Source: an uncultured Candidatus Saccharibacteria bacterium (GTDB taxonomy: Bacteria > Patescibacteriota > Minisyncoccia > Phycocordibacterales > Zambryskibacteraceae). From it: 64,000 bases of DNA. This document shows, piece by piece, positions 1 through 64,000 of this stretch; within the stretch, counting starts at the first letter, position 1, and the number at the start of each line of letters is the position of its first letter. A program made the position numbers and the translations under genes. Location: the NCBI GenBank assembly GCA_964504255.1, contig CAZDDU010000001.1, positions 33,843 to 97,842 of the forward strand, in the 5' to 3' direction. The notes beneath the pieces are model-generated. The model did no database searches, had not been told where the DNA came from, and saw only the letters and a list, made by a program, of their open reading frames with translations.

Positions 1-463
1 GCAGGTTCATTACATCGATAACCACCTTGGTGAAGAAGAGACTGAAATTGACCAAGACCGCTGCGATGACCATCCGGACTATGAGAGCCTTGGTATCCTT
101 GTCTCTACCTACAATAGTCATGATGGAGGAGTACAAGAGCATGAAGATGAAGCCGATGTTCGCCACATCTCTTATAACAGTCCATGTGACGTTTATCGCA
201 GGAAGACTTCCAATGTTCTTCGACATGGCGATGACGGTGTAGTAGATGGAGGCGTTGAGTACTACTCCCGAGAGCATGGTCACCCAAGAGACCACTTGGA
301 CTAGCGCAATAACTAGTGGAGAGAGTATGACCCCCACGAAGTCGAATGTACCAAGGATCATGTTGCTGACGATCCCCTCGGCGTTCACAAGGTTTAAAGG
401 AATTAAGAAAACTAATCCTAAGAGCAAGACGGACATTAAGCTTGTGGGTAAGTACTTTCTCAT
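1..463 (-). CDS. polytopic membrane protein, 5' end only (runs off window start); third gene of operon with the two upstream secreted proteins
   Basis: Manual translation of minus frame not in ORF track: MRKYLPTSLMSVLLLGLVFLIPLNLVNAEG...IVRMVIAAVLVNFSLFFTKVVIDVMNL, several hydrophobic helices; ATG at 463-461 overlaps stop (460-462) of upstream gene; no stop before position 1. Confidence 0.5.
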   Translation of the reverse strand, partial: MRKYLPTSLMSVLLLGLVFLIPLNLVNAEGIVSNMILGTFDFVGVILSPLVIALVQVVSWVTMLSGVVLNASIYYTVIAMSKNIGSLPAINVTWTVIRDVANIGFIFMLLYSSIMTIVGRDKDTKALIVRMVIAAVLVNFSLFFTKVVIDVMNL

Positions 464-2373
464 ATACCGGCAGAGTTATTTCTGACACTATCAGAAACAG
501 TTATTGATCCACTACATGATATTGCTGCTGCCTGGCCGGATTGAGTGGTGGCCAAGATGTTTGCTGTCTTCGTGCCGACGAAGCTGTATCTCATTTGTAG
601 TGGCTCGACGAAGAAGGTGTCTGAAGAAACTATCTCATTTCCGAACCATCTATAAGTGGTACCAGTAGGATAATCACTCGTCATGATCCATTCGACATCT
701 GTGCCTACTTGGGTAGATGAGGTGGATGGGGCACAAGACAGAGTTTGGGTGCTTGTTGGGGGAGTTTGAGTCGTGGGTGCTGGAGCCTGTGGGGTTGTTG
801 TGTTGCCGACCTCCTCTCCTTCAAATGTTGGTGCAGGCACAAGGTTTATCGCATTGATGTTTGGATCCTCGCACTGGCCTATCCTGTCTTTGATACCTCG
901 TGAGTATTGAAGAGTTTTTAAAGTATTGTTCCTTATTTTTATGAGCTCGTTAACATCTGATTGACCACCGAACTTTAAGTCATCGTCTTGGAGCAATGAG
1001 CTGATTCGTCCACCAATATACTTCGAGTATTGGCTTAAGGTGAATACTACTGGATCCCATGCCATGATCTCGTATCTTGAGATCGTTGTTGTGAAATCAT
1101 CAACAGCGCTGTTTACTGCGGTCATTCTATTGCTCCAGGTGGTGGAGTTCTCTTTCTTGAAGTCGTTTCGAGTTATGAAATCGTTGAATACTTCGAGAGC
1201 TTTGATGGTGACTGGTATCTCCTTACAGATTGGTATGAAGTATGGAGAGCTGTTGACACTACCCGACATGAGGCAGTTCTCGTTGCTTGGATCTGAGTTG
1301 GGATTCTTTTGCCCATGATGACAAATGTCGAGTATGCCGTCTTCGTTGTAGTCGTATCCGTCGGGTATGTTGTCACTATCTACGTCGATTATTTCATTTC
1401 TCGTATCAGCTATAGAATTTTTGTTGAACAACCCCTTCCCCTTGTCGTTAAACACGTGTCTTTGGAGCAGTCCTGCTAGAAGAGCACTAGCTAATGAGTC
1501 GATATCATCTGCTGAAATGAGCTTGTCTAATCCAGTTCCAAGGGCATCATTTAATTGTTTAGAGATAACTGAACCAGGTGTAGTAACTTCTTCCTGAAGA
1601 CAAGCGGTCGGCTCCTTGTTTGGATCCCAGTTTGGATATTCGTTCAAAATATTCTGTGCCTCTTCGGGGTCCGCGTCGTAGTATCTGGCCATAACAGCCA
1701 TATTAGGAGTTTGGTTTTTCTTCAAGCAGGTTGTCTTGTTCATGAATCCAGTGTTGAGCACTCTGTCTTCTCTGCTGATGGCAAGTGTGTTTGCAAGACG
1801 ACCATCGATATCGAGTTTCGCCTTCACGAAGGCGCCTTGAGGAGTGTTCTGCTCATCTTGAGTCATCTTGATCCAGGCGTCCCAACCGCCTTGATTAAAG
1901 TCTTGATAAAAATTATCTATATTTACCCCAATCTCACTTAAGGTACATTGGTAATTTGAAGTATTTTCGGTGTATTGCTTTACCAACGACAATCTAATTT
2001 GTGCCTGGAATGGCGAGCAAAGGAAGCCAAAGGATGTATCGTTTATCGCCTCTCCGACTACGCCGTTCGCAATATCGCCAAAGTAATTTTTCGGATCAGT
2101 TACGAAGGCGGGATTGCCGTCGAAACCAGTGTTAGCCCATTTGATTGTTGATTGGATGATGTCGTCAATCATTTTCTGAGCAAGTTGTTTTCCAACTTTG
2201 TTCACTAAGAAATCTATGACTGTCGGAATACTCTCAAGATTTATATCTCCAACACCCAAAAACGCTTGCGCTCTAGGGGTACCCACAGGAGAGAAGTAGA
2301 TAGAAAGACAAATAAAAGAAACAGTAACAAGAGAGAGAAATCTATTTTTTAAAAATTTAAATTTGAACGCCAT
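460..2373 (-). CDS. large secreted protein (signal peptide; Thr/Pro-rich linker; C-terminal domain), function unknown
   Basis: 637 aa ORF; N-terminal MAFKFKFLKNRFLSLVTVSFICLSIYFSPVGTPRAQA signal-like; TTTPQAPAPTTQTPPTSTQT linker. Confidence 0.6.
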   Translation of the reverse strand: MAFKFKFLKNRFLSLVTVSFICLSIYFSPVGTPRAQAFLGVGDINLESIPTVIDFLVNKVGKQLAQKMIDDIIQSTIKWANTGFDGNPAFVTDPKNYFGDIANGVVGEAINDTSFGFLCSPFQAQIRLSLVKQYTENTSNYQCTLSEIGVNIDNFYQDFNQGGWDAWIKMTQDEQNTPQGAFVKAKLDIDGRLANTLAISREDRVLNTGFMNKTTCLKKNQTPNMAVMARYYDADPEEAQNILNEYPNWDPNKEPTACLQEEVTTPGSVISKQLNDALGTGLDKLISADDIDSLASALLAGLLQRHVFNDKGKGLFNKNSIADTRNEIIDVDSDNIPDGYDYNEDGILDICHHGQKNPNSDPSNENCLMSGSVNSSPYFIPICKEIPVTIKALEVFNDFITRNDFKKENSTTWSNRMTAVNSAVDDFTTTISRYEIMAWDPVVFTLSQYSKYIGGRISSLLQDDDLKFGGQSDVNELIKIRNNTLKTLQYSRGIKDRIGQCEDPNINAINLVPAPTFEGEEVGNTTTPQAPAPTTQTPPTSTQTLSCAPSTSSTQVGTDVEWIMTSDYPTGTTYRWFGNEIVSSDTFFVEPLQMRYSFVGTKTANILATTQSGQAAAISCSGSITVSDSVRNNSAGI

Positions 2374-3124
2374 TGTCTAAAAGAATTTCAATTATATCCT
2401 CCACAATTCTCTCTCTGGCATCGATACTACTTCTTGCGCCTAGTGCTCCAGCAAAAGCCAGAGCCGAGTCGGGGTTTTTATCAAAGATAGATTTCATACC
2501 GTTAGATATAGAAAGATAGTTGTTTATCAGATCTGTGTGGAGTATTAGCAGGGATGACGGAACCTCTATTTTTTTTAACTCGTTTGCTGCCTCTCCGTAC
2601 GCTACGGTAATTTTTTCTGCTGCATCGATCAAGGAGTCATCGGAGGTGTTTATTGTTGAGGGATTATTACCAATAGAATCAATTTTGTTAATTCTTCTTC
2701 TTTCTATCTCTGTCGTTATCAAGTCGTACTTTTGAAAGTTAGCTTTGGCGTTACTAACCACGTTGATATCCAAGGAGGTTACCTTTGGTGCGGTTTCGAT
2801 ATCAGCTATAGAGTCTGCGTATTTATCAGCAAGAGCGGTAATACTCTCTTCTGATATTTGGCCATTTGTCGCGAGACTAATGTATTCAGAAATGAGCTGT
2901 CTTCCCACTAGATCAGTCGTAGTCAGACTGGTATCCCCCTCATCCTTCCCTGCTGTACTTAGGTCAGAAATCGAGTTTGGCTCTGGGGTTTTGTAGGTGT
3001 CAATATTTGTAGGAGTTTCTACTGATACTTTGAAGACACTCTTCTCTTTATCAGCTCTTTGCCATGAGGCGCCGAGTACTAGTAGGAATGAAATAAAAAG
3101 TGCTAGCGTGACACGTGTTCGCAT
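2357..3124 (-). CDS. secreted protein, unknown function
   Basis: 255 aa ORF with signal peptide MRTRVTLALFISFLLVLGASW; 17-bp overlap with downstream gene start (coupled). Confidence 0.55.
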   Translation of the reverse strand: MRTRVTLALFISFLLVLGASWQRADKEKSVFKVSVETPTNIDTYKTPEPNSISDLSTAGKDEGDTSLTTTDLVGRQLISEYISLATNGQISEESITALADKYADSIADIETAPKVTSLDINVVSNAKANFQKYDLITTEIERRRINKIDSIGNNPSTINTSDDSLIDAAEKITVAYGEAANELKKIEVPSSLLILHTDLINNYLSISNGMKSIFDKNPDSALAFAGALGARSSIDARERIVEDIIEILLDNGVQI

Positions 3125-3214
3125 GTTCCTCTTATTATATCAGAGGTATGCAGACAAAATTATCTTTATATATAAGGAGTGGATACCGAACATTGATAAA
3201 TTCCCTATTAAGGT

Positions 3215-3991
3215 TTATGAGAGTTTGAGGCAGAGCTCCTTCCACACACTGAGCGGCACATCTTCGGCTCGGGTGTTCTCGCTTAACGAAAGATTTTTGA
3301 AAACTTCCAACACTTTGGCCTTATCGAAGACGACACTCAGGTTTGAGGACAACTTCTTCCTCTTTGAGGCGAATCCGGACTTCAGAATCCTGAAGAAATG
3401 CTCTTCTGTTACATTATTTTCCTCAAAAAAGCTCTTTGAGACGTTGTATATGGCCAAAATAGCCGAATCTACCTTGGGAGCAGGGCTAAATGACCCTGCC
3501 TTGACCGTGTCTACCAGCTTTGGCTCGCCATAGATCTTTATTGAGATTGAGAGGATGCTCTCTTTGTTATTTCGGGCAATAATCCTCTCTGCTACCTCCT
3601 TTTGAACCAAAACCACCATTAATTCTGGTTGATTACTGCTTGAAAGAAACTTCTCGAGTATTGCCCCAGTGATGTTGTAAGGTATGTTGGCTATCAGCTT
3701 GTACCTCTCCCACCTTGGATCGAAGTCCAAAATGTCTTCGTTCATGAGAGTTAGCTGGCCTGATTTGATCTCAGGTGCGAACATCTTTTCAAGTTCTATT
3801 GTTAGATCATCATCCTTCTCTACCCCGATGACCTTGGCGCCAGAATACAGTAGCCAGGATGTGAGTGCACCCAGTCCTGGGCCAATCTCTAAAACAGTAT
3901 CAGAGGACGAGAGTCTCCCCGCCTCGACAATCTGGTTTAGAGCCTTCTCCGACTTGAGGAAATTCTGACCTAAGGATTTCTTTGCGTACAT
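3215..3991 (-). CDS. rsmA: 16S rRNA (adenine1518/1519-N6)-dimethyltransferase
   Basis: KSLGQNFL start motif, SAM-MTase motif LEIGPGLGALT, NIPYNIT. Confidence 0.9.
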   Translation of the reverse strand: MYAKKSLGQNFLKSEKALNQIVEAGRLSSSDTVLEIGPGLGALTSWLLYSGAKVIGVEKDDDLTIELEKMFAPEIKSGQLTLMNEDILDFDPRWERYKLIANIPYNITGAILEKFLSSSNQPELMVVLVQKEVAERIIARNNKESILSISIKIYGEPKLVDTVKAGSFSPAPKVDSAILAIYNVSKSFFEENNVTEEHFFRILKSGFASKRKKLSSNLSVVFDKAKVLEVFKNLSLSENTRAEDVPLSVWKELCLKLS

Positions 3992-4015
3992 GGGTCTATA
4001 GTGAGCCTAGTTAGT

Positions 4016-5992
4016 CTAGAAGTCTATCTTGTATAAAATGTCTCTCCGAGTGTCTCGCCTGGGTACCGAGCCTTCGTTCCACACCTCTTCTTCGGTAAGC
4101 TCCTCTGGTATATCGAAGATGAATTCTGACGGGAGGTTCGTCTCTCTCTGGCCAAACACTGTTCTAACCTGAGCATTGGTTAAATAGAGCTTCTTCCTAG
4201 CTCTGGTGACTGCAACATAAAAGAGTCTCCTCTCCTCTTCTCTCTCCTCGGCGGTGATGTTCTCTCTAGTGATCTTGTTGTGGGGGAAGAGTCCGTCTTC
4301 GAGTCCCGAGATGAAGACGACGTTGAACTCGAGTCCCTTAGATGCGTGAATGGTCATAAGCCTGACTCCACTCTTATTTTCTTTTTCATTTTTCTTCCTG
4401 TCTAAATCATCCTGGTCACTTTGGAGTGCAGCGTCCTTGAGGAAATTCTCTATACCCTCGCCTTGCGGCAGGTGGTCATAGCGAGAGGCGAAGGCCACTA
4501 GCTCGAAGGCGTTCTCTAGTCTATCTTGGTCCTCGTCTCTACCTCCACGCCACTCGGCTTCTAGTCCTGTGCACTTAATAATGTGATTTATCACCTCGCT
4601 CGGCCTCAGCTCATTAGCCTTCTCCCCTATGTCGACGAGCAACTTTCTAAAGTCAGCTATCTTCACTCTTGTGCCTGCTGGCAGAGTGGTCTCGTCTCCG
4701 GTAAATATCTTTACCACTGTAGTCTTGCCGATACCTCGAGTAGGAGTGTTGATGATCCTCTTCACATCGGCAAGTGCGCCGGGGTTAAGTCCGGCCCTGA
4801 GATAAGAGATGATGTCCTTCACCTCGCGCCTCTCGAAGAAGCGTGTGCCGAGTAGTTGGTATGGTACTTGGTGTCGGAGAAATGCTTCTTCGAGAACTCT
4901 TGATTGGAAGTTTGCCCTATAAAGTACTGCAATCTCTTCGGTATTTTCTCCACTAGCAATCAAACTCTTAGCCTTTGTAGCGATGAACTCAGCTTCAGAG
5001 ATCTCGTCGAAGGTTGAAAGTAAACTTATCTTCTCCCCTGTCTCACTCTGGGTGAAAAGATTTTTCTCCACTCTGATCTTATTCTTTTTGATGATGGTGT
5101 TAGCCGCTTCTAGAATAGTTTTGGTAGAACGATAGTTCTCCTCGAGAAGAATTATTTTTGTCTCTGGATAGTCCTTCTCGAACTTCAAAATGTTTTGGAT
5201 GTCTGCTCCTCGCCAAGAATAGATGTTTTGGTCTATGTCACCCACCACAGTGATGTTCTTCTCCTCGCTTGTTAAGAGCTTAGCGATCTCGTACTGTACT
5301 TTGTTGGTGTCCTGATACTCGTCTATATGGATATACTTCCACACATGTCGATAATGGTCTCTAACCTTCGGGTTACCACGAAGTAGGCGCACGGTCTTTA
5401 AGAGTAGGTCGTCGAAGTCGAGTGCACTGTCGCGCCTGAGGATCTTCTCGTACTCACCCCATACCGACTTAACTGTAGAGGTGAAGTGACCTCCCTCTTC
5501 GTGTGACATGTATTCTTCGGATGTGGTGTCGCGTCCCTTCTCCTTCGAGATGATGGAGAGGATACGGTCTGGTTCGTGGGTCTTGGGGTCGAAGCCGGTA
5601 TTAACCAAAGCTTCTTTGATAGCTCTTTTCGCATCGTCCTTGTCGAAGATGGTGAAGTGTCTAGAAATGCCTAGAGCTTGGCTATTTTCCTTCAATATAT
5701 GTACCCCAAGGGAGTGGAAGGTGGATACAAAGGGTTTCTCGGTCATTGTGACTGGGCGACTGAGTTCTTTGTCTTCAAGGAGCATCTTCTCTACCCTCTC
5801 TCGCATCTCTTTGGCAGCCTTGTTGGTGAAGGTAATGGCCAAAATGGATGATGGAGCCACTCCGTGCTTCACCAAATTCCGTATTCTCTCGGCGATTGTC
5901 TTGGTTTTGCCCGCCCCGGCACCTGCGAGTATAAGAAGGGGCCCCTCTAGGGTATCCACCGCCTGCTGTTGTCGTTCGTTTAGAGTTGCCAT
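4016..5992 (-). CDS. uvrD: ATP-dependent DNA helicase UvrD/PcrA family
   Basis: MATLNERQQQAV...LAGAGAGKTKT Walker A, IHIDEYQDTN, UvrD motifs; start taken at internal Met15 of track ORF. Confidence 0.9.
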   Translation of the reverse strand: MATLNERQQQAVDTLEGPLLILAGAGAGKTKTIAERIRNLVKHGVAPSSILAITFTNKAAKEMRERVEKMLLEDKELSRPVTMTEKPFVSTFHSLGVHILKENSQALGISRHFTIFDKDDAKRAIKEALVNTGFDPKTHEPDRILSIISKEKGRDTTSEEYMSHEEGGHFTSTVKSVWGEYEKILRRDSALDFDDLLLKTVRLLRGNPKVRDHYRHVWKYIHIDEYQDTNKVQYEIAKLLTSEEKNITVVGDIDQNIYSWRGADIQNILKFEKDYPETKIILLEENYRSTKTILEAANTIIKKNKIRVEKNLFTQSETGEKISLLSTFDEISEAEFIATKAKSLIASGENTEEIAVLYRANFQSRVLEEAFLRHQVPYQLLGTRFFERREVKDIISYLRAGLNPGALADVKRIINTPTRGIGKTTVVKIFTGDETTLPAGTRVKIADFRKLLVDIGEKANELRPSEVINHIIKCTGLEAEWRGGRDEDQDRLENAFELVAFASRYDHLPQGEGIENFLKDAALQSDQDDLDRKKNEKENKSGVRLMTIHASKGLEFNVVFISGLEDGLFPHNKITRENITAEEREEERRLFYVAVTRARKKLYLTNAQVRTVFGQRETNLPSEFIFDIPEELTEEEVWNEGSVPRRDTRRDILYKIDF

Positions 5993-6237
5993 ATCAAAAA
6001 GAATATATAGAGGAATAATAGCATGCCTCAGCAAATATGGCTCAATTTAGCCCTTTTTGCTCTATACTAGAACACAATAATACGCCTTAGGCCCTTCATC
6101 TGACCCTCATTATCTGGTATAATAAACACCTACCGAAAAGGAGCCACGACCGAACTCAGATCTAAAAGTTTAACCAACTGTTTATTACTCAGGCAAAGGA
6201 TTCTAATATTGTTTTCCGAAACAAGAGGGCCGTCCTC

Positions 6238-7191
6238 TTGTTCTTGCTTGTTCTGGCTGCAACTTGGGATCTAAGTGTGACTGAGGCTCAGGGGGAGAAG
6301 GTTGCTAGAGCTCCACAAGTAGTCAGGTCTGCTAACTCTCAAAATATTGAGCTTCTTAAGGGCTCTTCTAATATAAATCCACACCCAAGTAAGGGTACTT
6401 ACCTCGCTGTGGTTGATAATAGTGCTCTCGTTGCCCAGAATACACCTGACTCCACAACCTTTGCTGACCAAGGGATCTCTGGATCTGGTCAAATTTCTGT
6501 ATATATAGTGCGAGAGGGTGATACATTGTCGACTATTGCCAAGATGTTCAAGGTCTCCATAAACACCATCGTTTGGGCGAATGATATTAAGGGCGGTTTG
6601 ATCAAACCAGGTCAGACTCTTGTGATCCTTCCAATCTCAGGGGTAAGGCACTTGGTAGCCAAGGGCGACACCATCGAGAGTATTGCCAAGAAGTACAAGG
6701 CCGATGCAGCAGAAATCCTTTCATATAACGACTTGACCAAGGCTTCCAAACTTACGGCCGGTGACGAGATCATTATTCCTGATGGAGAGATTAATTCGGT
6801 TGTCACCTACTCTTCTGGGTCTGGTTCTTCAAATACTACTGTTAGCTCGGGTTACTTCGGCCGTCCTGTCCAGGGTGGTAAGAGGACTCAGGGTCTACAC
6901 GGCCACAATGGTATAGACATTGGTGGTCCTATAGGTACTCCAATACTTGCCTCGGCGGGGGGTACCGTCATCATTGCTCGCTCGAGTGGATACAATGGAG
7001 GCTACGGTCTATATATAGTAGTCAGTCACCCTAATGGTACTCAGACTCTCTATGCCCACCTCTCGGCAGTAAATGTTTCGGTTGGAGACAGAGTGTCAAA
7101 AGGTCAAGTGATCGGTAAGCTCGGTAACTCGGGTAAGTCGACCGGCCCACACCTCCACTTCGAAGTTCGCGGTGCAAAGAACCCATTCTAG
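6238..7191 (+). CDS. LysM-domain M23 family peptidoglycan endopeptidase (TTG start in track)
   Basis: Two LysM-like segments (GDTLSTIAKMFKVSINTIVWAN; GDTIESIAKKYKADAAEILSYN) and M23 motifs HNGIDIG...HLHFEV. Confidence 0.85.
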   Translation: MFLLVLAATWDLSVTEAQGEKVARAPQVVRSANSQNIELLKGSSNINPHPSKGTYLAVVDNSALVAQNTPDSTTFADQGISGSGQISVYIVREGDTLSTIAKMFKVSINTIVWANDIKGGLIKPGQTLVILPISGVRHLVAKGDTIESIAKKYKADAAEILSYNDLTKASKLTAGDEIIIPDGEINSVVTYSSGSGSSNTTVSSGYFGRPVQGGKRTQGLHGHNGIDIGGPIGTPILASAGGTVIIARSSGYNGGYGLYIVVSHPNGTQTLYAHLSAVNVSVGDRVSKGQVIGKLGNSGKSTGPHLHFEVRGAKNPF

Positions 7192-7193
7192 TA

Positions 7194-8717
7194 TTACAAA
7201 TCGAATTTTTTGGGACGGTACTCGACAGCTTCGAGGATGTGCTCGCGCTTGATCTCTTCACTCTCATCTAAGTCAGCAATAGTGCGAGCTACTTTAAGCA
7301 TCCTGTGATAAACACGAGGTGAGAAATTCATCCTCTCGGCCGCCATGTTTAGGGTCTGCCTCGCTTCGTTACTTAAGGGTACGAAGTTAATGAGGTCCCT
7401 AGCACTCATCTCGGCGTTTTTGGTGATCTTACCCTTCTCTCCGAATCTTTTTATTTGTTTATTTCTTGCATCTGCAACTTTGCTTCTATATACATGACTT
7501 TTAGCACCCTCTGTCTCGCCCGACAAATCATTTGGTAACACTCGGTCAACTTCGAGCCACAAGTCTATTCGATCAACGATCGGGCCAGACATCTTGCGTC
7601 TGTATCTTTGGAGTGCCGATGGAGTACAGACACACTGCTTACCTCTGAAGCCGAAGTTCCCACAAGGACAAGGGTTCATCGCAGCGACGAGGATGACATC
7701 TGCGGGGAAGCGGGCCGTACCCTTAGCTCTCGCGACCGAGATTACCTTGTCTTCTAGTGGTTGTCTCAAGCTCTCTATCACTCGCCTCTCAAACTCTGGG
7801 AACTCGTCCATAAAGAGCACTCCACGGTGAGCGAGGGTCACCTCACCCGGCTTAGGAGTAGTGCCTCCGCCAACTAGTGATACATAGGAACTGGTGTGAT
7901 GAGGAGAGCGGAAGGGTGGATTAACAATAAATTGCTTGAGCACTCCTGCGACAGAGTGTATAGATGTAGCCTCGAGCGCTTCGTCGAAGGTAAGGGGTGG
8001 AAGTATCGAGGCGAAGGCCTTAGCGAGCATGGTCTTACCAGTACCGGGTGGTCCGTACATGGCGACATTGTGTCCGCCTGCAGCAGCGATGAGCAGTCCA
8101 CGCTTAGCCCTTTCTTGCCCACGAACATCACTGAAGTCAGTTAGTAACTCCTCAGTGCTTTTGTCGAAAACTGTTTTGGGTTGTCTTGGTATAAGTTTCT
8201 TCCCATCTAGGTGCGACAAGAGTTCCTTCAAGCTCTCCACTCCAAAGACCTTGATACCATCAACCAGGGCTGCTTCTTTGGCGTTGTCTTTGGGCACATA
8301 TATTTCTTCCACACCTTCGTCTTTAGCGAACTTAGAGATTGAGAGCACTCCCCTTGTACTTCGCAATGTGCCGTCTAGCGAGAGTTCGCCTAAAAATATT
8401 TTGTTCTTTGTATCAAAATGTATTTCTTCGCTCGCGAGTAAGTATGAGAGTGCTATAGGTAGGTCAAATATCGCACCCTCCTTCTTCTCGCTCGCGGGAG
8501 CGAGAGAGATGACGATCTTCTGGTTCTTCTGTTTAGGGCTTGTTAGCCCCGAGTTCTTGATAGCGGCACCAACTCGGTCCTTGGCCTCCTCGACTGCTTG
8601 GTCAGGGATACCGATAATAGAGAAAGCATATAAACCGCGGGAGAGGTCGGTTTCTATCTCAACTAGTGAGACTGAGAGCGCTGTAGTCTGAGCACTAAAA
8701 ACCCTTGATACAGACAT
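7194..8717 (-). CDS. comM: YifB/ComM family Mg-chelatase-like AAA+ ATPase
   Basis: 507 aa; N-terminal Lon-like domain, Walker A GPPGTGKTMLA, conserved C-terminal domain typical of ComM. Confidence 0.85.
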   Translation of the reverse strand: MSVSRVFSAQTTALSVSLVEIETDLSRGLYAFSIIGIPDQAVEEAKDRVGAAIKNSGLTSPKQKNQKIVISLAPASEKKEGAIFDLPIALSYLLASEEIHFDTKNKIFLGELSLDGTLRSTRGVLSISKFAKDEGVEEIYVPKDNAKEAALVDGIKVFGVESLKELLSHLDGKKLIPRQPKTVFDKSTEELLTDFSDVRGQERAKRGLLIAAAGGHNVAMYGPPGTGKTMLAKAFASILPPLTFDEALEATSIHSVAGVLKQFIVNPPFRSPHHTSSYVSLVGGGTTPKPGEVTLAHRGVLFMDEFPEFERRVIESLRQPLEDKVISVARAKGTARFPADVILVAAMNPCPCGNFGFRGKQCVCTPSALQRYRRKMSGPIVDRIDLWLEVDRVLPNDLSGETEGAKSHVYRSKVADARNKQIKRFGEKGKITKNAEMSARDLINFVPLSNEARQTLNMAAERMNFSPRVYHRMLKVARTIADLDESEEIKREHILEAVEYRPKKFDL

Positions 8718-8758
8718 ACATTAATTGTATATCAGCTCAAGGGTAATTAAATAGATTG

Positions 8759-9124
8759 CTAGGTGCTCTCGATATGGGTCTTGCAGGTAGGAGCGGCTGG
8801 GTTAGCCTCTAGTCTGTCGGCTTCGATCTCGTTACCGCACACCCTACACACACCGTATTCACCTGACTCGATCTTCTCTAGTGCTAGGACGACATCGTTT
8901 AATCTTGCTTCTAGTGAGTTTGTGATGGCCATGTTCTCCTCGAAGTCCTCTATTGCGTCTGCGGCTTCGTTCTCGTCGGCTGAGGCGTTCTCTCTCTCGC
9001 CCACTGCCGGGTCCCAGTTGGTAGGGTGGTTTGGATCCTTCTCAGCCACTGTTGCTAGCTCACCTTCTATCTTAGTCTTCTCCTCATTTAGCCTTGCTTT
9101 ATATTGGTCTGTGTTTGAAATCAT
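8759..9124 (-). CDS. DksA/TraR-family C4 zinc-finger protein
   Basis: C-terminal CRVCGNEI...PAAPTCKTH zinc-finger, acidic coiled-coil N-terminus. Confidence 0.7.
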   Translation of the reverse strand: MISNTDQYKARLNEEKTKIEGELATVAEKDPNHPTNWDPAVGERENASADENEAADAIEDFEENMAITNSLEARLNDVVLALEKIESGEYGVCRVCGNEIEADRLEANPAAPTCKTHIEST

Positions 9125-9155
9125 ATGGGAATTGTATCAAAGCCTGAGGTTTCGT

Positions 9156-10211
9156 CTACCTTGAGAGTTTCTCCGCCTGGAGTCGGTTAATAATGGTGCG
9201 GAAGGAGCTCTCATCGTCGGTCATTATCAAAGTATCGTTGTCGAAGAAGCCGTAGATGAGAACTATCTGGTTGTATGAGTTCCTGAGCACCCTAGTGTCG
9301 TGGTTCTGAATAGTTTTGTCCTTAAATATAGAGTTGGTGGCAATACCAGCAAGTTCAGTCGGGTCTATAAAGAGCGGCAACATGTCTTCAACTAATCTCC
9401 CCTCCCACTCGAGCATGCCAGGGAAGGCGTTCTCAAACGATTTCAACTTAACTATCAGTACTGAGTGACTTGGACTCGAGCTCAAAACACCGAACATGAA
9501 GAGTGGGTCAAAGGCCCTGACCAGTGGGTTTGGTGCATGTGAGTTAAGTCGAGTGAGGAAGTCAGAGAACGCGAGTAACTCAGATGTCTCTCCCGATCTT
9601 CTCTCAAATTGGATCTGGTCTAGTGAGTCTCCATCTCTTTGCTCACTTCGAACTCTCACTACTTCATCAATGACCGCTTGTCTTCCTAAGGTTGAGGCAT
9701 CGACTGAAATTGTTTTGCTCACTCCAAGGAATTGGTTCTTGGGAGTGTTCACTACTGGTAAAGCTGTCTTCTCCTGATAAGTAGTAAGTGCATAGTAGGC
9801 GCCGTATCCACCACCTCCGATGAAGATGATAGTGAAGAGCGCCATCATAAGTGGTTTGAAGGAGAAGTGGTGCTCGACTTGTTGCCCTGCATTAGGAGAT
9901 AGGGTTTGTACTGCGTCTCTCCTCTTCTCTTCCTTTCTTTGGATGGAAATGAGTGACTCATTCTGTTTCTTGATAGCATCAGCTACGTCACCCTCGAAGG
10001 TGCGTATTTGTTTTAGATGACTCCCCTCTGGTTCTTGGGTAGGTACATTATTCTGAGCGATCGCTTCTGCAATTGGGTTTGGAGGTACGACTTGAGGTAC
10101 TGGTGCTGGTGCTACAGTTGGTGGTGTTTGTGGCACTGCCTTAGGTACGAAAGTGATCTCGGGAGGAGTCTCTCCACTAGATTTAATTTGGAAGGAGCCT
10201 TCTGGTGGCAT
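9156..10211 (-). CDS. hypothetical membrane protein with Pro-rich cytoplasmic N-terminus
   Basis: 351 aa; PQTPPTVAPAPVPQVVPP stretch, single TM (LMMALFTIIFIGGGGYGAYYAL). Confidence 0.5.
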   Translation of the reverse strand: MPPEGSFQIKSSGETPPEITFVPKAVPQTPPTVAPAPVPQVVPPNPIAEAIAQNNVPTQEPEGSHLKQIRTFEGDVADAIKKQNESLISIQRKEEKRRDAVQTLSPNAGQQVEHHFSFKPLMMALFTIIFIGGGGYGAYYALTTYQEKTALPVVNTPKNQFLGVSKTISVDASTLGRQAVIDEVVRVRSEQRDGDSLDQIQFERRSGETSELLAFSDFLTRLNSHAPNPLVRAFDPLFMFGVLSSSPSHSVLIVKLKSFENAFPGMLEWEGRLVEDMLPLFIDPTELAGIATNSIFKDKTIQNHDTRVLRNSYNQIVLIYGFFDNDTLIMTDDESSFRTIINRLQAEKLSR

Positions 10212-10246
10212 GACTCTATTCTAACAGAGCTCTATATTAATGTGTG

Positions 10247-10816
10247 CTACTCAGTAGTTTCTTTAGGGGTTCTAACTTGTGGCTGTCTTCTGCTTTGCAT
10301 GCGAGGCTCAACACCCAAAAGGTACTTCTTAGGGTTAGAGTCGAGGTCGAGGAAGTCGTCCGCTGCTTCAATGAGCTTCGAAGATGATGACTTGCCGAAT
10401 GAAACAACTTCCACCTGAGTGCCATGAGTGTGCTTGAGATAATCAATAAGTGAAACGAAGTCACCGTCGCCTGATGCAATGATCACCGTGTCCAATTTGT
10501 TGGCAAGCTTAACCGCGTCCATGGCTAGGTCGATGTCCCAATTGGCTTTTTTGGCACCGCCGGCAAAGATTTGTAATGGCTTAGTACGAGTCTCGATACC
10601 AACCTTAGAGAGTGCGTCGAAGAACGCCTTCTCGTCTCCACCTTCTGTGGTGGCTACGTAAGCAATAGCGCGAACTAATACTCTACCGTCTAGTGCTTCT
10701 TTGATGATGGCACCGAAGTTCGCCTTAGCGTGGTAAAGGTTTTTGGCTGAGTGATATAGGTTTTGTGTATCGATGAAGATACCTACTCTCTGGGCCTTGT
10801 GTTTAATAACTGACAT
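10247..10816 (-). CDS. NYN-domain (LabA-like) protein
   Basis: VGIFIDTQNLYHSAKNLY...IIASGDGDF motifs typical of the NYN/LabA fold. Confidence 0.7.
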   Translation of the reverse strand: MSVIKHKAQRVGIFIDTQNLYHSAKNLYHAKANFGAIIKEALDGRVLVRAIAYVATTEGGDEKAFFDALSKVGIETRTKPLQIFAGGAKKANWDIDLAMDAVKLANKLDTVIIASGDGDFVSLIDYLKHTHGTQVEVVSFGKSSSSKLIEAADDFLDLDSNPKKYLLGVEPRMQSRRQPQVRTPKETTE

Positions 10817-10854
10817 ATTGTGTGAATCTATTTAATAAATAGATTTCAAAGACT

Positions 10855-11121
10855 CTACTTCTTCAAACCGAGTTTCTTCACTAGAGCGCTGTGACGCTTA
10901 GGGTGCTTCTTCTCCAAATATTTCATATGAGCTTGGCGACTAGCGACAAGTCCAAGTAGCCCGCGTCGAGAATGATTATCTTTATGATTCTTCTTTAAGT
11001 GAGAAGCAAGCTCCTCGATGCGAGCTGTAAGTATGGAAATTTGTGCCTCAGGAGAGCCAGTGTCCTTGTCGTGGACCCTAGCCTCTTTGATGACACGTGC
11101 TTTTTTTGTCTTTGAAATCAC
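10855..11121 (-). CDS. rpsO: 30S ribosomal protein S15
   Basis: 88 aa; HxKDxHSRRGLL motif. Confidence 0.95.
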   Translation of the reverse strand: MISKTKKARVIKEARVHDKDTGSPEAQISILTARIEELASHLKKNHKDNHSRRGLLGLVASRQAHMKYLEKKHPKRHSALVKKLGLKK

Positions 11122-11218
11122 GTATCTACAATAGCACGCCTTAGCCCCCTTAGCAAGGGCCTAATTTGAGTATGAAAAAGGCGCCGATTGGCGCCTTTGA
11201 ACTAGGCACGAGACCCAG

Positions 11219-11611
11219 TCACTGTTCCCTCCAGATTTCGCCAGAGGATTTTGGATCAAGAAAGCTGCTTGGGACCTCGGTGATGATACATCGGGCCATC
11301 CCTTCACCGACAAGTCCGCCATTATATCTGCCAACCCAATCATCACCGATCTTATGGAATTCATAGCGGATCGCATTATGGGCATCCTTTGGCCTTCTGT
11401 CATATCTCTTCACGAAGCATAACCGCGCCTCCCCGAACATGATCTCATGTAGAGTAGACGGCCCGTACATGTCATTCAGTACTCCCGCTCCTTCGCTTTC
11501 CCATTTACCCCAGATGGCTCCAGCGAACATTGTGAATCTCACTGCGTCACCAGGTGTCTCGAAGCCCCCAAATTCTTCAAAGAAAAACCCCTGAATCAAG
11601 AAGACTTTCAT
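11219..11611 (-). CDS. hypothetical protein
   Basis: 130 aa ORF, no recognisable motif; somewhat higher GC than neighbours. Confidence 0.4.
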   Translation of the reverse strand: MKVFLIQGFFFEEFGGFETPGDAVRFTMFAGAIWGKWESEGAGVLNDMYGPSTLHEIMFGEARLCFVKRYDRRPKDAHNAIRYEFHKIGDDWVGRYNGGLVGEGMARCIITEVPSSFLDPKSSGEIWREQ

Positions 11612-11718
11612 ATTCGTACCCTTGGCTGAGGTTAGTGTACTGACTCTGATACCAAAAGTACTCTTATAGAAAGTAAAAGTAAATACTGTAAATAATATAG
11701 ATAAGAAAAAGCGGACCG

Positions 11719-12081
11719 TTAGGCCCGCACGATCTCGAACACATTTGTTGTGACTGCCCCTGCATCTGCGAGATACTTCATAATCTCGTCGATGAAAGAT
11801 TCTGGCATGGATGAATGTTCATCTCCACACTTGTCGATGCCAATTTTGGAAGACATCTCGAGGTGGTGCCTCACCTCGCTCATCACCCTCTGTCTATCAT
11901 AAAGAGGAGGGATACCACGGATCACTGTCTCATCCCTTCCGTGGCCTCTGGCGATTATGGCACCGAACTTGTCGTCGAAGTGGTAGATCCTCACAGACAG
12001 GCACCCTGCGTTGATGTAGGTCTCGACAGCTTGGTTCACAGAGAAGGACATTTGGTCTCCAGTTAGATCTAACCGAGACAT
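11719..12081 (-). CDS. small hypothetical protein, possibly GlnB/P-II-like fold; start uncertain (track ORF extends to 12123 and would overlap xer start)
   Basis: GAIIARGHGRDETV and SKIGIDKCG segments resemble P-II-like loops; weak. Confidence 0.35.
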   Translation of the reverse strand: MSRLDLTGDQMSFSVNQAVETYINAGCLSVRIYHFDDKFGAIIARGHGRDETVIRGIPPLYDRQRVMSEVRHHLEMSSKIGIDKCGDEHSSMPESFIDEIMKYLADAGAVTTNVFEIVRA

Positions 12082-12114
12082 TACTAAAATGATTAGGATG
12101 ATGCAAATGCTATA

Positions 12115-13053
12115 ATGTCGCAAAACATGGCCAATACTTCAGAACTAGAGAACTTGAAGAGACAGTTCCTCGAACATACCGAGATCACTCGCGGTAGAAG
12201 TTTGAAGACTGTAGAGAACTACGACAGATACTTAACTCGTTTCATCGAGTTCGCTAAAGTTAAGTCACCGAAACAAATTACCGACTCTGTTATAAGAGAG
12301 TACCGACTGTGGTTGAACAGACAGCCAGTAACGAAGAATAAAAAGAATCAGGATACGCTGAAGAGGCGAACACAGAATTACTATATGATCGCGCTTCGCG
12401 CGTTTCTTAAATACTTAGCATCTCAAAACATCTCTACCCTATCCCCCGAGCGTATAGAACTCGCCAAAGTTTCTGAAAGACATTTGGATCTAATCACACT
12501 TAACGAACTTGAGAGGTTGATGAATGCTCCCGACACATCGACACTCCAAGGACTTCGCGACAAGGCGATGCTCGAGCTCTTCTTCTCTACTGGACTTCGT
12601 GTGTCCGAACTCGCCTCTTTATCACGCGACTTAGACATTGATGCCGACGAATTCTCTATAAGAGGTAAGGGAGAGAAGGTGCGCGTGGTATTCATCTCTA
12701 CTCATGCGCGTGATGCGGTGAAACTGTATTTGAAGAAGAGAAACGACTTGGAAGACGCTATGTTTGTGAACATCGTGAAGGATCATACCAAGACCGCCCC
12801 AAGCAGACTGACCACAAGATCAATAGAGAGGATAGTGAAACACTATGCAATCAAAGCTGGAATCTCGAAAAAGGTTACACCGCACGTCATTAGGCACTCC
12901 TTTGCCACTGATCTTTTGAGCAATGGCGCTGACCTTCGTTCAGTCCAGATGCTTCTGGGTCACGCCAATATCGCCACTACTCAGATATATACCCATGTAA
13001 CTGACAAGGCTCTGCGTGACACCCACAAGAAGTTTCATAGTAAGAGGAAGTAG
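12115..13053 (+). CDS. tyrosine recombinase XerC/XerD family
   Basis: Core-binding N-domain plus catalytic HVIRHSFATDLL...LLGHANIATTQIYTHV (R-H-R-Y). Confidence 0.85.
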   Translation: MSQNMANTSELENLKRQFLEHTEITRGRSLKTVENYDRYLTRFIEFAKVKSPKQITDSVIREYRLWLNRQPVTKNKKNQDTLKRRTQNYYMIALRAFLKYLASQNISTLSPERIELAKVSERHLDLITLNELERLMNAPDTSTLQGLRDKAMLELFFSTGLRVSELASLSRDLDIDADEFSIRGKGEKVRVVFISTHARDAVKLYLKKRNDLEDAMFVNIVKDHTKTAPSRLTTRSIERIVKHYAIKAGISKKVTPHVIRHSFATDLLSNGADLRSVQMLLGHANIATTQIYTHVTDKALRDTHKKFHSKRK

Positions 13054-13090
13054 AACTATTTGACTTTTCGTTCATCTTGTTACTAAATGG

Positions 13091-14059
13091 TTGCAGAAGG
13101 TTTGTAAATTAAACACGGAGGAATTAGTGTCTGAGAGTAAGAAGGATAAGAAGGGGTCTCTGGGTCTGCTTGTGATTCTAGGGAAGAGCAGCAAGTTGCT
13201 TAAGGTTTTGAAATTCTTCAAGGTCGCCAAACCGCTGGTTCTTCTAATCTCGATGTCACTGTCTGCGATTGCGTATGCATTTCTTCTCGGACCATGGTTG
13301 GCAATTCTTTTGGTATTGCTGATCCTGATCCATGAGATGGGTCATGTTGTCGCTATGAAGATCAAGGGGTTCGATACACCCACCCCAATCTTCATTCCAT
13401 TTCTTGGGGCTGCGATATTCGCACCGAAGTTCAAGGATAGAGACACTGAGGCCTATGTTGGCTACGGTGGACCGTTTCTCGGAACCATTGGAACTTTGCT
13501 GCTCTTCGTAGCATGGTTCTTCATTCCGAAGAATACGGCGATGTCACATATTGTTATCGTTGCTTGTTACTTGGGAACCTACCTCAACTTGTTTAATCTC
13601 TTACCGATAAGTCCACTCGATGGAGGGAGAATTACTCAAGCAGTGGGTCCTTGGTTCAAGTACATTGGTTTCATCATGCTTCTGGCATTCTCGCTTCTAA
13701 TCAGACAGCCCGTGATCCTGTATATTTGGGTTATCGTGTTGTATGAATTCGAATCCATGCCACTGAAGTTGCGTGGAATGCTCACTGCATCGTGTTGGAT
13801 TGCCATGGCCGCTCTTATGAGTTTGGGTTATGGTGAGCAACCTACATGGCTCAATATTTTCGACTGCGTATTGACCTTCCCGTTCATGTACGCAGCGGTT
13901 CGTGGCGCGATACAGAATGAGGACACTGTCGACAAGGATGATCGCCCTGCACTTGCGAGTGGTGATAGGTCAAGGTGGTTGTTTCTGTATTTTGTGATCA
14001 GCCTAGTTCTTGTCTCACTCATCTTCATTCAGTTTCCTCTCCTGCCCAAGAGAGCGTAG
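13091..14059 (+). CDS. site-2 protease family (peptidase M50) membrane metalloprotease
   Basis: HEMGHV zinc motif inside TM helix, NLLPISPLDGG motif. Confidence 0.75.
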   Translation: MQKVCKLNTEELVSESKKDKKGSLGLLVILGKSSKLLKVLKFFKVAKPLVLLISMSLSAIAYAFLLGPWLAILLVLLILIHEMGHVVAMKIKGFDTPTPIFIPFLGAAIFAPKFKDRDTEAYVGYGGPFLGTIGTLLLFVAWFFIPKNTAMSHIVIVACYLGTYLNLFNLLPISPLDGGRITQAVGPWFKYIGFIMLLAFSLLIRQPVILYIWVIVLYEFESMPLKLRGMLTASCWIAMAALMSLGYGEQPTWLNIFDCVLTFPFMYAAVRGAIQNEDTVDKDDRPALASGDRSRWLFLYFVISLVLVSLIFIQFPLLPKRA

Positions 14060-14066
14060 ATCAATC

Positions 14067-14093
14067 TAGACGCCAGCATGCTGGCGTCTTTTC
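14067..14093 (+). terminator. intrinsic terminator after the M50 protease gene
   Basis: Perfect palindrome AGACGCCAGCATGCTGGCGTCT followed by TTTTC. Confidence 0.7.
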
Positions 14094-14095
14094 AT

Positions 14096-14125
14096 TTGAC
14101 AAAGTGGGTACAGTATGTATATAAT
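14096..14125 (+). promoter_or_regulatory. sigma70-type promoter upstream of nusA
   Basis: TTGACA - 18 nt - TATAAT. Confidence 0.6.
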
Positions 14126-14155
14126 AGAGAGTGTAATAGTGCTTGTTTATGGGAC

Positions 14156-14180
14156 CCGCCTTTGGCGGGATTAATTTTTA
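14156..14180 (+). promoter_or_regulatory. leader hairpin plus U-tract immediately upstream of nusA (candidate attenuator)
   Basis: CCCGCCtttgGGCGGG followed by ATTAATTTTT, 8 nt before nusA ATG. Confidence 0.4.
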
Positions 14181-14187
14181 AAAAAAT

Positions 14188-15324
14188 ATGTTCGATCTTA
14201 AAGTCATCAACAGTGTGCTGGGCGAGCTAGAAGAAGTGCGCGGCATTCCTCGTGCCAAAATCATCGAGGCTATCGAAGCGGCTCTAGCTACGGCTTATAA
14301 GAAGGAGTACGGTAAGCGTGGTCAACTTATCCGCGCGGCTTTCGACATGAAGACCGGTCAGGTTGAGTTCATGCAAGTGAAGAATGTTGTTGATGATACT
14401 AAGGTCTTCTTCGACGAAGATGCAGAACTAGCGGACGGAGACGAAAGAGTTTTCTACAACCCAGAACAGCACATGCTCTTAGATGATGCGAAGAAGATGA
14501 AGCGTGATGCCAAGGTCGATGATGAGATCATCTTCCCTATCGAGTCTAAGGGTGACTACGGTCGCATTGCTGCTCAGACTGCCAAGCAAGTTATTATGCA
14601 GAAGATTCGTGAAGCAGAAAAAGTTTCTGTTTTAGGTGAGTTCGGCGCACGCGAAGGCGAGATCGTCTCTGGTACAGTGCAGAGAATCGAGAGAGGAAAT
14701 ATTTTCGTCGACATGGGTCGCGCTACTGGTCTCCTCGCATATGAAGAGCAGATCCCTGGCGAGCGCTTCTCACAAGGTGAGAGAGTAAGAGCATATCTAT
14801 ATAGAGTAGAAGAGTCTCCAAGAGGTGTCTTCCTCCGTCTTTCTCGCTCTCATCCAAAATTCCTAGAAAAGCTTTTTGAGGCTGAGGCTCCAGAGCTTGC
14901 GAATGGTGCAGTGGTTATCAAGTCTGTCGCACGCGAAGCGGGTTATAGATCTAAGATAGCGGCTCAAGCTCTCGACTCACACATCGATCCTGTTGGTGCA
15001 CTAGTTGGTCAGCGTGGAGTAAGAGTGTCTACAGTGATGTCGGAACTCAGAGGCGAGAAGATCGATGTCATCGAGTGGCAAGAAGAGCCAAAGAAGTTTA
15101 TCGAAGAGGCTCTCTCCCCTGCGAAGATCATGAAGATCGAAATGGATGAAGAGACAAAGACTGCAACAGTACATGTTGCTGAGTCAGAGCAGTCACTCGC
15201 TATTGGTAAGGGTGGACAAAATGTTCGCCTTGCGGCCAAGCTCACTGGATTCAAAATTGATATTCAATCTGCTAAGGGTGAGGAGCTTGCAACAGGAGAA
15301 GCATCAGAGGATAATAAAGAGTAA
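14188..15324 (+). CDS. nusA: transcription termination/antitermination factor NusA (no C-terminal AR repeats)
   Basis: MFDLKVINSVLGELEEVRGIPRAK N-terminus, S1 and KH domains. Confidence 0.95.
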   Translation: MFDLKVINSVLGELEEVRGIPRAKIIEAIEAALATAYKKEYGKRGQLIRAAFDMKTGQVEFMQVKNVVDDTKVFFDEDAELADGDERVFYNPEQHMLLDDAKKMKRDAKVDDEIIFPIESKGDYGRIAAQTAKQVIMQKIREAEKVSVLGEFGAREGEIVSGTVQRIERGNIFVDMGRATGLLAYEEQIPGERFSQGERVRAYLYRVEESPRGVFLRLSRSHPKFLEKLFEAEAPELANGAVVIKSVAREAGYRSKIAAQALDSHIDPVGALVGQRGVRVSTVMSELRGEKIDVIEWQEEPKKFIEEALSPAKIMKIEMDEETKTATVHVAESEQSLAIGKGGQNVRLAAKLTGFKIDIQSAKGEELATGEASEDNKE

Positions 15325-15326
15325 TT

Positions 15327-15854
15327 ATGAATCTTTGGCACGAAATATCTCCAGGTACAGCCGAGGAGATGAATGTGATAGTCGAGATCAACAAAGGCTC
15401 AAAGAACAAGTACGAGATAGACAAAGAGACTGGGCTTATCGCCCTCGATAGAGTGATGCATACCTCGCAGGACTACCCCTTCGACTACGGCTTCGTACCT
15501 CAGTCCTTGTGGCACGACGGTGACCCGCTTGATGTAGTGCTCCTAACTACTTACCCACTCTCCCCTGGTATCTTGGTAAAGTCTAGACCAGTAGCCATAC
15601 TACACATGATTGACGGTGGAGATGCTGATGAGAAGGTTATTGCCGTACCTGTGGAGGACCCTAGATTCGACGATGTTAAGGATTTGAAGGATATAAACAA
15701 GCACACCCTGAAGGAGATTCAGCATTTCTTCGCTACATACAAGAAACTTCAGAACAAAGAGGTCCAAGTTGGAGATATTGAGGATAAACAGGCTGCAACG
15801 AAGGCTTTTGAAGAGAGTTTGGATCTCTACAGAGCGAAATACCCAAAGAATTAG
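15327..15854 (+). CDS. ppa: inorganic pyrophosphatase
   Basis: EINKGSKNKYEIDKETG...DGDPLDVVLL motifs. Confidence 0.95.
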   Translation: MNLWHEISPGTAEEMNVIVEINKGSKNKYEIDKETGLIALDRVMHTSQDYPFDYGFVPQSLWHDGDPLDVVLLTTYPLSPGILVKSRPVAILHMIDGGDADEKVIAVPVEDPRFDDVKDLKDINKHTLKEIQHFFATYKKLQNKEVQVGDIEDKQAATKAFEESLDLYRAKYPKN

Positions 15855-15922
15855 TCAGTCTCTACCCTGTGCTATAATCAGTAATCACGGCTATGGCAGT
15901 ATTACTGGTTACTTAAATTAGA

Positions 15923-16645
15923 ATGAAGAATAAAATTGTTGTTTTAAGCCTTATATTATCAATAATCGCTCTACCTGCCTTTGCGGAGGACAACTCTGGC
16001 ACAAGTAAGGGAGTTAGAGAGGACTACGAGGCAAAGAAGGCCGAAATACAGGGTAGAATCAAGGAAAATAAGGATAAACTAAAGGAAAATAGAGAAATAA
16101 GGAAGGATGAAATAAAGGAAAATAGAGAAATAAGGAAGGAGGAGGTCAAGGATATAAGAGAGGATAGAAGAGAGGATCGCCAGGAAGACAGAAAGGATAG
16201 AAGAGAAGAAGCCGGCGAGAAGTCTGTAAAGGTCAGAGCAGATGTTGCTGTCCGTGTACTAGAAGCAACTATTACTCGACTTGAGACACTTGCGACTAGA
16301 ATTGACTCTAGAATAACCAAGCTAGGCTCAACTGGGACAAGTACCTCTGAGGCAACAGGTTTTGTGGCTTCAGCTAGGACTGATATCAGTACAGCGAAGA
16401 CTCATATAGCAAATATCAAGGGTATCGATCTTTCGGGAGATACAGCTAGCTCAACAGCTACCAGCACAAACAGAGTCAACCGAGACAAGATCAAGTCAGA
16501 GTCTAAGCTCGCAAGAGAGGCTCTTGTGAGTGCAAAGCAGAATCTTATGAAGGCCCTAAATGCTATAAAGAGAATCGAGGCACCACTAAGAAGGGAGGGT
16601 AAGTTGCCAGTGGCTACATCAACAGCTACTACCACAACTCCTTAA
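15923..16645 (+). CDS. secreted charged coiled-coil repeat protein
   Basis: Signal peptide; ENREIRKDEIK/ENREIRKEEVK repeats encoded by a 33-bp tandem DNA repeat at about 16088-16153. Confidence 0.6.
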   Translation: MKNKIVVLSLILSIIALPAFAEDNSGTSKGVREDYEAKKAEIQGRIKENKDKLKENREIRKDEIKENREIRKEEVKDIREDRREDRQEDRKDRREEAGEKSVKVRADVAVRVLEATITRLETLATRIDSRITKLGSTGTSTSEATGFVASARTDISTAKTHIANIKGIDLSGDTASSTATSTNRVNRDKIKSESKLAREALVSAKQNLMKALNAIKRIEAPLRREGKLPVATSTATTTTP

Positions 16646-16664
16646 TAGAAATAAGTAATTCACA

Positions 16665-16961
16665 ATGGAACCAAATCAAAACAATCAGCCAGTTCAGTCG
16701 AATAACGAAAACTCAATTGGTCCTGTTATTGCCATCATCATTGTTCTTCTTATGGTGATTTTGGGTGGAGTTTACTTCTGGGGTGAGAGAAATAACTCAG
16801 CACAACCAGCTTCTCAAGAAGTAGTTGTAAATGAGGCGAATGTAGATGCTGTATCGGGCAAGATTATGCAGCAATCAACTTCTGACGAGAGTGCATCCAT
16901 CGAGGCTGATCTCAACGGAACAGACGTAGATACAGTTGGTGCAGATCTAAACAATCTCTAA
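16665..16961 (+). CDS. small single-TM membrane protein
   Basis: 98 aa; GPVIAIIIVLLMVILGGVYFW helix. Confidence 0.45.
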   Translation: MEPNQNNQPVQSNNENSIGPVIAIIIVLLMVILGGVYFWGERNNSAQPASQEVVVNEANVDAVSGKIMQQSTSDESASIEADLNGTDVDTVGADLNNL

Positions 16962-17028
16962 AGTTAATTTGGAGGGCAAAAAACAGTCTCGATAGCTTCG
17001 GGACTGTTTTTTTGTTAGACTCGGAGAC

Positions 17029-17997
17029 ATGTCAAAACACGAGCACAAACATACTAATAACTTAAAGATCGAAAAGATCGACGGCGAGGCGCATATTACC
17101 GGAGAGATTACTCTAGAAGCACTAGAGGAAGCTCGTGGTGAGGCCATCAAGTCTCTCAATGCCCGCTTAGATATGCCTGGATTTAGGAAGGGTAATATTC
17201 CTGAAAATGTACTTGTGAAGAATGTTGGTGAGATGAGAGTACTCGAGGAAGTAGCCGAGATTGTCCTTGCACACGAATATGTCCACATCACGAGTGAGAA
17301 CAAGCTCTCCCCTATTGCTCGTCCTCAAATTGCTATTACTAAGCTCGCCCCTGGTATCCCACTAGAATTTAAAATCACAGTAGCACTTGAGCCCGAGTTT
17401 ACTCTCCCAGATTATAAAAAGATCGCCAAAGATTCTAAGAAAGAAGACGAAGACTTGAAGGTAGATGAAAAGGAGGTTGATGCGGTCCTAGCAGAGATTG
17501 AGAAGAGGGGATGGAAGCCAGAACTTAAGGAAGGTGAGGATCTCCGCACTAAGGCGAAAGAGAATCTACTAGAAGAGAAGAAGTTTAGAGCCAAGGAAAA
17601 GGTTCGACTCACTATCGTTGAGGAGTTAGTTAAAGCAACAGAGATAAAAATTCCTAAAGTTCTTGTTGAGAACGAACTAGATAGAATGATTGCACAATTT
17701 AAAGATGATGTGGTTAAACACAGCATGGTATGGACTGAATACTTGAAGTCTATTAAGAAGACAGAGGATGATATAAGAGTGGAATGGGAGGAGAAAGCTC
17801 TGAAGAGAGCCAAGGCCGAGCTCATCATGCAAAAGATTGCTGAAACGGAAAAACTTGAACCTACTAAAGAGGAAGTTGAGCACGAGACCACTCACCTGCT
17901 CACTCACTACAAGGATGCCGATCCTTTAAGACTCCGCATCTATGTATTTGAGCAGCTAAAGAATCAAAAAGTTTTCGAGTTTCTTGAAACAATGTAG
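17029..17997 (+). CDS. tig: trigger factor (short form, apparently lacking the PPIase domain)
   Basis: PGFRKGNIP ribosome-binding signature; directly upstream of clpP as in the canonical tig-clpP arrangement. Confidence 0.8.
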   Translation: MSKHEHKHTNNLKIEKIDGEAHITGEITLEALEEARGEAIKSLNARLDMPGFRKGNIPENVLVKNVGEMRVLEEVAEIVLAHEYVHITSENKLSPIARPQIAITKLAPGIPLEFKITVALEPEFTLPDYKKIAKDSKKEDEDLKVDEKEVDAVLAEIEKRGWKPELKEGEDLRTKAKENLLEEKKFRAKEKVRLTIVEELVKATEIKIPKVLVENELDRMIAQFKDDVVKHSMVWTEYLKSIKKTEDDIRVEWEEKALKRAKAELIMQKIAETEKLEPTKEEVEHETTHLLTHYKDADPLRLRIYVFEQLKNQKVFEFLETM

Positions 17998-18021
17998 GTT
18001 TTGGTATAGTGTAGTGGAACT

Positions 18022-18597
18022 ATGAGTTACCTAGTCCCAACAGTTATAGAGAAGAGCCAGTTCGGTGAGAGGGCGTATGACATATACTCTCGCCTACTTC
18101 GTGAGCGCATCATCTTCCTCGGAGGCCCGATTGACGACGTTGTGGCTAACCTAGTTATTGCTCAGCTCCTCTTTCTACAGTCTGAGGATGCCAAGAAGGA
18201 CATCTCTATATATATAAACTCCCCTGGAGGCTCTGCCTCAGCTACTTTGGCTATGATAGACACCATGAATCATATTAAGCCCGATGTTTCTACTGTGTGT
18301 GTTGGTATGGCTGCTTCGGGCGGAGCTTGGATGCTTTCAGCTGGTGCTAAGGGTAAGCGATTTGCGCTTCCAAATGCTGAGATCATGATCCATCAGCCTC
18401 TTGGTGGTGCCGAGGGTCAGGCGTCAGATATCGAGATCAGAGCCAAGCAGATAATCAAACTGAAGGAGAATCTAGCCAAGATTATGGCTAAGAACACAGG
18501 TCAGAGTGTGTCTAAGGTTGAGAAGGACTTAGATCGAGACTTCTTTATGAACCCAGAAGAGGCCAAGAAATACGGCATTATAGACAAGATTCTATAG
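18022..18597 (+). CDS. clpP: ATP-dependent Clp protease proteolytic subunit
   Basis: [21 protein letters not shown] catalytic Ser motif. Confidence 0.95.
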
Positions 18598-18701
18598 TTC
18601 TGGTACTCTCTACTTGTTCAATCGTTAAAGAATTTTTCCGAAATTAACACCCTGCGCAAGTGGGGCTCCCGAACTCCCGAAACGGCTGACACATCCCCAA
18701 T

Positions 18702-20231
18702 ATGTCTCTAAAATTAGCCCTATTATTGATGCTACTTGCCTTAGCTGCCGGCACCGGCTTCGGTTATTTGCTGCGTCTATTAGTCGCTTTGGGCAAGAAG
18801 AACTCGGTCGAGCTTGAGATCCAAGAGATGGAGTCCCGAGCTAAGGAAGAAGCTCAAGATATTATCGAGAAGGCCAACAAAGAAGCTAAGGCAGTACTTG
18901 AGGATGCAGAGGTCAACATCCGTGAGCGAGAGGACAGAGTACTTAAGAACGAAGACCGGTTGATTAAGAAGGAGGAGCTCCTAGACAACAGACAAACGGA
19001 TTTAGATAAAGAGGCTGATTATATTAAGGATAAGGTGGTAGAGATCAAGGCTATCAAGGATAGAGCAGATGAGCTTGTACTCGCTCGGTCAAAAGAACTC
19101 TCTAGAGTTGCTTCCCTATCAGAAGATGAGGCTAAGAATGAACTTTTCAAAAGAATTGAGCAGAGCGCCGAGGAGGATCTGCTTGTTAGAACTCAGAAGT
19201 TAGAGAACCAAGCCGAAGAAAAGCTGGGAGAGAGAGCCAAGGAAATACTTGCCACATCGATACAGCGTCTGGCTAACTCCATATCAAATGAGATCATGTC
19301 GACGAATGTCCCTCTCGCATCAGACGAGATCAAGGGCAAGATCATTGGTAAGGAAGGTAGGAATATTAAGGCATTCGAGCGAGTGACTGGTGTTGAAGTT
19401 ATTGTCGATGATACTCCTGGCGCTATCACCATCTCATCATTTGATCCAGTAAGGCGCGCAGTTGCTAAGCTTGCTCTAGAGAAGCTTATTGCCGATGGCA
19501 GGATCCAGCCTGCGAAGATTGAGGAATTCGTAGAGAACGCTAAGACCGAAATAAACAAAGTAATGAAGGAGAAGGGTGAGCAAGCCGCGTTTGAGTGTGG
19601 GGTGTACAATCTTGATCCCAAACTTCTCGCTATTCTAGGTAGACTCCACTTCCGTACTTCATATGGGCAAAATGTTTTGGAACACTCAGTTGAGATGGCA
19701 CATTTGTCAGGAATGATCGCTGAAGAGCTTGGAGCAAATATACTTGTAGCCAAGGCTGGGGCACTACTCCATGACTTAGGTAAGGCGCTCGATCATGAAG
19801 TTCAGGGTACTCATGTGGAGATTGGAAGACGAATTCTACAGAAATTTAATGTCGACGAAGCGGTGATCAAGGCTATGCAAGCACATCACGGGGAGTATCC
19901 ATACGAGACAGTTGAGTCGATGATAGTTCAAACAGCAGATGCAATATCGGGTGGAAGACCAGGAGCAAGGCGAGACACCGTAGAACACTATCTAAAACGC
20001 CTAGAAGAGTTAGAAAACATTGCAACATCCTTTGACGGAGTAGAGAAGGCTTATGCACTACAGGCCGGTAGAGAGATCAGGGTCTTTGTGGAGCCGGGTA
20101 AGGTCTCTGACCTTGAGGCTCGAAATATGGCTAGAAATATAGCTTTGCGTATAGAGAAGGAGCTCAAGTACCCCGGTGAGATCAAGGTCAGCGTCATCAG
20201 AGAGAATAGGGTCATTGAGTTCGCAAGATAG
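18702..20231 (+). CDS. rny: ribonuclease Y
   Basis: N-terminal TM, coiled coil, KH domain (GKEGRNIKAFERVTGV), HD domain (LLHDLGKA). Confidence 0.9.
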   Translation: MSLKLALLLMLLALAAGTGFGYLLRLLVALGKKNSVELEIQEMESRAKEEAQDIIEKANKEAKAVLEDAEVNIREREDRVLKNEDRLIKKEELLDNRQTDLDKEADYIKDKVVEIKAIKDRADELVLARSKELSRVASLSEDEAKNELFKRIEQSAEEDLLVRTQKLENQAEEKLGERAKEILATSIQRLANSISNEIMSTNVPLASDEIKGKIIGKEGRNIKAFERVTGVEVIVDDTPGAITISSFDPVRRAVAKLALEKLIADGRIQPAKIEEFVENAKTEINKVMKEKGEQAAFECGVYNLDPKLLAILGRLHFRTSYGQNVLEHSVEMAHLSGMIAEELGANILVAKAGALLHDLGKALDHEVQGTHVEIGRRILQKFNVDEAVIKAMQAHHGEYPYETVESMIVQTADAISGGRPGARRDTVEHYLKRLEELENIATSFDGVEKAYALQAGREIRVFVEPGKVSDLEARNMARNIALRIEKELKYPGEIKVSVIRENRVIEFAR

Positions 20232-20297
20232 AGGCCTGTTGCTTAAAAAATGGCTTCATATATAATCGGTATGGGTTTATAAGGATAATTTAAGTCA

Positions 20298-20570
20298 ATG
20301 AATAAGGTAGCAATTGTAGACGCAGTACATGCAAAACTCGGTGGCACCAAAGTTCAGGCCGAGGAAGTAGTCGATACCGTCATCGATTCAATCGTCAGCA
20401 CTTTGAAGAAAGGTGATGAGGTCTCGATTGCGGGCTTGGGCATTTTCTCAACCAAGACTCGTGCAGCAAGACAAGCTAGGAATCCTCGCACAGGCGAGTC
20501 TATCTCTGTCCCATCTATGCGAGTACCGAAGTTTCGTCCTGCAAAGGCACTCAAAGACGCAGTTCGTTAA
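20298..20570 (+). CDS. hup: HU family DNA-binding protein
   Basis: 90 aa; GFGxFxxxxRxARxGRNPxTGE arm motif. Confidence 0.9.
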   Translation: MNKVAIVDAVHAKLGGTKVQAEEVVDTVIDSIVSTLKKGDEVSIAGLGIFSTKTRAARQARNPRTGESISVPSMRVPKFRPAKALKDAVR

Positions 20571-20594
20571 TAACAAACTGCGTGCCAAACAAAA

Positions 20595-20618
20595 ATCCCG
20601 TCTTGAAGCGGGATTTTT
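20595..20618. terminator. bidirectional intrinsic terminator between hup (+) and cca (-)
   Basis: AAAAATCCCGtcttgaagCGGGATTTTT, with A-run and T-run on both sides. Confidence 0.7.
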
Positions 20619-20666
20619 GCTGCTTGTAGTGAGACTGTTTACACTGAGCGTAGTCGAAGGGTCGAA

Positions 20667-22142
20667 CTACTCTACTTTGTATTTATCCTTAATCTCCTCC
20701 ACTTCCTTATCGTCTTCTGATTCATTTTTCTTTCTTGCAACCTTTCCCAACTTTATCAATTCCTCTTGGTCTAGCTTGTAGAGATCACTCACGCGTTTCT
20801 CCAGATGTGATCTTTCATTTAACTTTGGATCCTCGAGCACTTCGGAGAGCAATATTTCTAAAATGCTTCCAATGTGTGGTCCTGCGTTCGAATTAGTAAG
20901 ACTCATAATGTCTCCCCCATTCATGTTTAGTTGTTTGACAGAGATAGGGTCGCGCATTACCTGCTCTATCATCGAGTGATACTTACGCAGTCTGTAGGTT
21001 ACAGCCTTCGGTCTGCCCATGCCGGTTCTATCAGACGATCTTACATTCATAAGGTCCCAGATGAGATCTGGACCCACATTTCTTACAATTCTTCTCACGG
21101 CAGAGAGCGAAATGGTCTCCGTTTCAGAGAAAAACATGTGCCATCTTACTAGTTTGACCACCTTCTCTATCACCTCTCTTGGAAACTTTAAATCAGTGAG
21201 AATGTTTCTAGCAATTTTTGCTCCAACCACCTCATGTCCGTAGAAGGTCCATTGTCCATTAATCATCTTCCTTGTATGAGGCTTGGCGATGTCGTGTAGA
21301 AGCACCGCGATTCGTACATGAAGCGGGAATTTTTTCTCAGCAGCATAATCAAGAGAACGTATAAGATGTTCCCAGACTGTATAAATGTGCGCCTTGTTCT
21401 GCTCTACTCCGACTCCCTTCTCCAGTTCTGGAGAAATATATTTAAGAAGGCCAAGTTGTGTAGCAAGGCCAAGAGCAACAGAAGGACTGTCTGACATCAC
21501 AATCTTTATGAACTCGTCTCTGATACGCTCTTTGGATATTTGAGAGAGTAGATCCTTCTTCTCTGAGATGGCCTTAACCGTCTCAGACTCGATGGCGAAG
21601 TTTAGCTCGGCTGCGAGCCTGATCGCTCGTAGAATCCTCAGTGCGTCCTCACCAAATCTTTCATTCGGGTCCCCTACTGTTCTAATTAATTTATTTTTCA
21701 GGTCTTCTCTACCGTCGAATAGATCTATCACTTCCCCACCCCTTAGGTCATAAGCAAGAGCATTAATGGTGAAGTCTCTCCTCTTGAGATCTTCGTCTAA
21801 TGTTTTAGACCACTTAACTTCATCAGGACGTCTGAAGTCAGAGTAAGCTCCTTCTGTACGAAACGGAGTAACTTCAATCACCCGAAGGTTTTCATTTGGT
21901 GGGTTGTCATTCACTATCCCCACAGTGCCGTAGTCATTCTCGTAGAAGGTGTGTTCAAAGAGTGGAGTAATCTCATCTGGCGTGGCCACGGTAGTAAGAT
22001 CCCAATCTTTGGGCTCTTTACTAAGCAAGATGTCTCTAACGCATCCGCCAACCAAGTAATTCTCAAACTTGGTACTACTTAAAACAGATGAGACTCGACT
22101 CACCTCCTCCGGAATCTCTAATTTTTCTTTAATTCTAGCCAT
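20667..22142 (-). CDS. cca: CCA-adding tRNA nucleotidyltransferase with HD domain
   Basis: GGCVRD nucleotidyltransferase motif, HD motif LLHDIAKP; start at Met20 of track ORF to avoid overlap with tRNA-Arg. Confidence 0.85.
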   Translation of the reverse strand: MARIKEKLEIPEEVSRVSSVLSSTKFENYLVGGCVRDILLSKEPKDWDLTTVATPDEITPLFEHTFYENDYGTVGIVNDNPPNENLRVIEVTPFRTEGAYSDFRRPDEVKWSKTLDEDLKRRDFTINALAYDLRGGEVIDLFDGREDLKNKLIRTVGDPNERFGEDALRILRAIRLAAELNFAIESETVKAISEKKDLLSQISKERIRDEFIKIVMSDSPSVALGLATQLGLLKYISPELEKGVGVEQNKAHIYTVWEHLIRSLDYAAEKKFPLHVRIAVLLHDIAKPHTRKMINGQWTFYGHEVVGAKIARNILTDLKFPREVIEKVVKLVRWHMFFSETETISLSAVRRIVRNVGPDLIWDLMNVRSSDRTGMGRPKAVTYRLRKYHSMIEQVMRDPISVKQLNMNGGDIMSLTNSNAGPHIGSILEILLSEVLEDPKLNERSHLEKRVSDLYKLDQEELIKLGKVARKKNESEDDKEVEEIKDKYKVE

Positions 22143-22149
22143 TTCACTT

Positions 22150-22177
22150 GGTTTACACTGAGTTTGTTGAAGTGTGC
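22150..22177. repeat. 28-bp direct repeat copy 1 (GGTTTACACTGAGTTTGTTGAAGTGTGC), 3' trailer of tRNA-Arg
   Basis: Identical 28-mer also at 22270-22297; 12-nt core TTTACACTGAG also at about 20633. Confidence 0.8.
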
Positions 22178-22246
22178 CCCCAGCAGGAATCGAACCCACA
22201 TCCCTTGTTCCGAAGACAAGTACTCTATCCGTTGAGCTATGGGGGC
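22175..22246 (-). tRNA. tRNA-Arg (anticodon TCG)
   Basis: Hand-folded cloverleaf: GCCCCCA acceptor, anticodon loop CTTCGGA, TTCGATT T-loop. Confidence 0.8.
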
Positions 22247-22269
22247 AGTATTAGTATTCTATCAGGTTT

Positions 22270-22297
22270 GGTTTACACTGAGTTTGTTGAAGTGTGC
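22270..22297. repeat. 28-bp direct repeat copy 2, 3' trailer of tRNA-Gly(GCC)
   Basis: Identical to 22150-22177. Confidence 0.8.
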
Positions 22298-22365
22298 GGC
22301 CAGGGAGAATCGAACTCCCATCTCATCCTTGGCAAGGACGTGTTCTACCACTAAACCATGGCCGC
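22295..22365 (-). tRNA. tRNA-Gly (anticodon GCC)
   Basis: GCGGCCA acceptor, anticodon loop TTGCCAA, GTTCGATTC T-arm. Confidence 0.8.
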
Positions 22366-22419
22366 AAGTATGATGATATTAGCCTAAAAGTGCTATAAAT
22401 GCTAGAGTAAATCTCTCCA

Positions 22420-22490
22420 CGGAGTGTAATACAGCGGTAGTATACACGATTCGGGTTCGTGAGACCCGGGTTCGATTCCCGGCACTCCGA
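22420..22490 (+). tRNA. tRNA-Pro (anticodon CGG)
   Basis: CGGAGTG/CACTCCG acceptor, anticodon stem CACGA/TCGTG, loop TTCGGGT. Confidence 0.8.
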
Positions 22491-22512
22491 AAGTGTATAA
22501 TCTAACCGAGCA

Positions 22513-22583
22513 CGGACTGTAGTATAACGGTAGTATACATCCATGGGGTGGATGCGGCCCGGGTTCAATTCCCGGCAGTCCGA
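22513..22583 (+). tRNA. tRNA-Pro (anticodon GGG)
   Basis: CGGACTG/CAGTCCG acceptor, anticodon stem CATCC/GGATG, loop ATGGGGT. Confidence 0.75.
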
Positions 22584-22606
22584 CAAGTTTTGGTTGGTGG
22601 TTCAGT

Positions 22607-22679
22607 CGGGGCGTGGTGTAACGGCTAACATGTCTGTTTTGGGTACAGATGACTCCGGGTTCGAATCCCGGCGCCCCGA
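22607..22679 (+). tRNA. tRNA-Pro (anticodon TGG)
   Basis: CGGGGCG/CGCCCCG acceptor, anticodon stem TCTGT/ACAGA, loop TTTGGGT. Confidence 0.8.
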
Positions 22680-22732
22680 CTGAGGCTCTAACTAGTTCAA
22701 ATAGGCCTCTAAATAAGGATATTTCAAATAAA

Positions 22733-22806
22733 GCGGGATTAGTTTAATGGTAGAATAAGAGTTTTCCAAACTTTAGGTGGGAGTTCGATTCTCCCATCCC
22801 GCACCA
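22733..22806 (+). tRNA. tRNA-Gly (anticodon TCC), CCA encoded
   Basis: GCGGGAT/ATCCCGC acceptor, anticodon loop TTTCCAA, genomic ACCA end. Confidence 0.85.
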
Positions 22807-22810
22807 AATC

Positions 22811-22845
22811 AAAAATCTCTAGTGTCTACTAGGGATTTTTGATTT
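22811..22845 (+). terminator. hairpin plus U-tract after the tRNA cluster
   Basis: AAATCTCTAGTgtctACTAGGGATTTTTG. Confidence 0.5.
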
Positions 22846-22946
22846 ATGGGAGAATTGAACAGGAAAGGGGTCGGGAAAACTCTAGTTTTCCCGTGGAGGA
22901 AGGTTTGGGAAAACCGTGGGTTTCCCAGGAGTGAGATAGCGAAGGG

Positions 22947-22961
22947 TCTCCCATCCCGCAC
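22947..22961. repeat. 15-nt duplicate of the tRNA-Gly(TCC) 3' end (TCTCCCATCCCGCAC), att-like
   Basis: Identical to 22790-22804 inside the tRNA, 143 bp upstream. Confidence 0.6.
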
Positions 22962-22976
22962 ACACTGTTTTGTCTC

Positions 22977-23330
22977 TTAAGTGTCCTTTTTTTCAGTATT
23001 TAGCCTATTGTCACGAATTTGGGCCTCAAGCTCCTGCAGCTTGCCCTCCCAGATCTTTTGATACTTGGCGAGCCATGTGGATACTCTCATTAAGCTGTCA
23101 GGTCGAATGTTACACATGACACGCCTTCCCCGCTTCTTAGTAGTTATGAGCTCTGACTCCTCAAGTATTCTTATGTGCTTTAGTATGGCAGGCAGTGAGA
23201 TCTTAAATGGTGCAGCCAACTCCCCCACACTTTGCTCCCCTCTTACTAACTCATCCAAAAAGTGTCTTCTGGTTGAGTCAGATATGGCATATAACATGCG
23301 ATCTAGCTCTACTTTTTGATACTTAACCAT
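22977..23330 (-). CDS. ArsR/SmtB-family HTH transcriptional regulator
   Basis: 117 aa; SVGELAAPFKISLPAILKHIRILEESELI HTH_20-like. Confidence 0.8.
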   Translation of the reverse strand: MVKYQKVELDRMLYAISDSTRRHFLDELVRGEQSVGELAAPFKISLPAILKHIRILEESELITTKKRGRRVMCNIRPDSLMRVSTWLAKYQKIWEGKLQELEAQIRDNRLNTEKKDT

Positions 23331-23384
23331 ATGGTTAAGTATACATGAAATATGTTGTTATATATAGATAGTGTGTGAATAGTA

Positions 23385-23747
23385 TCAAAACACATTCTCA
23401 ATTACCTGCACCTTCGCCTCTTTCGTGATCATATTGATATTCACCAACACCAAATCTAGTTGCCAGTCCATGTCTATCTTCTTTTCAGCCAGGTATGTCT
23501 GTATAGCTCTTTCCAACCTTTTGATCTTCTGGGGATGCATATTCTCCTCGCCTCTAATACCAGTTTCAGATGAAACAGACTTAACTTCCACAAAATGCAT
23601 CTTACTACCCTTTTTACACACGATGTCTATCTCACCCCACTTTCTTAGATAGTTCCTCTCGAGAACCATAAATCCATGTTTCTCAAGAAACACACAGGCT
23701 ACATTCTCACCAATATCCCCAAAACCTCTTTTGGCAGTCTTAGTCAT
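23385..23747 (-). CDS. YraN (UPF0102) family endonuclease
   Basis: 120 aa; GEIDIVCKK...HFVEVKS PD-(D/E)xK-like core. Confidence 0.75.
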   Translation of the reverse strand: MTKTAKRGFGDIGENVACVFLEKHGFMVLERNYLRKWGEIDIVCKKGSKMHFVEVKSVSSETGIRGEENMHPQKIKRLERAIQTYLAEKKIDMDWQLDLVLVNINMITKEAKVQVIENVF

Positions 23748-23760
23748 GTTTCTGGTGTAA

Positions 23761-23796
23761 CATATTTATATGTTTCACGTGAAATATAAATATGTA
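23761..23796. promoter_or_regulatory. imperfect palindrome centred on CACGTG upstream of the YraN gene (candidate operator)
   Basis: CATATTTATATGTTTCAC|GTGAAATATAAATATG. Confidence 0.35.
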
Positions 23797-23932
23797 TCAA
23801 TTTAGGATAATGGCTTAAATTAAAGACTTTTGTCCCTCTTGTCCTAAATAATATGTCTTTTATTAACACTTTCCACACAGTTATCCACATATAAAAGGAA
23901 ATCGCGGAATACTGGCTTCATTAAGCCATAAT

Positions 23933-23963
23933 GAAAAACCCGCCCAAGGGTTACTTGAGCGGG
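23933..23963 (-). terminator. strong intrinsic terminator about 275 nt downstream of the xth stop
   Basis: Minus strand reads CCCGCUCAAGuaacCUUGGGCGGG followed by UUUUUC. Confidence 0.7.
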
Positions 23964-24239
23964 GGATAGTCGCCTAAGCGACAAGGAAAGGGAACTCCAG
24001 TCAAAGACACTCGAAGTGGAGACGACAAACTTCAAAATATGTAGATTGGGGAAGTGTCGTATCCACGGTCTGGTATCAATAACCAGAACATCTTTCATGG
24101 GTGCGCGGCCCATAAGAACTATGCTACAGACTTCGTTGTCGAATGGGAGAAAACAACATCTCTGTCTGGCGTCTGTGTTAAGTATATGCTTAAAGGACAA
24201 ATAGTAAAACGCTTACTAGTAAATACTGTGGATAACTAA

Positions 24240-25046
24240 CTATTTGATGTCCTTTAATGTGATTTGTATAGGACAGTGATCAGATCCCATAATATGGCTA
24301 AGAATATTGACAGATTGAACCTTGTCTTTAAGTTTATTTGATACAAAAAAGTAATCAATTCTCCAGCCTACATTTCTCTCTCTCGATTTATTAAAGTGGT
24401 GCCACCAAGTGTAGTGACCATTGCCCTCCGCAAACATTCTGAAGGCATCAATGTAGCCAGTCTCAATCATTCTATCTACACCCTCGCGCTCTTCTGCGGT
24501 GAAGCCGTGCTCACCTACATTTTCCCTTGGTTTAGCCAAGTCATCCTCAGTATGAGCGACATTCAAGTCTCCAGTGAAGATAACTGGCTTCTTCTCCTCT
24601 AGACAGAGCACGAATTCTAGAAAGGCGGGGTCCCATTGCTTGTGACGGAGCTTCAATCTGGTGAGATCAGGCTTGGAGTTGGGTGTGTAGCTGTTAACTA
24701 GGTAAAAATCCTTATATTCAGCCGTTATTACGCGACCTTCTTCATTTGGGTTGCCATATTCGTCCTCACTAAGCTTATACTTGGTGACAATCTCTTTTGG
24801 AAAGCCTATTTGTATAGAAATAGGCTCATTCTTAGAAAATATGGCTGTACCACTGTATCCTTTCCTAGTTTTAGAGGAATTCCAATGCTCCTTATAATCT
24901 GGTAGGTCTATTACTGCCTGACCTTGCTCCGCCTTAGTCTCTTGTAGGGCTACTATGTCTGGTCCGTACTCTTCTATTAGGGGTATAAACAAGCCCTTTC
25001 TATGCACGGCTCGGATACCATTCACATTCCATGAAATTATTTGCAT
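24240..25046 (-). CDS. xth: exodeoxyribonuclease III (AP endonuclease)
   Basis: MQIISWNVNGIRA...SDHCP motifs. Confidence 0.9.
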   Translation of the reverse strand: MQIISWNVNGIRAVHRKGLFIPLIEEYGPDIVALQETKAEQGQAVIDLPDYKEHWNSSKTRKGYSGTAIFSKNEPISIQIGFPKEIVTKYKLSEDEYGNPNEEGRVITAEYKDFYLVNSYTPNSKPDLTRLKLRHKQWDPAFLEFVLCLEEKKPVIFTGDLNVAHTEDDLAKPRENVGEHGFTAEEREGVDRMIETGYIDAFRMFAEGNGHYTWWHHFNKSRERNVGWRIDYFFVSNKLKDKVQSVNILSHIMGSDHCPIQITLKDIK

Positions 25047-25070
25047 TTGAATACATGATATACTTTTTTT

Positions 25071-25538
25071 ATGAAGTTTATTGTTCCAATGGTCATTTTG
25101 GTTCTGGTCGTCCTCGGTGGGTGGCTATACATGAGAGGGTCAGAGTCCGCTCCTCAGGTAGTAGAGCAGGAGACTACGACAGTAAGTAATGGTGTTCAGG
25201 TCACAAAGACGGACACATCTAAGTCTGGTTCCATGCTCCCAGCTGGCTTCCCAAAGGATATTCCAGTAGAAGAGGCTAACATTAAAGATAGTTACAAGGC
25301 TTATTATGAGAAGGTTAAGGCCACCCAGTACACTGTTAGCTATGTTTCCAAGTTGAGTAAGGACACACTTTGGAAGGCCTACTCCGATTTTATGAACAGT
25401 GATAAGTACAGCGTCGACCCATCATCTTCTAGGAGCTTGGGCCAAATATCCGGGGTTATGGGTGACGATTCTATGTCGGTGGTAATAACAGCTAATGCTG
25501 GGGTGACTCTAGTGCAGATTGTTTACCTAGACAGATGA
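25071..25538 (+). CDS. N-terminally anchored hypothetical protein (paralogue of the next gene)
   Basis: TM helix; LPAGFPKDIP motif shared with ISGFPEDLIN in the downstream gene. Confidence 0.5.
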   Translation: MKFIVPMVILVLVVLGGWLYMRGSESAPQVVEQETTTVSNGVQVTKTDTSKSGSMLPAGFPKDIPVEEANIKDSYKAYYEKVKATQYTVSYVSKLSKDTLWKAYSDFMNSDKYSVDPSSSRSLGQISGVMGDDSMSVVITANAGVTLVQIVYLDR

Positions 25539-25560
25539 TTCGACAAGCTCACCATAAATA

Positions 25561-26055
25561 ATGCCGAGAAACAGTAATTTAGGCCCACTTTTGATAATTC
25601 TTGTATTTTTGGTGGCTCTAGTTGGGGGTTACGCTATTAGAGAGGATAGGTGGCCGGGCTTGCCTTGGAGCCTCGGACTTGCTCCAACAAAGTTTACTCT
25701 TGAGGCCGAGGCACCAAGTGGTCAGTTGATAAGCGGCTTCCCTGAAGATTTGATAAACATGACCAAGGACGCTCGTATTGAGCAGTCAGCTATGTACTTT
25801 CTGGCTGAGGAAGTGGGTAAGTCGGAGGTTCTAACCACTACATACAAAACGAAGGCTTCTATCTCAGAGCTTTTTGCTGCATATGTAGAGAAGCTCACCG
25901 GAGAGGGCTATACAATGACGAGAACTAAGTCAGGTAGTGGTGAGTCAGAGATAGAGGCCTTCAACTCTGTTTATTCGATTTCTATAAATATTTCTGTTTC
26001 GAGTAGATTGGAGAAGGAGGTTAGAGTTGATGTGAGAAAGGCCGTGGTACAATAA
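25561..26055 (+). CDS. N-terminally anchored hypothetical protein (paralogue of the previous gene)
   Basis: TM helix, shared GFP[KE]D[IL] motif and similar length. Confidence 0.5.
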   Translation: MPRNSNLGPLLIILVFLVALVGGYAIREDRWPGLPWSLGLAPTKFTLEAEAPSGQLISGFPEDLINMTKDARIEQSAMYFLAEEVGKSEVLTTTYKTKASISELFAAYVEKLTGEGYTMTRTKSGSGESEIEAFNSVYSISINISVSSRLEKEVRVDVRKAVVQ

Positions 26056-26062
26056 TTTGTAG

Positions 26063-28318
26063 ATGTTAAAAGATTATTTTAATAAAGTTACACAAATGAA
26101 AAGACTTTTTTTGGTGGTAGGTTTGATTGCGCTTTCTTTGGGTGTCGGCCAGGCATATGCTTGGGTCGAGCCAACTCTCGCACCACCAAACGGCAATGTC
26201 ACTGCACCTCTTCGACTTGATGCAAACGGTAGACTAGGCATAGGTATCACTAGTCCAGGAAAAATATTTGAAGTAATGAGTGAGATAGTAGCAAGAGCAT
26301 CTTCAGCTTCTGGTGGCGTTGCTTCTTCTTTTTCCTCCGACTCAACTGGTGCACAAATTTGGGTTAATTCGGCTTATGACCCTGCGAGTCCAGCTACGGG
26401 TTGGGGAAGGCGAGTAACGATAGCTCCGAACGGAAATGTTGGTATAAACAATCAGTTTCCATCTGCAAGACTTCATGTGAACCTTGATGCAAACAGGGAG
26501 ATTCGTGTGGGTACTGGTATCTCGACTGCTTTGACCGACGCATCAGTGTTCGGACCAGTACTGAGCTTCTCAAGAGGTTCGGACGGCGTAGATGATATCG
26601 CCGGAATCTTTCAGTACACAACCGCGGGGGCTGCAAACAGACTCGCTATTGCTTCGAGAGATGACATAGTTTTTGCTGCCGGCGGAGCCTCAACCTACCC
26701 ATCCGCTCCAGAAAGAGTCAGAATTACTTCAACAGGAAATGTTGGTATTGGTACGAGTGCTCCAAACGAGCCTTTAGAAGTGGCCAATTCAACTAACGGA
26801 GGTAGATTGATAGTCTCAGATGGTGCTGGTGCATCTAGAAGAACCTTACTTATGGTTTCGCCTACTGCTACTAACAACTTCGGGCGTATTGAGTCATACA
26901 ACTACGGCGCCTCTACTGGAGTGCCTCTATATATAAACAGCAGCGGTGGGGGGAACGTCTCTGTGGGCAACCTTGCTCCAACTTATAAGCTAACTGTCGC
27001 GGGAGATGTAAACGTACCAACTGGCAGTTGCTACAGAGTGAACGGTGTTTGTATTACTTCTGGTGGCATGTCTGGTAGCGGCACAGTGAACACACTCCCG
27101 TTGTTTACTGCAGCAAGTACTTTGGGTGATTCGAGACTTTCTCAACAAGCAGATGGTTCGGTGAGAACGACAAGCCCTACTGGTTGGGTGGAATTTGGTC
27201 CAAAAAATGCTGGTTTTAACCACATTTACACTGATAGACCTGCGACCATTTTCAACACAGGAGTCTGGGCTATTTCAGGAATCTTTAGTGCATACAACCT
27301 AGACAACCTTAGGCTTCAGACCAACGGTACCGACAGGATCACGGCCCTGGCATCTAACGGCAACGTAGGTATCGGTACAGCAGCCCCAACACAGCGCCTT
27401 ACGGTGAATGGTAATTTGAACAAACTCGGTTCTTGGATAATCGGAGATGCTAACTGGTCACCACAAGGACTCGAGGTTCATAATAGTTCATGGGACGGAT
27501 CATCGAACAATAATTATGGAGCTGTCGCAGGAGGTAAACTCTTTGCTTACAACGGCCTACAATCTGGTGGAGCTACTGGCGCCGAGGCAACAGACGGAGA
27601 ACTATATGTCTCTGGTCGCTCAATGCTTATGGGCAATGTTGGAATAGGAACATCCGCATCATCTGTGAATAAATTGAATGTTATACATACAGATACAAAT
27701 AACTATAATCCCACCTCAGCAGCTATCTATGGAGAACATTCGGCAGCCAACAGTCCAGCAATTTATGGAAAAAATACTGCAGCCACATCAAATGGTATAG
27801 GTGTTAAGGGAGATGGAATGATTTATGGTGTTCAGGGTTATGCTACCAATGCAGATGGAAGTGGAGTTTATGGTCAGGGAGCAGGTGGTGCGGCCGCAAG
27901 AGGTGTGCTTGGTGCGGCATCCGATGGCTATGGAGTATATGGGTTATCAAACTTTGGGTACGGCGTTTATTGCTCAGCTCCCCGTTGTGGAAGTACGGGA
28001 ATATCTTGGACAACTACATCAGATGGTAGGTTGAAGGAGAAAGTGAGTACCATTACTAATGGTCTAGATAAGATACTTAAACTTCGAGGTGTTAACTATA
28101 CTTGGAAAGATGGAAGAATTAATGGTAACCAGGTTGGGTTTATTGCGCAAGAAGCAATGAAAGTGGTTCCTGAGTCTGTGACCCAAGATAGTGATGGTAC
28201 CTACTCTATGTCATACGAAAGAATAGTTCCGGTATTAGTTGAAGCAATCAAAGAACTCAAGGCTGAAAATGATGATTTGAAGGCAAGGTTGGAGAGACTC
28301 GAAGCTAAGATCAAATAA
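26063..28318 (+). CDS. tail-fibre-like surface protein with C-terminal intramolecular-chaperone (peptidase S74-like) domain
   Basis: Signal/TM; five or more NGNVGIGTxAP repeats; C-terminal ...SDGRLKEKVSTITNGLDKILKLRGVNYTWKDG...YERIVPVLVEAIKELKAENDDLKARLERLEAKIK typical of the auto-cleaving chaperone domain. Confidence 0.7.
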   Translation: MLKDYFNKVTQMKRLFLVVGLIALSLGVGQAYAWVEPTLAPPNGNVTAPLRLDANGRLGIGITSPGKIFEVMSEIVARASSASGGVASSFSSDSTGAQIWVNSAYDPASPATGWGRRVTIAPNGNVGINNQFPSARLHVNLDANREIRVGTGISTALTDASVFGPVLSFSRGSDGVDDIAGIFQYTTAGAANRLAIASRDDIVFAAGGASTYPSAPERVRITSTGNVGIGTSAPNEPLEVANSTNGGRLIVSDGAGASRRTLLMVSPTATNNFGRIESYNYGASTGVPLYINSSGGGNVSVGNLAPTYKLTVAGDVNVPTGSCYRVNGVCITSGGMSGSGTVNTLPLFTAASTLGDSRLSQQADGSVRTTSPTGWVEFGPKNAGFNHIYTDRPATIFNTGVWAISGIFSAYNLDNLRLQTNGTDRITALASNGNVGIGTAAPTQRLTVNGNLNKLGSWIIGDANWSPQGLEVHNSSWDGSSNNNYGAVAGGKLFAYNGLQSGGATGAEATDGELYVSGRSMLMGNVGIGTSASSVNKLNVIHTDTNNYNPTSAAIYGEHSAANSPAIYGKNTAATSNGIGVKGDGMIYGVQGYATNADGSGVYGQGAGGAAARGVLGAASDGYGVYGLSNFGYGVYCSAPRCGSTGISWTTTSDGRLKEKVSTITNGLDKILKLRGVNYTWKDGRINGNQVGFIAQEAMKVVPESVTQDSDGTYSMSYERIVPVLVEAIKELKAENDDLKARLERLEAKIK

Positions 28319-28323
28319 CTTAA

Positions 28324-29730
28324 ATGAAGAGGCTACTCATCACAGCTAGCTTCTATCTCCTAGCCATAGGCTTCTTTGCTACGCCTGCATCAGCACAGAC
28401 TGTGGGCTTGAGTGGTTTCGCCTGGTCGGATCTTCCTCAATCTACTGCAGGTGGGGGGGATAGAGGAGCGGGTTGGATCAGTTTCTCTGGTCCAGGTTAC
28501 GGAGTGGTGGCAAGCCAAAGCACGGGCAACCTCTCTGGCTACGCCTGGTCAGAGCACTATGGGTGGCTCTCATTCAACTCTGCGGAAGTAGCGGGGTGTC
28601 CATCAGGTACTTGTCAGCCAAATATTAATCCTTCTACGGGAATCGCTACTGGTTGGGCGAGATTTATCAATGCTCCAGCAGGCACTTCGGGCCCATGGAA
28701 CGGTTGGGTGCGCCTTTCAGGCAGTAACTACGGTGTGACATATAGTAGTGGGACACAGACATTTTCTGGCTATGCTTGGGGAGACAGCGACATCGGTTGG
28801 GTAAGATGGGGAGGACCTGGATACACGGTTACCATGAGTCCTCTTACTCCACCTGAGGCAACTATAAATATTGTGACAGTGCCTGCGAATGCAACTTGGA
28901 GCATTGCTCCTGGTGCTATAGGTGGTACGGGTAACGGCACAGCCACTGTCACTCCGTCTCAAGCAGGTACTTCTTATACTGTGACTGGTGGAGCTGCACC
29001 AAGTGGATACGACTTCCCACCCACTATTACGAACTCTCAAGGTGGAGGGTCTTCCGCACTTATACTTCCAGGTACTTCAATCACCTTCACTATTACTTAT
29101 ACCCAGTCCTTCGACTACAGCTTGAGTAACTCAGGCAGTGTTGATGTTCAGAAGGCGGGTATCGCCCAGTCAGGTCAAAACACTATTACTGCTACTCGCA
29201 GTGCTGGTACTGGTCAGTCAGTAACTCTTTCGGCTTCTGGACTACCAAGTGGGGCATCGATAGGCTTCTCTGGTCAAGGTTGTGCTCCTAATGCGGGTAG
29301 TCCATGCAACTACACCACCACTATCACTGTCCAACCTTCGACAGTCTCGGGTACATATCCAATAACTATCACAGGTTCGCCCCTTGGTAGGACAACTAGC
29401 TTCAACCTTGTTGTTACAGATTCGCCGAACATGATAATAAGTTGTTCTGCTAACCCAAGCACAGCGCAGGTTGGTCAGGATGTTACGTGGACAGCAACTG
29501 TAGTCAACGATCCAAACAGCAACTCACCTTACACATATCAATGGTCAGGTAACGGAGTGCCTTCCGAACAGGCTGTAGAGGTTACTGCCACACAATCATT
29601 TGTAACCTCTTACTCAACAACTGGCATCAAACAAATTGAAGCTACCGTTTGGGATAATGTTAGGAACCAAGCTCTGTGTCCAACAAGTTTCATAAACATT
29701 GGTGTTAAACCTGACTTCGGAGAGTTCTAG
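28324..29730 (+). CDS. secreted repeat protein (GYAWSxxxGWxxF repeats)
   Basis: Signal peptide MKRLLITASFYLLAIGFFATPASA; four repeats of about 30 aa. Confidence 0.55.
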   Translation: MKRLLITASFYLLAIGFFATPASAQTVGLSGFAWSDLPQSTAGGGDRGAGWISFSGPGYGVVASQSTGNLSGYAWSEHYGWLSFNSAEVAGCPSGTCQPNINPSTGIATGWARFINAPAGTSGPWNGWVRLSGSNYGVTYSSGTQTFSGYAWGDSDIGWVRWGGPGYTVTMSPLTPPEATINIVTVPANATWSIAPGAIGGTGNGTATVTPSQAGTSYTVTGGAAPSGYDFPPTITNSQGGGSSALILPGTSITFTITYTQSFDYSLSNSGSVDVQKAGIAQSGQNTITATRSAGTGQSVTLSASGLPSGASIGFSGQGCAPNAGSPCNYTTTITVQPSTVSGTYPITITGSPLGRTTSFNLVVTDSPNMIISCSANPSTAQVGQDVTWTATVVNDPNSNSPYTYQWSGNGVPSEQAVEVTATQSFVTSYSTTGIKQIEATVWDNVRNQALCPTSFINIGVKPDFGEF

Positions 29731-29750
29731 TGTGTTAAAATATTTAGGAC

Positions 29751-31493
29751 ATGCACATTGATGAGACAGAACTTAAACGTCTGGTACTTGATTCTGGTCT
29801 AGTATCAAAGAAGGATATTGAAGATGCTGCGAAGTTCTCTGAGGAGAATGGTCAGAGTCTTGGTAAGGTCTTGGTAAGTAGGGGAGTAATTACCGAAGAC
29901 GAGTTTAGACGTCTCCAGAGTTATATCTTGGGTATCCCGTTTGTTGATCTGAAGAACCAGAAGTTAAATATCGAGGTACTCTCTCTCATTCCAGAGCCTA
30001 TTGCCCGTAACCACAACATCGTCGCCTTCAAGAAGAGCGCGACTAATTTGGAAGTGGCCATGCTCGACATCGAGGACATGACGGCAATTGATTTCGTAAG
30101 GAAGAAGGTTGGACTAAAGATCGACGCCAGACTCACAGATAATGAGTCTATGAAGTGGGCCCTAGTGTCTTATCAGAAGAGTTTGAAGGATGAATTCGGT
30201 TCAGTTATCGAGAAGGTAGCTGGTTCCATCAAGGCCGGCAATGCCAAGGGGGATGAGAATGCTTCGGACCTAAAGAAACTAGCCGAAGATGTGCCCGTTG
30301 TCAGGGTGGTGGATACACTTCTCAAGCACGCTATTGTACAGGATGCGTCCGACATTCATATAGAGCCGGAGGACGAGCAAGTACTTGTGCGTTACCGCAT
30401 AGACGGCATCCTCCATGATTCGATGGTTTTGCCCAAGAACACCGCTGCTGGTATTACCGCCCGTATCAAGGTACTTTCGAGCCTTAAGCTCGATGAGAAG
30501 CGCGTGCCTCAAGACGGTCGCTTCAAGATTGATCTCGATGGGGAGAAGGTCTCCTTCCGTGTCTCTACACTGCCTACTTACTATGGAGAGAAGACTGTTA
30601 TGAGAATTTTGCGCGAGAATGCTTCGGGCTTTACTCTAGAGTCTCTTGGTTTTCACGGTTATGGTCTTGAGACGATCCACAACGCGATCAAGCTCACAAC
30701 CGGAATGATCCTTACCACCGGACCAACAGGAAGCGGTAAGACCACCACTCTCTACACAGTGCTCGACTTGGTGAACACTCCAGATGTAAACATCTCTACT
30801 ATCGAAGACCCTATCGAATACCAAATGAAAAGGGTGAATCAAACTCAAGTAAGACCCGAGATCGGCTTCACTTTCGCACAGGGTATGCGTACACTTGTGC
30901 GTCAGGACCCTGACATTATCATGGTTGGCGAGATTCGCGACAATGAGACGGCCGCTCTTGCGGTTAATGCGGCTCTTACAGGCCACCTTGTGCTCTCAAC
31001 CCTTCATACCAACTCTGCTGCTGGAGCGATACCAAGACTGCTTGATATGCAGGTTGAGCCCTTTCTACTGACCTCCACACTTCAAGTCATCGTCGCTCAG
31101 AGGTTGGTGCGAAGACTCGGCCAAGGTAAGAAGAAATATAATTTAAATAAGACCGAGATAGAGTCCCTTGGGCACCTCATAGACTTGAACCGACTCCTAA
31201 CAATGCTTAAGGCAGAGAAGGTGGTTCCCAAGGATGCCGATTGGAAGGATGTGCCGTTCTACAAGCCGAATCCAGAAGACGATAACGAAGGATACCAGAG
31301 TCGTATCGGTATTCATGAGATACTCAAGGTTACTGAGCCGATCAAAGCCCTTATTTTAAAGAACGCACCAGGCAAGGAGATCGAGGAGGTGGGCAAGAAG
31401 GACGGAATGATGACCATGCTCGAAGACGGTATTTACAAGGCGGTGCTTGGTCAGACGTCTATTGAAGAGGTTCTAAGAGTTATCTCAGAATAG
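29751..31493 (+). CDS. pilB: type IV pilus assembly ATPase PilB (GspE family)
   Basis: N-terminal T2SE_N domain, Walker A GPTGSGKTTTLY, conserved His/Asp boxes. Confidence 0.9.
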   Translation: MHIDETELKRLVLDSGLVSKKDIEDAAKFSEENGQSLGKVLVSRGVITEDEFRRLQSYILGIPFVDLKNQKLNIEVLSLIPEPIARNHNIVAFKKSATNLEVAMLDIEDMTAIDFVRKKVGLKIDARLTDNESMKWALVSYQKSLKDEFGSVIEKVAGSIKAGNAKGDENASDLKKLAEDVPVVRVVDTLLKHAIVQDASDIHIEPEDEQVLVRYRIDGILHDSMVLPKNTAAGITARIKVLSSLKLDEKRVPQDGRFKIDLDGEKVSFRVSTLPTYYGEKTVMRILRENASGFTLESLGFHGYGLETIHNAIKLTTGMILTTGPTGSGKTTTLYTVLDLVNTPDVNISTIEDPIEYQMKRVNQTQVRPEIGFTFAQGMRTLVRQDPDIIMVGEIRDNETAALAVNAALTGHLVLSTLHTNSAAGAIPRLLDMQVEPFLLTSTLQVIVAQRLVRRLGQGKKKYNLNKTEIESLGHLIDLNRLLTMLKAEKVVPKDADWKDVPFYKPNPEDDNEGYQSRIGIHEILKVTEPIKALILKNAPGKEIEEVGKKDGMMTMLEDGIYKAVLGQTSIEEVLRVISE

Positions 31494-31520
31494 TTCGACA
31501 AGCTCACTATAAATAACATG
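31491..31520 (+). repeat. recurrent junction element TAGTTCGACAAGCTCACTATAAATAAC immediately before the pilC ATG
   Basis: Other copies: 25539-25563, 37245-37272(-), 52008-52041, 53489-53525, 54361-54390, 59843-59867, 62545-62571. Confidence 0.7.
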
Positions 31521-32726
31521 CTCTATACTTACACTGCCAAGAATACCAAAGGAGAACTCTATACAGGTGAGTTTGAGGCTAAGAGTAAGATCGAGGTTTA
31601 TACCAAGGTGCGAGACGAAGGAGGAAGAGTCTTGGGAGTGAGAGAGAAGGGTTTCGTTAACCTGAATGTCTCAATTGATTCTATATTAAGTAGGATAAAT
31701 GCTAGGGATAAAATAGTTTTTGCCAAGAATTTGAGCTCTATGCTCTCAGCAGGACTATCTGTTACGAGAGCTCTTGAGGTGATGGAAAAACAAGCTAGGA
31801 AGAATGCATTGAAGAAGCTCCTTCATGACCTGTCTCAAGATGTAAGTAAGGGTATACCATTCTCAGAAGCTTTGAGAAAAAAACCTAAGGTTTTTCCTCC
31901 GATCTTCGTTTCAATGGCTCTTGCTGGTGAGGAGTCGGGTAACCTCTCAGAGTCTTTGGGGGTAATAGCTTCTCAAATGGAGAAGTCTTATACACTAACC
32001 AAGAGAGTTAAGGGGGCAATGATTTACCCAACAGTGATCCTTTCTTTGATGGTCGTTATTTCAATTCTGCTTCTCATTTATATGGTGCCAACTTTAACAT
32101 CAACCTTCAGCGGTCTTGGAGTGGAATTACCTATTACCACAAGAGTGATAATTGCCGCATCTGACTTTATGATCAAGCATACAATTATTTTTGTTACCTC
32201 ACTTATATTGGGTGTGGTTTTGTTTTTGGCATTCGCGAGAAGCAAGGTGGGCAAAAAGCTTCTTGAGACCATTTCTTTGAAACTACCTGTTGTTGGTCTT
32301 ATTGTCATGGAGGTTAATAGTGCTCGCACTGCCCGCACAATGTCGTCTCTTCTTTCCTCGGGTGTCCCAATAGTTAATGCTCTTGAGGTCACCGAGTCAG
32401 TCGTGCCGAATCATTTGTATAAAGCCGCACTCCTAGACGCAAGGAACTCAATTCAAAAAGGAGAGACAATTTCGACAGTACTAGCTCGCTACGAGAAGAT
32501 CTATCCGCCATTCATTACAGAGATGACCGCGGTGGGGGAGGAGACGGGCAAGATCTCTGAGATGTTGCTTAATGTCGCACTCTTCTACGAAGAGGATGTG
32601 GATGATAAGACGAAGAACCTCTCTACCATTATCGAGCCGGTTCTCATGATCATCATAGGTATCGGTGTGGCTATCTTCGCTCTTTCGATGCTTGCTCCAA
32701 CTTACTCATTAGTAAATGTCATCTAA
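31518..32726 (+). CDS. pilC: type IV pilus platform protein PilC (GspF family)
   Basis: Two T2SSF repeats, three TM segments. Confidence 0.9.
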   Translation: MLYTYTAKNTKGELYTGEFEAKSKIEVYTKVRDEGGRVLGVREKGFVNLNVSIDSILSRINARDKIVFAKNLSSMLSAGLSVTRALEVMEKQARKNALKKLLHDLSQDVSKGIPFSEALRKKPKVFPPIFVSMALAGEESGNLSESLGVIASQMEKSYTLTKRVKGAMIYPTVILSLMVVISILLLIYMVPTLTSTFSGLGVELPITTRVIIAASDFMIKHTIIFVTSLILGVVLFLAFARSKVGKKLLETISLKLPVVGLIVMEVNSARTARTMSSLLSSGVPIVNALEVTESVVPNHLYKAALLDARNSIQKGETISTVLARYEKIYPPFITEMTAVGEETGKISEMLLNVALFYEEDVDDKTKNLSTIIEPVLMIIIGIGVAIFALSMLAPTYSLVNVI

Positions 32727-33163
32727 TGAGAAAAAACGCTTTTACTCTCGTCGAAACGGTCTTCGCAGTGAGTATTTTTTTGATTGTAACCTTAAGTGTT
32801 TATGAGGGCTACAGCGTGCTTTATTCATCACTGTCCCTAGCTCATCTAAAGGTGGTTGCTGCCAGCTTAGTAAACGAAAGATTTGAGATAGCAAGAAATT
32901 TGCCTTACACGGATGTCGGTATAGTGAACGGCAATCCATCTGGAAAACTAATAGCTAGTCAGGTTTTAGTCAGAGACGGTATATCTTGGAATGTGGAAAC
33001 CTTGGTAGAGAATATAGACGACTCATTTGATGGTGTGAGTCCTATAGATATAAGACCTGCAGATTATAAGTTAGTTGAGATAACAGTTGCTTGTAATACA
33101 TGCAAAAATTTCACGCCAGTTAAGATATCTGGTTGGATCGCACCTAGAAATCTAGAACCATGA
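32726..33163 (+). CDS. prepilin-type N-terminal cleavage/methylation domain protein
   Basis: MRKNA|FTLVETVFAVSIFLIV class-III signal. Confidence 0.75.
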   Translation: MRKNAFTLVETVFAVSIFLIVTLSVYEGYSVLYSSLSLAHLKVVAASLVNERFEIARNLPYTDVGIVNGNPSGKLIASQVLVRDGISWNVETLVENIDDSFDGVSPIDIRPADYKLVEITVACNTCKNFTPVKISGWIAPRNLEP

Positions 33164-33771
33164 TGAAAAACAAAGGATTCACATTGCTTGAGAGTATTAT
33201 GTCCGTGGCCATTATGGTGGCAATAGTTTTTGCAGCAACATTACTAGCTAAAGATGTTTTGAGTACAAACCAGAGTGCGGTACAGAGCTTAAGTGCACAA
33301 TCAGATACCAGGAGGGCAATTAAAAGTTGGATTGCAGAGCTTCGTACTGCGACTCCATCTGCCACAGGTGCATATACTATAGAATCAGCCTCAACTAGCA
33401 GCCTAGTGTTCTTTGCTGATTTGGATAGCGACAATAGATCAGAGAGAATTAGATACTTCATTAGCACATCCACTAGATCGTTCAACAGAGGTGTGGTCTC
33501 ACCAACAGGTAGTCCACCATCGTATGTTTTGTCAGGAGAAAGTGTGATAACGATGGTTTCAGATATGGTTCAAGGTACCTCAACTCCAGTGTTTGAATAT
33601 TTCGATACGAATTATGCTGGGACAAGCTCCCCAATGACCTATCCTCTTGATGTGTCTATGATCAGATTGATTAGGGTGAACATATCGGTAGACAAGGATC
33701 CGAATCGCTCACCTGACCCACTCACGGTCTCATCAGAAGTGACTCTTAGAAATTTGAAGGATAATTTATGA
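33160..33771 (+). CDS. prepilin-type protein (pilin/pseudopilin)
   Basis: MMKNKG|FTLLESIMSVAIMVAIV. Confidence 0.75.
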   Translation: MMKNKGFTLLESIMSVAIMVAIVFAATLLAKDVLSTNQSAVQSLSAQSDTRRAIKSWIAELRTATPSATGAYTIESASTSSLVFFADLDSDNRSERIRYFISTSTRSFNRGVVSPTGSPPSYVLSGESVITMVSDMVQGTSTPVFEYFDTNYAGTSSPMTYPLDVSMIRLIRVNISVDKDPNRSPDPLTVSSEVTLRNLKDNL

Positions 33772-35213
33772 AAAAAGAAAAAGGCTTTTTGATAATTTTA
33801 GTTATGGTCTTCTCCTCAATAGCAATTGTGGCAATTATTAGTCTTATCGGTTTTGCAAACATAAACATTATTGCTGGTAGGAGGGCTATAATTAGTGAGC
33901 AGGCCTTTCAATTATCTGAAGCCGGAATTGAGTACTATCGTTGGCATTTAGCACATAGTCAAAATGACTTTACTGATGGCGGCGGGGCGTTCCCGCACTT
34001 ACATGATTTTTTCGACAGTGATGGGAACTTAGTGGGGCAGTTCGAGTTAACTGTCACAGCTCCTCCTGTTGGATCAACTCTGGTAACAATGGAATCAGTT
34101 GGTATACCCGCAGTGGATCCAAGTGTTCGTAGGACGATAGTTTCTCAGTTGGGTAAACCATCTTTTGCTAGGTTTTCTCTAGTTTCAAACTCGGACATGC
34201 GCTTCGGACAGGGAACTGTTGTTATTGGCCCAGCACACTCTAATGGGGGTATTCGTTTCGACGGTTTGGCACAAAATCTTGTTACTAGCGGTGTAGCAAA
34301 CTACAACGATCCAGACCACAGTGGCAATAACGAGTTTGGGGTGCATACCCATGTTAATGCTCCACCTGGTAGTGGCGTGAATGATACCTTTAGAGCGAGT
34401 GAGGCTCCTCCAACTAATCCTGTGCCTAATAGACCCGATGTCTTTCTTGCTGGTAGGAGGTTCCCGGTACCACTTGTCAGTTTTACTGGTATCACTTCTG
34501 ATTTAACTAACCTGAAGAACCTGGCCCAGAGTGACGGCAGATATTTCGCATCTTCCACAGCTCAGGGTTATAGAATAACTTTTAATACCAACGATACTTA
34601 CACTGTCCACCGTGTTTCGAATTTAAGAGCAGCCCCAAACAATTGTACGAATACTGCAGGTCAGACTGGGTGGGGTACTTGGACTGCGAGCACTACTGTC
34701 TTAGTTGGCACCTACGCTAATCCAAATAACGGCGTTATCTATGTGGAAGATCATGTTTGGGTAGAGGGACAGATAGACACAGCCAGAATTACCCTAGTAG
34801 CAGCTGCTACTAGTACGGGTGTGCAAAGATCAATTACGATAAATAACAATCTTCTCTATACTAACTATGATGGACAAGATGTGATATCACTAATTGCAGA
34901 AAATAATATCAATGTAGGTTTGTACAGCTTGGATAACCTAAGAGTAGATGCTGCACTTATATCAAATAATGGGAGAATAGGTAGATATTACTACGAATCA
35001 GATTGTGCTCCGAATAATACCAGATCGACTATTACTTTGTATGGCATGATCGGCAGCTATTTGAGATACGGCTTCGCCTATGTGGATGGTACAGGTTATG
35101 TAAATAGAAATCTTATTTATGATGGTAGTCTGCTTTATGCCCCACCCCCATCATTCCCTCTAACTACCAACACCTATCAGATTGTCTCTTGGCAAGAGGT
35201 CGCAGGTAATTAA
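33768..35213 (+). CDS. pilus-associated large protein with atypical N-terminal prepilin-like helix
   Basis: MKKEKGFLIILVMVFSSIAIVAII; lies in the pilin operon. Confidence 0.5.
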   Translation: MKKEKGFLIILVMVFSSIAIVAIISLIGFANINIIAGRRAIISEQAFQLSEAGIEYYRWHLAHSQNDFTDGGGAFPHLHDFFDSDGNLVGQFELTVTAPPVGSTLVTMESVGIPAVDPSVRRTIVSQLGKPSFARFSLVSNSDMRFGQGTVVIGPAHSNGGIRFDGLAQNLVTSGVANYNDPDHSGNNEFGVHTHVNAPPGSGVNDTFRASEAPPTNPVPNRPDVFLAGRRFPVPLVSFTGITSDLTNLKNLAQSDGRYFASSTAQGYRITFNTNDTYTVHRVSNLRAAPNNCTNTAGQTGWGTWTASTTVLVGTYANPNNGVIYVEDHVWVEGQIDTARITLVAAATSTGVQRSITINNNLLYTNYDGQDVISLIAENNINVGLYSLDNLRVDAALISNNGRIGRYYYESDCAPNNTRSTITLYGMIGSYLRYGFAYVDGTGYVNRNLIYDGSLLYAPPPSFPLTTNTYQIVSWQEVAGN

Positions 35214-35240
35214 ACTTGGGTTTTTTGGTATAATACCCGG

Positions 35241-35996
35241 ATGAAATACATTCTTGCTGCGAACTGGAAGAGTCACCCAAGTTCAAAGGATGAGGCCAAG
35301 AGACTCCTTGTCGGTTTGAGCAAAAATAGTGATAAGTTCAGGAAACTGCATACCATTATAGCGCCACCAAACACCTTTCTAGAGCTAGTTGGATCAAAGA
35401 TTAAGTCCATGGGTATCCTGGCCTCACAAGACATATCCTTGTTATCTAAGGGTACATATACAGGAGAGACAACAGTTGAGATGCTTAAGGGTCAGGGCGT
35501 AATGGCGTCGATTATCGGTCACTCTGAGAGGAGGAAGCTTGGTGAAACTAACAGTCTCATCTCTAAGAAGGCTAATCAAGCCTTAAAGGAGGGGATCGCT
35601 CCAATAGTTTGTGTCGGGGAAGATGTTCACGATACCGAGGGTAACTATTTCGAAGTACTTAATGCTCAAATTAGGGGTTCTCTCGAGGGTCTGAAGAAGA
35701 CTGATGCTAAGAAACTTGTTGTCGCCTACGAACCTCTTTGGGCTATCGGCAAGTCAGCGAAGGATGCCATGCAGCCAAATGACCTTGCCCAGATGATTGT
35801 CTATATTAGAAAGGTTTTGACCGAGATGTTCGGTAGAGCAAGTGCTGATCAGGTAGCAATCATTTATGGAGGCTCAGTAGAGCCTGGTAATGCCAAAGAG
35901 TTACTTGGGTCAGGGGCACAGGGTTTCTTGGTTGGCCACGCGTCACTTAGTGCCAAGAGTTTTGTAGAGATTGCTAAAGCTATGCTAAATAAATGA
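35241..35996 (+). CDS. tpiA: triosephosphate isomerase
   Basis: AANWK, IGHSERR, VCVGE motifs. Confidence 0.9.
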   Translation: MKYILAANWKSHPSSKDEAKRLLVGLSKNSDKFRKLHTIIAPPNTFLELVGSKIKSMGILASQDISLLSKGTYTGETTVEMLKGQGVMASIIGHSERRKLGETNSLISKKANQALKEGIAPIVCVGEDVHDTEGNYFEVLNAQIRGSLEGLKKTDAKKLVVAYEPLWAIGKSAKDAMQPNDLAQMIVYIRKVLTEMFGRASADQVAIIYGGSVEPGNAKELLGSGAQGFLVGHASLSAKSFVEIAKAMLNK

Positions 35997-36919
35997 AGTC
36001 AGTCAAAGAAATAGGAGATATAACTGGGAAGAGGGTTTTGGTCAGGGTGGATTGGAATGTGCCACTTGTGGATGGTTTAGTAAGAGATGATCTCCGGATC
36101 AAGAGGAGTTTAGAGACAGTTAATCTCTTGGTGGGCAAGGGTGCCAAGGTTACACTCATGACCCACCTTGAGCCAGAGGATAGGACTGTAGAAGTTTTGA
36201 AACCCTTTCTTCCTGTTAGTGTCGAGATCTTAGAAAACCTAAGACAAAACAATGGCGAGAAGGAGAACTCAGAAGAGTTCGCAAAGGAGCTTGCAAGTCT
36301 AGCTGACATATATGTGAACGAAGCCTTTTCTGTCTCACATAGAGAGCACGCGTCAATTGTACTCGTACCTAAACTCCTACCTAGCTTCGCGGGACTCGGA
36401 TTTATAGACGAAGTGGAAAATCTCTCTAAAGTCTTCAACCCAAAACACCCATTCCTCTTTGTTCTTGGAGGATCGAAGTTTGAGACCAAGTTGCCTCTAG
36501 TGAAGAAGTTTTTAAATATTGCTGACGATATATTCATTGCAGGTCTCAATGCCAAACCGGCTCTGGAGATGGGTTTTGATAAAGAACAAAAAATAACACT
36601 CCCAGTTGGCGACATTTCTGCAGCTGACTTAACTAAAGAAAATCTAGATATTTTAGAAGAGAAGATAAAAACTGCAGAGTTCGTAGTTTGGAATGGACCG
36701 CTCGGCAAGTATGAAGACGGGCTCAAGGAGGGGACTTTGAGACTTGCTAAAATGCTTGGAGATTCGGGTAAGGAGGTCATAGTGGGAGGAGCAGATACAC
36801 TAGCTGCTATAAAGGAGTTAAATATTGCGGACAATTTTACCTTCGTATCTAGTGGGGGGGGTGCCATGCTTGATTTCTTGGCGAATGGTACTCTCCCGGG
36901 TATTGAGGCTTTAGGTTAG
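35993..36919 (+). CDS. pgk: phosphoglycerate kinase (short, 308 aa)
   Basis: RVDWNVPL, NEAFSVSHREHAS, VWNGPLG, GGADT motifs. Confidence 0.8.
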   Translation: MKSVKEIGDITGKRVLVRVDWNVPLVDGLVRDDLRIKRSLETVNLLVGKGAKVTLMTHLEPEDRTVEVLKPFLPVSVEILENLRQNNGEKENSEEFAKELASLADIYVNEAFSVSHREHASIVLVPKLLPSFAGLGFIDEVENLSKVFNPKHPFLFVLGGSKFETKLPLVKKFLNIADDIFIAGLNAKPALEMGFDKEQKITLPVGDISAADLTKENLDILEEKIKTAEFVVWNGPLGKYEDGLKEGTLRLAKMLGDSGKEVIVGGADTLAAIKELNIADNFTFVSSGGGAMLDFLANGTLPGIEALG

Positions 36920-37245
36920 AGCTCTGGTCCACCGTCTCCTATTCTCTGTGGGACAAGATGAATATGGGTATGTGGTACATCTTTGCCAACAATGCCAAGT
37001 CTTACGAAATCGGCACTGTGACTATCCTTCAGTATTTTTGCCACATCTTTAGCTTTAAGAAAAAGATTTGCATAGAGATCGTCAGGCATATCAATAAACC
37101 AACGATAATGTGCCTTGGGTATAAGTAGTGTGTGGCCTGGGGCTACGGGGTGAATGTTTGCGAAAGCTATAAAGCTATCGTCTTCATATAAAATTTTTGC
37201 TGGAGCCTCCTTCCTAGCAATTTTGCAAAAGATACAATCGTTCAT
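36916..37245 (-). CDS. HIT-family (histidine triad) hydrolase
   Basis: CIFCKI..., HTHIHLVP triad. Confidence 0.85.
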   Translation of the reverse strand: MNDCIFCKIARKEAPAKILYEDDSFIAFANIHPVAPGHTLLIPKAHYRWFIDMPDDLYANLFLKAKDVAKILKDSHSADFVRLGIVGKDVPHTHIHLVPQRIGDGGPEL

Positions 37246-37272
37246 GCTATTTATAGTGAGCTTGTCGAACTA
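37245..37272 (-). repeat. junction element copy on the minus strand (TAGTTCGACAAGCTCACTATAAATAGC) before the HIT gene ATG
   Basis: Reverse complement of the plus-strand sequence; begins with the stop codon of the LTD gene. Confidence 0.7.
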
Positions 37273-38214
37273 ATATGAAATACTATCTACTAATACTCCG
37301 CTTGGGTCGAAGAGCGAGATTTTTTCATCTTCGTTGGCCCACATCTCCCAAGGTCGATGGAGATATACATACCAGGTCTTGCCTTCGAAATCCTTATCGC
37401 CTATATGGTTAGCCAAGCACCCCTCATAACTGAAATGACTCTTAACATAAGCGATACACATGCTAGACAAACCCTCCTCGCCATCTACGCAGTCTCGACA
37501 TATTTCATTGTCATTATTCCTTCCGCCGTATTTAGGAGTATGACAAGTTTGTAGTTGATCTACGTATCTCTTGCAACTAGTGTCGAGCGTCGAGTACCCA
37601 ACTTCTTTTGCAGGTCTGACACAACTCTTCTCTAATCCTCTTGGGAACTCGTATGTTTCGTCTAGGTATCCTGTGCAGGAGTTCTCCTTGAAGCTCGTAA
37701 GTGTGTACGAGGTTAAGTTCCCTGGTCCGCCGGAGATGATTATCGCTCTCTCGCCACGTTTTAGAATAATGTTCTCAAGATGACTTCTGCCGTCGGGAGA
37801 GACGATCTTTGTTCCCTGTGGGATCATCCCTACATCTGATGTGTAGTGCATGTACTGACTTCCAATAGCATAGCTTCTAGCTGATTTGCCATTCTCTAGT
37901 CTGTATCCAGTAATGTTTACCTGGTTAGAACCATTGTTCTCTATTACCACATACTCGCTCATTGGATCGTTCTCGTATTTACTGTTACCCCTCTCTATTC
38001 TTAGAGTTCTCGTTCCACTGCTATTAGTACCAGATGTGTAACTCCTTGTTTCAGATCCATCTTGGTTTGAGTTCTCCCGATTGTTTATTTGGTTCCAGCC
38101 AGAGATATCGAACCGCACACCTTTTGGGATGAGTATAGCGAAGATGACTATACTTATAGCAAAGAAGGCCAAAAGCCATTCTACAAAGGCACCTTTCTCC
38201 AGAGTCTTCCTCAT
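37270..38214 (-). CDS. membrane-anchored lamin-tail-domain (LTD) protein with Cys-rich C-terminal domain
   Basis: TM; EYVVIENNGSNQVNITGYRLENG matches the LTD signature; 10 Cys in the last about 120 aa. Confidence 0.6.
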   Translation of the reverse strand: MRKTLEKGAFVEWLLAFFAISIVIFAILIPKGVRFDISGWNQINNRENSNQDGSETRSYTSGTNSSGTRTLRIERGNSKYENDPMSEYVVIENNGSNQVNITGYRLENGKSARSYAIGSQYMHYTSDVGMIPQGTKIVSPDGRSHLENIILKRGERAIIISGGPGNLTSYTLTSFKENSCTGYLDETYEFPRGLEKSCVRPAKEVGYSTLDTSCKRYVDQLQTCHTPKYGGRNNDNEICRDCVDGEEGLSSMCIAYVKSHFSYEGCLANHIGDKDFEGKTWYVYLHRPWEMWANEDEKISLFDPSGVLVDSISY

Positions 38215-38232
38215 AAAGGGTATAATACCACG

Positions 38233-39861
38233 ATGTCTTTAGACGATATTCTCCACAAATTGCTCCACGATAGGAGTATTACTGATAAAGAAGACTTCCT
38301 TACCCCCAACTACAGCAAGCTCCATGATCCACTTCTTTTGCCTGACATGGAAAAGGCTCGAGACAGGGTGCTCCGGGCGATTAAAGATAACGAGCATATT
38401 TTCGTCTTTTCTGATTATGATGCTGACGGTATCCCGGGTGCGGTGGTGATGAAAGATTTTTTTAGAAAAATAAAGTACGACGATGTTTCCTTCTACATCC
38501 CACACAGGCATGACGAAGGTTTTGGCCTTAATACCGATGCAATGGATGAGGCAGATAAGCGAGGTGCGAAACTTATTATCACAATAGACTGTGGTACTGC
38601 GGACTCGATAGAGGTGGCTCATGCAAACTCATTAGGGATTGATGTCATCATTACCGATCATCATGAAGCCAATGAGTTGCCAGACGCCTACGCGATAGTT
38701 AATCCGAAGATTAATCCGCCAGCTGGCGGAAAGAAGTATCCCTTCGATGGACTCTGTGGAGCAGGAGTACTCTATAAACTTATCCAAGCTATATATATGA
38801 AGGAGAGCTTTGGTTTGCCAACTGGAGTGGAGAAGTGGTCGCTTGATATGGTAGCCATAGCGACACTCTCTGATATGGTGCCACTAGTGGGGGAGAACAG
38901 GATCCTCTCTCACTTCGGACTCCAGGTGCTTCGTAAGTCTCCTCGCCCAGGGATACAGGCTCTGTGTAAAAAGCTTGGGATGGATCAGAGATACTTAAAT
39001 GAAGACGACATCGGCTTCATGATCACGCCCCGTATTAACGCCGCATCAAGGATGGGTAAACCCGAAGATGCATTTAACCTTCTTTCCACCACAGATCCGA
39101 GGGAAGCAGAGGAACTCGTCCTGCACCTTGAGAGTATTAATAATGAGAGGAAGGGTATAGTGGCTTCGATAGTGAAGGATGCTAAGAAGCATCTAAGTGA
39201 GAGAGAGAATATTTCTAAAGTAATTGTCATCGGTAACCCCGAGTGGCGACCTGCCCTCCTAGGACTCGTAGCGAACTCTCTTGTAGAAGAGTATGAGCGA
39301 CCAGCCTTCGTCTGGGGGAGAGATGGTGATGATAAGCTCAAGGGCTCATGCCGGTCATATAATGGTTATGATTTATTCGAACTGATGAATCATGTTAAAG
39401 AATCATTTGTAGAGTATGGAGGGCATGCTGGGGCAGGGGGCTTTTCTGTCACACTCGAGAGTTTGGTAACCCTGGAGGAGAGGCTATCAGAAGCGCTCAA
39501 TAAACTCGAGATGACACTCAATAAGACTCATAACAGTTTGGAGATTGAAATCAAAGATGTAGGAGAGGGCTTGTATAGAGTTTTAAATAAATTAGCACCA
39601 TTTGGGATGGGTAACCCGAAGCCAGTGTTTAGGATAAATAACGCTGAGATCAAGTCTTTGAAGCAGTTCGGCAAAGCCAAGGACCACCTCGAGCTAACTC
39701 TCGCACCGAATATCAAAGCGATCTCTTTCTTTTCTAATCCTGATTCATACTCAATCCTACCTACGACCACACTCTGCAATCTCGATGTCCATTTAGAGAA
39801 ATCCTACTTCCGCGGTCGCCCAGAGCTTCGACTTAGGATTGTTGATATAATCTCAACATGA
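38233..39861 (+). CDS. recJ: single-stranded-DNA-specific exonuclease RecJ
   Basis: DHH motifs (VFSDYDADG, IITDHH), DHHA1 region; start at Met49 of track ORF. Confidence 0.85.
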   Translation: MSLDDILHKLLHDRSITDKEDFLTPNYSKLHDPLLLPDMEKARDRVLRAIKDNEHIFVFSDYDADGIPGAVVMKDFFRKIKYDDVSFYIPHRHDEGFGLNTDAMDEADKRGAKLIITIDCGTADSIEVAHANSLGIDVIITDHHEANELPDAYAIVNPKINPPAGGKKYPFDGLCGAGVLYKLIQAIYMKESFGLPTGVEKWSLDMVAIATLSDMVPLVGENRILSHFGLQVLRKSPRPGIQALCKKLGMDQRYLNEDDIGFMITPRINAASRMGKPEDAFNLLSTTDPREAEELVLHLESINNERKGIVASIVKDAKKHLSERENISKVIVIGNPEWRPALLGLVANSLVEEYERPAFVWGRDGDDKLKGSCRSYNGYDLFELMNHVKESFVEYGGHAGAGGFSVTLESLVTLEERLSEALNKLEMTLNKTHNSLEIEIKDVGEGLYRVLNKLAPFGMGNPKPVFRINNAEIKSLKQFGKAKDHLELTLAPNIKAISFFSNPDSYSILPTTTLCNLDVHLEKSYFRGRPELRLRIVDIIST

Positions 39862-40337
39862 TTATTATATTTACCGATGGGGCAGCGAGGGGGAATCCTG
39901 GTGGAGGGGGTTGGGGGGCTATTATAGCCAAGGAGTTTGAGGTTAGGGAAATAGGAGGCAAGGATCCATACACCACCAACAATAAGATGGAGCTTACTGC
40001 TGCCATAGAGGCACTTAAAACTTTAGAATTCGGAGTTGAGGTAGAGCTCTATACAGACTCAGAGTATGTCATGAAGGGGATGACTGAATGGGTATGGAAC
40101 TGGCAAAAGAATGGCTGGAAGACAGCTGCGAAGAAACCGGTAGAGAATCAGGATCTTTGGAAGGATCTTGTATCAGCCAGCGAAGGAAAAAACATTTCTT
40201 GGAAGTATGTTGCCGGTCACTCGGGGAACGAGGCAAACGAGAGATGTGATGAGATAGCGACTAAGTACGCAGACCATTTATCCGTAGAACTATATGCAGG
40301 GAGTCGGGGCGAGTACCCAATCAGTCTCAAGGCCTAA
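39858..40337 (+). CDS. rnhA: ribonuclease HI
   Basis: IFTDGAARGNPGGGGWGAII, TNNKMELTAAIEAL, SGNEANERCDEIA. Confidence 0.9.
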   Translation: MIIIFTDGAARGNPGGGGWGAIIAKEFEVREIGGKDPYTTNNKMELTAAIEALKTLEFGVEVELYTDSEYVMKGMTEWVWNWQKNGWKTAAKKPVENQDLWKDLVSASEGKNISWKYVAGHSGNEANERCDEIATKYADHLSVELYAGSRGEYPISLKA

Positions 40338-41751
40338 TCTTAAAATCCTTCTAGCACTCTGGGGATTCATCTTTGGTATTCTCTTCGCTTCAATAATTTC
40401 GATACACCCCCTTGTATCTATCCTGATTATCTTTGTCGCGCTAACCATTTATGTATTGGATAGAAATGTTTTTATTTTAATAATACTGGTTGCTTTATCC
40501 TTAGGAATACTCAGATACGATATCAAAGACTTTCATGAGTTGTCGCCAGCGGGGAATATGGGTGTAGTGGTGTCCGAGCCCGAGAGCAGAGACAAAGACA
40601 CTCGTTATGCGGTTCTTACTAATACTAGAGAAAAAGTTTTGGTCACTGACGAGATCTTTAGCAAGGTTGAATATGGAGATGAAGTTAAGTGGATAGGAAC
40701 TCCTAAGACTCTAAAACCCGGTGGCTATGCCAACTATTTAGCCAAGGATGATATTTTCTACACCCTTGAGAGAGCGAAGGTGGAGATTGTTTCTCACGAT
40801 AAAGGAAACAGTGTTAAGAGCACTCTCATCAAGGTTAAAAGGTTTCTCACTGACAAAGTTAAAAGTATCTTGCCCGAGCCTGAGGCCAGCCTCCTCTCGG
40901 GCCTAATCGTCTCGGGCAAGCAAGCATTACCCAAAGAAACTTTAGAGAGCTTCAAGGATGCTGGAGTGGTACATATGGTCGTGCTCTCGGGTTACAACAT
41001 TACGATAATCGCTGAATTCTTGCTCATCGTCTTTGCGTTTCTTGGTTCTAGAATTTCAGGCTTTATCGCACTTGGGGGAGTAGTGCTCTTTACTATTATG
41101 TCTGGAGCGCCTGCGACGGTCGTTCGGGGTGCCATTATGGTTTCGTTCCTCTTGCTCGGCCGATTGATGAAACGACCCGGCTCGCCACCAAGAATACTTC
41201 TCTTCACTGCGGTATTGATGCTCCTACACAACCCAAAGATTCTGCTCTATGACCCATCCTTCCAGCTCTCATTCCTCGCTGTGCTCGGACTTATATACGG
41301 TACCCCTCTTGTCGAAAAGCTATTTGCCTCTCACGGTCAAGAGGGAAATTCGAGACAAACAGTTTTTCGACTTCGAGAATTAGTTTCCACCACTTTAGCT
41401 ACACAGCTCTTTGTCTTACCACTTCTTTTATATAGCATGGGCAACTTCTCACTCGTGTTCCTCTTCGCCAATATTCTTATCTTGCCCATTCTCCCAATCG
41501 TCATGCTCATCGGATTCATTGGCACACTACTTTCATTTGTACTTGGTGTCTTGGCTATGCCTATTAACTTCATTACTCACTTGCTACTCGCATACATACT
41601 TAAGGTTGCGGATTTCTTTGGTAACTTACCATTTGCGAGTTTAGAAATAGAAAACTTCCCCTTGTGGGGAAGTTTGGTGATGTATGCGTTGATATTTATT
41701 ATCGTCTGGCATTCTCGAAATTCATCTCCACGCTCTCCCAGTTTAGATTAG
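40294..41751 (+). CDS. comEC: ComEC/Rec2 DNA-internalisation channel, membrane part (DUF4131 + competence domain); no MBL domain in this ORF
   Basis: Multi-TM; LSGLIVSGKQALPKETLESFKDAGVVHMVVLSGYNITII competence motif; start may lie downstream of 40294. Confidence 0.75.
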   Translation: MQGVGASTQSVSRPNLKILLALWGFIFGILFASIISIHPLVSILIIFVALTIYVLDRNVFILIILVALSLGILRYDIKDFHELSPAGNMGVVVSEPESRDKDTRYAVLTNTREKVLVTDEIFSKVEYGDEVKWIGTPKTLKPGGYANYLAKDDIFYTLERAKVEIVSHDKGNSVKSTLIKVKRFLTDKVKSILPEPEASLLSGLIVSGKQALPKETLESFKDAGVVHMVVLSGYNITIIAEFLLIVFAFLGSRISGFIALGGVVLFTIMSGAPATVVRGAIMVSFLLLGRLMKRPGSPPRILLFTAVLMLLHNPKILLYDPSFQLSFLAVLGLIYGTPLVEKLFASHGQEGNSRQTVFRLRELVSTTLATQLFVLPLLLYSMGNFSLVFLFANILILPILPIVMLIGFIGTLLSFVLGVLAMPINFITHLLLAYILKVADFFGNLPFASLEIENFPLWGSLVMYALIFIIVWHSRNSSPRSPSLD

Positions 41752-42298
41752 AGAAGAAGGCTTCGACGTAATTCTTCTTCTCCGCAGGAGTGTAGTCGAG
41801 GTAGTAAGAATGCTCCCACATATCGAGTGCGAGTAGGGGTGTTGCTCCCTGTAGTTGTCCTAGATGTTGTTCATCTACCCAAGAAGCTAGGAAACGATCA
41901 TCTGCCTTGTCGTACCAAAGTATTGCCCAGCCTATTCCTCGAGTCAGTGCCAAGGCTTTAAATTCGGTTAGAAATTTATCCATTGAGCCAAAGAGTTCGA
42001 GAAGTCTCTTGCCTAGCTCGCTTTCCTTATTTAATTCTTTACCTCCACCAGAAAGGGAAGAGAAGTAAACTTCATGGTTTCTCATACCATTGTATTCAAA
42101 GCTGAAACGACGAAATAACTCTCCGACTATGTAAGGATCCTTTGCGCTATCAAGGGATGACATCTTTTCCATAATGAGGTTCGCGTTCTTCACATAACCG
42201 GCATATAGTTTAAGATGCTCATCAATAGTCTTTTTAGAAATGCCGACCAAGTCTCCGATTTCAAATTTCTTTTCTTCGAATGTTTTCATGTACTCCAT
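41699..42298 (-). CDS. sodA: Fe/Mn-family superoxide dismutase
   Basis: DMWEHSYYLDY C-terminal signature; overlaps both flanking ComEC pieces by about 50 bp. Confidence 0.7.
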   Translation of the reverse strand: MEYMKTFEEKKFEIGDLVGISKKTIDEHLKLYAGYVKNANLIMEKMSSLDSAKDPYIVGELFRRFSFEYNGMRNHEVYFSSLSGGGKELNKESELGKRLLELFGSMDKFLTEFKALALTRGIGWAILWYDKADDRFLASWVDEQHLGQLQGATPLLALDMWEHSYYLDYTPAEKKNYVEAFFSNLNWESVEMNFENARR

Positions 42299-43121
42299 TA
42301 TAGCAGTTTTGGTTTTCTCTAACCTTTTTGTGTGGTCGAGAGTTTATTCGAGTAATGAAAGTGAGCTCAAAGTCTACTTCCTCGATGTGGGGCAGGGTGA
42401 CGCGATACTCATTGAGTCGCCCACACAAGGTAGAGTACTTATAGACGGCGGGCCAGACAGGAAGGTGCTAAGTGAGCTTGGTCGAGTCCTGCCCTTCGGT
42501 GACAGACATATTGATGTGGTCATAGAGTCGCACCCAGATGCTGACCACATTACTGGCTTAGTGGAGGTGATAAATAGATTCGGTGTGGATACATTTGTCT
42601 CAACCGGCATGAGATCGACTAACTCACTTGATGAAACACTAGACGAAGTAATACAAGAAAAAGAAATAAATAAGATCCAAGCCAAGAGGGGGGTAAGTCT
42701 CGACCTCGGTGGTGGAGTTGTGCTCACATTGCTCTATCCAAGTGGAAGTATAGAGGGCCTCGAGACGAACGAAGCCTCAATAGTCTCGAAGCTTACTTTG
42801 GGTGAGATGGATTTTATCTTGACTGGAGATTCGACCAAGCTCGCAGAATATAAATTACTCTCATTAAACAAAGAGCTATTGGATTCAGAAGTGTTACAAG
42901 TTGGGCACCATGGGTCAGAGACCTCAAGCTCTCTACTGTATGTACAAGCCGTGAGCCCAGAGTACTCTGTCATCTCTTCGGGCAAAGATAATAGATATGG
43001 TCACCCACACAAGGTAACTCTCGACACATTAAACAAGATAAAGACAAATATATTAAATACTGCAGACGTCGGTAGAATCTTATTTAAAACAGATGGAGAG
43101 AAACTCGAGGTCGAGTATTAG
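42240..43121 (+). CDS. ComEC-type metallo-beta-lactamase domain protein (separate ORF with its own TM helix)
   Basis: VYFLDVGQGDAILIE...VIESHPDADHITGL...QVGHHGSETSSS MBL motifs. Confidence 0.75.
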   Translation: MPTKSPISNFFSSNVFMYSIIAVLVFSNLFVWSRVYSSNESELKVYFLDVGQGDAILIESPTQGRVLIDGGPDRKVLSELGRVLPFGDRHIDVVIESHPDADHITGLVEVINRFGVDTFVSTGMRSTNSLDETLDEVIQEKEINKIQAKRGVSLDLGGGVVLTLLYPSGSIEGLETNEASIVSKLTLGEMDFILTGDSTKLAEYKLLSLNKELLDSEVLQVGHHGSETSSSLLYVQAVSPEYSVISSGKDNRYGHPHKVTLDTLNKIKTNILNTADVGRILFKTDGEKLEVEY

Positions 43122-43360
43122 ATGATACCCGCTTTCTTGAGGACAGAGTGAGCACCACGCTTGTTGATGGTTTTGATAGCGCGAGTAGAGAGGGTGAGAG
43201 TGATAGTCTTCTTCAATTCAGGCACATATATGCGCTTCTTCTGGAGGTTGGGGTACTTCCTAACCATGCCTGTAGGGTTGAATTGGGTAGCACGAGTTCG
43301 GTTGGAGTAACCTCCACCCATGATCGAACCTTTATTATTGACTGGACATACTCTAGCCAT
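43118..43360 (-). CDS. rpmB: 50S ribosomal protein L28
   Basis: MARVCPV...; start at internal Met15 of track ORF. Confidence 0.85.
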   Translation of the reverse strand: MARVCPVNNKGSIMGGGYSNRTRATQFNPTGMVRKYPNLQKKRIYVPELKKTITLTLSTRAIKTINKRGAHSVLKKAGII

Positions 43361-43404
43361 AGTGGGCATTACTCTAACATAATTGATATAATTCGCCAAC
43401 AAGT

Positions 43405-44007
43405 ATGGAATTTATCTTTCAAATCGCAGTATTGATCATGTCGATTGTCATTCATGAGGTGGCCCACGGCTATGCTGCGCGCTACTATGGAGACCTGACT
43501 GCCGAGTATGAGGGGAGACTCACTCTTAACCCAATTAAGCATATTGACCCTGTGGGCTCGGTCTTTGTACCCCTGCTTTCATACCTGTTCGGTGGATTCG
43601 TCTTCGGTTGGGCGAAGCCGGTGCCTTATAATCCCTATAACCTTAAGCCTGGCAGGTGGCCCGAGGCCTTTGTCGCCCTAGCTGGTCCGCTATCTAATAT
43701 CGGTTTAGCTGTAGTATTTGGCCTACTTCTTAGGTTAATGGAGAATCCGAGCCTTAGTTTTGTAACTATCACAGCGGGGATTGTCTATATTAATGTGCTT
43801 CTCGCGGTCTTTAACTTAATGCCAGTACCACCCCTCGACGGGTCGAAGCTCCTCTTTGCTCTCTTCCCCGAGAATATATACAAGCTTCGAAGTTTTTTCG
43901 AAAGATACGGGCTCATCTTGGTACTCTTCTTCATCCTCTTCGTTTGGCAGCTCATTGCTCCTTTGGTCAGCATTTTCTTCACATTCTTGACCGGTTTGGC
44001 TATTTAA
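43405..44007 (+). CDS. site-2 protease family (peptidase M50) membrane protein
   Basis: IHEVAHG zinc motif, polytopic. Confidence 0.75.
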   Translation: MEFIFQIAVLIMSIVIHEVAHGYAARYYGDLTAEYEGRLTLNPIKHIDPVGSVFVPLLSYLFGGFVFGWAKPVPYNPYNLKPGRWPEAFVALAGPLSNIGLAVVFGLLLRLMENPSLSFVTITAGIVYINVLLAVFNLMPVPPLDGSKLLFALFPENIYKLRSFFERYGLILVLFFILFVWQLIAPLVSIFFTFLTGLAI

Positions 44008-44026
44008 GTTAAAGTGAACGCTCTAA

Positions 44027-44440
44027 ATGAGTACGATAAACCAGTTAGTAAAGAAGAGCCGAAACAAGCCAAAAAGGAAGTCCAAGGCTATTGCTTTGAC
44101 GCGCGGTTTCAACACTATTAAGAACCGCCCTGTTTTCTTCAATTCTCCATTCAAGCGTGGTGTGTGTATCAAGGTGACTACTAAGACCCCAAAGAAACCT
44201 AACTCCGCAATCCGTAAGATCGCCCGTGTCCGCCTAAGCAATGGTCAGGAAGTGACTGCCTACATCCCAGGAGAGGGTCACAACCTACAAGAGCACTCAG
44301 TGGTTATGCTCCGTGGTGGTCGTGTGAAGGACCTAGGTATCCGCTACACTATTGTCCGTGGAGTACTCGATACTCAGGGAGTAGAGAAGAGAAGGAAGGG
44401 TCGAAGTCAGTATGGTAACAAGCGCCCAAAGGCTAAATAA
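44027..44440 (+). CDS. rpsL: 30S ribosomal protein S12
   Basis: [10 protein letters not shown]..., [10 protein letters not shown] motif. Confidence 0.95.
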
Positions 44441-44445
44441 TTTTT

Positions 44446-44916
44446 ATGCGTAGAAAACTTAAAGCAAAACCAAAGATAACCCCAGACTCAGTCTATGACT
44501 CAGAGAAGGTGGCTAAGTTCATCAACTATGTGATGCTCGAGGGCAAGAAGACCACTGCTCGTGGTGTTGTTTACCGAGCACTAGACTCTGTGAAGGAGCT
44601 AAGCAAGAATCCGAATCCTTTGGAGATCTTCGAGACAGCTCTCAAGAACACAGGTCCTACTATGGAAGTCCGTTCAAGACGAGTGGGAGGTGCTAACTAC
44701 CAGATCCCTCGTGAGGTTAGACCAGAGCGTCGTCAATTTTTATCTATGAAGTGGATCGTTGATGCAGCTAGGGGTAAGAAAGGCAAGCCTATGCATGAGA
44801 AGTTGGCTGAGGAGATCATCGCAGCATCAAACAACGAAGGTGAGGCAATCAAGAAGAGAGAGAATACACATAAAATGGCGGAAGCAAACAAGGCCTTCGC
44901 TCACTTGGCTTGGTAA
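44446..44916 (+). CDS. rpsG: 30S ribosomal protein S7
   Basis: 156 aa, S7 signature. Confidence 0.95.
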
Positions 44917-44983
44917 TCCAATCCAACCCTAACAATTTGTGCTGTATAATTAGTGCTAGTTATTTATTAAGCATTAATTATCT

Positions 44984-45505
44984 TTGATGAGAAAATTACA
45001 AAATACTGCCGCCGTCTTCTTTATATGTGCGGTCTTTATCCTTACTATAGTCTCAGTATTCGGTGTGTGGGATCTGTTTGACGGAGATGTCGTTTGGAAG
45101 TCGTTCCAGACCCTAGGCCTGCTATCTATTGTTGCGCTAATAATTATCAAGGCAGGCAAGGTTATGGATGACAAGGCTGGCAGCGTCACTCCTCCACTTG
45201 AGATTTTCGCCTCAATAAGAAAGACGGCTTTCGCTATCCTCATTGTTTCAGCATCGCTCCTCGCTCTTCTCGGCGTGATGTCTATTTGGGATGTTATCGC
45301 TGACAAGGATGTGTTGTATAAGTCTCTCGGATCACTCGTAGTTATCGCCTTCTCTGCCGGAGTGGTCAAAGTAACTTGTGATGCTATGGAGGGTGAGGAT
45401 AGGGTTCATGCTCCTGCTACTACCTCAAACCCAGTTCCTGCGCCAGCACCTGCTCCAGCCCCCACGCAGTACACCCAGCAGAGCGTACCCCCACAGAATC
45501 AGTAG
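44984..45505 (+). CDS. hypothetical 4-TM membrane protein with Pro/Ala-rich tail, inserted between rpsG and fusA
   Basis: 173 aa; PAPAPAPAPT C-terminus. Confidence 0.5.
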   Translation: MMRKLQNTAAVFFICAVFILTIVSVFGVWDLFDGDVVWKSFQTLGLLSIVALIIIKAGKVMDDKAGSVTPPLEIFASIRKTAFAILIVSASLLALLGVMSIWDVIADKDVLYKSLGSLVVIAFSAGVVKVTCDAMEGEDRVHAPATTSNPVPAPAPAPAPTQYTQQSVPPQNQ

Positions 45506-45583
45506 GTCCACGCCTTCTTTCCTTGTATTTTTGTAGGTCGAAATGTACTCTAAGGTCAGACACATTCTCACTTTGAGGTAGCG

Positions 45584-45796
45584 ATGATACTTTCAGGTTT
45601 TTCTCCCAACCAGCAGTCTATGTATGGTGTCAGGAAACAGGTTCGGGTCATCAGGGTGACCGGCACCGTCAACGATCCTTGGTATACGATCAAGAACCCA
45701 CTCGGCAAGAAGTATGTTCTCGGCGTCAGAGACCTCCATGGAGTCAGGGTCCTGGGCGTCTTCAAGAGAGAACGCACTAAGAAACCTCGGGCATGA
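45584..45796 (+). CDS. small hypothetical protein (70 aa) with its own SD and terminator
   Basis: GAGGT 5 nt upstream of ATG; hairpin AACCTCGGGCAtgaTGCCTGAGGTT + TTTTC at 45774-45808. Confidence 0.5.
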   Translation: MILSGFSPNQQSMYGVRKQVRVIRVTGTVNDPWYTIKNPLGKKYVLGVRDLHGVRVLGVFKRERTKKPRA

Positions 45797-45897
45797 TGCC
45801 TGAGGTTTTTCATTTGATTATCTATTGAACTTGCGGTATCGTAAGGGCATCTAAGCCATTTAGGCTTTTTATTTTTATCCCAACAAATTAATAATTT

Positions 45898-48066
45898 ATG
45901 GAACGAGATTATCCTTTAGAGAGAGTTCGAAACTTCGGTATTATTGCGCACATCGATGCAGGCAAGACCACGACTTCAGAGCGCGTGCTCTTCTACACCG
46001 GAGCTCAACACAGTATTGGTGAGGTGCACGAAGGTGAGACTACTACTGACTGGATGGAGCAGGAGAGGGAGCGCGGTATTACTATTACTGCAGCTGCTAT
46101 TACATGTTTCTGGGCGCCAACATATCTAAGTGATGCAGATAGAAACGATGCGAAGAAGAAGTTCCGCTTCAACGTGATCGACACTCCTGGGCACATTGAC
46201 TTCACCGTGGAGGTTAAGAGAAGTCTTCGAGTGCTCGATGGCGCAGTGGTCGTCTTCGACGGCGTGGCAGGAGTAGAGCCTCAGTCTGAGACCAACTGGC
46301 GTTATGCCGAGGAAGCTCAGGTGCCTCGCATCTGCTTCATCAACAAGCTCGACCGTACAGGAGCTTCTTTCGAGCGCTCATACAAATCTATTTTAGACAG
46401 ACTTTCTAAGAAGGCGGTTCGCTTCCAGATCCCAATTGGTGAGGAGGACAAGCATGAGGGAGTTATAGACCTACTTAAGATGAAGGCGTACTTCTTCGAG
46501 GGCAACATGGGTAACAAGGTTATAGAGAAGGATATCCCAGCTGAGTACATGGCTGATGCTACCAAGTATCGTGCTGATCTTGTGGAGAGAATCGTAGAGA
46601 ACGACGAGGGTCTCATGACCGCGTACCTAGAGGGTAAGGAGATCTCTATCGAAGCACTCAAGGAGACTTTGAGAAAGGCTGTGATTGCGAACAAGATCTT
46701 CCCTGTGATGACGGGTTCTGCTCTTAAGAACAAGGGAGTACAGCTTGTACTCGATGCGGTTGTTGATTACCTACCAAGTCCACTCGACATCCCCCCAGTG
46801 AAGGGTATTAACCCAGAGACAAATGAAGAGGTACTTAGACATGCGTCTGACACAGAGCCTTTCTCTGCACTCGCCTTCAAGCTACAAGCAGACCCATTCG
46901 TTGGTCAGCTTACGTTCTTCCGCGTGTACTCAGGAACAATTGAGAGTGGTTCTTATATATACAACTCAACTACAGGCAACAAGGAGAGATTAGGACGCAT
47001 TGTTCGTCTTCAGGCCAACCAAAGAGAGGAGGTTAAGAAGGTTTTCGCAGGAGAGATTGCTGCAGCTGTAGGACTCAAGGAGGCGAAGACTTCGCACACC
47101 TTCTCTGACGAAGCAAACCCAATTATCCTCGATCAGATCACCTTCCCAGAGCCAGTTATCTCACTTCGTATCGAGCCTAAGACCAAGGCCGACCAAGAGA
47201 AGATGGGTATGGCACTTAAGCGTCTGTCAGACGAGGATCCAACATTCAGAATTAAGTCTGACTCAGAGACAGGGGAGACTGTGATCATGGGTATGGGTGA
47301 GCTACACCTCGAGATTATTGTCGACCGTATGAAGAGAGAGTTCTCAGTCGAGGCGAATGTGGGCAAGCCTCAGGTGGCATACAAAGAGACTATTACTGGA
47401 TCTGCAGAGGTGGAGAACAAGTACATCAAGCAGACAGGAGGTAAGGGTCAATACGGTCACGTTAAGATCACTATCAAACCAATTGAAGCACTCGACCCAG
47501 AGGCCAAGATTCCTAAGAATGTGCACCGTGAGGAAGGATTCGAGTTCATCGACTCTATTAAGGGAGGAGTTATTCCACAGGAGTTTATCCCAGCTGTTGA
47601 GAAGGGTATTAGAGAGGCAATGGACAGAGGTATCCTTGCAGGATTCAAGATGACAGATATTTCTGCCGAGCTCACTTATGGTTCTTACCACGATGTGGAT
47701 TCTTCGGAAATCGCATACAAGATTGCAGCCTCACAGGCGTTCCAAGAAGCAGCTAGGAAGGCGAAGCCGGTAATACTCGAGCCAATCATGAAGGTTGAGG
47801 TGGTTGTGCCAGAGAAGTTCATGGGAGATATTACTGGTAACCTCTCAAGTAAGCGCGCACAGATCGAAGCAATGGAAGACAGAAACGAACTCAAGGTCGT
47901 ACGTGCCAAGGTGCCTCTATCCGAGATGTTCGGTTATGTAACCAACCTCCGTTCAATGACCGAGGGTAGAGGATCATCAACTATGGAGTTCGACCACTAC
48001 GCTATCGTGCCTAAGAATGTCGAAGCCGATATTATTGAGAAGAGAACCGGTGCTAAGGCTGCATAA
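45898..48066 (+). CDS. fusA: translation elongation factor G
   Basis: [10 protein letters not shown]1, DTPGH; 722 aa. Confidence 0.95.
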
Positions 48067-48095
48067 ATAAAGTAAGTTAGAAAGACAAAACCTTC

Positions 48096-48124
48096 TTGAC
48101 AATCTAGGAGGTTTGTGCTATTAT
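48096..48124 (+). promoter_or_regulatory. near-consensus sigma70 promoter driving the GC-rich SPFH gene
   Basis: TTGACA - 17 nt - TATTAT; AAGGAGG SD 8 nt before the ATG at 48212. Confidence 0.6.
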
Positions 48125-48211
48125 CGAAGTAGAGTACTTTTAGTTGTAAGTTGTGTGTACATGCTTCAAATTCGTAGGTCCACGTAGTTCCCCCTCAAGG
48201 AGGAGTTTCGA

Positions 48212-49273
48212 ATGCCCGGGTTGAAGTTCGTTCTCAACGCTGTTGTCGTACTGCTCTTGGTCTACATCTCGAGCTTCGCGTTCGACCTCATGAACTACCC
48301 CGACGACTTCGCGGTCGCCGGAGGGATCGCCATCCTCGTGGTGGAGTTCCTGGTGGCGATGTACATGATCAAGAAGAACCCCTTCTCCGCGATCTCTCGC
48401 AAGGGAGCGAGCGGGAAGAAGAAGCCGACGAACAAGACGGCGGCCATCATGCTGATCGTCGGTATCGTCGGGGCAAACACGGCCTGCTATCAGGTCGTCG
48501 AGCCCGGACACGCTGGGATCAAGATCAACATGGCCGGTAGTGACCGAGGTGTCTCTGACATCACGGTCCAGACCGGACGTGTGTGGTACAACCCGGTCAA
48601 TACGCGGGTGTTCGAATACCCGACCTTCGTCCAGACAGCTGTTTGGAAGAGGGATTCGGAGCTGAACGAAGAGATCTCGTTCAACAGCAAGGAAGGAATC
48701 ACCTTCACCGCTGATCTGTCGCTTTCGTGGCAGATCCAGACTGACAAGGTGCCGAACTTCTACGTCATGTTCCGCAACGATGATGTGACGGCGTTCACGC
48801 ACGGGTTCCTTCGGAACATCGCGCGCGACGCCTTCACCGAGATCGCGCCCAGTTACACAAGCGAAGAGATCTACAGCACCAAGATGGGCGAACTCGTCAC
48901 TCGGGTCAAGGCCCGCACGGACTCGCTCATCGTCGCATACGGCGTGCATCTCCAGCAGTTCGGCTTCATCGGAGCCCCTCGCCCACCTGAGAACATCGTC
49001 AAGTCTCTCAACCTGAAGACCCAGGCGATCCAGGACGCGAGTGCGGCCGAGAACAAGCTCCGGCAGACGACTGCCGAAGCTCGGATGGCTGTTGCAAAGG
49101 CGCAGGGCGAGGCAGAGGCTAATCGCGCCCTTGCCAGCTCCCTCACCACTTCGATGCTCGAGTGGCGAAGACTGGAGATCACCGAGCAGAGCATCAAGAA
49201 GTGGGATGGGAAGTTGCCGGTCTATTCCGGTGGTACACTTCCCCTGATCCAACTGCCGACGCCGAATCGGTAA
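48212..49273 (+). CDS. SPFH/band-7 (HflC/stomatin-like) membrane protein; GC-rich
   Basis: N-terminal TM; SPFH core (ELNEEISFNSKEGITFTADLSLSWQI...) and AEARMAVAKAQGEAEANRAL coiled-coil tail; about 60% GC versus about 45% in flanks. Confidence 0.7.
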   Translation: MPGLKFVLNAVVVLLLVYISSFAFDLMNYPDDFAVAGGIAILVVEFLVAMYMIKKNPFSAISRKGASGKKKPTNKTAAIMLIVGIVGANTACYQVVEPGHAGIKINMAGSDRGVSDITVQTGRVWYNPVNTRVFEYPTFVQTAVWKRDSELNEEISFNSKEGITFTADLSLSWQIQTDKVPNFYVMFRNDDVTAFTHGFLRNIARDAFTEIAPSYTSEEIYSTKMGELVTRVKARTDSLIVAYGVHLQQFGFIGAPRPPENIVKSLNLKTQAIQDASAAENKLRQTTAEARMAVAKAQGEAEANRALASSLTTSMLEWRRLEITEQSIKKWDGKLPVYSGGTLPLIQLPTPNR

Positions 49274-49339
49274 CTAAGCCGCAAGATGTAAGGAAAAGTC
49301 GTTCGACTGCTCCACATCGAGCGGCTTTTCTGTTGTGTT

Positions 49340-49368
49340 TTGACAACTAGGGAGTTTTGCTTTAACTT
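49340..49368 (+). promoter_or_regulatory. sigma70-like promoter upstream of the cold-shock gene
   Basis: TTGACA - 16/17 nt - TTAACT/TAACTT. Confidence 0.45.
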
Positions 49369-49512
49369 ACGACACAGACTTGTAGGACGACGAGCAATCC
49401 AGCCGTCGAACGATAGGGGGCAGCAATAGTGCACATGTCTCGGAGTAGCGGACAGGCTCGCGCGGGTGCTCATGGTCACAGGGGCAACAAGCGTCGAAGC
49501 AAGAAACCGAAG

Positions 49513-49749
49513 AGCATGCCTGTGAGTCTGCTTGTCTCGGAGAGGCAGCACGGAGTGGTGAAGTGGTTCAGTGAGAGTATGGGCTACGGCTTCATCGGTC
49601 GGAAGAAGGGGACTCCCGATGTCTTCGTCCATTACTCGAGTATTCTCGGCACCGGCTTCAAGAGCCTCGCCGAAGGCAACAGGGTTGCCTTCGATGTCGA
49701 GAGGACGAAGAAGGGTCTCGCGGCTACGAATGTGAGGGTTGTGGACTAA
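49513..49749 (+). CDS. cold-shock domain protein (CspA family); GC-rich; long 5' UTR
   Basis: GVVKWFSESMGYGFI RNP1 motif, VFVHYS RNP2 motif; start chosen at internal Met (track ORF starts at 49429). Confidence 0.75.
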   Translation, partial: SMPVSLLVSERQHGVVKWFSESMGYGFIGRKKGTPDVFVHYSSILGTGFKSLAEGNRVAFDVERTKKGLAATNVRVVD

Positions 49750-49750
49750 T

Positions 49751-49777
49751 CCCGCCAAATGGCGGGTTTTTCTTTTC
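49751..49777 (+). terminator. intrinsic terminator after csp
   Basis: CCCGCCaaatGGCGGG followed by TTTTTCTTTTC. Confidence 0.7.
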
Positions 49778-49819
49778 TAGATCCTCATGTATAGTGCTTA
49801 ACAGGCCCTTATTCCGGAG

Positions 49820-50194
49820 GTGGGGATGTACACGGATGGTAGTATTGGTGGTGATGAGGAGACGGTGGGGAGGGATGCTCAACCTATCACAGCTGAGGAG
49901 TGGATCATTCTCGAGAGACTCTTCTCGAGCGATCGCACAAGGGAGGTGTTGGTGGCCCTTCGCCTGAACGACAACGATCCCGTCGAGGTGTCGGAGTTCA
50001 CTGAGATCCGCTTCACGAGGAGTGTCCTCGGGGGTATGTGTTCTGTCCTCACCCGAGAGAAGGTTGAATTAACCCTAGCTCTGCTTTACCCCAAGAAGCC
50101 CATGCGGGCTAACAAGGTCTTCTTCAAGCGAGTGGTGAGACCCAAGGTCACCGACTTCCAAATGTCTCAGATTCGAGCTGCGCCCTGTCACTAG
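49820..50194 (+). CDS. hypothetical protein, GC-rich
   Basis: 124 aa; about 55% GC; no motif recognised. Confidence 0.45.
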   Translation: MGMYTDGSIGGDEETVGRDAQPITAEEWIILERLFSSDRTREVLVALRLNDNDPVEVSEFTEIRFTRSVLGGMCSVLTREKVELTLALLYPKKPMRANKVFFKRVVRPKVTDFQMSQIRAAPCH

Positions 50195-50210
50195 ACGGGG
50201 CTTTTTCTTT
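50182..50210 (+). terminator. intrinsic terminator after hypothetical gene
   Basis: GCCCTGTCactaGACGGGGC followed by TTTTTCTTT. Confidence 0.55.
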
Positions 50211-50217
50211 GCTGGGA

Positions 50218-50246
50218 TTGACTATTATTGGGCTAAACAGTAATAT
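50218..50246 (+). promoter_or_regulatory. near-consensus sigma70 promoter about 175 nt upstream of tuf
   Basis: TTGACT - 17 nt - TAATAT. Confidence 0.55.
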
Positions 50247-50420
50247 GTCGCGAGCGCTATACCGCTTCTGCTTGTTCTTTGAGGCCTCTCAATATGGGCT
50301 GAGCTAAGCGGTTTTGCGTTCCTCGTCACTACGAGGTTGAATCGGAACTGGAAGAAGATGTGTTCTCGAACTTCTTCTGTTTCTGAAAAACTTAATTAAT
50401 TAAATTTATACATAAAATAT

Positions 50421-51623
50421 ATGGCAGACGCTTTTGATCGCTCAAAGCCACACGTAAACGTCGGTACTATCGGCCACGTTGACCACGGCAAGACGACTCT
50501 AACCGCAGGTATTCTCCATGTCCTCGACATGAATAAGGACAAGGGTTACGGTGCTCGTGTTGAAGCAATTGATAAGATCGACTCAGCTCCTGAGGAGCGT
50601 GAGAGAGGTATTACTATCGCCCTCCACCACTCAGAGTACTGGACACCAGCTCGTCACTACGCACACATCGATGCGCCAGGACACGCTGACTACATCAAGA
50701 ACATGATCACCGGTGCCGCTCAAATGGACGGTGCAGTGCTCGTGGTTGCAGCAACTGACGGTGTTATGCCTCAGACTCGTGAACACATCCTTCTTGCTAA
50801 GCAGGTTGGTGTGCCTAAGATTATCGTCTTCCTAAACAAGTGTGACATGGTTCCTGACAAGGAGCTTATCGACCTTGTGGAAGAGGAGATCCGCGATCTT
50901 CTTACTAAGCACGACTTCGACGGTGCTAACGCGCCTGTGATCCGTGGCTCAGGTCTTAAGGCTCTTGAGGCTAAGGATATGAGTGATGAATGGGCACAAA
51001 AGGTGTTCGAACTCATTTCTACTCTTGATACCTACTTCCCAAATCCAGTTCGTGAGATGGACAAGCCATTCCTTATGCCAATTGAGGACATCTTCTCTAT
51101 CGAAGGTCGTGGAACAGTGGTTACAGGTCGTATCGAGAGAGGTATGGTCAAGGTTGGTGAGGATGCAGAGATCATCGGTCTCCGCGACACCATGAAGACT
51201 ACTGTTACTGGAATTGAAATGTTCAACAAGCAGCTCCAAGAGGGTATGGCCGGAGACAACGCCGGAATCCTACTCAGAGGTGTGAAGAAGGAGGACCTAT
51301 CTCGCGGTCAAGTTATCGCAAAACCAGGTTCAGTTACTCCTCACACTGAGTTTACAGCTGAGGTGTACATCTTGAAGAAGGAGGAAGGTGGTCGCCACAC
51401 TCCATTCTTCACTGGATACAAGCCACAGTTCTACATCCGTACAACTGACGTTACCGGAGAAGTAACTCTAAACGCAGGTGTCGAGATGATCATGCCTGGA
51501 GACACAGCAACCTTCAATGTGAAGTTGACCGCTCCTGTCGCTCTTGAGGATCAGACTCACTTCGCTATTCGCGAGGGTGGTAAGACAGTGGGTGCCGGTG
51601 TCGTAACAAAGGTCGTTAAGTAA
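50421..51623 (+). CDS. tuf: translation elongation factor Tu
   Basis: [22 protein letters not shown]. Confidence 0.95.
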
Positions 51624-51648
51624 TCCTGTTCGCAAGAACAAAGCCACA

Positions 51649-52011
51649 ATGGCTAAAGCAAAAGTAACAACAAAAAAAGCTGTGAAAGCAGGAGCATCCG
51701 AGGGTGTCGGCAAGCTTCGAATCCGTGTCAGAGCTTATGAGAGCAAGATCCTTGATGTATCAGTGAAGCAAATCATCGACACTGCTCTCCGCTATGACGC
51801 AGAGATTCAGGGTCCGATACCTCTTCCAACAGAGATTAAGAAGTACACAGTGAACCGCGCTGCGTTCGTATACAAGAATGCTCGAGAACAATTCGAAATG
51901 CGAATACACAAGCGCTTAGTGGACATTGTTAATCCTTCTGGTAAGGTAATCGAGGCTCTAACAAACTTGTCTCTCCCCAGTGGAGTGAACATAGATGTGA
52001 AGATGATCTAG
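51649..52011 (+). CDS. rpsJ: 30S ribosomal protein S10 (N-terminal Lys/Ala-rich extension)
   Basis: LRIRVRAYESKILD...GPIPLPT. Confidence 0.9.
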   Translation: MAKAKVTTKKAVKAGASEGVGKLRIRVRAYESKILDVSVKQIIDTALRYDAEIQGPIPLPTEIKKYTVNRAAFVYKNAREQFEMRIHKRLVDIVNPSGKVIEALTNLSLPSGVNIDVKMI

Positions 52012-52041
52012 TTCGACAAGCTCACTACGAGTAAAAACATG
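52008..52041 (+). repeat. junction element copy (TAGTTCGACAAGCTCACTACGAGTAAAAAC) between rpsJ stop and rplC ATG
   Basis: See the copy at 31491. Confidence 0.7.
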
Positions 52042-52473
52042 AAATCCATCATTACCAAGAAAGTAAATATGACCCAAATCTTCGACGAAAGTGGACGGGC
52101 TTTGCCCGTGACCATCCTTGTTGCAGCCGAGCCTATTGGCGAGGGTGCCCTTGTAGAGGGGGATATGGTTGTAATAACAGGTACTTCTAAGGGTAAGGGA
52201 TTCCAAGGTGTCGTTAAACGTCACGGCTTCAAAGGAGGCAGACGCTCACACGGTCAGAAGCACTCAGAACGTGAGCCAGGCTCCATTGGTGGAGGTGGAC
52301 GCGCTGGAGGTAGAGTGGCTAAGGGTATGCGCATGGCAGGTCGTATGGGTAACGAAACCGTTACTCAGAAGAACCTAAAGGTGGTTAAGATTCTTCCTGA
52401 ATCTAACGAGATCTTTATCCATGGTGCAGTCCCTGGTAGACGTGGAAGCAAGGTAATGATTAAGACCAACTAA
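52039..52473 (+). CDS. rplC: 50S ribosomal protein L3 (short form)
   Basis: [13 protein letters not shown]...GRMG. Confidence 0.85.
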
Positions 52474-52474
52474 C

Positions 52475-53158
52475 ATGGAAGCTCAGATCTACAACAGCAA
52501 GGGGGTGGAGGCGGGAATGATCAAACTACCTGAGGAACTCTTTGGTCTCTCTTGGAATGCTGATCTTGTGCACCAGGTGGCCACCTCTCTTCAGAGCAAC
52601 ATGAGAAAGAACATTGCTCACACCAAGACTCGTGGTGAGGTTCGCGGAGGAGGTAAGAAGCCATGGCAGCAGAAGGGTACCGGTCGCGCTCGCCATGGAT
52701 CAACTCGCTCTCCTATATGGGTTGGTGGAGGTGTTGCTCATGGTCCAAGAAACGACAAGAACTTCCAAAGAGTGGTAAACAAGTCTATGCGCACCAAGGC
52801 TCTCTACACCATCCTCTCAAAGAAATTTAAGGAAGGTGAGGTGCTCTTTGTCGACAGTCTCAACCTCTCTACACCAAAGACCAAGGATGCGGTAGCTCTT
52901 ATGAAGAACCTCTCTAAGGTTAAGGGCTTCGAGAAGCTTGAGAACAAGAGGAAGAATGCTGCTCTCTTCGCCACTGCAACCAAGAGTGTTGGGGTAGAGA
53001 AGAGTATGAAGAACATTGGTAGCCTAGAAGTAGTGGAGGCAAGAAACTTGAATCCAATCTCACTTCTAAGTTACAAGTACTTGGTAATCGAGAACCCAGA
53101 GGCATCACTCAAGGTCCTCCCAGGAGCCTCTTCTACTGAGGTCAGAGCAAGCAAATAA
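52475..53158 (+). CDS. rplD: 50S ribosomal protein L4
   Basis: [15 protein letters not shown]. Confidence 0.9.
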
Positions 53159-53162
53159 TTTT

Positions 53163-53492
53163 ATGGCTGAAAAGAAAACAACAAAGAAGGAGAAGAAGGT
53201 GGTTGAGAAGACAGAAGTGTCGAAGTCTGTCATCGTCTCTCCAAGAATGACCGAGAAGGCGGTACTCTCTCAGGAGTCTAGAGGAGTCTATGTCTTCAAT
53301 GTGAAGCGTGACTCAACCAAGAAGCAGATTACCGCTTCTGTTAAGGCGGACTACAAGGTAACTCCACTTAAGGTGAGAACCTCCCAAGTCCCTTCTAAGC
53401 AGAAGTTCTCTCGCGGCAAGTGGGGTGTGAAGGGCGGCGGCAAGAAGGCGTATGTATATTTGAAGAAGGGCGATAAGATCGCAATCGCATAG
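53163..53492 (+). CDS. rplW: 50S ribosomal protein L23
   Basis: Position and composition; 109 aa. Confidence 0.85.
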   Translation: MAEKKTTKKEKKVVEKTEVSKSVIVSPRMTEKAVLSQESRGVYVFNVKRDSTKKQITASVKADYKVTPLKVRTSQVPSKQKFSRGKWGVKGGGKKAYVYLKKGDKIAIA

Positions 53493-53525
53493 TTCGACTG
53501 CGCTCACTACATGTAAACCAAAATG
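53489..53525 (+). repeat. junction element copy (TAGTTCGACTGCGCTCACTACATGTAAACC) between rplW and rplB
   Basis: See the copy at 31491. Confidence 0.65.
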
Positions 53526-54362
53526 AAACGATACAAACCAACAACCAAATCGAGGAGAAACATGACTGGAATCAACTTCCGCAAGTTGATCACGTCTACT
53601 ACTCCAGTTAAGTCACTCACTACTGGGTTCAAGAGAGGTGACGGACGCAACAACACTGGTCGTATCACTACTCGTCACAAGGGAGGTGGACACAAGAGAC
53701 GCTTCCGAGATATTGATTTCGTATTTGATAAGAAGAATGTTCCCTTCACTGTGAAGACAATTGAGTACGATCCAAACCGCTCTGGCTTTATCGGACTTGT
53801 AGCTTACAAGGATGGAGAGAGGAGATACATCTTGCTCTCAAAGAGTATGCGAGTTGGAGACACTTTTGTCGCAAGTGAGACAGCAACCATTACTCCTGGC
53901 AACAGACTCCCACTTAAGAGCATCCCAGTTGGTACTTTCGTATATAACGTAGAGCTTAAACCTCAAGGTGGTTCTAAGATCGCTCGCTCAGCTGGTAACT
54001 ATGTAGAAGTGTCTGCTAAGGATGCTGGTTATGTAGACTTGAAGATGCCATCAAGTGAGGTTCGCAAAGTTCTGGAGACTTGTTGGGCAACTATTGGTGA
54101 AGTGTCGAACGACGAGAATAGACTCGTAAACCTAGGCAAGGCAGGACGCTCAAGATGGCTTGGTATCCGCCCAACTACTCGAGGTACTGCGATGAACCCA
54201 GTAGACCACCCACACGGAGGAGGAGAGGGTAGACAGGGTCGAGGTCGCAGACGCGCTATCTCAGTCTACGGTAAGCCAACAGGCAAGGGCCAGAAGTCGA
54301 GAAGAGCAAAGAAGTACTCGAACAAGCATATTGTCAGAAGAAGAAAGGTTGGAAAGAAATAG
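53523..54362 (+). CDS. rplB: 50S ribosomal protein L2
   Basis: GRNNTGRITTRHKGGGHKR...GTAMNPVDHPHGGGEG. Confidence 0.95.
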   Translation: MKRYKPTTKSRRNMTGINFRKLITSTTPVKSLTTGFKRGDGRNNTGRITTRHKGGGHKRRFRDIDFVFDKKNVPFTVKTIEYDPNRSGFIGLVAYKDGERRYILLSKSMRVGDTFVASETATITPGNRLPLKSIPVGTFVYNVELKPQGGSKIARSAGNYVEVSAKDAGYVDLKMPSSEVRKVLETCWATIGEVSNDENRLVNLGKAGRSRWLGIRPTTRGTAMNPVDHPHGGGEGRQGRGRRRAISVYGKPTGKGQKSRRAKKYSNKHIVRRRKVGKK

Positions 54363-54395
54363 CAGGTCCGCTCACTACAAGTAAGAACCAAAAAA

Positions 54396-54419
54396 ACTCG
54401 CTCAAGGGCGAGTTTTTTG
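54396..54419 (+). terminator. intrinsic terminator (copy 1 of 3 identical hairpins)
   Basis: ACTCGCtcaaggGCGAGT followed by TTTTTTG. Confidence 0.75.
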
Positions 54420-54459
54420 TTAAGGTGGTGGGAGATACGACCTCAACCAGGAGCCCATT

Positions 54460-54843
54460 ATGTCTAAAAGGCATGGTACCGCCAGACCAGTTGGTTCTTT
54501 CCGTGATGGAGATGTTGTTAAGGGTAAAATAATCACCGTCTTTGCAACTACTCGTAATACCGATCTCGCCGAAGGTCGCGGCCAAACAATTGACCATTCA
54601 TATCATTTGAGCGCGCACGACGCGAAGACTGGAGCTCATGGTATCGATGTGATGGGATCAGATGGTAAGACCAAAGAAGTTTTGGCTCTTCAAGAAGACG
54701 AAAGCGGGAGAGTTTATCTCTTCGCCAACAACTCTTCACCGGTTACCATTAAAGAGGATCCTGAAGCACTTGCCAAACTTCGGAAAAGCGCCTTCAACAA
54801 GTTGAGTTCTAGTGAGAGGGCGGCACTGAATCTTGGTGATTAG
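54460..54843 (+). CDS. hypothetical small protein (cassette between rplB and rplJ)
   Basis: 127 aa, no motif recognised. Confidence 0.45.
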   Translation: MSKRHGTARPVGSFRDGDVVKGKIITVFATTRNTDLAEGRGQTIDHSYHLSAHDAKTGAHGIDVMGSDGKTKEVLALQEDESGRVYLFANNSSPVTIKEDPEALAKLRKSAFNKLSSSERAALNLGD

Positions 54844-54858
54844 ATCTTGTTGGTCATG

Positions 54859-54881
54859 ACTCGCTCAAGGGCGAGTTTTTT
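54859..54881 (+). terminator. intrinsic terminator (copy 2, identical hairpin)
   Basis: ACTCGCTCAAGGGCGAGTTTTTTG. Confidence 0.75.
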
Positions 54882-54895
54882 GATATATTCGACAA

Positions 54896-55384
54896 ATGAA
54901 AAAATTAGATAAAAAGGCTGTTTGGTTGTTCTTCCTTCAGTACGTTTGGAGCTTTGTTTACCTTGGAGCTTTCGTGGTCGCTATTACACTTTCTGCTCTT
55001 GATGGGGAGATTTCTGTTATGGCGGTACTTAACCTGATTGGCTGGGTTCTGCTGACCGTATTACTTGTTTCCTATTTTGTATCACATCTTGCTTACAAGT
55101 TTTATCTATACGAACTTTCGAATATTGGGTTCAAAAAGGAATCTGGAATTATTTGGAAGCAGTATGTCACCATCCCTTACGATAGAATTCAGAATGTAGA
55201 TATTTATCGAGGAGTTCTAGCAAGAATCCTTGGTCTCTCGGACCTGCAAATTCACACCGCTGGAGTTGGTGGAGTAGCGATGGGTGAAGGTAGGTTACCT
55301 GGACTCTCGATGGCCGATGCGGAAGTAATGCGAGATGAGCTAATAAACAGATCTAGACAATCAAGATCAGGTCAGGGTCTTTAA
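54896..55384 (+). CDS. bacterial PH-domain (bPH_2/YdbS-like) membrane protein
   Basis: Two TM helices then YVTIPYDRIQNVDIYRGVLARILGLSDLQIHTAG, typical of the bPH_2 fold. Confidence 0.6.
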   Translation: MKKLDKKAVWLFFLQYVWSFVYLGAFVVAITLSALDGEISVMAVLNLIGWVLLTVLLVSYFVSHLAYKFYLYELSNIGFKKESGIIWKQYVTIPYDRIQNVDIYRGVLARILGLSDLQIHTAGVGGVAMGEGRLPGLSMADAEVMRDELINRSRQSRSGQGL

Positions 55385-55391
55385 AGAAAAA

Positions 55392-55414
55392 ACTCGCTCA
55401 AGGGCGAGTTTTTT
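55392..55414 (+). terminator. intrinsic terminator (copy 3, identical hairpin)
   Basis: ACTCGCTCAAGGGCGAGTTTTTTG. Confidence 0.75.
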
Positions 55415-55450
55415 GATAGTCTCAAGGCAGACGACTCCAGGGAGGATTAA

Positions 55451-55669
55451 ATGGCGCATGGGCCTTTAGTGTTGACGATCAATCGAGATGAAGAGCGGGC
55501 GCTTAAGTTCGCAGAAGAAGTAGTAGAGCGATGTCCAGAAGTTCGCGTGAGCAAGATGATTGATTTCGGTCCACCAGAACTCTGCCATGGGATTGGTCGC
55601 TACATCTGGCCGGAAGGCAAGATCAGGAAGTTTTTGAACAAGAAGTTCAATTTGGAGCCCCCGCTGTGA
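55451..55669 (+). CDS. small hypothetical protein (72 aa) with GGGAGG SD
   Basis: SD GGGAGG 7 nt upstream; terminator AGCCCCcgctgtgaGGGGCT + TTTTTC at 55656-55679. Confidence 0.45.
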   Translation: MAHGPLVLTINRDEERALKFAEEVVERCPEVRVSKMIDFGPPELCHGIGRYIWPEGKIRKFLNKKFNLEPPL

Positions 55670-55689
55670 GGGGCTTTTTCTTATCTACA

Positions 55690-55887
55690 CATTTATACCA
55701 AGGCCCGGCCTTGGTAAGGGGAGGTTGTCAGGGTAGGCAAATTGATGTAGAGTAGTCGACAAAGGTCAAAGACAGAAGGCCCTTCGAATACCTCAGGGTA
55801 AACGATATAAGCCCTTCCGAGATCACTCTCAATCCGAGACCTTTGTGGTCGATTTTATTTGTCTAAATAACAGACAAACACAAAACA
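55690..55887 (+). promoter_or_regulatory. candidate ribosomal protein L10 leader (autoregulatory 5' UTR of rplJ-rplL)
   Basis: About 200-nt structured ORF-less region directly upstream of rplJ, begins with perfect hairpin ACCAAGGCCcgGGCCTTGGT; identity by position only. Confidence 0.35.
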
Positions 55888-56376
55888 ATGGCAATTAATA
55901 AACAAAAGAAAGGAGAGATCATAGATAAGCTCTCGAAGGCTGTCAAGGATGCAAAGTCCTTGGTCTTCGTGAACTTCCATGGACTCAAGGTATCCGACAC
56001 TACCAACCTCAGGCGCGAGCTTAGGAAGGAGGGTGTGGAGTACCAAGTATCTAAGAAGACTCTCACCAAGCGCGTACTCGATTCCGAGAAGTTTGAGGGC
56101 ACAATGCCCGAACTCGAGGGCGAGCTCGCTATGGCATGGAGTGAGGATCTCATCGCACCTGCACGAGGTGTACACACTTTCGCTAAGAAATTTCCAGAGG
56201 CTCTAAAGATCCTTGGAGGAGTCTTCGAAGGTAGGTATATGAGTAAGGCAGAGATGATGGAGATCGCTACCATACCTCCAGTTGAGGTACTTAGAGGTAA
56301 GTTTGTAAACATTATTAACTCACCAATCCAGCGCTTCGCAATAGCTCTTGGAGAGGTAGCAAAGAAGAAAAATTAA
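55888..56376 (+). CDS. rplJ: 50S ribosomal protein L10
   Basis: [45 protein letters not shown]. Confidence 0.9.
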
Positions 56377-56377
56377 A

Positions 56378-56737
56378 ATGACAAAAGAACAAATCATCGA
56401 GGCAGTTGAGAAGTTGTCAGTCCTCGAACTCAACACACTCGTAAAGGCAATTGAGGAGAAGTGGGGAGTATCAGCTACAGCGGTTGCTGCCGCTGGTCCT
56501 GCCGCTGGTCCTGCTGAGGAGGCTAAGAGTACAGCCGATGTAGAACTTACTGACGGCGGTGCAAACAAGATTGCAGTCATCAAGGTCGTGAAGGAAGTAC
56601 TAGGACTTGGTCTCAAGGAGGCTAAGGACATGGTAGACGGTGCTCCAGCAATGCTTAAGGCCGGTATGAAGAAGGAGGACGCCGACGCTCTTAAGAAGAA
56701 GATCGAGGAGGCTGGTGGAAAGGTTACTCTTAAGTAA
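56378..56737 (+). CDS. rplL: 50S ribosomal protein L7/L12
   Basis: [31 protein letters not shown]...[22 protein letters not shown]. Confidence 0.95.
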
Positions 56738-56763
56738 GTTTTCTCCAAAAGTTTCTCATCACA

Positions 56764-56790
56764 AAACTCCCCGAAAGGGGAGTTTTGTTC
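56764..56790 (+). terminator. intrinsic terminator after rplL
   Basis: AAACTCCCCgaaaGGGGAGTTT followed by TGTTC. Confidence 0.7.
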
Positions 56791-56831
56791 ATACTAGCGC
56801 TTTCGGGGGAGTGGGAGTAAAATACGCCCAC

Positions 56832-57404
56832 ATGGGGAAATCAATTTCACACTTATTTGGGAGTGAAGCGAAGGTCAAGATCATGCGTCTCTTTGTCTTC
56901 AACAAAGGATCAATATTTACTGCGAAGACTATTAGCGAGAGAGTGCAGGCAAGTGCCAAGGTGGTGAGGAAGGAGCTCACTAGTCTTATCAAGGCTGGTC
57001 TTGTATATAAGAGAGCAAGGGGTTATGTCCTTAATGCTGAGTATGACTATCTTAAGGCGGTAGAACGATTCTTGATCGAGGCCACACCAATCTCGGAGAA
57101 GGAGATCATAAGGAAGCTCTCTAAGGCGGGTAGTATGCGACTCATCCTTACTTCCGGCGTCTTCAAGCAGGACTCTGAGGCTAGAGTAGATCTACTTGTG
57201 GTGGGGGATAAGATCAAGGAGAGCACTCTTCTTCGCGCTATTAGCTCTCTTGAGGCAGATTTGGGCAAGGAGCTCCGCTTTGCGGCCTTTGAGACTCCTG
57301 ATTTCAAGTACCGCCTAGGTATATATGACAAACTTGTTCGCGACATCTTAGACTATCCACACAGGAAATTGGTCGATAAGGTCGGTCTCCAACCTAAGGT
57401 ATAA
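56832..57404 (+). CDS. winged-helix domain protein, function unknown
   Basis: TISERVQASAKVVRKELTSLIKAGLV wHTH-like N-terminus; start at Met40 of track ORF. Confidence 0.5.
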   Translation: MGKSISHLFGSEAKVKIMRLFVFNKGSIFTAKTISERVQASAKVVRKELTSLIKAGLVYKRARGYVLNAEYDYLKAVERFLIEATPISEKEIIRKLSKAGSMRLILTSGVFKQDSEARVDLLVVGDKIKESTLLRAISSLEADLGKELRFAAFETPDFKYRLGIYDKLVRDILDYPHRKLVDKVGLQPKV

Positions 57405-57455
57405 TATTTAGAAGCCCGCAAGGGCATTACTAGATAAACTGTACAGTAAGGATTT

Positions 57456-58148
57456 ATGTATATCAGCAACTGGGGAAACGTGCTTACGCTCTCGTTCCAG
57501 AATCTCTGGATGGGTATCGTTAGTTTCGTCCCGAACCTTGTCGTCGCGCTTATCATCGTCATTCTCGGATGGCTCGTTGGCGCATTGCTCGGCCGGGCAA
57601 TTTGGCAAGTGTTCCGCTCTTTGAAGGTTGACGAAGCACTTCGTCGCGCAGGATTCGAAGGATTCCTCCGCCGTGGTGGTGTTGATCTTGACTCGGGCGC
57701 GTTTATTGGCGGTCTTGTAAAGTGGTTTGTAGTAGTTGTTTTCTTGGTAGCGGCCTTCGACGTTCTCGGCCTTACTCAGGTTAACCTCTTCCTACAGCAG
57801 GTTGTTATAGCTTACCTTCCTCGCGTTATCGTAGCCGCTTTGGTCATCCTCGTTGGAGGTGTCATCGGCGACGTAGTCGAGAGAGTTGTAGTTACAGCAG
57901 CTCGTACTGCAGAGATTCGCTCAGCACACTTCGCTGGAGCAGTGTCTAAGTGGGCGGTTTGGGTCTTCGCTATATTGGTAGCGCTTTCTCAACTCGGCAT
58001 CGCAACGGCTTTCAGCCAGACACTCTTCACCGGTATCGTTATCGCTATCTCACTAGCACTTGGTCTCTCCTTTGGTCTTGGTGGCCAGGAGGCAGCAGCT
58101 CGATTCATCGAGAGGCTCCGAGGCGACATGGGTGGCAAGCACAACTAA
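57456..58148 (+). CDS. membrane protein with duplicated conserved-TM-helix repeats (MscS-N-terminal-like)
   Basis: Two repeats of amphipathic-helix + TM segments; elevated GC (about 54%). Confidence 0.5.
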   Translation: MYISNWGNVLTLSFQNLWMGIVSFVPNLVVALIIVILGWLVGALLGRAIWQVFRSLKVDEALRRAGFEGFLRRGGVDLDSGAFIGGLVKWFVVVVFLVAAFDVLGLTQVNLFLQQVVIAYLPRVIVAALVILVGGVIGDVVERVVVTAARTAEIRSAHFAGAVSKWAVWVFAILVALSQLGIATAFSQTLFTGIVIAISLALGLSFGLGGQEAAARFIERLRGDMGGKHN

Positions 58149-58184
58149 TCAGGGTATTTCGCTAGATAATACCTAGATAACAAA

Positions 58185-58209
58185 AAGAGGCTCTAAACAG
58201 CCTCTTTTT
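58185..58209 (+). terminator. intrinsic terminator
   Basis: AAGAGGCTctaaacAGCCTCTT followed by TTTTG. Confidence 0.7.
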
Positions 58210-58225
58210 GCTACTTATAAATTGC

Positions 58226-58254
58226 TTGACAAGTAGGGCGAAGTATGCTAAGGT
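58226..58254 (+). promoter_or_regulatory. sigma70-like promoter of GC-rich cassette gene A
   Basis: TTGACA - 17 nt - TAAGGT; AGGAGG SD 7 nt before the ATG at 58316. Confidence 0.5.
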
Positions 58255-58315
58255 TAATACAGTAGTTTCCCGTTCCTTCAGCAGCAAAGGCACCCAACTT
58301 CTAGGAGGCAGTCGT

Positions 58316-58951
58316 ATGACCAAGCCCGCCAAGCAGTCGAAGCCCCAGTCCACGCGCTTCTCGCTCGACCACGATGGGCTCACCGAGTTCCTCGTAGCGT
58401 TCCAGATCATCTGGGCCGCGGTGCGGGCGCTCTACAAGGGTCCCCACGGCGAGAACGACCAGACGCGGAACTTCGTCCGACGCATGGAGCAGATGGTCCG
58501 GCACGCCAGCCCTCTCCTCGAGGACGGCGAGACCGACCACAACTCCTACGAGAAGACGATCAAGCTCGGCGCGGCGCTCATGCGCCAGATCGAGGAGTAC
58601 ATCGACGACATCCTCGATTCCGACCGCGCGAGGGAGTTCTTCGACCGCGCTTCGAGCGAGATCCAGGAGATCTGGCCCGAGGTCTGGGCGGCGAAGAAGA
58701 ACGAGATCCTCGAGAGCCGTGCCCGCTTCCAGCAGGCGAACGCCTCGGAGACCGCGGAGGACCTCAAGAAGATCGTCCTCGCATACAACGCGACGACCGA
58801 GCTCCTTGCCAGGGCCAAGGCCGAGGCCGAGAACAAGGCGTCTGCCGAAGCCAACCGTCTCCGTCAGGCGAAGGAGGCTCAGGAGAAGCTCGCCCGGTTC
58901 GAGAAGAACCGCACGCGCGGCCGCTCTGTCCTGGCCCAGCTCTCGGCCTGA
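58316..58951 (+). CDS. hypothetical protein A, very GC-rich (about 65%), coiled-coil C-half; C-terminal tail RTRGRSVLAQLSA
   Basis: Diverse amino-acid composition on + strand versus L/R/G-rich antisense ORF; SD AGGAGG. Confidence 0.6.
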   Translation: MTKPAKQSKPQSTRFSLDHDGLTEFLVAFQIIWAAVRALYKGPHGENDQTRNFVRRMEQMVRHASPLLEDGETDHNSYEKTIKLGAALMRQIEEYIDDILDSDRAREFFDRASSEIQEIWPEVWAAKKNEILESRARFQQANASETAEDLKKIVLAYNATTELLARAKAEAENKASAEANRLRQAKEAQEKLARFEKNRTRGRSVLAQLSA

Positions 58952-58992
58952 ACTGCACAACGCACGCTAACGCGTGCCCGCCCCACGAAAGT

Positions 58993-59019
58993 CCCCACGG
59001 ACAATCGTGGGGCTTTCTT
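58993..59019 (+). terminator. intrinsic terminator after gene A
   Basis: CCCCACGgacaatCGTGGGG followed by CTTTCTT; second hairpin GCACGCtaaGCGTGC just upstream. Confidence 0.6.
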
Positions 59020-59028
59020 ATTCATACA

Positions 59029-59057
59029 TTGACATTACTGCTATATTGTGATAATAT
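59029..59057 (+). promoter_or_regulatory. consensus sigma70 promoter of GC-rich cassette gene B
   Basis: TTGACA - 17 nt - TAATAT. Confidence 0.6.
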
Positions 59058-59118
59058 TAAATTAGATAAGCATTGTCTTAGCTGTACTTGAACAACTTAC
59101 CCTATTCCGGAGTTCTTG

Positions 59119-59700
59119 ATGAACCAGAAGAAGGCTGTTTCCGAACGAGCCCTGGGCTCTGTCCCGGTGGTCATGTTCTTCCTCAACGTGAACGGCGAGC
59201 ACCTCGTCCCCGACTCGGCGACGAAGGTTCCCGACAACCAGACGGCAGGGAAGTCACACACCGGTAAGCCCGGTATCATGCTCTGCCAAGGCAAGTCGGT
59301 GGATCTCGAGGGAGCACTCAAGGAGATCGAGCTCCGAGGGTACCTCCCCAAGAAGTTCACCTCCATCCATCGGTTCCAAGGAATCATGCATCGCATGGTG
59401 CTCGTCTGCGTTCACAAGGACGCGCCCGACAACGGCGAGGCGGCGAGCTTCACCGCCGAGCAGAGGGAGGATTTCCTCAAGCTGCTTCAGGGCTACAACT
59501 GGGACACCACCGTCTACCGGAATTTCTCCGAGACGGGAGGTAACTTCATCCTCATGGCCGGCAACCCCGATCGCCGGGAGGAGAAGGAGATCCTTCGGGT
59601 GAACGACGCGAACGAGTTCGAGATGGTGGATGCGGAGAAGGTCAAGACCGACCAGTCTCGGACGCGTGGTCGGGAAGCCCTCTCGCAGATCAGCGCGTAG
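59119..59700 (+). CDS. hypothetical protein B, GC-rich; C-terminal tail RTRGREALSQISA
   Basis: 193 aa; GGAG SD; shares a 12-aa C-terminal motif with gene A. Confidence 0.6.
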   Translation: MNQKKAVSERALGSVPVVMFFLNVNGEHLVPDSATKVPDNQTAGKSHTGKPGIMLCQGKSVDLEGALKEIELRGYLPKKFTSIHRFQGIMHRMVLVCVHKDAPDNGEAASFTAEQREDFLKLLQGYNWDTTVYRNFSETGGNFILMAGNPDRREEKEILRVNDANEFEMVDAEKVKTDQSRTRGREALSQISA

Positions 59701-59729
59701 GATCAGTTGGTGAGCCCTTCCTCGGGCTA

Positions 59730-59754
59730 GGCCGTCACATTGTGACGGCCTTTT
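59730..59754 (+). terminator. intrinsic terminator after gene B
   Basis: GGCCGTCACattGTGACGGCC followed by TTTTAC. Confidence 0.7.
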
Positions 59755-59776
59755 ACTTATCTATTGTTGCCCTCGT

Positions 59777-59805
59777 TTGACAATAGAGCCCCATTTCTAT
59801 ACTAT
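59777..59805 (+). promoter_or_regulatory. sigma70-like promoter upstream of rpsS
   Basis: TTGACA - 17 nt - TACTAT. Confidence 0.5.
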
Positions 59806-59864
59806 ATTTGCCTACGTCCCGCATGCGGGATTAAGTTTTAAATAGTTCGAATACCTAACTTAAA

Positions 59865-60209
59865 GTGACCAGATCAAGCAAAAAAGGACCATATGTAGAC
59901 CCTCGCGTGATGAAGAAGATCGAGGGCAAGAAGCCAGGCGAAACCGGGGTTATTAAGACCTGGTCTCGCGCATGCCAAATCGCTCCAGAGATGATCGGAT
60001 TCACCTTCGGAGTGCACAACGGTCGCGACCATGTCGAGGTCTTCGTCACAGAGGACATGATCGGTCACAGACTAGGTGAGTTCTCACTCACTCGTAAGTT
60101 CGTGAAGCACGGTGGTAAGATGCAGAAGGATATTGAGTCTAAGGCTAAGGAGGCCGAGATCAACGCAGCTAAGGCAGCTAAGGCTTCTACCGACACTAAG
60201 AAGAAATAA
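59865..60209 (+). CDS. rpsS: 30S ribosomal protein S19 (GTG start, Lys/Ala-rich C-terminal extension)
   Basis: [15 protein letters not shown]...GHRLGEF. Confidence 0.9.
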
Positions 60210-60213
60210 TTTT

Positions 60214-60591
60214 ATGAACGAGGCTAAAGCAACACTAAAGAATTATCGTCAGTCACCAAGGAAGGTCCGTGTTGTGGCAGATCTCGTAAGAGGCAGGAGA
60301 GTAGATGATGCACTCGTTACTTTGATGTACACCACTAAGAGAGCGACAAATCCATTGAGCAAACTTCTTTCGTCAGCAATTGCAAACGCAAAGAATCTTT
60401 CTATACCTACGGAAAACTTAGTGGTGAAGGAGATCAGTGTCGATGGGGGAGCTATTCTATACAGAAGACTACCAAAGAGTCGTGGTCAGGCCACCCCAAT
60501 AAGGAAGCGCACCAGCCATGTTACTATCACTCTAGGAGAAGGTAAGCCAAAGAAGGTTAAGATTGCCAAGGCTAAAGTAGCTAAGAAATAA
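60214..60591 (+). CDS. rplV: 50S ribosomal protein L22
   Basis: MNEAKATLKNYRQSPRKVRVVADLVRGRRVDDAL; start at internal Met of track ORF. Confidence 0.9.
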   Translation: MNEAKATLKNYRQSPRKVRVVADLVRGRRVDDALVTLMYTTKRATNPLSKLLSSAIANAKNLSIPTENLVVKEISVDGGAILYRRLPKSRGQATPIRKRTSHVTITLGEGKPKKVKIAKAKVAKK

Positions 60592-60592
60592 T

Positions 60593-61264
60593 ATGTCACA
60601 CACAGTACACCCATATTCACATAGACTAGGGATCCTCAGAGACTGGAAGAGTCGCTGGTTTTCTCCTAAGGGCAAGTTCAAGGAGTACTTGGAGGCCGAT
60701 GTTGTTATCCGCCGCTACCTAGAGAAGAAACTCAAGGGTTTCTTCATCGCAGACATAGAGATAGAGAGAAGTCAGAAGGCTCTCCGCATCGTCCTCTCTA
60801 CCTCACGCCCAGGCATGATCATTGGTCGTGCTGGCGACGGCTCACAGAAGCTACTTGCCGATGTGAAGAAGTTGCTCGAGAAGAAGAAGCTCTTGCCTGC
60901 TAAGGTCGAGCTTAAGCTTGATGTGAAGGAGGTAAAAAGTCCTGAGTCTAACGCGGCCATTGTCGCTGAGATGGTAGTTGACGGTCTAGAGAAGCGCATG
61001 CCATTCCGTCGCGTCATGAAGAGTATGCTCGAGAAGGTGATGGCTAACCGTGATGTGCAAGGAGTAAGAATCTTCCTCGCAGGACGTTTGGGCGGAGCTA
61101 CTATGAGTAGAACAGAGGACAGGAAGCTCGGACGTATTCCACTTCAGACCTTCAGAGCAGATGTAGACTACTCTTGCACCAAGGCAGTCATGCCATACGG
61201 CGCTATCGGAGTGAAGGTCTGGATCTATCGTGGAGAGATCTTTGATAAGGACGCGCAGAAATAA
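60593..61264 (+). CDS. rpsC: 30S ribosomal protein S3
   Basis: KH domain, GRAGDGSQKLL; 223 aa. Confidence 0.95.
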   Translation: MSHTVHPYSHRLGILRDWKSRWFSPKGKFKEYLEADVVIRRYLEKKLKGFFIADIEIERSQKALRIVLSTSRPGMIIGRAGDGSQKLLADVKKLLEKKKLLPAKVELKLDVKEVKSPESNAAIVAEMVVDGLEKRMPFRRVMKSMLEKVMANRDVQGVRIFLAGRLGGATMSRTEDRKLGRIPLQTFRADVDYSCTKAVMPYGAIGVKVWIYRGEIFDKDAQK

Positions 61265-61275
61265 TTTTTACTATC

Positions 61276-61698
61276 ATGCTTTTCCCTAAGAAAGTTAAAT
61301 ACCGAAAGTGGCACACCATGAGGAAGAACCCTCTAAAGGTGGGCCCAGCTACCCGCGGTATTACCGTTGCTTTCGGTTCATACGGTCTTAAGGCTATGGA
61401 TCAAGTTCGTATCAAGTCGAATCAAATCGAAGCCGCAAGAAAGGTGCTCTCAAGAGCGCTTGGTAAGACTGGTAGACTTTGGATTCGCATTTTCCCTGAT
61501 ATGCCTTATACTGCGAAGCCTGCAGAGGTTAAGCTAGGTAAGGGTAAGGGAGACCTACAGGGTTATGTGGCTCCAGTTAGAGCGGGCCGAATGCTTTTTG
61601 AGGTAGATGGAGTGTCTGAGGCTATTGCCAAGGAGGCTCTAAGGAAGGCGGGTACCAAGCTCCCTGTGAAGACTAAGATCGTCGCTCGCGAACAATAA
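61276..61698 (+). CDS. rplP: 50S ribosomal protein L16
   Basis: MLFPKKVKYRKWHTMR... Confidence 0.95.
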   Translation: MLFPKKVKYRKWHTMRKNPLKVGPATRGITVAFGSYGLKAMDQVRIKSNQIEAARKVLSRALGKTGRLWIRIFPDMPYTAKPAEVKLGKGKGDLQGYVAPVRAGRMLFEVDGVSEAIAKEALRKAGTKLPVKTKIVAREQ

Positions 61699-61699
61699 T

Positions 61700-61942
61700 A
61701 TGAATACAAAGACAAACAAGAAAAAGGTTTTCACCGGTACAGTCGTCTCAACAAAGATGAAGGACACTGTCGTTGTGCTTGTCGAGAGATATGAGAAGCA
61801 TCCAAAGTACGAGAAGTTTATGAAGTCTTCAAAGAAGTTCAAGGCTCATGATGCGGGTAACACTGCCAAGGTAGGGGATAAGGTGTCTATCACTGAGACC
61901 AAGCCAATTTCTAAGGATAAGCATTTCATTTTAACCAAGTAA
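61700..61942 (+). CDS. rpsQ: 30S ribosomal protein S17 (directly after L16; no L29 gene between)
   Basis: FTGTVVSTKMKDTVVVLVER...HDAGNTAKVGDKVSITETKPISKDKHF. Confidence 0.9.
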   Translation: MNTKTNKKKVFTGTVVSTKMKDTVVVLVERYEKHPKYEKFMKSSKKFKAHDAGNTAKVGDKVSITETKPISKDKHFILTK

Positions 61943-61943
61943 T

Positions 61944-62315
61944 ATGATACAGCCACGCTCAATCGTAGAGATCGCAGACAACTCCGGTGCAAAGATCGGC
62001 AGAATCTTCAAAGTGCTCGGATCTTCGAAGAAGCGCTACGCTCGTATCGGCGACATCGTCGTCCTCTCAGTGCAGAAGGCAGAGCCAAGGAAGCAGGTGA
62101 AGAAGAAGGACGTCCTTTACGCAGTAGTAGTACGCAGTCGTGCACCTATGAAGCGTGCCGACGGTTCGTACGTCCGCTTCGATGAGAATGCAGTCGTCAT
62201 CCTAGACAACTCCAAGGAAGAGCCAATGGCAGGACGTGTCTTCGGACCAATACCTCGCGAGCTAGGCGAGAGAGGTTTCCAGAAGATTATTTCTCTAGCA
62301 CCTGAGGTCGTTTAA
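61944..62315 (+). CDS. rplN: 50S ribosomal protein L14
   Basis: MIQPRSIVEIADNSGAK. Confidence 0.95.
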   Translation: MIQPRSIVEIADNSGAKIGRIFKVLGSSKKRYARIGDIVVLSVQKAEPRKQVKKKDVLYAVVVRSRAPMKRADGSYVRFDENAVVILDNSKEEPMAGRVFGPIPRELGERGFQKIISLAPEVV

Positions 62316-62325
62316 TAATACCGCC

Positions 62326-62541
62326 ATGCATATCAAGAAGAATGACAATGTAATAGTTCTCACAGGCAAGGACAAGGGCAAGACCGGCAAGGTCCTTCGT
62401 GCTTTCCCTAAGTTAAACCGAGTACTTATCGAGGGTGTGAATGTGAAGAAGGTGCACCAGAAGAAGACCAAGAAGGATGGTAAGGGTCAGATCATCGAGA
62501 AGTCCTTCCCAGTAGATGCATCTAACGTCAAAGTAAAATAA
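62326..62541 (+). CDS. rplX: 50S ribosomal protein L24
   Basis: MHIKKNDNVIVLTGKDKGKTGKV KOW motif. Confidence 0.9.
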   Translation: MHIKKNDNVIVLTGKDKGKTGKVLRAFPKLNRVLIEGVNVKKVHQKKTKKDGKGQIIEKSFPVDASNVKVK

Positions 62542-62568
62542 TTTTAGTTCGATAAACTCACTACAAGT

Positions 62569-63117
62569 ATGGAAACTCTAAAGACAAAGGTAGCAAAGGC
62601 ATTCAAGGAGATGAAGTCACATGGCTACAAGAATGCTATGCAGTCACCAAAGATCGAGAAGGTGATTGTTAATGTCGGTGTCGGCTCAATGAAGGATAAG
62701 AACAAGATCAAGGTTGTTGAGGACCGCTTGATGAAGATCACTGGCCAGAAGGCCTCACCAAGAGGAGCTAAGGTAGCTATTGCTAACTTCAAGAGTCGTC
62801 AGGGTGACATCGTTGGTTACCAAGTAACTCTAAGAGGTGCACGCATGTACGACTTCCTCGAGCGACTTCTACACATCGCTCTTCCTCGTACCAAGGACTT
62901 CAGGGGTATCTCGAAGACCTCAGCTGACGAGATGGGTAACTACACCCTAGGTATCAAGGAGCACACCATCTTCCCCGAGACAGCAGACGAAGAGCTCAAG
63001 GATGTCTTCGGTCTCTCAGTAACTGTCGTCACCTCAGCCAAGAGCAAGAGCGAGGTCCAAGACTTCCTCGAATACCTCGGCTTCCCATTTAAGAAGGTAG
63101 AAGAAAAGAAGAAATAG
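62569..63117 (+). CDS. rplE: 50S ribosomal protein L5
   Basis: 182 aa; L5 core motifs. Confidence 0.95.
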   Translation: METLKTKVAKAFKEMKSHGYKNAMQSPKIEKVIVNVGVGSMKDKNKIKVVEDRLMKITGQKASPRGAKVAIANFKSRQGDIVGYQVTLRGARMYDFLERLLHIALPRTKDFRGISKTSADEMGNYTLGIKEHTIFPETADEELKDVFGLSVTVVTSAKSKSEVQDFLEYLGFPFKKVEEKKK

Positions 63118-63139
63118 TTCACAGAAAATAATTTTGACT

Positions 63140-63166
63140 TAATAGCGCGAAGGCGCTATTTTGTTT
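63140..63166 (+). terminator. intrinsic terminator after rplE
   Basis: AATAGCGCgaagGCGCTATT followed by TTGTTTG. Confidence 0.7.
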
Positions 63167-63191
63167 GAAGACCCACATCTCAGGAGACGCT

Positions 63192-63377
63192 ATGAGCGAG
63201 AAGAAGAAGCCACCAGTACCGCTGAACGAGATCGTGCTCACGCCAGAAGAGCGACAATTCCTCACGCCCGAGTTTGTCGAAGAGACGACTATGGGCGCTA
63301 TCAGGTATGTTGAGGAGAGGCTCTCCGTCACAGAGTCACCAGAGTTCAGTGCGTCGAGAACCAAGCCAGCAAAGTAA
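63192..63377 (+). CDS. small hypothetical protein (61 aa) with SD
   Basis: CAGGAGAcgctATG; followed by hairpin GCCAGCaaagtaaGCTGGC + TTTTT at 63365-63388. Confidence 0.45.
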   Translation: MSEKKKPPVPLNEIVLTPEERQFLTPEFVEETTMGAIRYVEERLSVTESPEFSASRTKPAK

Positions 63378-63415
63378 GCTGGCTTTTTCATATAAAACGA
63401 CATAAATTTGAGTAC

Positions 63416-63443
63416 TTGACAATAGTTGTGAAGTGTGTATAAT
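63416..63443 (+). promoter_or_regulatory. perfect-consensus sigma70 promoter
   Basis: TTGACA - 16 nt - TATAAT. Confidence 0.65.
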
Positions 63444-63447
63444 ATAA

Positions 63448-63873
63448 ATGTACGGTGAGAGTCTGGCAGAAGCCGGGCACTGCCGTATGAAGTACAAGAT
63501 TCATTTCCTTACACCGGTGACGGAATGGTTCTGCTCTCGAGACAGAGTGCGAATGGTTCCCGATGGCGATGAAGCCGGTATCTCCCTGCAGTCGCGTATG
63601 CTCGGAAGAGGCGCGATCAAGTTAATTTGGTAAAGTGGTAACCTGATCTTCGCTGCCCTACGGCCGCGCGAACTACCGAGAGAGGCGGTTTCCTCTCCAG
63701 GTTATCTCGTAGGGATAGAAAGTCGGGGCGTTCTAGACGCCTAAAGGAGATCCGAGTGATGTCTCGCAATACTCACTCCCTCTGTAAGTCCGACAACTAC
63801 TCTCTGCGATTCTCGCACAATGTGGCCTCGGCCACTCACAATACAGCGCTCACCTTCGGGTAGAGCGCTTTTT
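63448..63873 (+). ncRNA. candidate about 430-nt structured transcript of unknown identity; contains only a 61-codon leaderless ORF (63448-63633)
   Basis: Consensus promoter ends 5 nt before 63448; GC-rich, hairpin-dense; ends in intrinsic terminator AGCGCTCaccttcgggtaGAGCGCT + TTTTC (63845-63873); expected rpsN/rpsH/rplF genes are absent here. Confidence 0.35.
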
Positions 63874-63881
63874 CAATTTAT

Positions 63882-63905
63882 AAAAAACCCACGCACGCGC
63901 GTGGG
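63882..63905 (-). terminator. intrinsic terminator of the convergent minus-strand gene
   Basis: Minus strand reads AGCCCCACGCgcgtGCGTGGG followed by UUUUUUA. Confidence 0.65.
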
Positions 63906-63907
63906 GC

Positions 63908-64000
63908 TAATAGATACTCGTCACATTACAACGACTCTGAAGATCCTCTGGGGTGACGTGCCTGCTTGCGGCAATCTCATCTTGGATCTGTCGTATGCCA
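63908..64000 (-). CDS. 3' end of an unidentified minus-strand gene that enters from beyond the window
   Basis: Open frame ...GIRQIQDEIAASRHVTPEDLQSRCNVTSIY*; stop codon at 63908-63910. Confidence 0.4.

Follow-up and report, generated by a model that had tools for sequence, protein, structure and literature searches.

Three copies of the same terminator-like hairpin lie between the ribosomal protein genes rplB and rplJ in the 64,000-nt stretch of DNA analysed here (the window), where they flank consecutive and unrelated small genes. An earlier note on the sequence took them for a repeated insertion module, or for a terminator duplicated by a recombination system. What has placed identical hairpins around different genes, and do these genes move by means of them? 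The window is a cellular core-gene region, which hosts r-proteins, EF-G, EF-Tu, NusA, tig and clpP. Recombination at a shared terminator-promoter module probably shuffles predicted promoter-ORF-terminator cassettes in the rplB-rplJ interval, a reading to which a probability of about 0.6 is assigned.

The interval between rplB and rpsS

The features identified from rplB to rpsS are the following.

53523..54362, +: rplB (L2; Pfam Ribosomal_L2_N, Ribosomal_L2_C), with which the upstream half of the split S10 operon ends
54369..54384, +: orphan copy of the intercistronic motif CGCTCACTACAAGTAA
54390..54426, +: module A copy 1 (A7 run, hairpin 54395-54414 with loop CAAG, T6)
54460..54843, +: ORF127, uncharacterised small-protein family (SD AGGAG, 54449-54453)
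54859..54889, +: module A copy 2 (hairpin, T6)
54896..55384, +: bPH_2-domain membrane protein, 162 aa (Pfam PF03703, E 6.4e-15)
55387..55422, +: module A copy 3 (A6 run, hairpin, T6)
55451..55669, +: ORF72 (SD GGGAGG, 55440-55445)
55654..55682, +: module B predicted terminator GGAGCCCCCGCTGTGAGGGGCTTTTT (hairpin 55654-55677)
55725..55887, +: predicted rplJ promoter TTGTCA-17-TAGAGT (55725-55753) and structured 5' leader
55888..56737, +: rplJ-rplL (Pfam L10, L12)
56761..56788, +: rplL predicted terminator AAAACTCCCCGAAAGGGGAGTTTT, 66% like module A
56832-57404, +: winged-helix protein, conserved part of the inserted block
57456-58148, +: MscS-like membrane protein, conserved part of the inserted block
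58208..59751, +: strain-variable high-GC cassettes ORF247/211 and ORF194, each with its own predicted promoter and terminator
59777-59805, +: predicted new promoter TTGACA-17-TACTAT
59865-60209, +: rpsS, which restarts the downstream half of the S10 operon

With rpsS located at 59865, the rplB-rpsS junction is broken by 5.5 kb. Relatives agree with the earlier note that the small genes, together with rplJ-rplL, interrupt this normally contiguous junction, and every relative examined has rplJ-rplL in the interval from rplB to rpsS. The motif CGCTCACTACAAGTAA is found elsewhere directly 5' of the next cistron. Since no cistron comes after the copy at 54369..54384, the latter may have been left over from the ancestral junction. 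Farther downstream, the breakpoint between the window and strain L017/L037 falls immediately 3' of the terminator at 58993-59018.

ORF72, among relatives the most constant of the array's small genes, has the GGGAGG SD and the different terminator earlier attributed to it, and this terminator takes its 5' arm from the last codons of the gene (EPPL, stop). The terminator is part of a second terminator-promoter type, module B, which alternates with module A. In relatives, module B extends as CTTTTTTGTTTGCAA, giving the -35 for the next predicted promoter, and the type B promoter reads TTGCAA-16/17-TAGGGT. The label of L10 leader given to the 5' leader of rplJ is supported only indirectly. The Rfam model L10_leader (RF00557) gave no hit in the window at E up to 10; orthologous leaders scored 43.0 bits (L026) and 35.4 bits (L002) against the same model, the gathering score of which is 44. 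The leader features a conserved closing helix and internal hairpins, with two compensatory pairs.

ORF127, the bPH_2 protein and ORF72 show no mutual similarity and come from different families. Screening for defence or toxin content with Pfam, NCBIfam and PADLOC returned nothing for ORF127 or ORF72, nor for the bPH_2 protein beyond its Pfam domain, and the suggestion that such folds might be found in the small proteins drew no support from homology searches. PDB sequence and profile searches were empty or insignificant, and the AlphaFold model of ORF127 is unusable (pLDDT 46). ORF127 matches the phage protein family phrog_5370 (unknown function; E 1.7e-6), and the bPH_2 protein has a weak match to a PHROG of the 'moron' category. 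A Phd/YefM-like ORF present in relatives is a sub-threshold match (16.5 bits vs a cut-off of 29.8). A search of 2.9 million viral contigs found neither relatives of ORF127 or ORF72 nor module copies, and a phage origin was discarded on this ground. GC content is host-like.

A terminator joined to a putative promoter

An exact search of the window for the 24-mer ACTCGCTCAAGGGCGAGTTTTTTG returned the three identical matches earlier reported, all on the + strand, at 54396-54419, 54859-54882 and 55392-55415. Positions and the Pfam L2 and bPH_2 matches agree in placing them after rplB, ORF127 and the bPH_2 gene, at 34, 15 and 7 nt from the respective stop codons. No fourth match was found in the window even allowing three mismatches, and shuffled sequences yielded none (0 matches in 100 shuffles). 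Inspection of the flanks, recommended in the earlier note, showed that similarity reaches just 28-32 nt, corresponding to an A-run, the hairpin, a T-run, G, A/T and TA; copies 1 and 3 have 29 nt in common. In all three copies, a stem of 8 bp with loop CAAG is followed by T6. Fold energies range from -14.4 to -16.3 kcal/mol per copy (z -2.5 to -3.2), and each copy is a predicted intrinsic (Rho-independent) terminator hairpin. No Rfam family matched the hairpins, and hits to attenuator leaders were at chance level only.

The terminator U-tract continues straight into a predicted extended -10, and the resulting composite, GAGTTTTTTG-N-TANNNT, is referred to as module A. Putative extended -10 sequences are TG-T-TAAGGT (54418-54426) in copy 1, for ORF127, TG-A-TATATT (-10 hexamer 54884-54889) in copy 2, for the bPH_2 gene, and TG-A-TAGTCT (-10 hexamer 55417-55422) in copy 3, for ORF72. 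The TG-N-TANNNT pattern is thus in register after the T-run in 3/3 window copies, with three different hexamers (TAAGGT, TATATT, TAGTCT). It is kept in 20 of the 21 module copies found at ten related loci, and the copy L023 757 has no good -10. None of nine look-alike hairpins from unrelated contigs is followed by TG-N-TANNNT. The window genes tig and tpiA are preceded by the same grammar, i.e., terminator, TGnTAnnnT, 6-7 nt, ATG. A scanning tool that needs a -35 called none of the extended -10 sites; promoters and terminators are described here as consensus-based predictions.

Because the U-tract runs into the predicted -10, ORF127, the bPH_2 gene and ORF72 each look like separate promoter-ORF-terminator transcription units. 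The bPH_2 mRNA is predicted to be leaderless, as the ATG is just 6 nt past the -10. The view of a repeated insertion module located at the joints of unrelated genes is retained, with the amendment that what is repeated is not just a terminator, but a terminator merged with a predicted promoter.

Module A is restricted to the rplB-rplJ locus, and is the sole multi-copy hairpin family within the window. About 20 other terminator-like sites in the 44-64 kb region have sequences unrelated to the hairpin. The core 21-mer was found in three GTDB species representatives only. One is a close relative, whose whole representative MAG hosts the exact 21-mer once, at the same locus. Among 11 metagenome loci carrying the core, just one is from this clade, and it is again the rplB-rplJ locus. 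A 28-nt identical match was found in Acinetobacter silvestris, an unrelated bacterium.

Cassette gain, loss and reordering in related strains

Eight gene orders have been identified in the rplB-rplJ interval among ten related loci, all belonging to one narrow clade. The simplest, rplB-A-72, is found in L028 and L012. L029 and L033 are organized as rplB-A-bPH-A-72, the window and L036 as rplB-A-127-A-bPH-A-72, and L002 as rplB-B-bPH-A-127-A'-phd-like-B. Longer arrays, with other small ORFs, are found in L026, L027 and L023. At these ten loci all joints bear a hairpin of the module A family or the type B terminator-promoter. The same three-copy arrangement, at 99-100% identity, was found in independent assemblies of other samples (L015, L018, L036, L037), and this identical order rules out an assembly artefact.

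Breakpoints fall in the module. An identical ORF72 protein sequence (P0009) is found both with and without the bPH cassette. The left flank of a module goes with the gene upstream of it, the right flank with the one downstream. Window and L029 differ by a gap of 464 nt, one T1-T2 repeat period. The lone hairpin of L028 is a hybrid, which combines the loop of the proximal L033 copy with the right flank of the distal L033 copy, and this places the crossover inside GCGAGTTTTTTG. Strains differ in which cassettes they carry and in what order, and the breakpoints fall in the hairpin, in support of the notion of an insertion module.

Conservation is higher in the module than in its associated genes. 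Relatives with rplB sequences 85-93% identical keep the outer stem ACTCGC/GCGAGT almost unchanged, and the two ORF72 paralogues of L026 share 42% protein identity, yet are preceded by an identical module of 56 nt. Near-invariance of the stem could reflect selection for a binding site, and not homogenisation. Distant ORF127 homologues found in other contexts (L021, L025) lack the hairpin, hence the module is tied to the rplB-rplJ locus and not to ORF127. Between-strain identity is mosaic throughout the region (86.6-98.4% per segment), and recombination is therefore not limited to the hairpins.

In the model favoured here, module A would be a composite element ending one transcript and starting the next, and ORF127, the predictedly leaderless bPH_2 gene and ORF72 would consequently be autonomous, moron-like cassettes set between rplB and the rplJ promoter/leader. 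Being present at every joint, the same short module would double as a crossover point. Exchange between two direct module copies would delete a cassette, perhaps released as a circle with one module on it. Insertion or reordering would come from the opposite reaction, or from an unequal exchange, and would leave one module at each side, and identical terminators would come to surround unrelated genes. The direction of each cassette event is one that we infer. The pathway is probably of the short-homology, slippage or RecA-dependent type, rather than one run by a dedicated enzyme. No dedicated recombination system was found. The tract shared by the modules measures mostly 10-12 nt either side of the variable loop in relatives, and 24-29 nt in the window. 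These lengths are short for efficient RecA recombination, which counts against the model.

Alternative readings and known systems

The hairpin may be regarded as a sequence-specific operator, for a protein or an RNA, co-regulating termination of the small genes, the position of the breakpoints being incidental. The ACTCGC/GCGAGT outer stem is near-invariant across 21 copies in relatives, with variation in the central 6 nt, neighbouring coding sequence is less conserved than the module, and a conserved winged-helix protein is encoded just 3' of rplL. All this would suit an operator, and we nonetheless hold it unlikely, as no compensatory stem changes were seen to part structure from sequence, no regulator is linked to the hairpin, and indels span exactly one repeat period. 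Such indels and the hybrid hairpin require recombination at the module under either reading; the readings are not mutually exclusive. Chances are considerably lower for a dedicated capture platform in the r-protein operon, where an integron-like or hairpin-specific system would acquire and excise cassettes, the folded-DNA hairpin being recognised, like attC, by a specific recombinase or by Xer. If this were true, small genes would be plugged into standard promoter/terminator modules beside one of the cell's most highly expressed operons. The array is cassette-like, with one conserved palindrome per cassette, and a tyrosine recombinase is encoded at 12115-13053. The latter, however, is the only one in the window, is located 42 kb away among housekeeping genes, and fits XerC/D (241 bits) better than the integron-integrase model (124 bits, cut-off 265). 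No recombinase adjoins the array in any related locus, the cassettes appear to have their own promoters, and the hairpin (~28 nt) has no attC features. An integron was rejected, given the distant Xer-type recombinase and the missing attC features.

It is even less probable that the hairpin is a generic terminator or a dispersed REP-like element, and that the three copies carry no special meaning. The view of this genome covers 64 kb, and the Acinetobacter silvestris match indicates that similar hairpins arise by convergence in unrelated bacteria; but the window has no further copies at up to three mismatches, its other terminators differ in sequence, and both the close relative's MAG and the sole metagenome hit from the clade place the repeat at this locus. 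The survey of the 24-mer suggested in the earlier note, where a hairpin following hundreds of genes had been named as the outcome fatal to the insertion hypothesis, found no other window copy, and the core in three GTDB species and 11 metagenome loci only; the generic or REP-like reading was rejected. Tandem duplication of one ancestral gene plus terminator, followed by coding divergence, is the reading given least credit. The diverged ORF72 paralogue of L026, with its identical upstream module, could be so explained, but the three window ORFs are mutually dissimilar and from different families, and non-coding modules would not remain identical while coding sequences diverge past recognition.

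Shuffling of ORFans of this kind is mediated in T4-type phages by PeSLs (promoter-early stem-loops), cassettes of which are found in hyperplastic regions (Arbiol et al. 2010, PMC2839356; Comeau et al. 2014, PMC4122927). Module A resembles PeSLs in being a compact conserved motif, made of a terminator stem-loop and a sigma-70-type promoter (here from sequence only), located upstream of ORFans in a variable region. Breakpoints of indels and replacements among close relatives similarly lie in the motif, and the moved gene carries its own promoter and terminator (predicted here). In contrast to PeSLs, module A resides not in a phage but in the S10 ribosomal-protein operon of a cellular, Parcubacteria-like chromosome, measures ~35 nt vs ~100 bp, uses an extended -10 overlapping the U-tract, and is present in three type A copies per locus vs ~50 PeSLs per phage genome; mini-circles and promoter/terminator activity are here predictions. 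No report of the same phenomenon in Parcubacteria, in other cellular genomes or in a cellular ribosomal-protein operon was found in searches of the literature.

Phage morons are promoter-ORF-terminator units found between conserved genes of lambdoid phages. The small genes described here similarly look autonomous, are wedged between two genes of a conserved operon, are dispensable and variably present, and ORF127 and the bPH_2 protein match PHROG families (phrog_5370 and, weakly, one of the 'moron' category). They differ because there is no phage or prophage context, no match to viral contigs, and GC is that of the host. Integrons also feature arrays of unrelated small genes, each with one imperfect palindrome, and strain-variable content. 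Their attC sites are 57-141 nt long and include R/L boxes, and their cassettes are promoterless. Here IntI, attI and Pc are missing, the palindrome is no more than a terminator, made of a simple hairpin and its U-tract in 28-32 nt, and cassettes have their own predicted promoters. Like REPs and BIMEs, the repeats are short palindromes located after stop codons, possibly acting as terminators and recombination substrates. REPs, however, number tens to hundreds, scattered over the whole genome and associated with RAYT transposases, whereas module A copies are confined to 54390-55422 within 64 kb; no Y1 transposase was found among the ~60 window ORFs put through Pfam.

The locus is a concrete sequence-level example of how small genes appear to become portable by means of a short terminator-promoter module, which also appears to direct their gain and loss to a safe intergenic joint. 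The principle has already been described for the PeSLs of T4-type phages and, more loosely, for phage morons. Since the cassette proteins are of unknown function, the practical impact is modest. The locus further indicates that the S10 operon, contiguous as a rule, can be broken up into units with their own (here predicted) promoters and yet keep its genes. If the model is true, the module would offer a minimal 'expression cassette' of natural origin, and could be used as a marker to find similar hotspots elsewhere.

The hairpin repeat and its distribution

The rplB-rpsS junction is interrupted, as the earlier note had stated, because the small-gene cassettes, rplJ-rplL and further ORFs intervene, for a total of 5.5 kb. 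Genes and signals are arranged as follows:

rpsJ, rplC, rplD, rplW, rplB (rplB at 53523-54362), upstream of hairpin 1
ORF127, 54460-54843, after hairpin 1
bPH_2 membrane protein gene, 54896-55384, after hairpin 2
ORF72, 55451-55669, after hairpin 3
terminator unlike hairpins 1-3, 55654-55677, at the end of ORF72
promoter and leader, then rplJ and rplL, downstream of the 55654-55677 terminator
winged-helix protein gene, 56832-57404, directly after rplL, followed by the MscS-like protein gene
two high-GC ORFs, 58208-58951 and 59116-59700, between the MscS-like gene and rpsS
rpsS, at 59865, then rplV, rpsC and onwards

The 24-mer ACTCGCTCAAGGGCGAGTTTTTTG is found in three exact copies (54396, 54859 and 55392, all on the plus strand), confirming the initial observation. 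No fourth copy was found in the whole 64-kb window allowing up to three mismatches, and 100 shuffles yielded 0. Comparison of the three copies extends the repeat only to 28-32 nt, comprising an A-run, the hairpin, a T-run, G, A/T and TA. In every copy a CAAG loop caps an 8-bp stem, U6 comes next, and the fold has -14 to -16 kcal/mol. An assembly artefact is ruled out, because the same three-copy arrangement recurs at 99-100% identity in independent assemblies from other samples (loci L015, L018, L036 and L037).

The earlier note had conceded that the copies would carry no special meaning if the hairpin were the generic terminator of the organism. This is not borne out by window, species and metagenome scans. 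Terminator-like sites elsewhere in the 44-64 kb region have unrelated stems, and no hairpin family other than that of the 24-mer occurs there in more than one copy across the window. The 21-nt core, searched in one genome per species, is present in 3 of 185,579 species. In a close relative, Parcubacteria MAG DAORIT01 (L002), it lies at the same locus; the other two, an Acinetobacter and a Saccharimonadales MAG, host one copy each, and these look convergent. A degenerate hairpin pattern detected 11 loci in metagenomes, of which one (L012) belongs to the clade and is located directly after rplB. The dispersal typical of a REP-type element was not seen in either the window or the species scan.

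Module anatomy and cassette arrays

TG closes the U-tract of each of the three window copies; one base further on lies a TANNNT hexamer (TAAGGT, TATATT and TAGTCT), which gives the geometry of a predicted extended -10 promoter. The G-N-TA-NNN-T motif is in register after the hairpin in 20 of 21 family copies from ten related loci, and after none of nine look-alike hairpins of unrelated contigs. The earlier notion of a terminator-bearing module at cassette joints is supported and sharpened, the unit (module A) being a terminator plus a predicted promoter. The bPH_2 mRNA is predicted to be leaderless, since the ATG lies only 6 nt past TATATT; short leaders precede ORF127 (with AGGAG) and ORF72 (with GGGAGG). 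Such a layout seems to be ordinary for promoters of this organism, because tig and tpiA (16980-17031 and 35222-35243) feature the same order of terminator U-tract, TGnTAnnnT, 6-7 nt and ATG, with unrelated hairpins. Leaderless mRNAs from extended -10 promoters may be common in the organism, as the sequence suggests.

Module B, the second junction type, has a GGGGC-type terminator whose 5' arm lies within the final codons of the preceding ORF (e.g. EPPL-stop in ORF72). Its tail CTTTTTTGTTTGCAA provides a putative -35 (TTGCAA), and -10 boxes of the TAGGGT or TAAGT type are found 16-17 nt further on. The predicted rplJ promoter (TTGTCA-17-TAGAGT, 55725-55753) is downstream of the module B terminator. 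As the two modules supply predicted terminators and promoters at the joints, every small gene looks like a self-contained promoter-ORF-terminator unit.

Relatives were gathered by hairpin scans, exact-protein look-ups and a few ORF127 and ORF72 homologues.

Table. Order of genes and modules from rplB to rplJ in the window and related loci (bPH, bPH_2 protein; 127, ORF127; 72, ORF72; 72', ORF72 paralogue)
L028, L012: rplB, A, 72
L029, L033: rplB, A, bPH, A, 72
window, L036: rplB, A, 127, A, bPH, A, 72
L002: rplB, B, bPH, A, 127, A', phd-like, B
L026: rplB, A, bPH, A, 72, B, phd-like, B, 110 aa, A, 72', B
L027: rplB, A, DUF3592, A, 72, B, 103-family, A, 59 aa, B, 92 aa, B
L023: A, phd-like, B, 127, A, Ice-binding, CAP, 103 aa, B, A, 72, B

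Gene orders vary and breakpoints fall in the hairpin, supporting the view that the identical terminators are a repeated module at the joints of unrelated genes. At all joints the sequence left of the hairpin tracks the upstream gene, and that right of the U-tract the downstream gene. The 464-nt gap between window and L029 equals one hairpin-to-hairpin period, and an identical ORF72 protein (P0009) is encoded by contigs both with and without the bPH_2 cassette. The L028 hairpin is a hybrid, having the loop (TCTCAG) of the rplB-proximal copy of L033 and the right flank (GTTAGTCT) of the distal one, which places a crossover within GCGAGTTTTTTG. The L026 ORF72 paralogues (3039-3324 and 4034-4317) are only 42% identical as proteins but are preceded by 56 identical nt spanning hairpin, promoter and leader; the module is therefore apparently homogenised or exchanged independently of coding sequences. 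Segment identities between window and L029 form a mosaic (bPH_2 98.4%, ORF72 88.6%, rplJ 97.3%, HTH 86.6%), and recombination appears to be frequent across the whole region.

The three cassettes have host-like GC. ORF127 and ORF72 had no matches in Pfam, NCBIfam and PADLOC, and the defence or toxin content suggested earlier finds no support. ORF72 falls into five clusters only among 5.8 billion proteins. ORF127 has seven close clusters, and a profile search retrieved 308 distant representatives (~100-130 aa), none with a Pfam domain; it matches phrog_5370 (E 1.7e-6), no relatives of solved structure were found, and its AlphaFold model is unusable (pLDDT 46). The bPH_2 protein has two TM segments and a PH domain. 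The phd-like ORF of relatives matches Phd/YefM below threshold.

Other features of the ribosomal gene cluster

The window rplJ leader does not match Rfam L10_leader, probably because in this lineage it hosts a longer variable hairpin insert (55782-55812) than the L002, L028 and L033 leaders. Orthologous leaders score 43 (L026) and 35 bits (L002) against a gathering score of 44 and the closing helix is conserved in the alignment, and the L10 leader label is plausible.

The winged-helix gene (56832-57404) is kept directly after rplL in all relatives. In PADLOC its product hits the candidate-defence family PDC-M05A (E 1.3e-13), and it weakly resembles Csa3/CasR-type regulators; nothing in Pfam is above cut-off. 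The ORFs at 58208-58951 and 59116-59700 (GC 61-66%, against ~47% for the window) lack family matches, and each has its own strong predicted promoter and terminator. Strains differ in the stretch from the MscS-like gene to rpsS, with a breakpoint directly 3' of the terminator at 58993-59018; in a 99%-identical strain (L037/L017), genes of 211, 506 and 179 aa replace ORF247/211 and ORF194 of the window. The high-GC ORFs look like a recent foreign acquisition.

Extra genes are also found at other str/S10 junctions (44916-45898 and 48066-50421), namely an ORF without family at rpsG/fusA, and an SPFH/Band-7 protein, a cold-shock protein and a 124-aa ORF at fusA/tuf. The spc operon is similarly broken after rplE (63118-63905), where a small ORF (63165-63377) with its own terminator is followed by a perfect promoter (TTGACA-16-TATAAT, 63416-63443). 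The ~430 nt downstream, which contain a 61-aa ORF alone and no Rfam match, could correspond to a novel RNA or a leaderless small gene. Bacterial L3 is usually ~210 aa long; the rplC product (52039-52473) looks short at just 144 aa, in the window as in L002, L026, L031 and L036.

Several intercistronic junctions share a motif of 26 nt, T(A/G)(G/A)TTCGACAAGCTCACTAYRARTAA, which starts on a stop codon and leaves 0-7 nt to the ATG of the following gene. Copies are located at 25536-25561, 31491-31516, 52009-52034, 53490-53516 and 62545-62570, with half copies at 54369-54384 and 59843-59850, and on the minus strand at 20669-20621. The motif is found at rpsJ/rplC, rplW/rplB, rplX/rplE and two non-ribosomal junctions; no cistron follows the copy located after rplB. 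No Shine-Dalgarno is evident at the two starts inspected, those of rplB and rplE. The motif may serve in translational coupling or as a signal for processing.

Proposed cassette exchange and known systems

Transcripts of rpsJ-rplB and of each cassette would end at module A, which would also restart transcription for the next gene. Since all joints have this short sequence in common, exchange would occur there. Between two direct copies it would delete the intervening cassette; integration of a one-module circle, or unequal exchange, would add or reorder cassettes. Unrelated genes would be surrounded by identical terminators because such integration or unequal exchange leaves a module copy on both sides. 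The window copies are identical whereas loops differ among the L033 copies, which points to gene conversion in the window lineage or to recent events there. Homology is short (10-12 nt on either side of the variable loop in most relatives, up to 29 nt in the window), so slippage or a short-homology pathway, aided by the palindrome, is as likely as RecA-dependent recombination. To module-mediated shuffling as a whole a probability of about 0.6 is given, since transcription and recombination are deduced from sequence comparison only.

An integron was rejected, because attC features are absent and the sole tyrosine recombinase encoded by the window belongs to the Xer type, lies 42 kb off and scores far under the IntI cut-off. 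Phage morons are known for their promoter-ORF-terminator design, which the cassettes appear to share. The closest described system is the promoter-early stem-loop (PeSL) cassette of T4-type phages, in which conserved terminator-plus-promoter motifs surround ORFans in hyperplastic regions and, via mini-circle intermediates, bring about the indels and replacements by which close relatives differ (PMC2839356, PMC4122927). Module A arrays share with PeSLs the composite motif as predicted from sequence, the association with ORFans and the breakpoints in the motif, but not the phage context. The comparisons depict a locus-specific, predicted terminator-promoter module that marks, and probably also mediates, the shuffling of moron-like small-gene cassettes within the S10 operon, which is split in this Parcubacteria-like bacterium. 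The organisation appears to be PeSL- or moron-like, in a cellular core operon.

Follow-up and report, generated by a model that had tools for sequence, protein, structure and literature searches.

A co-varying C-terminal tail on two unrelated proteins encoded at a ribosomal-cluster hotspot of a Zambryskibacteria-like Parcubacterium

Among the closest described counterparts of the locus analyzed here are the cargo encapsulation peptides of BMCs (PduP, PduD, EutC, and CcmN), in which a short terminal amphipathic helix is attached through a poorly conserved linker and has a common binding partner. Encapsulin loading peptides are extended motifs rich in Gly, Ser, Leu, and Ile. Further points of comparison are the paxillin LD motifs, Leu-rich amphipathic helices of 8 to 10 residues with charged flanks that dock on the FAT four-helix bundle, and the C-terminal membrane-targeting sequences (MTS) of MinD and FtsA. 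We analyzed a 64-kb stretch of DNA (the window), corresponding to less than ~10% of the genome, from a tiny Zambryskibacteria-like Parcubacterium (CPR). In this window, two adjacent genes, A and B, encode proteins with a common C-terminal tail; in some relatives, A is accompanied by a gene of another family, C. The comparison with known systems can be described as follows. (i) Like BMC encapsulation peptides, the tail is a terminal amphipathic helix that follows a variable charged linker, is common to co-encoded unrelated proteins, and has a similar hydrophobic moment, but no BMC-H or BMC-P shell genes are seen in the window, the tail is present on two proteins only, A itself appears to be the hub, and the tail charge flips between lineages. 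(ii) As in encapsulin systems, a conserved C-terminal peptide is found behind a flexible linker on unrelated proteins encoded side by side, but no HK97-fold shell gene was detected nearby by a Pfam scan of ~40 window ORFs, and the A/B tail is helical and differs in sequence from the known consensus. (iii) The docking site of the LD motifs is a helical bundle, a structure that A also contains. Three other candidates were rejected, namely, an ssrA-like/ClpX degron (LAA-like), since the extreme C terminus is not conserved and the window contains no Clp/Lon; PEP-CTERM/LPXTG-type sorting, since there is no NCBIfam or Pfam match and inspection reveals neither a transmembrane stretch in the tail nor an N-terminal signal peptide; and known anti-phage defense, since PADLOC has no match for A, B, C, or the neighboring hotspot families.

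A and B are located in a variable cassette hotspot between the gene for a small MS-channel-like membrane protein (MS) and the promoter of rpsS (Table 1). The first-pass annotation had placed both genes in a 5.5-kb insertion between rplB and rpsS. The size of this interval is correct (from the end of rplB at 54362 to the start of rpsS at 59865), but it is not a single insertion. Its older part, a block present throughout the clade, consists of rplJ-rplL, a wHTH gene, and the MS gene, and variation is limited to the last 1.7 kb. MS and rpsS are ~200 nt apart, with no cassettes between them, in ~20 relatives, and the site is filled with 0.85 to 2.9 kb of cassettes in ~14 relatives. The order MS, A, B, rpsS was found repeatedly in independent assemblies (ENA, Logan, JGI, and NCBI), and MS|rpsS is the site of the A/B genes in every readable context. 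At the upstream edge, the stem pairs of the GGTATT-N9-AATACC hairpin are unchanged in 7/7 aligned cassette-bearing lineages, and relatives without cassettes keep a recognizable TAGCTAG-TAATACC core, with the 3' arm substituted in some of them. At the downstream edge, the rpsS -10 motif TATACTATA is unchanged in 14/14 aligned lineages, whether they contain cassettes or not, and 12/14 have the -35 box TTGACA. Two fixed hotspots, fusA|tuf and MS|rpsS, emerge from the comparison of lineages, and both collect strain-variable single-gene units with their own promoters. Such single-gene units at a fixed site, with strain-variable content, resemble the cassettes of integrons and genomic islands, but here every unit comes with a promoter and a terminator of its own, and the families are confined to the lineage. 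An integron array was rejected, as there are no attC-like repeats at the cassette borders, where the shared elements are promoters and terminators only, and no adjacent integrase; the only tyrosine recombinase in the window is Xer-like (12115-13053). The neighbors of A and B are ribosomal-protein, wHTH, and MS genes. An Rfam search of positions 57900-60000 gave no match, and literature searches on Zambryskibacteria, Parcubacteria, and ribosomal operons yielded no relevant work.

TABLE 1 Position of the features of the MS|rpsS hotspot in the window
Feature	Position	Strand	Details
Hairpin GGTATT-N9-AATACC	58153..58173	+	Directly 3' of the MS stop codon; upstream hotspot edge
MS gene intrinsic terminator	58182..58209	+	Hairpin and T-run; compensatory stem changes among lineages
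Gene A promoter	58226..58254	+	TTGACA (58226-58231), 17-nt spacer, TGc-TAAGGT (58246-58254)
Gene A 5' leader	58262..58315	+	Conserved; CCUUC (58275-58279) predicted to pair with Shine-Dalgarno AGGAGG (58303-58308)
Gene A	58316-58951	+	211 aa, all-helical orphan; orthologs with the same synteny
A tail RTRGRSVLAQLSA	58910..58948	+	Best-conserved stretch in the C-terminal third of A
Gene A terminator	58981..59021	+	CCCCACG...CGTGGGG followed by T-run; scan match at 58993-59012
Gene B promoter	59029..59057	+	TTGACA-17-TAATAT with extended -10 TG; scan, 10/12 matches
Gene B	59119-59700	+	193 aa, alpha/beta orphan; orthologs 66-100% identical
B tail RTRGREALSQISA	59659..59697	+	After charged linker; invariant or nearly so in B orthologs
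Gene B terminator	59729..59760	+	Scan (span 59729-59751): 10-bp stem, 7 GC pairs, T-run
rpsS promoter	59777..59805	+	TTGACA-17-TACTAT; scan match; downstream hotspot edge

The A protein consists of a disordered basic N terminus, a helical bundle, and a long charged helix, and its AF2 model (pLDDT 74.8) contains six helices. The A orthologs are 69 to 100% identical, with synteny kept, and dN/dS values of 0.53 to 0.59 indicate fast evolution; the A proteins of the clade with acidic tails (see below) are just 16 to 22% identical to that of the window. The A family is small, with 18 representatives in a set of 1.84 billion proteins, and searches of 5.8 billion proteins returned 4 or 5 matches per query. 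For B, relatives at 38 to 42% identity are found in two lineages (L019 and L033), a scan of a genome collection gave no match, and the AF2 model was unusable (pLDDT 36). B may be a remote relative of the hotspot family C, as suggested by an hhalign comparison (E value of 3e-4, probability of 39%) and by a W-x3-V-[YW]-x-N-P motif common to B and C. The profile searches on both proteins that had been suggested at first reading identified no family: A, B, C, and the neighboring hotspot families have no match in Pfam, PHROGs, NCBIfam, or PADLOC, and sequence-profile searches of the PDB returned nothing. For A, there was also no significant fold match, and the weak, nonsignificant matches include FAT, CCM3, and LD-motif complexes.

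Both genes were initially described as autonomous expression units, and we reach the same conclusion, since each has its own promoter, Shine-Dalgarno (SD) sequence (AGGAGG and GGAG), and terminator. The -10 box of the gene A promoter is weak, which is why a consensus scan did not call this promoter, and both of its hexamers are nearly invariant in seven lineages (the window, L002, L014, L001, L104, L105, and L101). According to RNAalifold, a 5-bp anti-SD/SD helix in the gene A leader is kept in 5 to 7 of seven lineages, depending on the base pair, and the leader is more conserved than the A protein. The stem of the gene A terminator is unchanged in eight lineages, the acidic-tail clade among them, and the -35 box and a TGTGATA motif are kept upstream of the B or C genes in eight lineages. 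Promoter, leader, and terminator are native to the lineage, in which the cassettes are long established.

The first-pass annotation had also reported a GC content of ~60 to 65% for both genes versus ~45% for their surroundings, which agrees with our values of 0.653 (A) and 0.603 (B) versus 0.464 for the window. At third codon positions, the values are 0.92 for A and 0.835 for B compared with 0.40 to 0.61 for neighboring genes, and this GC3 excess persists in 15/15 lineages. Several potential causes were rejected. (i) A recent transfer from a high-GC donor, i.e., the implied view that the GC-rich genes were recently inserted from a foreign source, conflicts with the tiny size of the family, the use of the same MS|rpsS site throughout, the native and conserved promoter, leader, and terminator, the high GC3 in 15 lineages, and scans of viral contigs with B and C, which revealed no relatives; the cassettes are old and native. 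Ordinary horizontal transfer does not explain the gene-limited GC3 excess. (ii) An antisense gene is not the cause either, since the 219-amino-acid antisense ORF (58301-58960) is not open in L018, L023, L096, and L104. (iii) Codon optimization to the host was discarded, since T or A is favored at 4-fold sites and CGG is avoided in the ribosomal-protein genes of the host, in contrast to A and B, in which C or G and also CGG are used; the one match to the host is the preference for the Leu codon CTC over CTG.

The A protein ends in ...NRTRGRSVLAQLSA and the B protein in ...SRTRGREALSQISA, each directly before the stop codon. Nine of the last 13 residues are identical, and no other of the 2,556 pairs formed by the 72 window genes has more than 6 identities in 13 C-terminal positions, which excludes chance. 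As proposed earlier, the tail is conserved as protein and not as copied DNA, since the codon is the same for only 2 of the 9 shared residues and the two tails agree at 23 of 39 nucleotides; no long identical DNA stretch was present in any A-B/C tail pair. A BLASTP alignment of A and B is convincing at the tail only. The tail occurs in two forms, RTRGRxxLxQ[LI]SA and IGxx[IL]LxELxGL, with the common core G-x-x-[hydrophobic]-L-x-x-[L/I]-x-[A/G/S], and is predicted to be a short amphipathic helix. All 25 sequences of the A family that were examined end in a comparable segment, which is weak or atypical in a few. The linkers that precede the B/C tails are charged (EKVKTDQS, EEEEE, and EDDED). No other ORF of at least 60 amino acids in the window and related loci (4,796 ORFs, including those of the window) contains the motif. 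There is a loose resemblance between the tails and the C terminus of the MS protein, which ranks fourth in this respect among the 72 window genes.

The comparison of lineages showed the pairing of the two proteins, a rule for the presence or absence of the tail, and the co-variation of the tails. In a scan of 8,200 ORFs with HMM profiles of A, B, and C, the B/C gene has the tail in 12/12 distinct lineages in which it is complete and adjacent to an A gene, compared to 0/10 lineages that contain B/C without an A gene, in which there is also no remnant 3' of the stop codon (Fisher's exact test, p of ~1.5e-6, kinship of the lineages ignored). Where A is alone (L105 and L020), it keeps its terminal helix. 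The C gene of L028 is without a tail and is nested among tailed C genes at 47 to 52% identity, implying at least two independent events of gain or loss. The B/C tail follows that of the resident A protein, being basic in one clade and acidic in another. The respective A and B-or-C tails are RTRGRSVLAQLSA and RTRGREALSQISA in the window, REKGREILALLSA and RERGLEILKSLSG in L018, RRKGLELVSRLSA and KRKGLELIRKLMAS in L102, IGRAVLDELEGLEID and IADELLDELKGLRVA in L096, and MGQAILEELDGLEID and LGNELLQEIKGLRI in L097. Tails scored on average 30.7 with their own partner versus 18.9 with nonpartners (permutation p = 6e-5), a co-variation that stems largely from two clades and three or four finer events, i.e., from few independent events. 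Within the basic-tail clade, A is partnered either by a B-type gene (window and L102) or by a C-type gene (L018 and L104), and the partner tail matches that of A in all cases. Comparing the charge of the A body with that of the tail yielded candidate receptor columns, which are confounded by clade structure. Taken together, the data bear out the initial idea that the tail marks A and B as one system, in that 12 independent lineages combine A with a tailed B/C protein and the tails co-vary. They suggest that the tail is a private, co-evolving tag that links A and B rather than a general sorting signal. The options of a general sorting signal, a compartment-loading peptide, or a degron, which had been raised at first, are not supported: the motif is private, no gene for a shell, a protease of the Clp/Lon type, or dedicated secretion is nearby, the charge flips, and the C termini are not conserved within the family (...LSA, ...LVV, ...LEID, ...LRVA, ...LEGI, and ...AIEF).

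We consider that there is about an even chance that A and B form a lineage-restricted two-gene module in which B/C mimics the A tail in order to dock on an A-centered complex. For the helical protein A, the tail would be intrinsic and form its last helix, and the globular neighbor of B or C type would bear a copy of it behind its charged linker. The A tail would dock within an A-centered assembly, either in its own helical bundle or on an adjoining A subunit. The B/C tail would occupy the same site and thus be recruited to A or compete with it. We propose that the tails of A and B/C change together because both fit a single co-evolving receptor. That both tails of a pair have like charges argues against simple tail-to-tail pairing but does not thereby prove docking on A. 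In this scheme, the docking itself, the nature of the receptor, and a role in the cell are inferred.

A considerably less probable alternative is that the tail is read by a third component encoded elsewhere, such as a compartment shell of the kind that recognizes encapsulin or BMC cargo peptides, an export route, or a protease adaptor, and that A and B/C are co-clients that do not bind each other. The order of a globular domain, a charged linker, and a terminal amphipathic helix corresponds to that of BMC encapsulation peptides, the like-charged tails suggest one common receptor, A keeps its tail when alone, and the 64 kb of visible DNA are only part of the genome. However, the motif is confined to A and B/C among the ORFs of the window and of the related loci scanned, and the search for a shell, protease, or secretion partner was negative, since none of these was detected by the Pfam scan of the ~40 window ORFs, be it a shell gene, a Clp/Lon gene, or a gene dedicated to secretion; only genes for type IV pili and competence, ~25 kb away, turned up. 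Moreover, the B/C tail is absent exactly where A is absent, which is hard to explain with a receptor independent of A, and the switch from basic to acidic tails between clades would require the receptor to co-vary, unlike conserved housekeeping machines.

We consider it improbable that the tail acts like the amphipathic MTS of MinD or FtsA and would bring both proteins to the membrane, perhaps close to the adjacent MS-like channel protein. The C-terminal helix of ~10 residues is preceded by basic residues in the window clade, as in the MinD/FtsA MTS, its hydrophobic moment (0.29 to 0.60) is comparable to that of the Escherichia coli MinD MTS (0.45), a membrane-protein gene is located directly upstream, and there is the loose tail likeness of the MS C terminus. 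However, the tails of half of the lineages, including the sister clade, are net acidic (-3 to -5) and fit poorly to anionic membranes, the hydrophobic face, made up of V/A, L, L/I, and A, is weak, the MS protein ranks only fourth, and its tail does not co-vary with those of A and B. Nor does membrane targeting account for the need of B/C for a tail solely alongside A. A cationic membrane-targeting helix conserved across the family is also not what was found, as the net charge of the tail ranges from +4 to -5 across the A family.

There is an equally slim chance that the similarity of the tails is functionless and due to gene conversion or a 3'-end duplication between GC-rich neighbors or to a convergent amphipathic composition. 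A and B are 170 nt apart in the same orientation, some tails contain short identical DNA runs (ctcgagctc in L102), and L018, L102, and L097 have five identical codons each. The window pair, however, shares only the 2 identical codons, with no run long enough for homologous recombination, and purifying selection is stronger on the tail than on the rest of A; the 12/12 versus 0/10 rule, together with the swapping of partners, requires selection. It is hardly plausible that A and B are diverged paralogs with the tail as their last shared helix: a weak BLASTP alignment of 81 residues extends up to the tail (E value of 0.001 in a single comparison), but this alignment has 26% identity and 16% gaps and owes its signal to the tail, A is all helical and B is mixed alpha/beta, the A HMM matches no B/C ORF and the B/C HMMs match no A ORF, and tail-less B/C homologs exist, so that the two proteins are otherwise unrelated, as first proposed.

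As for the docking of B/C on an A-centered complex, an accessory role of the module, related to conflict or stress, would be in keeping with its fast evolution and its location in a hotspot. More speculatively, and with a small probability, the tail could be the address label of an unrecognized CPR protein-organizing system. This system would comprise A as a scaffold, self-assembly being one option, and interchangeable clients, encoded in promoter-to-terminator cassettes that are swapped at fixed ribosomal-cluster hotspots and whose GC3 is kept up in situ by a locus-specific process, such as GC-biased gene conversion or selection on mRNA. Shared terminal peptides are the way in which cells address proteins to compartments, scaffolds, and machines. 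In the present case, it appears that one of the two proteins bearing the tag is also its receptor, and partner families that can replace one another have acquired the tag by grafting. The tag has co-evolved with its partner, even to the point of charge reversal, and the pair thus illustrates, in compact and natural form, how proteins are recruited in a modular way in the poorly understood CPR. The long-lived, gene-limited GC3 excess may be a useful case in which to test whether GC-biased gene conversion or selection at the mRNA level operates in small genomes.

Genes A and B, two adjacent GC-rich orphan genes, lie between the MS gene, which encodes a small MS-channel-like membrane protein, and rpsS, and their proteins end in similar C-terminal peptides (tails), namely, NRTRGRSVLAQLSA in A and SRTRGREALSQISA in B. 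Nine of the 13 tail residues are identical, and only 2 of these 9 use the same codon. No other pair among the 72 window genes (2,556 pairs in all) exceeded 6 of 13 C-terminal identities, and the motif terminates no other ORF of the window in any frame. The tail is the best-conserved portion of the C-terminal third of A, a protein that evolves fast overall: its dN/dS is 0.53 to 0.59, compared with 0.16 to 0.28 in B and no more than 0.16 in flanking genes. The first-pass annotation had held that the tail is kept at the protein level and is not copied DNA, and this is borne out: since paired tails share DNA runs of at most 9 nt, homogenization by recombination is unlikely, and it is on the peptide that selection acts. 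Its description of a GC-rich pair with individual promoters and terminators also stands. A consensus scan detected the promoter of B, both terminators, and the rpsS promoter; the A promoter (TTGACA, 17 nt, TGc-TAAGGT) was not called because its -10 element is too weak, yet it is conserved across lineages. The ribosome-binding context CCyTATTCCGGAG is common to B and the orphan gene of the fusA-tuf spacer, just upstream of their starts.

Coordinates of features in the window
Feature	Position	Strand	Remark
Type IV pilus/competence neighborhood	26063-35213
751-aa protein	26063-28318		Peptidase_S74 chaperone domain
T2SSE ATPase	29751-31493
T2SSF platform protein	31518-32726
ComEC	40294-41751		competence
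fusA-tuf hotspot	48067-50420
SPFH-like/phrog_200 gene	48212-49273		GC3 0.80
Cold-shock protein gene	about 49537-49749
Orphan gene	49820-50194		RBS context 49812-49829 (approximate)
rplJ-rplL/wHTH/MS arrangement	54363-58148
Terminator ACTCGCTCAAGGGCGAGTTTTTTG, three copies	54395-54418, 54860-54883, 55392-55415 (approximate)		after rplB, orf127, bPH-domain gene
rplJ-rplL	55888-56737		in S10 cluster, between rplB and rpsS
wHTH gene	56832-57404		in S10 cluster, between rplB and rpsS
MS gene	57456-58148		Pfam MS_channel_1st_1 helix
Hairpin GGTATT-N9-AATACC	58153-58173		directly 3' of MS stop codon
A promoter, TTGACA	58226-58231
A 5' leader	58262-58315		predicted anti-SD/SD helix, CCUUC 58275-58279 with 58303-58308
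Antisense ORF over A	58301-58960	-	219 aa
Gene A	58316-58951	+	211 aa; GC 0.653, GC3 0.92
A terminator			CCCCACG...CGTGGGG
Gene B	59119-59700	+	193 aa; GC 0.603, GC3 0.835; RBS context 59101-59118 (approximate)
rpsS	59865-60209		downstream bound of A/B interval

The MS protein query retrieved 80 loci from Parcubacteria/Paceibacterota genomes, many labeled Zambryskibacteria, including a 99.6 to 100% identical contig of "Parcubacteria group bacterium AMR_MDS_5570." The order rplB, small ORFs, rplJ, rplL, wHTH, MS, and rpsS is common to this clade (the rplJ-rplL/wHTH/MS arrangement recurs, for example, in the related loci L002, L097, L102, and L104), so that the supposed 5.5-kb insertion splitting the S10 operon is rather an old rearrangement. 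Only about 200 nt separate MS from rpsS in about 20 relatives, and about 14 others carry 0.85 to 2.9 kb of extra genes between the MS terminator and an invariant rpsS promoter; the interval is thus an insertion hotspot. The stem of the hairpin behind MS is invariant in the aligned cassette-bearing lineages, and a recognizable core persists in cassette-less relatives. Several public assemblies break exactly at this interval, with contigs ending about 100 to 200 nt past MS in L016, L031, L058, L059, L073, and L084, which would fit assembly breakage caused by strain heterogeneity there. The hotspot also holds a low-GC family whose proteins have 335 or 506 aa (L102:4691-5698, L020:11564-13084, and L047:10770-12275); it has no match in Pfam and ends in ...[KR]K[LI][LI]E[LV]GLSE.., with a faint likeness to acidic tails.

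Neither A nor B matched Pfam, PHROGs, NCBIfam, PADLOC, or any PDB sequence. When 5.8 billion proteins were searched with a word index, A and B each had four relatives, every one of them in the same synteny, and an exhaustive HMMER search with the A profile over 1.84 billion representatives returned 18 proteins, all of 190 to 225 aa; every A relative with readable context is located between MS and rpsS. BLASTP clustering of the hotspot genes delimited three families, A, B (window gene B, L019, L033, and L102), and C (L018, L022, L023, L024, L026, L028, L030, L032, L048, L096 to L098, and L104). B and C share the motif W-x3-V-[YW]-x-N-P (hhalign E value, 3e-4; probability, 39%) and are possibly remote relatives. 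The structure model of B is unusable (pLDDT 36) and indicates mixed alpha/beta. Two C-family genes (L048:10869-11435 and L037:11560-12168) look circularly permuted, with the N-terminal strand motif (LVKFFFTN..VPAGIERIDR) at the C terminus.

HMMs of A, B, and C were searched against 8,200 ORFs from all loci. Where A precedes a complete partner gene of the B or C type, the partner carries the tail behind a charged linker (12 of 12 distinct lineages), whereas partners without A end before it (10 of 10), and no tail remnant lies 3' of the stop codon of these lone genes, where the DNA consists of terminator and rpsS promoter. A tail-less protein (L028) is 47 to 52% identical to tailed C proteins, so that no fewer than two independent events must underlie the correlation. 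A itself keeps its terminal helix when alone (L105) or ahead of the unrelated 506-aa gene (L020), and all 25 A-family sequences examined have a short amphipathic end, ...[I/L/V]-L-x-x-[L/I]-x-x, weak or atypical in a few. The alternative foreseen initially, that the tail is simply the last conserved helix of one family, thus holds within A; on B and C it is an add-on that follows the presence of A.

The two tails also covary (see the pairs below). In a score matrix of A tails against partner tails, the mean was 30.7 for own partners versus 18.9 for nonpartners (permutation P = 6e-5), and the matrix separates into a basic and an acidic block. The own partner ranked top in the window, L018, L102, and L097. 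In the basic clade, A is paired with a B-type protein in the window and L102 and with a C-type protein in L018 and L104, and the partner tail matches the resident A every time.

Tails of A and its partner
Locus	A	Partner
Window	RTRGRSVLAQLSA	RTRGREALSQISA
L001	RKRGRSAIAQLSA	RTRGREALERIKA
L018	REKGREILALLSA	RERGLEILKSLSG
L102	RRKGLELVSRLSA	KRKGLELIRKLMAS
L104	RKRGKSILSELVV	LEAKRLLERLRS
L096	IGRAVLDELEGLEID	IADELLDELKGLRVA
L097	MGQAILEELDGLEID	LGNELLQEIKGLRI
L022, L023, L098	acidic	acidic

A private docking peptide fits these observations best. The tail belongs to A, its mimic is borne by B or C only where A is present, and both would bind one co-evolving putative site on an A-centered assembly. 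Because the two tails match in charge, a receptor common to both is favored over pairing of one tail with the other. With eight residues, the hydrophobic core lacks the length needed for a coiled coil; it resembles helix-in-groove motifs. That the tail is read by a third party, be it a shell, an export route, or a protease, is less likely, given that the motif was found nowhere else in the available sequence, that tail loss follows A loss, and that the 64-kb window holds none of the partners envisaged at first pass (shell protein, protease, or secretion or export component). Membrane targeting is unlikely, as the tails are acidic in half of the lineages. The closest known kinds of docking peptide are the encapsulation peptides of BMCs, whose architecture matches, the loading peptides of encapsulins, and LD-motif-type helices. 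However, the partner genes that define the BMC and encapsulin systems are missing from the visible sequence and their motifs differ, so that the module is placed in none of these classes.

Only third codon positions in the coding sequences carry the GC excess; promoters, leaders, and terminators are host-like in composition. Window GC is 0.464, and GC3 is 0.37 to 0.61 in the twelve genes around A and B; across 15 of 15 lineages GC3 was 0.69 to 0.92 in A and 0.37 to 0.66 in flanking genes. The promoter, leader, and terminator of A are strikingly well conserved, even where the A proteins are only 16 to 30% identical. The leader, which has no match in Rfam, is more conserved than the protein, and the SD is predicted to be sequestered. 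Host codon optimization does not account for the excess: 89% of four-fold sites are C or G in A versus 70% T or A in host ribosomal-protein genes, A uses CGG, and only the preference for Leu CTC, far above CTG, is host-like. No donor lineage appeared among 1.84 billion proteins, and a recent origin by transfer from a high-GC organism therefore lacks support. The antisense ORF over A has 0.90 GC at first codon positions and is interrupted in several orthologues, and is thus an artifact of high GC3. Candidate causes are GC-biased gene conversion at a recombination hotspot or mRNA selection.

The fusA-tuf spacer is a second cassette hotspot. Its three genes are GC-rich single-gene units, and every unit has a TTGACA promoter and a terminator to itself. 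The spacer spans 164 to 2,550 nt across relatives and 1,090 nt, without the SPFH gene, in the near-identical strain L016. The type IV pilus and competence genes of the window are typical of CPR genomes and have no link to the shared tail.

The family is tiny, and the tail pattern is robust and neat. The GC3 excess is persistent and unexplained, and the genes are housed in a promoter-to-terminator cassette hotspot. A and its B- or C-type partner appear to constitute a two-protein module that is orphan, restricted to CPR bacteria, and marked by a shared tail that co-evolves.

Follow-up and report, generated by a model that had tools for sequence, protein, structure and literature searches.

Toward the end of the window, by which we mean the whole 64,000-nucleotide stretch of DNA analyzed in this study, the last gene of the spc operon before an insertion is rplE (62569-63117, plus strand), which encodes L5 and appears in the list of open reading frames (ORFs); an identical product matches the Pfam models Ribosomal_L5 and L5_C. 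It is followed, on the same strand, by an intrinsic terminator (63141-63167) that consists of an 8-bp stem (63141-63160) and a T-run and is conserved in the related contigs L091, L092, and L002, and then by a gene for an acidic protein of 61 amino acids (63192-63377, plus strand), with its ATG at 63192 and an AGGAG Shine-Dalgarno sequence at 63182-63186. This gene is a neighbor that lies outside the RNA described below, and the terminator scan places its own terminator at 63363-63390 of the plus strand (also given as 63363-63385). Next comes an A+T-rich stretch upstream of a -35 hexamer (63386-63415, plus strand), a possible UP element that is conserved along with the promoter; these 30 nt are near-identical in L092, L093, and L091, even where the upstream gene is a different one. 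The sigma-70-type promoter itself (63416-63443, plus strand) matches the consensus at 12 of 12 positions, with TTGACA at 63416-63421, a 16-nt spacer, and TATAAT at 63438-63443. Perfect TTGACA-N15-18-TATAAT sites occur twice in the 64-kb window, where 0.03 would be expected, and the 28 nt of the promoter, spacer included, are the same in every lineage save one base in L092. Such a promoter, together with the conserved A+T-rich stretch, would probably give strong, constitutive transcription.

The predicted transcription start lies at about G63450, and from there a non-coding RNA gene of about 424 nt (63450-63873, plus strand) extends to the U-run of its terminator, both boundaries being predicted from the promoter and the terminator. 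The intrinsic terminator (63845-63873, plus strand) has the form AGCGCUCACC-UUCG-GGUAGAGCGCU followed by UUUUU, forms ten pairs, is present in every fold, and shows 93-100% identity across all lineages. A simple terminator scan overlooked it because its stem is bulged. Nine bases beyond it, on the minus strand, lies the terminator of a convergent gene (63882-63905; stem 63905-63888, T-run to 63882), whose 3' end occupies 63907-64000, with the stop codon at 63907-63909; this gene encodes a conserved all-helical protein of 80 amino acids and runs off the window. An earlier reading made from the letters of this DNA (hereafter, the sequence-only reading) had already described most of this arrangement: the terminator and 61-aa ORF after rplE, the perfect promoter, an ATG beside the predicted start (63448-63450, opening a second 61-aa ORF at 63448-63633), a strong terminator at the end of the transcript, and an opposite-strand terminator closing a convergent gene. 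Our analysis agrees with it on each of these features and on the view that they delimit an independent promoter-to-terminator unit.

The same reading took the transcript to occupy the place of the remaining spc genes. This is wrong, since contigs of the same species show the operon going on past the window end: an insertion of about 1.9 kb is followed in them by rpsN-rpsH-rplF-rplR-rpsE-rplO-secY and then by adk and map, with rpsN resuming about 0.4 kb past the end of the window. The exact L5 protein is present on 17 contigs, and those that are long enough (L001-L003 and L010) have the RNA unit and the 80-aa gene, then rpsN, which in L002 (from 5331 onward) reads as a zinc-type S14 of 61 amino acids. 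With this misreading corrected, the organism's spc operon is intact, not truncated, and is interrupted only by an insertion hot spot. Judged by its closest L5 relatives, the organism is a Patescibacteria member of the Parcubacteria/Paceibacteria type. Within the species, a 222-aa ORF in the gap between rplE and rpsN distinguishes some strains from others, and relatives carry there a PnuC-like membrane protein (a weak match) or an ORF with a ClpX zinc finger. The next-closest genomes have quite different cargo at this position and lack such an RNA, and in the outgroup L012 the gap holds three minus-strand ORFs and no analogous RNA. From these sequences, we conclude that the rplE-rpsN gap is a hot spot of gene gain and loss. 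The RNA gene sits in it because the gap is a tolerated insertion site in these genomes, and its position can be explained without any functional tie to the ribosome.

Our study identified the RNA in five diverged forms, all within one Parcubacteria/Paceibacteria clade, with further contigs reached through homologues of the two flanking small proteins; in all contigs of sufficient length, rplE is on one side of the RNA and rpsN/rpsH on the other. The window type (the window, L001-L010, L094, L102, and L111) is 98-100% identical to the window, the L093 form 91%, the L091 type (L091 and L112) 79%, the L108 type (L108, L109, and L110) 77%, and the L092 form 58%. Most of the middle is replaced in L092, where the RNA measures 324 nt, and the other forms measure 402-424 nt. 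No homologue was detected in 80 other Paceibacteria rplE loci or in the rest of the window by single-sequence nhmmer, profile nhmmer, or a covariance model of nt 1-141. A scan of JGI metagenomes with one exact-match pattern of the 5' hairpin likewise gave no homologue, its six hits being chance matches in G+C-rich coding genes; two exact-match patterns (5' and 3') gave nothing or chance matches in IMG/VR, and blastn with the RNA gave no match in phage and plasmid collections. Across the contigs and collections compared, the RNA family is real but narrow and appears restricted to this clade.

The transcript had been described as GC-rich and full of hairpins, a description that holds: its G+C content is 54%, against 46% in the window, and the window RNA folds better than all 100 of its dinucleotide shuffles (z = -3.2). 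Single-sequence folds gave z-scores of -3.2, -5.7, and -3.4. The consensus fold obtained with RNAalifold from seven distinct sequences, which represent about five independent lineages of one narrow clade, contains 106 pairs in 16 helices. Its energy is -119 kcal/mol on the plus strand and -88 on the minus strand; this difference of 31 kcal/mol, together with 17 G-U pairs, fixes the plus strand as the functional one.

All of the following elements are on the plus strand. Helix 1, the 5' hairpin (63450-63488; nt 1-39), has 16 pairs and an AGAA/UGAA loop and is 90-100% identical in all lineages, with a compensatory change from G-C to A-U at pair 17-24 in L112. We also observed that nt 1-10 could pair with CUCACAAUAC at the 3' end rather than form helix 1; both partners are invariant, and either arrangement fits. 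The linker that follows holds a short hairpin in the consensus fold and leads to GUGA (63517-63520), the 5' strand of a long-range closing helix that pairs with UCAC (63836-63839); a C-to-U variant in L002 retains a G-U pair here, and L092 also has GGUGA after helix 1. Within the body that this helix closes, the helix 3 hairpin (63522-63560) has 15 pairs, with pair 83-100 found as U-G, U-A, or G-C; the short helix 4 hairpin (63574-63589) is invariant in close lineages; and the helix 5 hairpin (63591-63617) bears a GNRA tetraloop that reads GGAA, GCAA, or GAAA according to lineage, on a stem that is re-written in L108 with its pairing kept. The variable central domain, or helix 6 region (63637-63706), is 46-50% identical to L091 and L108, with 22 gap columns, and has been exchanged for other sequence in L092. 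The helix 7 domain (63708-63808) is a long irregular arm of about 100 nt with 32 pairs, 100% of its alignment cells paired, and five compensatory pairs; against L091 its sequence identity is just 59-68%, and all 32 pairs are still paired. One of its sub-hairpins has an invariant UUCUAG loop (63730-63736) that contains the palindrome CUAG, and a second hairpin carries a conserved CUCACUCC strand that is kept even in L092. The helix 8 hairpin, GUGGC-NNNN-GCCAC (63822-63835), has a stem that is invariant, L092 included, and a loop that reads CUCG, CUAG, or UACA. In the alignment and the consensus fold, it is followed by the UCAC strand of the closing helix and a conserved AAUAC tail (63836-63844).

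Across the alignment, 99.2% of the cells of the consensus fold are standard pairs, and 10 of the 106 pairs are changed on both sides. In controls in which the 3' partners were slid by 1-3 columns, 40-48% of the cells were paired and 0-2 pairs had two-sided changes, and none of 500 column shuffles reached the observed covariation score. Because the alignment used for scoring also served to derive the consensus structure, these covariation statistics are indicative, not conclusive. A fold with a search for compensatory changes in relatives had been proposed as a check of the sequence-only reading, and it yielded the 10 two-sided pairs given above. Pairs kept by compensatory changes on the transcribed strand, the hallmark by which a structured non-coding RNA is assigned, are thus present here, in few lineages and with the structure taken from that same alignment.

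The rates of change along the locus point in the same direction. Between the window and the L091 species, four-fold degenerate sites in 11 flanking genes are 64% identical and third positions of rplE are 79% identical, while the promoter and nt 1-141 of the RNA are 94% identical (binomial P ~1e-8 even against 79%). Toward L092, the 3' 61 nt of the RNA retain 90% identity, compared with 58% for third positions of rplE (P ~4e-8). For nt 142-360 the identity is 46-68%, which corresponds roughly to neutral sequence drift, with the pairing of helix 7 kept. By this comparison of rates, selection therefore acts on the signals, the two ends, and the shape of a single arm; the center is free to change. 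The central third changes at about the neutral rate, and L092 has replaced most of it, so a large part of the RNA may be dispensable.

We regard it as probable that 63450-63873 of the plus strand is a gene in its own right, encoding a structured non-coding RNA of about 424 nt whose family is absent from Rfam. The comparative data indicate a genuine structured non-coding RNA, one that had not been catalogued before and is confined to a small Paceibacteria clade, and it is apparently strongly expressed. The strong promoter would give rise to a transcript terminated at the hairpin and U-run, and this transcript would fold into the 5' hairpin and then a multi-branched body, closed by the GUGA/UCAC helix beside the conserved 3' hairpin. 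Selection maintains the promoter and the two ends of the RNA (its first 140 nt and its 3' 60 nt) as well as the base pairing of helix 7; the center drifts or is swapped and would serve as a structural spacer. The RNA would act in trans as an abundant scaffold. A protein partner would bind the 5' hairpin, the three CUCAC-type strands, the CUCACUCC strand, and the 3' hairpin with its tail; alternatively, RNA copies would bind each other through the CUAG-palindrome loop and the GNRA loop.

The explanations that compete with this one differ in how they fare. The locus could be a decaying remnant, either a pseudogene or the end of a mobile element, that keeps its promoter and terminator and looks conserved merely because the lineages are close. 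Its position in a hot spot of gene gain and loss, its very narrow distribution, and a center that diverges about neutrally and was replaced in L092 would all suit such a remnant. However, closeness of lineages does not account for a promoter, 5' third, and 3' end that are far more conserved than synonymous sites, nor for the fast-evolving helix 7 arm, in which every changed pair stays paired. A mobile-element end is further opposed by the lack of terminal repeats (the RNA has neither these nor repeat arrays) and by the lack of matches in phages, plasmids, and IMG/VR. As for a pseudogene, the sequence-only reading had listed a degraded gene among its candidates and had named a frameshift-corrected coding reading as the result that would overturn it; a Pfam search of all six frames of the RNA region returned zero matches, so that protein similarity is missing in any frame, and the helices are kept through compensatory changes. 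We consider a decaying remnant improbable.

An accessory RNA-protein module, in which the RNA would work with the 61-aa protein, the 80-aa protein, or both in a toxin-antitoxin, defense, or regulatory role, has a low probability in our view. All contigs of sufficient length carry the RNA together with the 80-aa gene, most contigs with the RNA also have the 61-aa gene, and the locus is a variable hot spot. Shared ancestry, however, explains this co-occurrence equally well, as the lineages are closely related and it was through the two proteins that they were detected; moreover, L093 has no 61-aa gene beside its RNA, and in L092 another gene is inserted between the RNA and the 80-aa gene. Homologues of the upstream 61-aa protein at the same locus are 72-87% identical, and searches of Pfam, PHROG, PADLOC, and PDB with this protein gave no match; for the small ORFs and the other neighbors of the RNA, they gave only the weak PnuC-like match and the ClpX zinc finger in cargo genes of relatives. 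The AlphaFold model of the 80-aa protein is of low confidence (pLDDT 57), too poor for a fold search. No signatures of defense, toxins, or mobile elements were found at the locus, nor any repeats in the RNA.

For the comparison with catalogued RNAs, all models of Rfam 15 were run on the whole window at the gathering threshold, on 63100-64000 (901 nt) at E<=10, and on L092, L093, and L112 at E<=10. At gathering scores only six tRNAs were found, all of them elsewhere in the window; at E<=10 nothing was found within 63448-63845 and nothing consistent in the three homologues. The matches at E<=10 were chance matches on terminators. ARAGORN found no tRNA and no tmRNA at the locus, and the literature on known Patescibacteria non-coding RNAs offered nothing relevant. 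The Rfam/Infernal search that the sequence-only reading had called for thus returned no known family even at E<=10, its finding of no convincing match to RNase P RNA or tmRNA stands, and a novel sRNA is the one among its candidates to survive.

These searches bear most directly on the notion that the transcript is a divergent, clade-specific version of a housekeeping RNA (RNase P RNA, tmRNA, SRP RNA, or 6S RNA) missed by standard models. In its size of 325-425 nt, its very strong promoter, and its variable middle between conserved ends, the transcript looks typical of this kind of RNA, and none of the four is found elsewhere in the 64-kb window, a weak point given that the window is a small part of the genome. 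Against it stand the lack of any Rfam match to these families at E<=10 in 901 nt or three homologues, the negative ARAGORN result, and the absence of the defining cores. For RNase P RNA (RF00010/RF00011), there is no Rfam match, the P4 strands GGAAAGUCC and ACAGAA are absent among the invariant positions, and the only look-alike, GAAAGUCGGGGC, reads GGAGUUUCGGC in L091, being unconserved and lying within a covarying hairpin. For tmRNA (RF00023 and the permuted forms), ARAGORN and Rfam were negative, the 3' hairpin has a 4-nt loop and not a T-loop arm of 7 nt, and neither a CCA-proximal acceptor nor a tag frame is present. For SRP RNA (RF00169/RF01854), there is no Rfam match, and helix 5, though capped by a GNRA loop, lacks the symmetric and asymmetric loop motifs, has a re-written sequence in L108, and does not occur in L092. 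For 6S RNA (RF00013), which is rod-shaped and about 180 nt long, with a large bubble at its center, there is again no Rfam match, and the consensus fold is multi-branched and 325-425 nt long. The RNA is also missing from the 80 related Paceibacteria rplE loci, which says little, as housekeeping genes of this kind can sit anywhere. A divergent housekeeping RNA is therefore unlikely, and we assign it very little probability.

Other classes were considered and set aside. Membership in the OLE, ROOL, GOLLD, raiA, or HEARO families received no covariance-model match inside the RNA. A cis-regulatory leader or riboswitch does not fit a transcript that has its own terminator and a convergent next gene. 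The neighbors of the RNA are rplE, the 61-aa and 80-aa proteins, and rpsN, with a PnuC-like or ClpX-zinc-finger ORF in some lineages; no partner gene of an omega RNA (IscB/TnpB), a bridge RNA (IS110 recombinase), or a retron msr-msd (reverse transcriptase) is adjacent, and HEARO was negative. CRISPR-, TIGR-, and ToxI-like RNAs were ruled out by the lack of repeat arrays.

The last explanation is an mRNA, leaderless or dual-function, for a small protein encoded either by the 61-aa ORF at 63448-63633 or by a second candidate ORF preceded by a Shine-Dalgarno sequence (AAGGAG 6-9 nt before GUG/AUG at 63756/63759). An ATG does stand about at the predicted start and opens the first ORF, which led the sequence-only reading to a leaderless message and a possible dual-function RNA, and L091 and L108 have a 113-aa ORF on the same strand. 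Neither start nor frame is conserved among the homologues. In L093 and L092, AGG stands in place of the start ATG at 63448; the loss of one nucleotide (GGCGAU to GGGAU) puts L093, L091/L112, and L108 out of frame, at codon 27-28 when counted from the conserved internal AUG; in L092 a stop follows 8 codons after the sole conserved AUG; and the second candidate runs for 9 codons to a stop in L091. The products are unrelated outside the shared nucleotides. Read directly from the alignment, the differences between the window and L093 in the shared part of the ORF are all non-synonymous and mostly multi-base, which is the opposite of what purifying selection on a protein would leave. The product of the 61-aa ORF at 63448-63633 has no homologue among 5.8 billion proteins, where it finds only itself and its own cluster, and no Pfam or PHROG match. 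By these comparisons the ORF is not a gene, the leaderless or dual-function message fails, and the earlier statement that most of the transcript is non-coding is confirmed. A small-protein mRNA is most unlikely, and appears excluded as far as comparative data can exclude it.

The structured non-coding RNA that we favor resembles OLE, ROOL, GOLLD, the raiA motif, and HEARO in being an independently transcribed multi-helix RNA of several hundred nucleotides with no coding capacity, enriched in G+C relative to the genome, with GNRA and other conserved loops and with helices supported by compensatory changes. OLE, ROOL, and GOLLD are self-assembling RNAs; in two of them, OLE and GOLLD, copies are bridged by self-kissing palindromic loops (PMC12286853). 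The corresponding likeness here is the invariant CUAG-palindrome loop together with the GNRA loop, which is a lead read from the sequence only. Unlike these five families, the RNA matches no Rfam model and is confined to one small Paceibacteria clade instead of being widespread; it is also smaller than OLE, ROOL, and GOLLD, and its locus lacks the IscB (HEARO), OapA-type (OLE), or prophage (ROOL, GOLLD) neighborhood. With 6S RNA, CsrB/RsmZ, and Y RNA it shares a stand-alone strong promoter and terminator, conserved ends that close a structured body, and short repeated motifs, namely three CUCAC strands that are candidate protein sites. However, it is twice the size of 6S RNA and lacks the rod with a central bubble, it has just four GGA motifs, unlike CsrB, and it has no Ro or tRNA-like module, unlike Y RNA. 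Its length, its conserved 5' and 3' parts, and its variable helix-rich middle are similar to those of tmRNA and RNase P RNA, but it has neither the tRNA-like domain and tag frame of the former nor the P4 core of the latter.

A bolder proposal, which we offer tentatively and regard as rather doubtful, is that this RNA would found a new class of large structured RNAs, one specific to a lineage of ultra-small, host-dependent Patescibacteria. It would be a scaffold present at a very high level that self-assembles or forms an RNP with the neighboring small acidic proteins, with the conserved ends as its core and the interchangeable center as a spacer. The narrow distribution of the RNA limits its general importance. 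The molecule is short, has clear predicted boundaries, and occurs in natural variants of 324 nt and of 402-424 nt, all of which make it easy to synthesize and test. Large structured RNAs to which no function has been assigned are few in bacteria, and they have repeatedly opened up new biochemistry, from ribozymes and RNA-protein machines to RNA nanocages. In Patescibacteria, whose genomes are tiny and hold very little DNA outside coding genes, a conserved 0.4-kb gene that encodes no protein, has a perfect promoter, and lies within the ribosomal-protein cluster is therefore unlikely to be idle.

The gap between rplE and rpsN (window positions 63118-64000), compared among contigs of the same species (L001-L007), contigs of relatives carrying diverged homologues of the structured non-coding RNA gene (L092, L093, L108-L110) and outgroup loci lacking it (L011, L012), is a hot spot of gene gain and loss. 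A 222-aa ORF found there is variable between strains of one species; in relatives, the gap carries either a PnuC-like membrane protein (PF04973, with a score below the cutoff) or a ClpX-zinc-finger ORF, and the outgroup gaps hold small gene sets that are unrelated. The RNA gene itself is flanked by two genes for small, acidic, clade-specific proteins, one of 61 aa (63192-63377) and one of 80 aa on the minus strand (63907 to beyond 64000). Both are 68-99% identical among homologues and are without a match in Pfam, PHROG, PADLOC or PDB; for the 80-aa protein, structure modeling tentatively predicts an all-helical fold.

A zinc-type rpsN of 61 aa is encoded in the DNA of L002 (5331-5516) and at the same place in L001, L003 and L010, all contigs of the same species as the window. 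In most of them the gene calls omit it, and some have an over-long rpsH call instead; gene tables alone would therefore wrongly suggest the absence of S14.

No rplB precedes rpsS; the upstream region (55888-60209) contains rplJ-rplL, identified from Pfam matches on the homologous L001 genes, followed by four ORFs that include an MS-channel-like one. The S10 and spc clusters thus contain several insertions. The usual place of rpmC (L29) is between rplP and rpsQ; no rpmC gene lies between them here (61276-61942), and the rplP (L16) stop is followed after 2 nt by the rpsQ (S17) start. The stretch 58208-59700 has 60-67% G+C, versus 46% for the window, and contains two ORFs (247 and 194 aa) for which no Pfam match is on record; their terminal tails, TRGRSVLAQLSA and TRGREALSQISA, are similar. 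Elsewhere, six tRNA genes on both strands are clustered within 630 bp (22175-22803).

The sole other perfect promoter in the window, TTGACA-N18-TATAAT (14096-14125, plus strand), lies about 60 nt upstream of a 378-aa ORF (14188-15324). In the promoter of the RNA gene (63416-63443) and its homologues, the 16-nt spacer, ATAGTTGTGAAGTGTG, matches the hexamers in its invariance among lineages with 36-42% divergence at synonymous sites. Such conservation hints at an extra constraint on the spacer, which might be, for example, a regulator site or promoter geometry.
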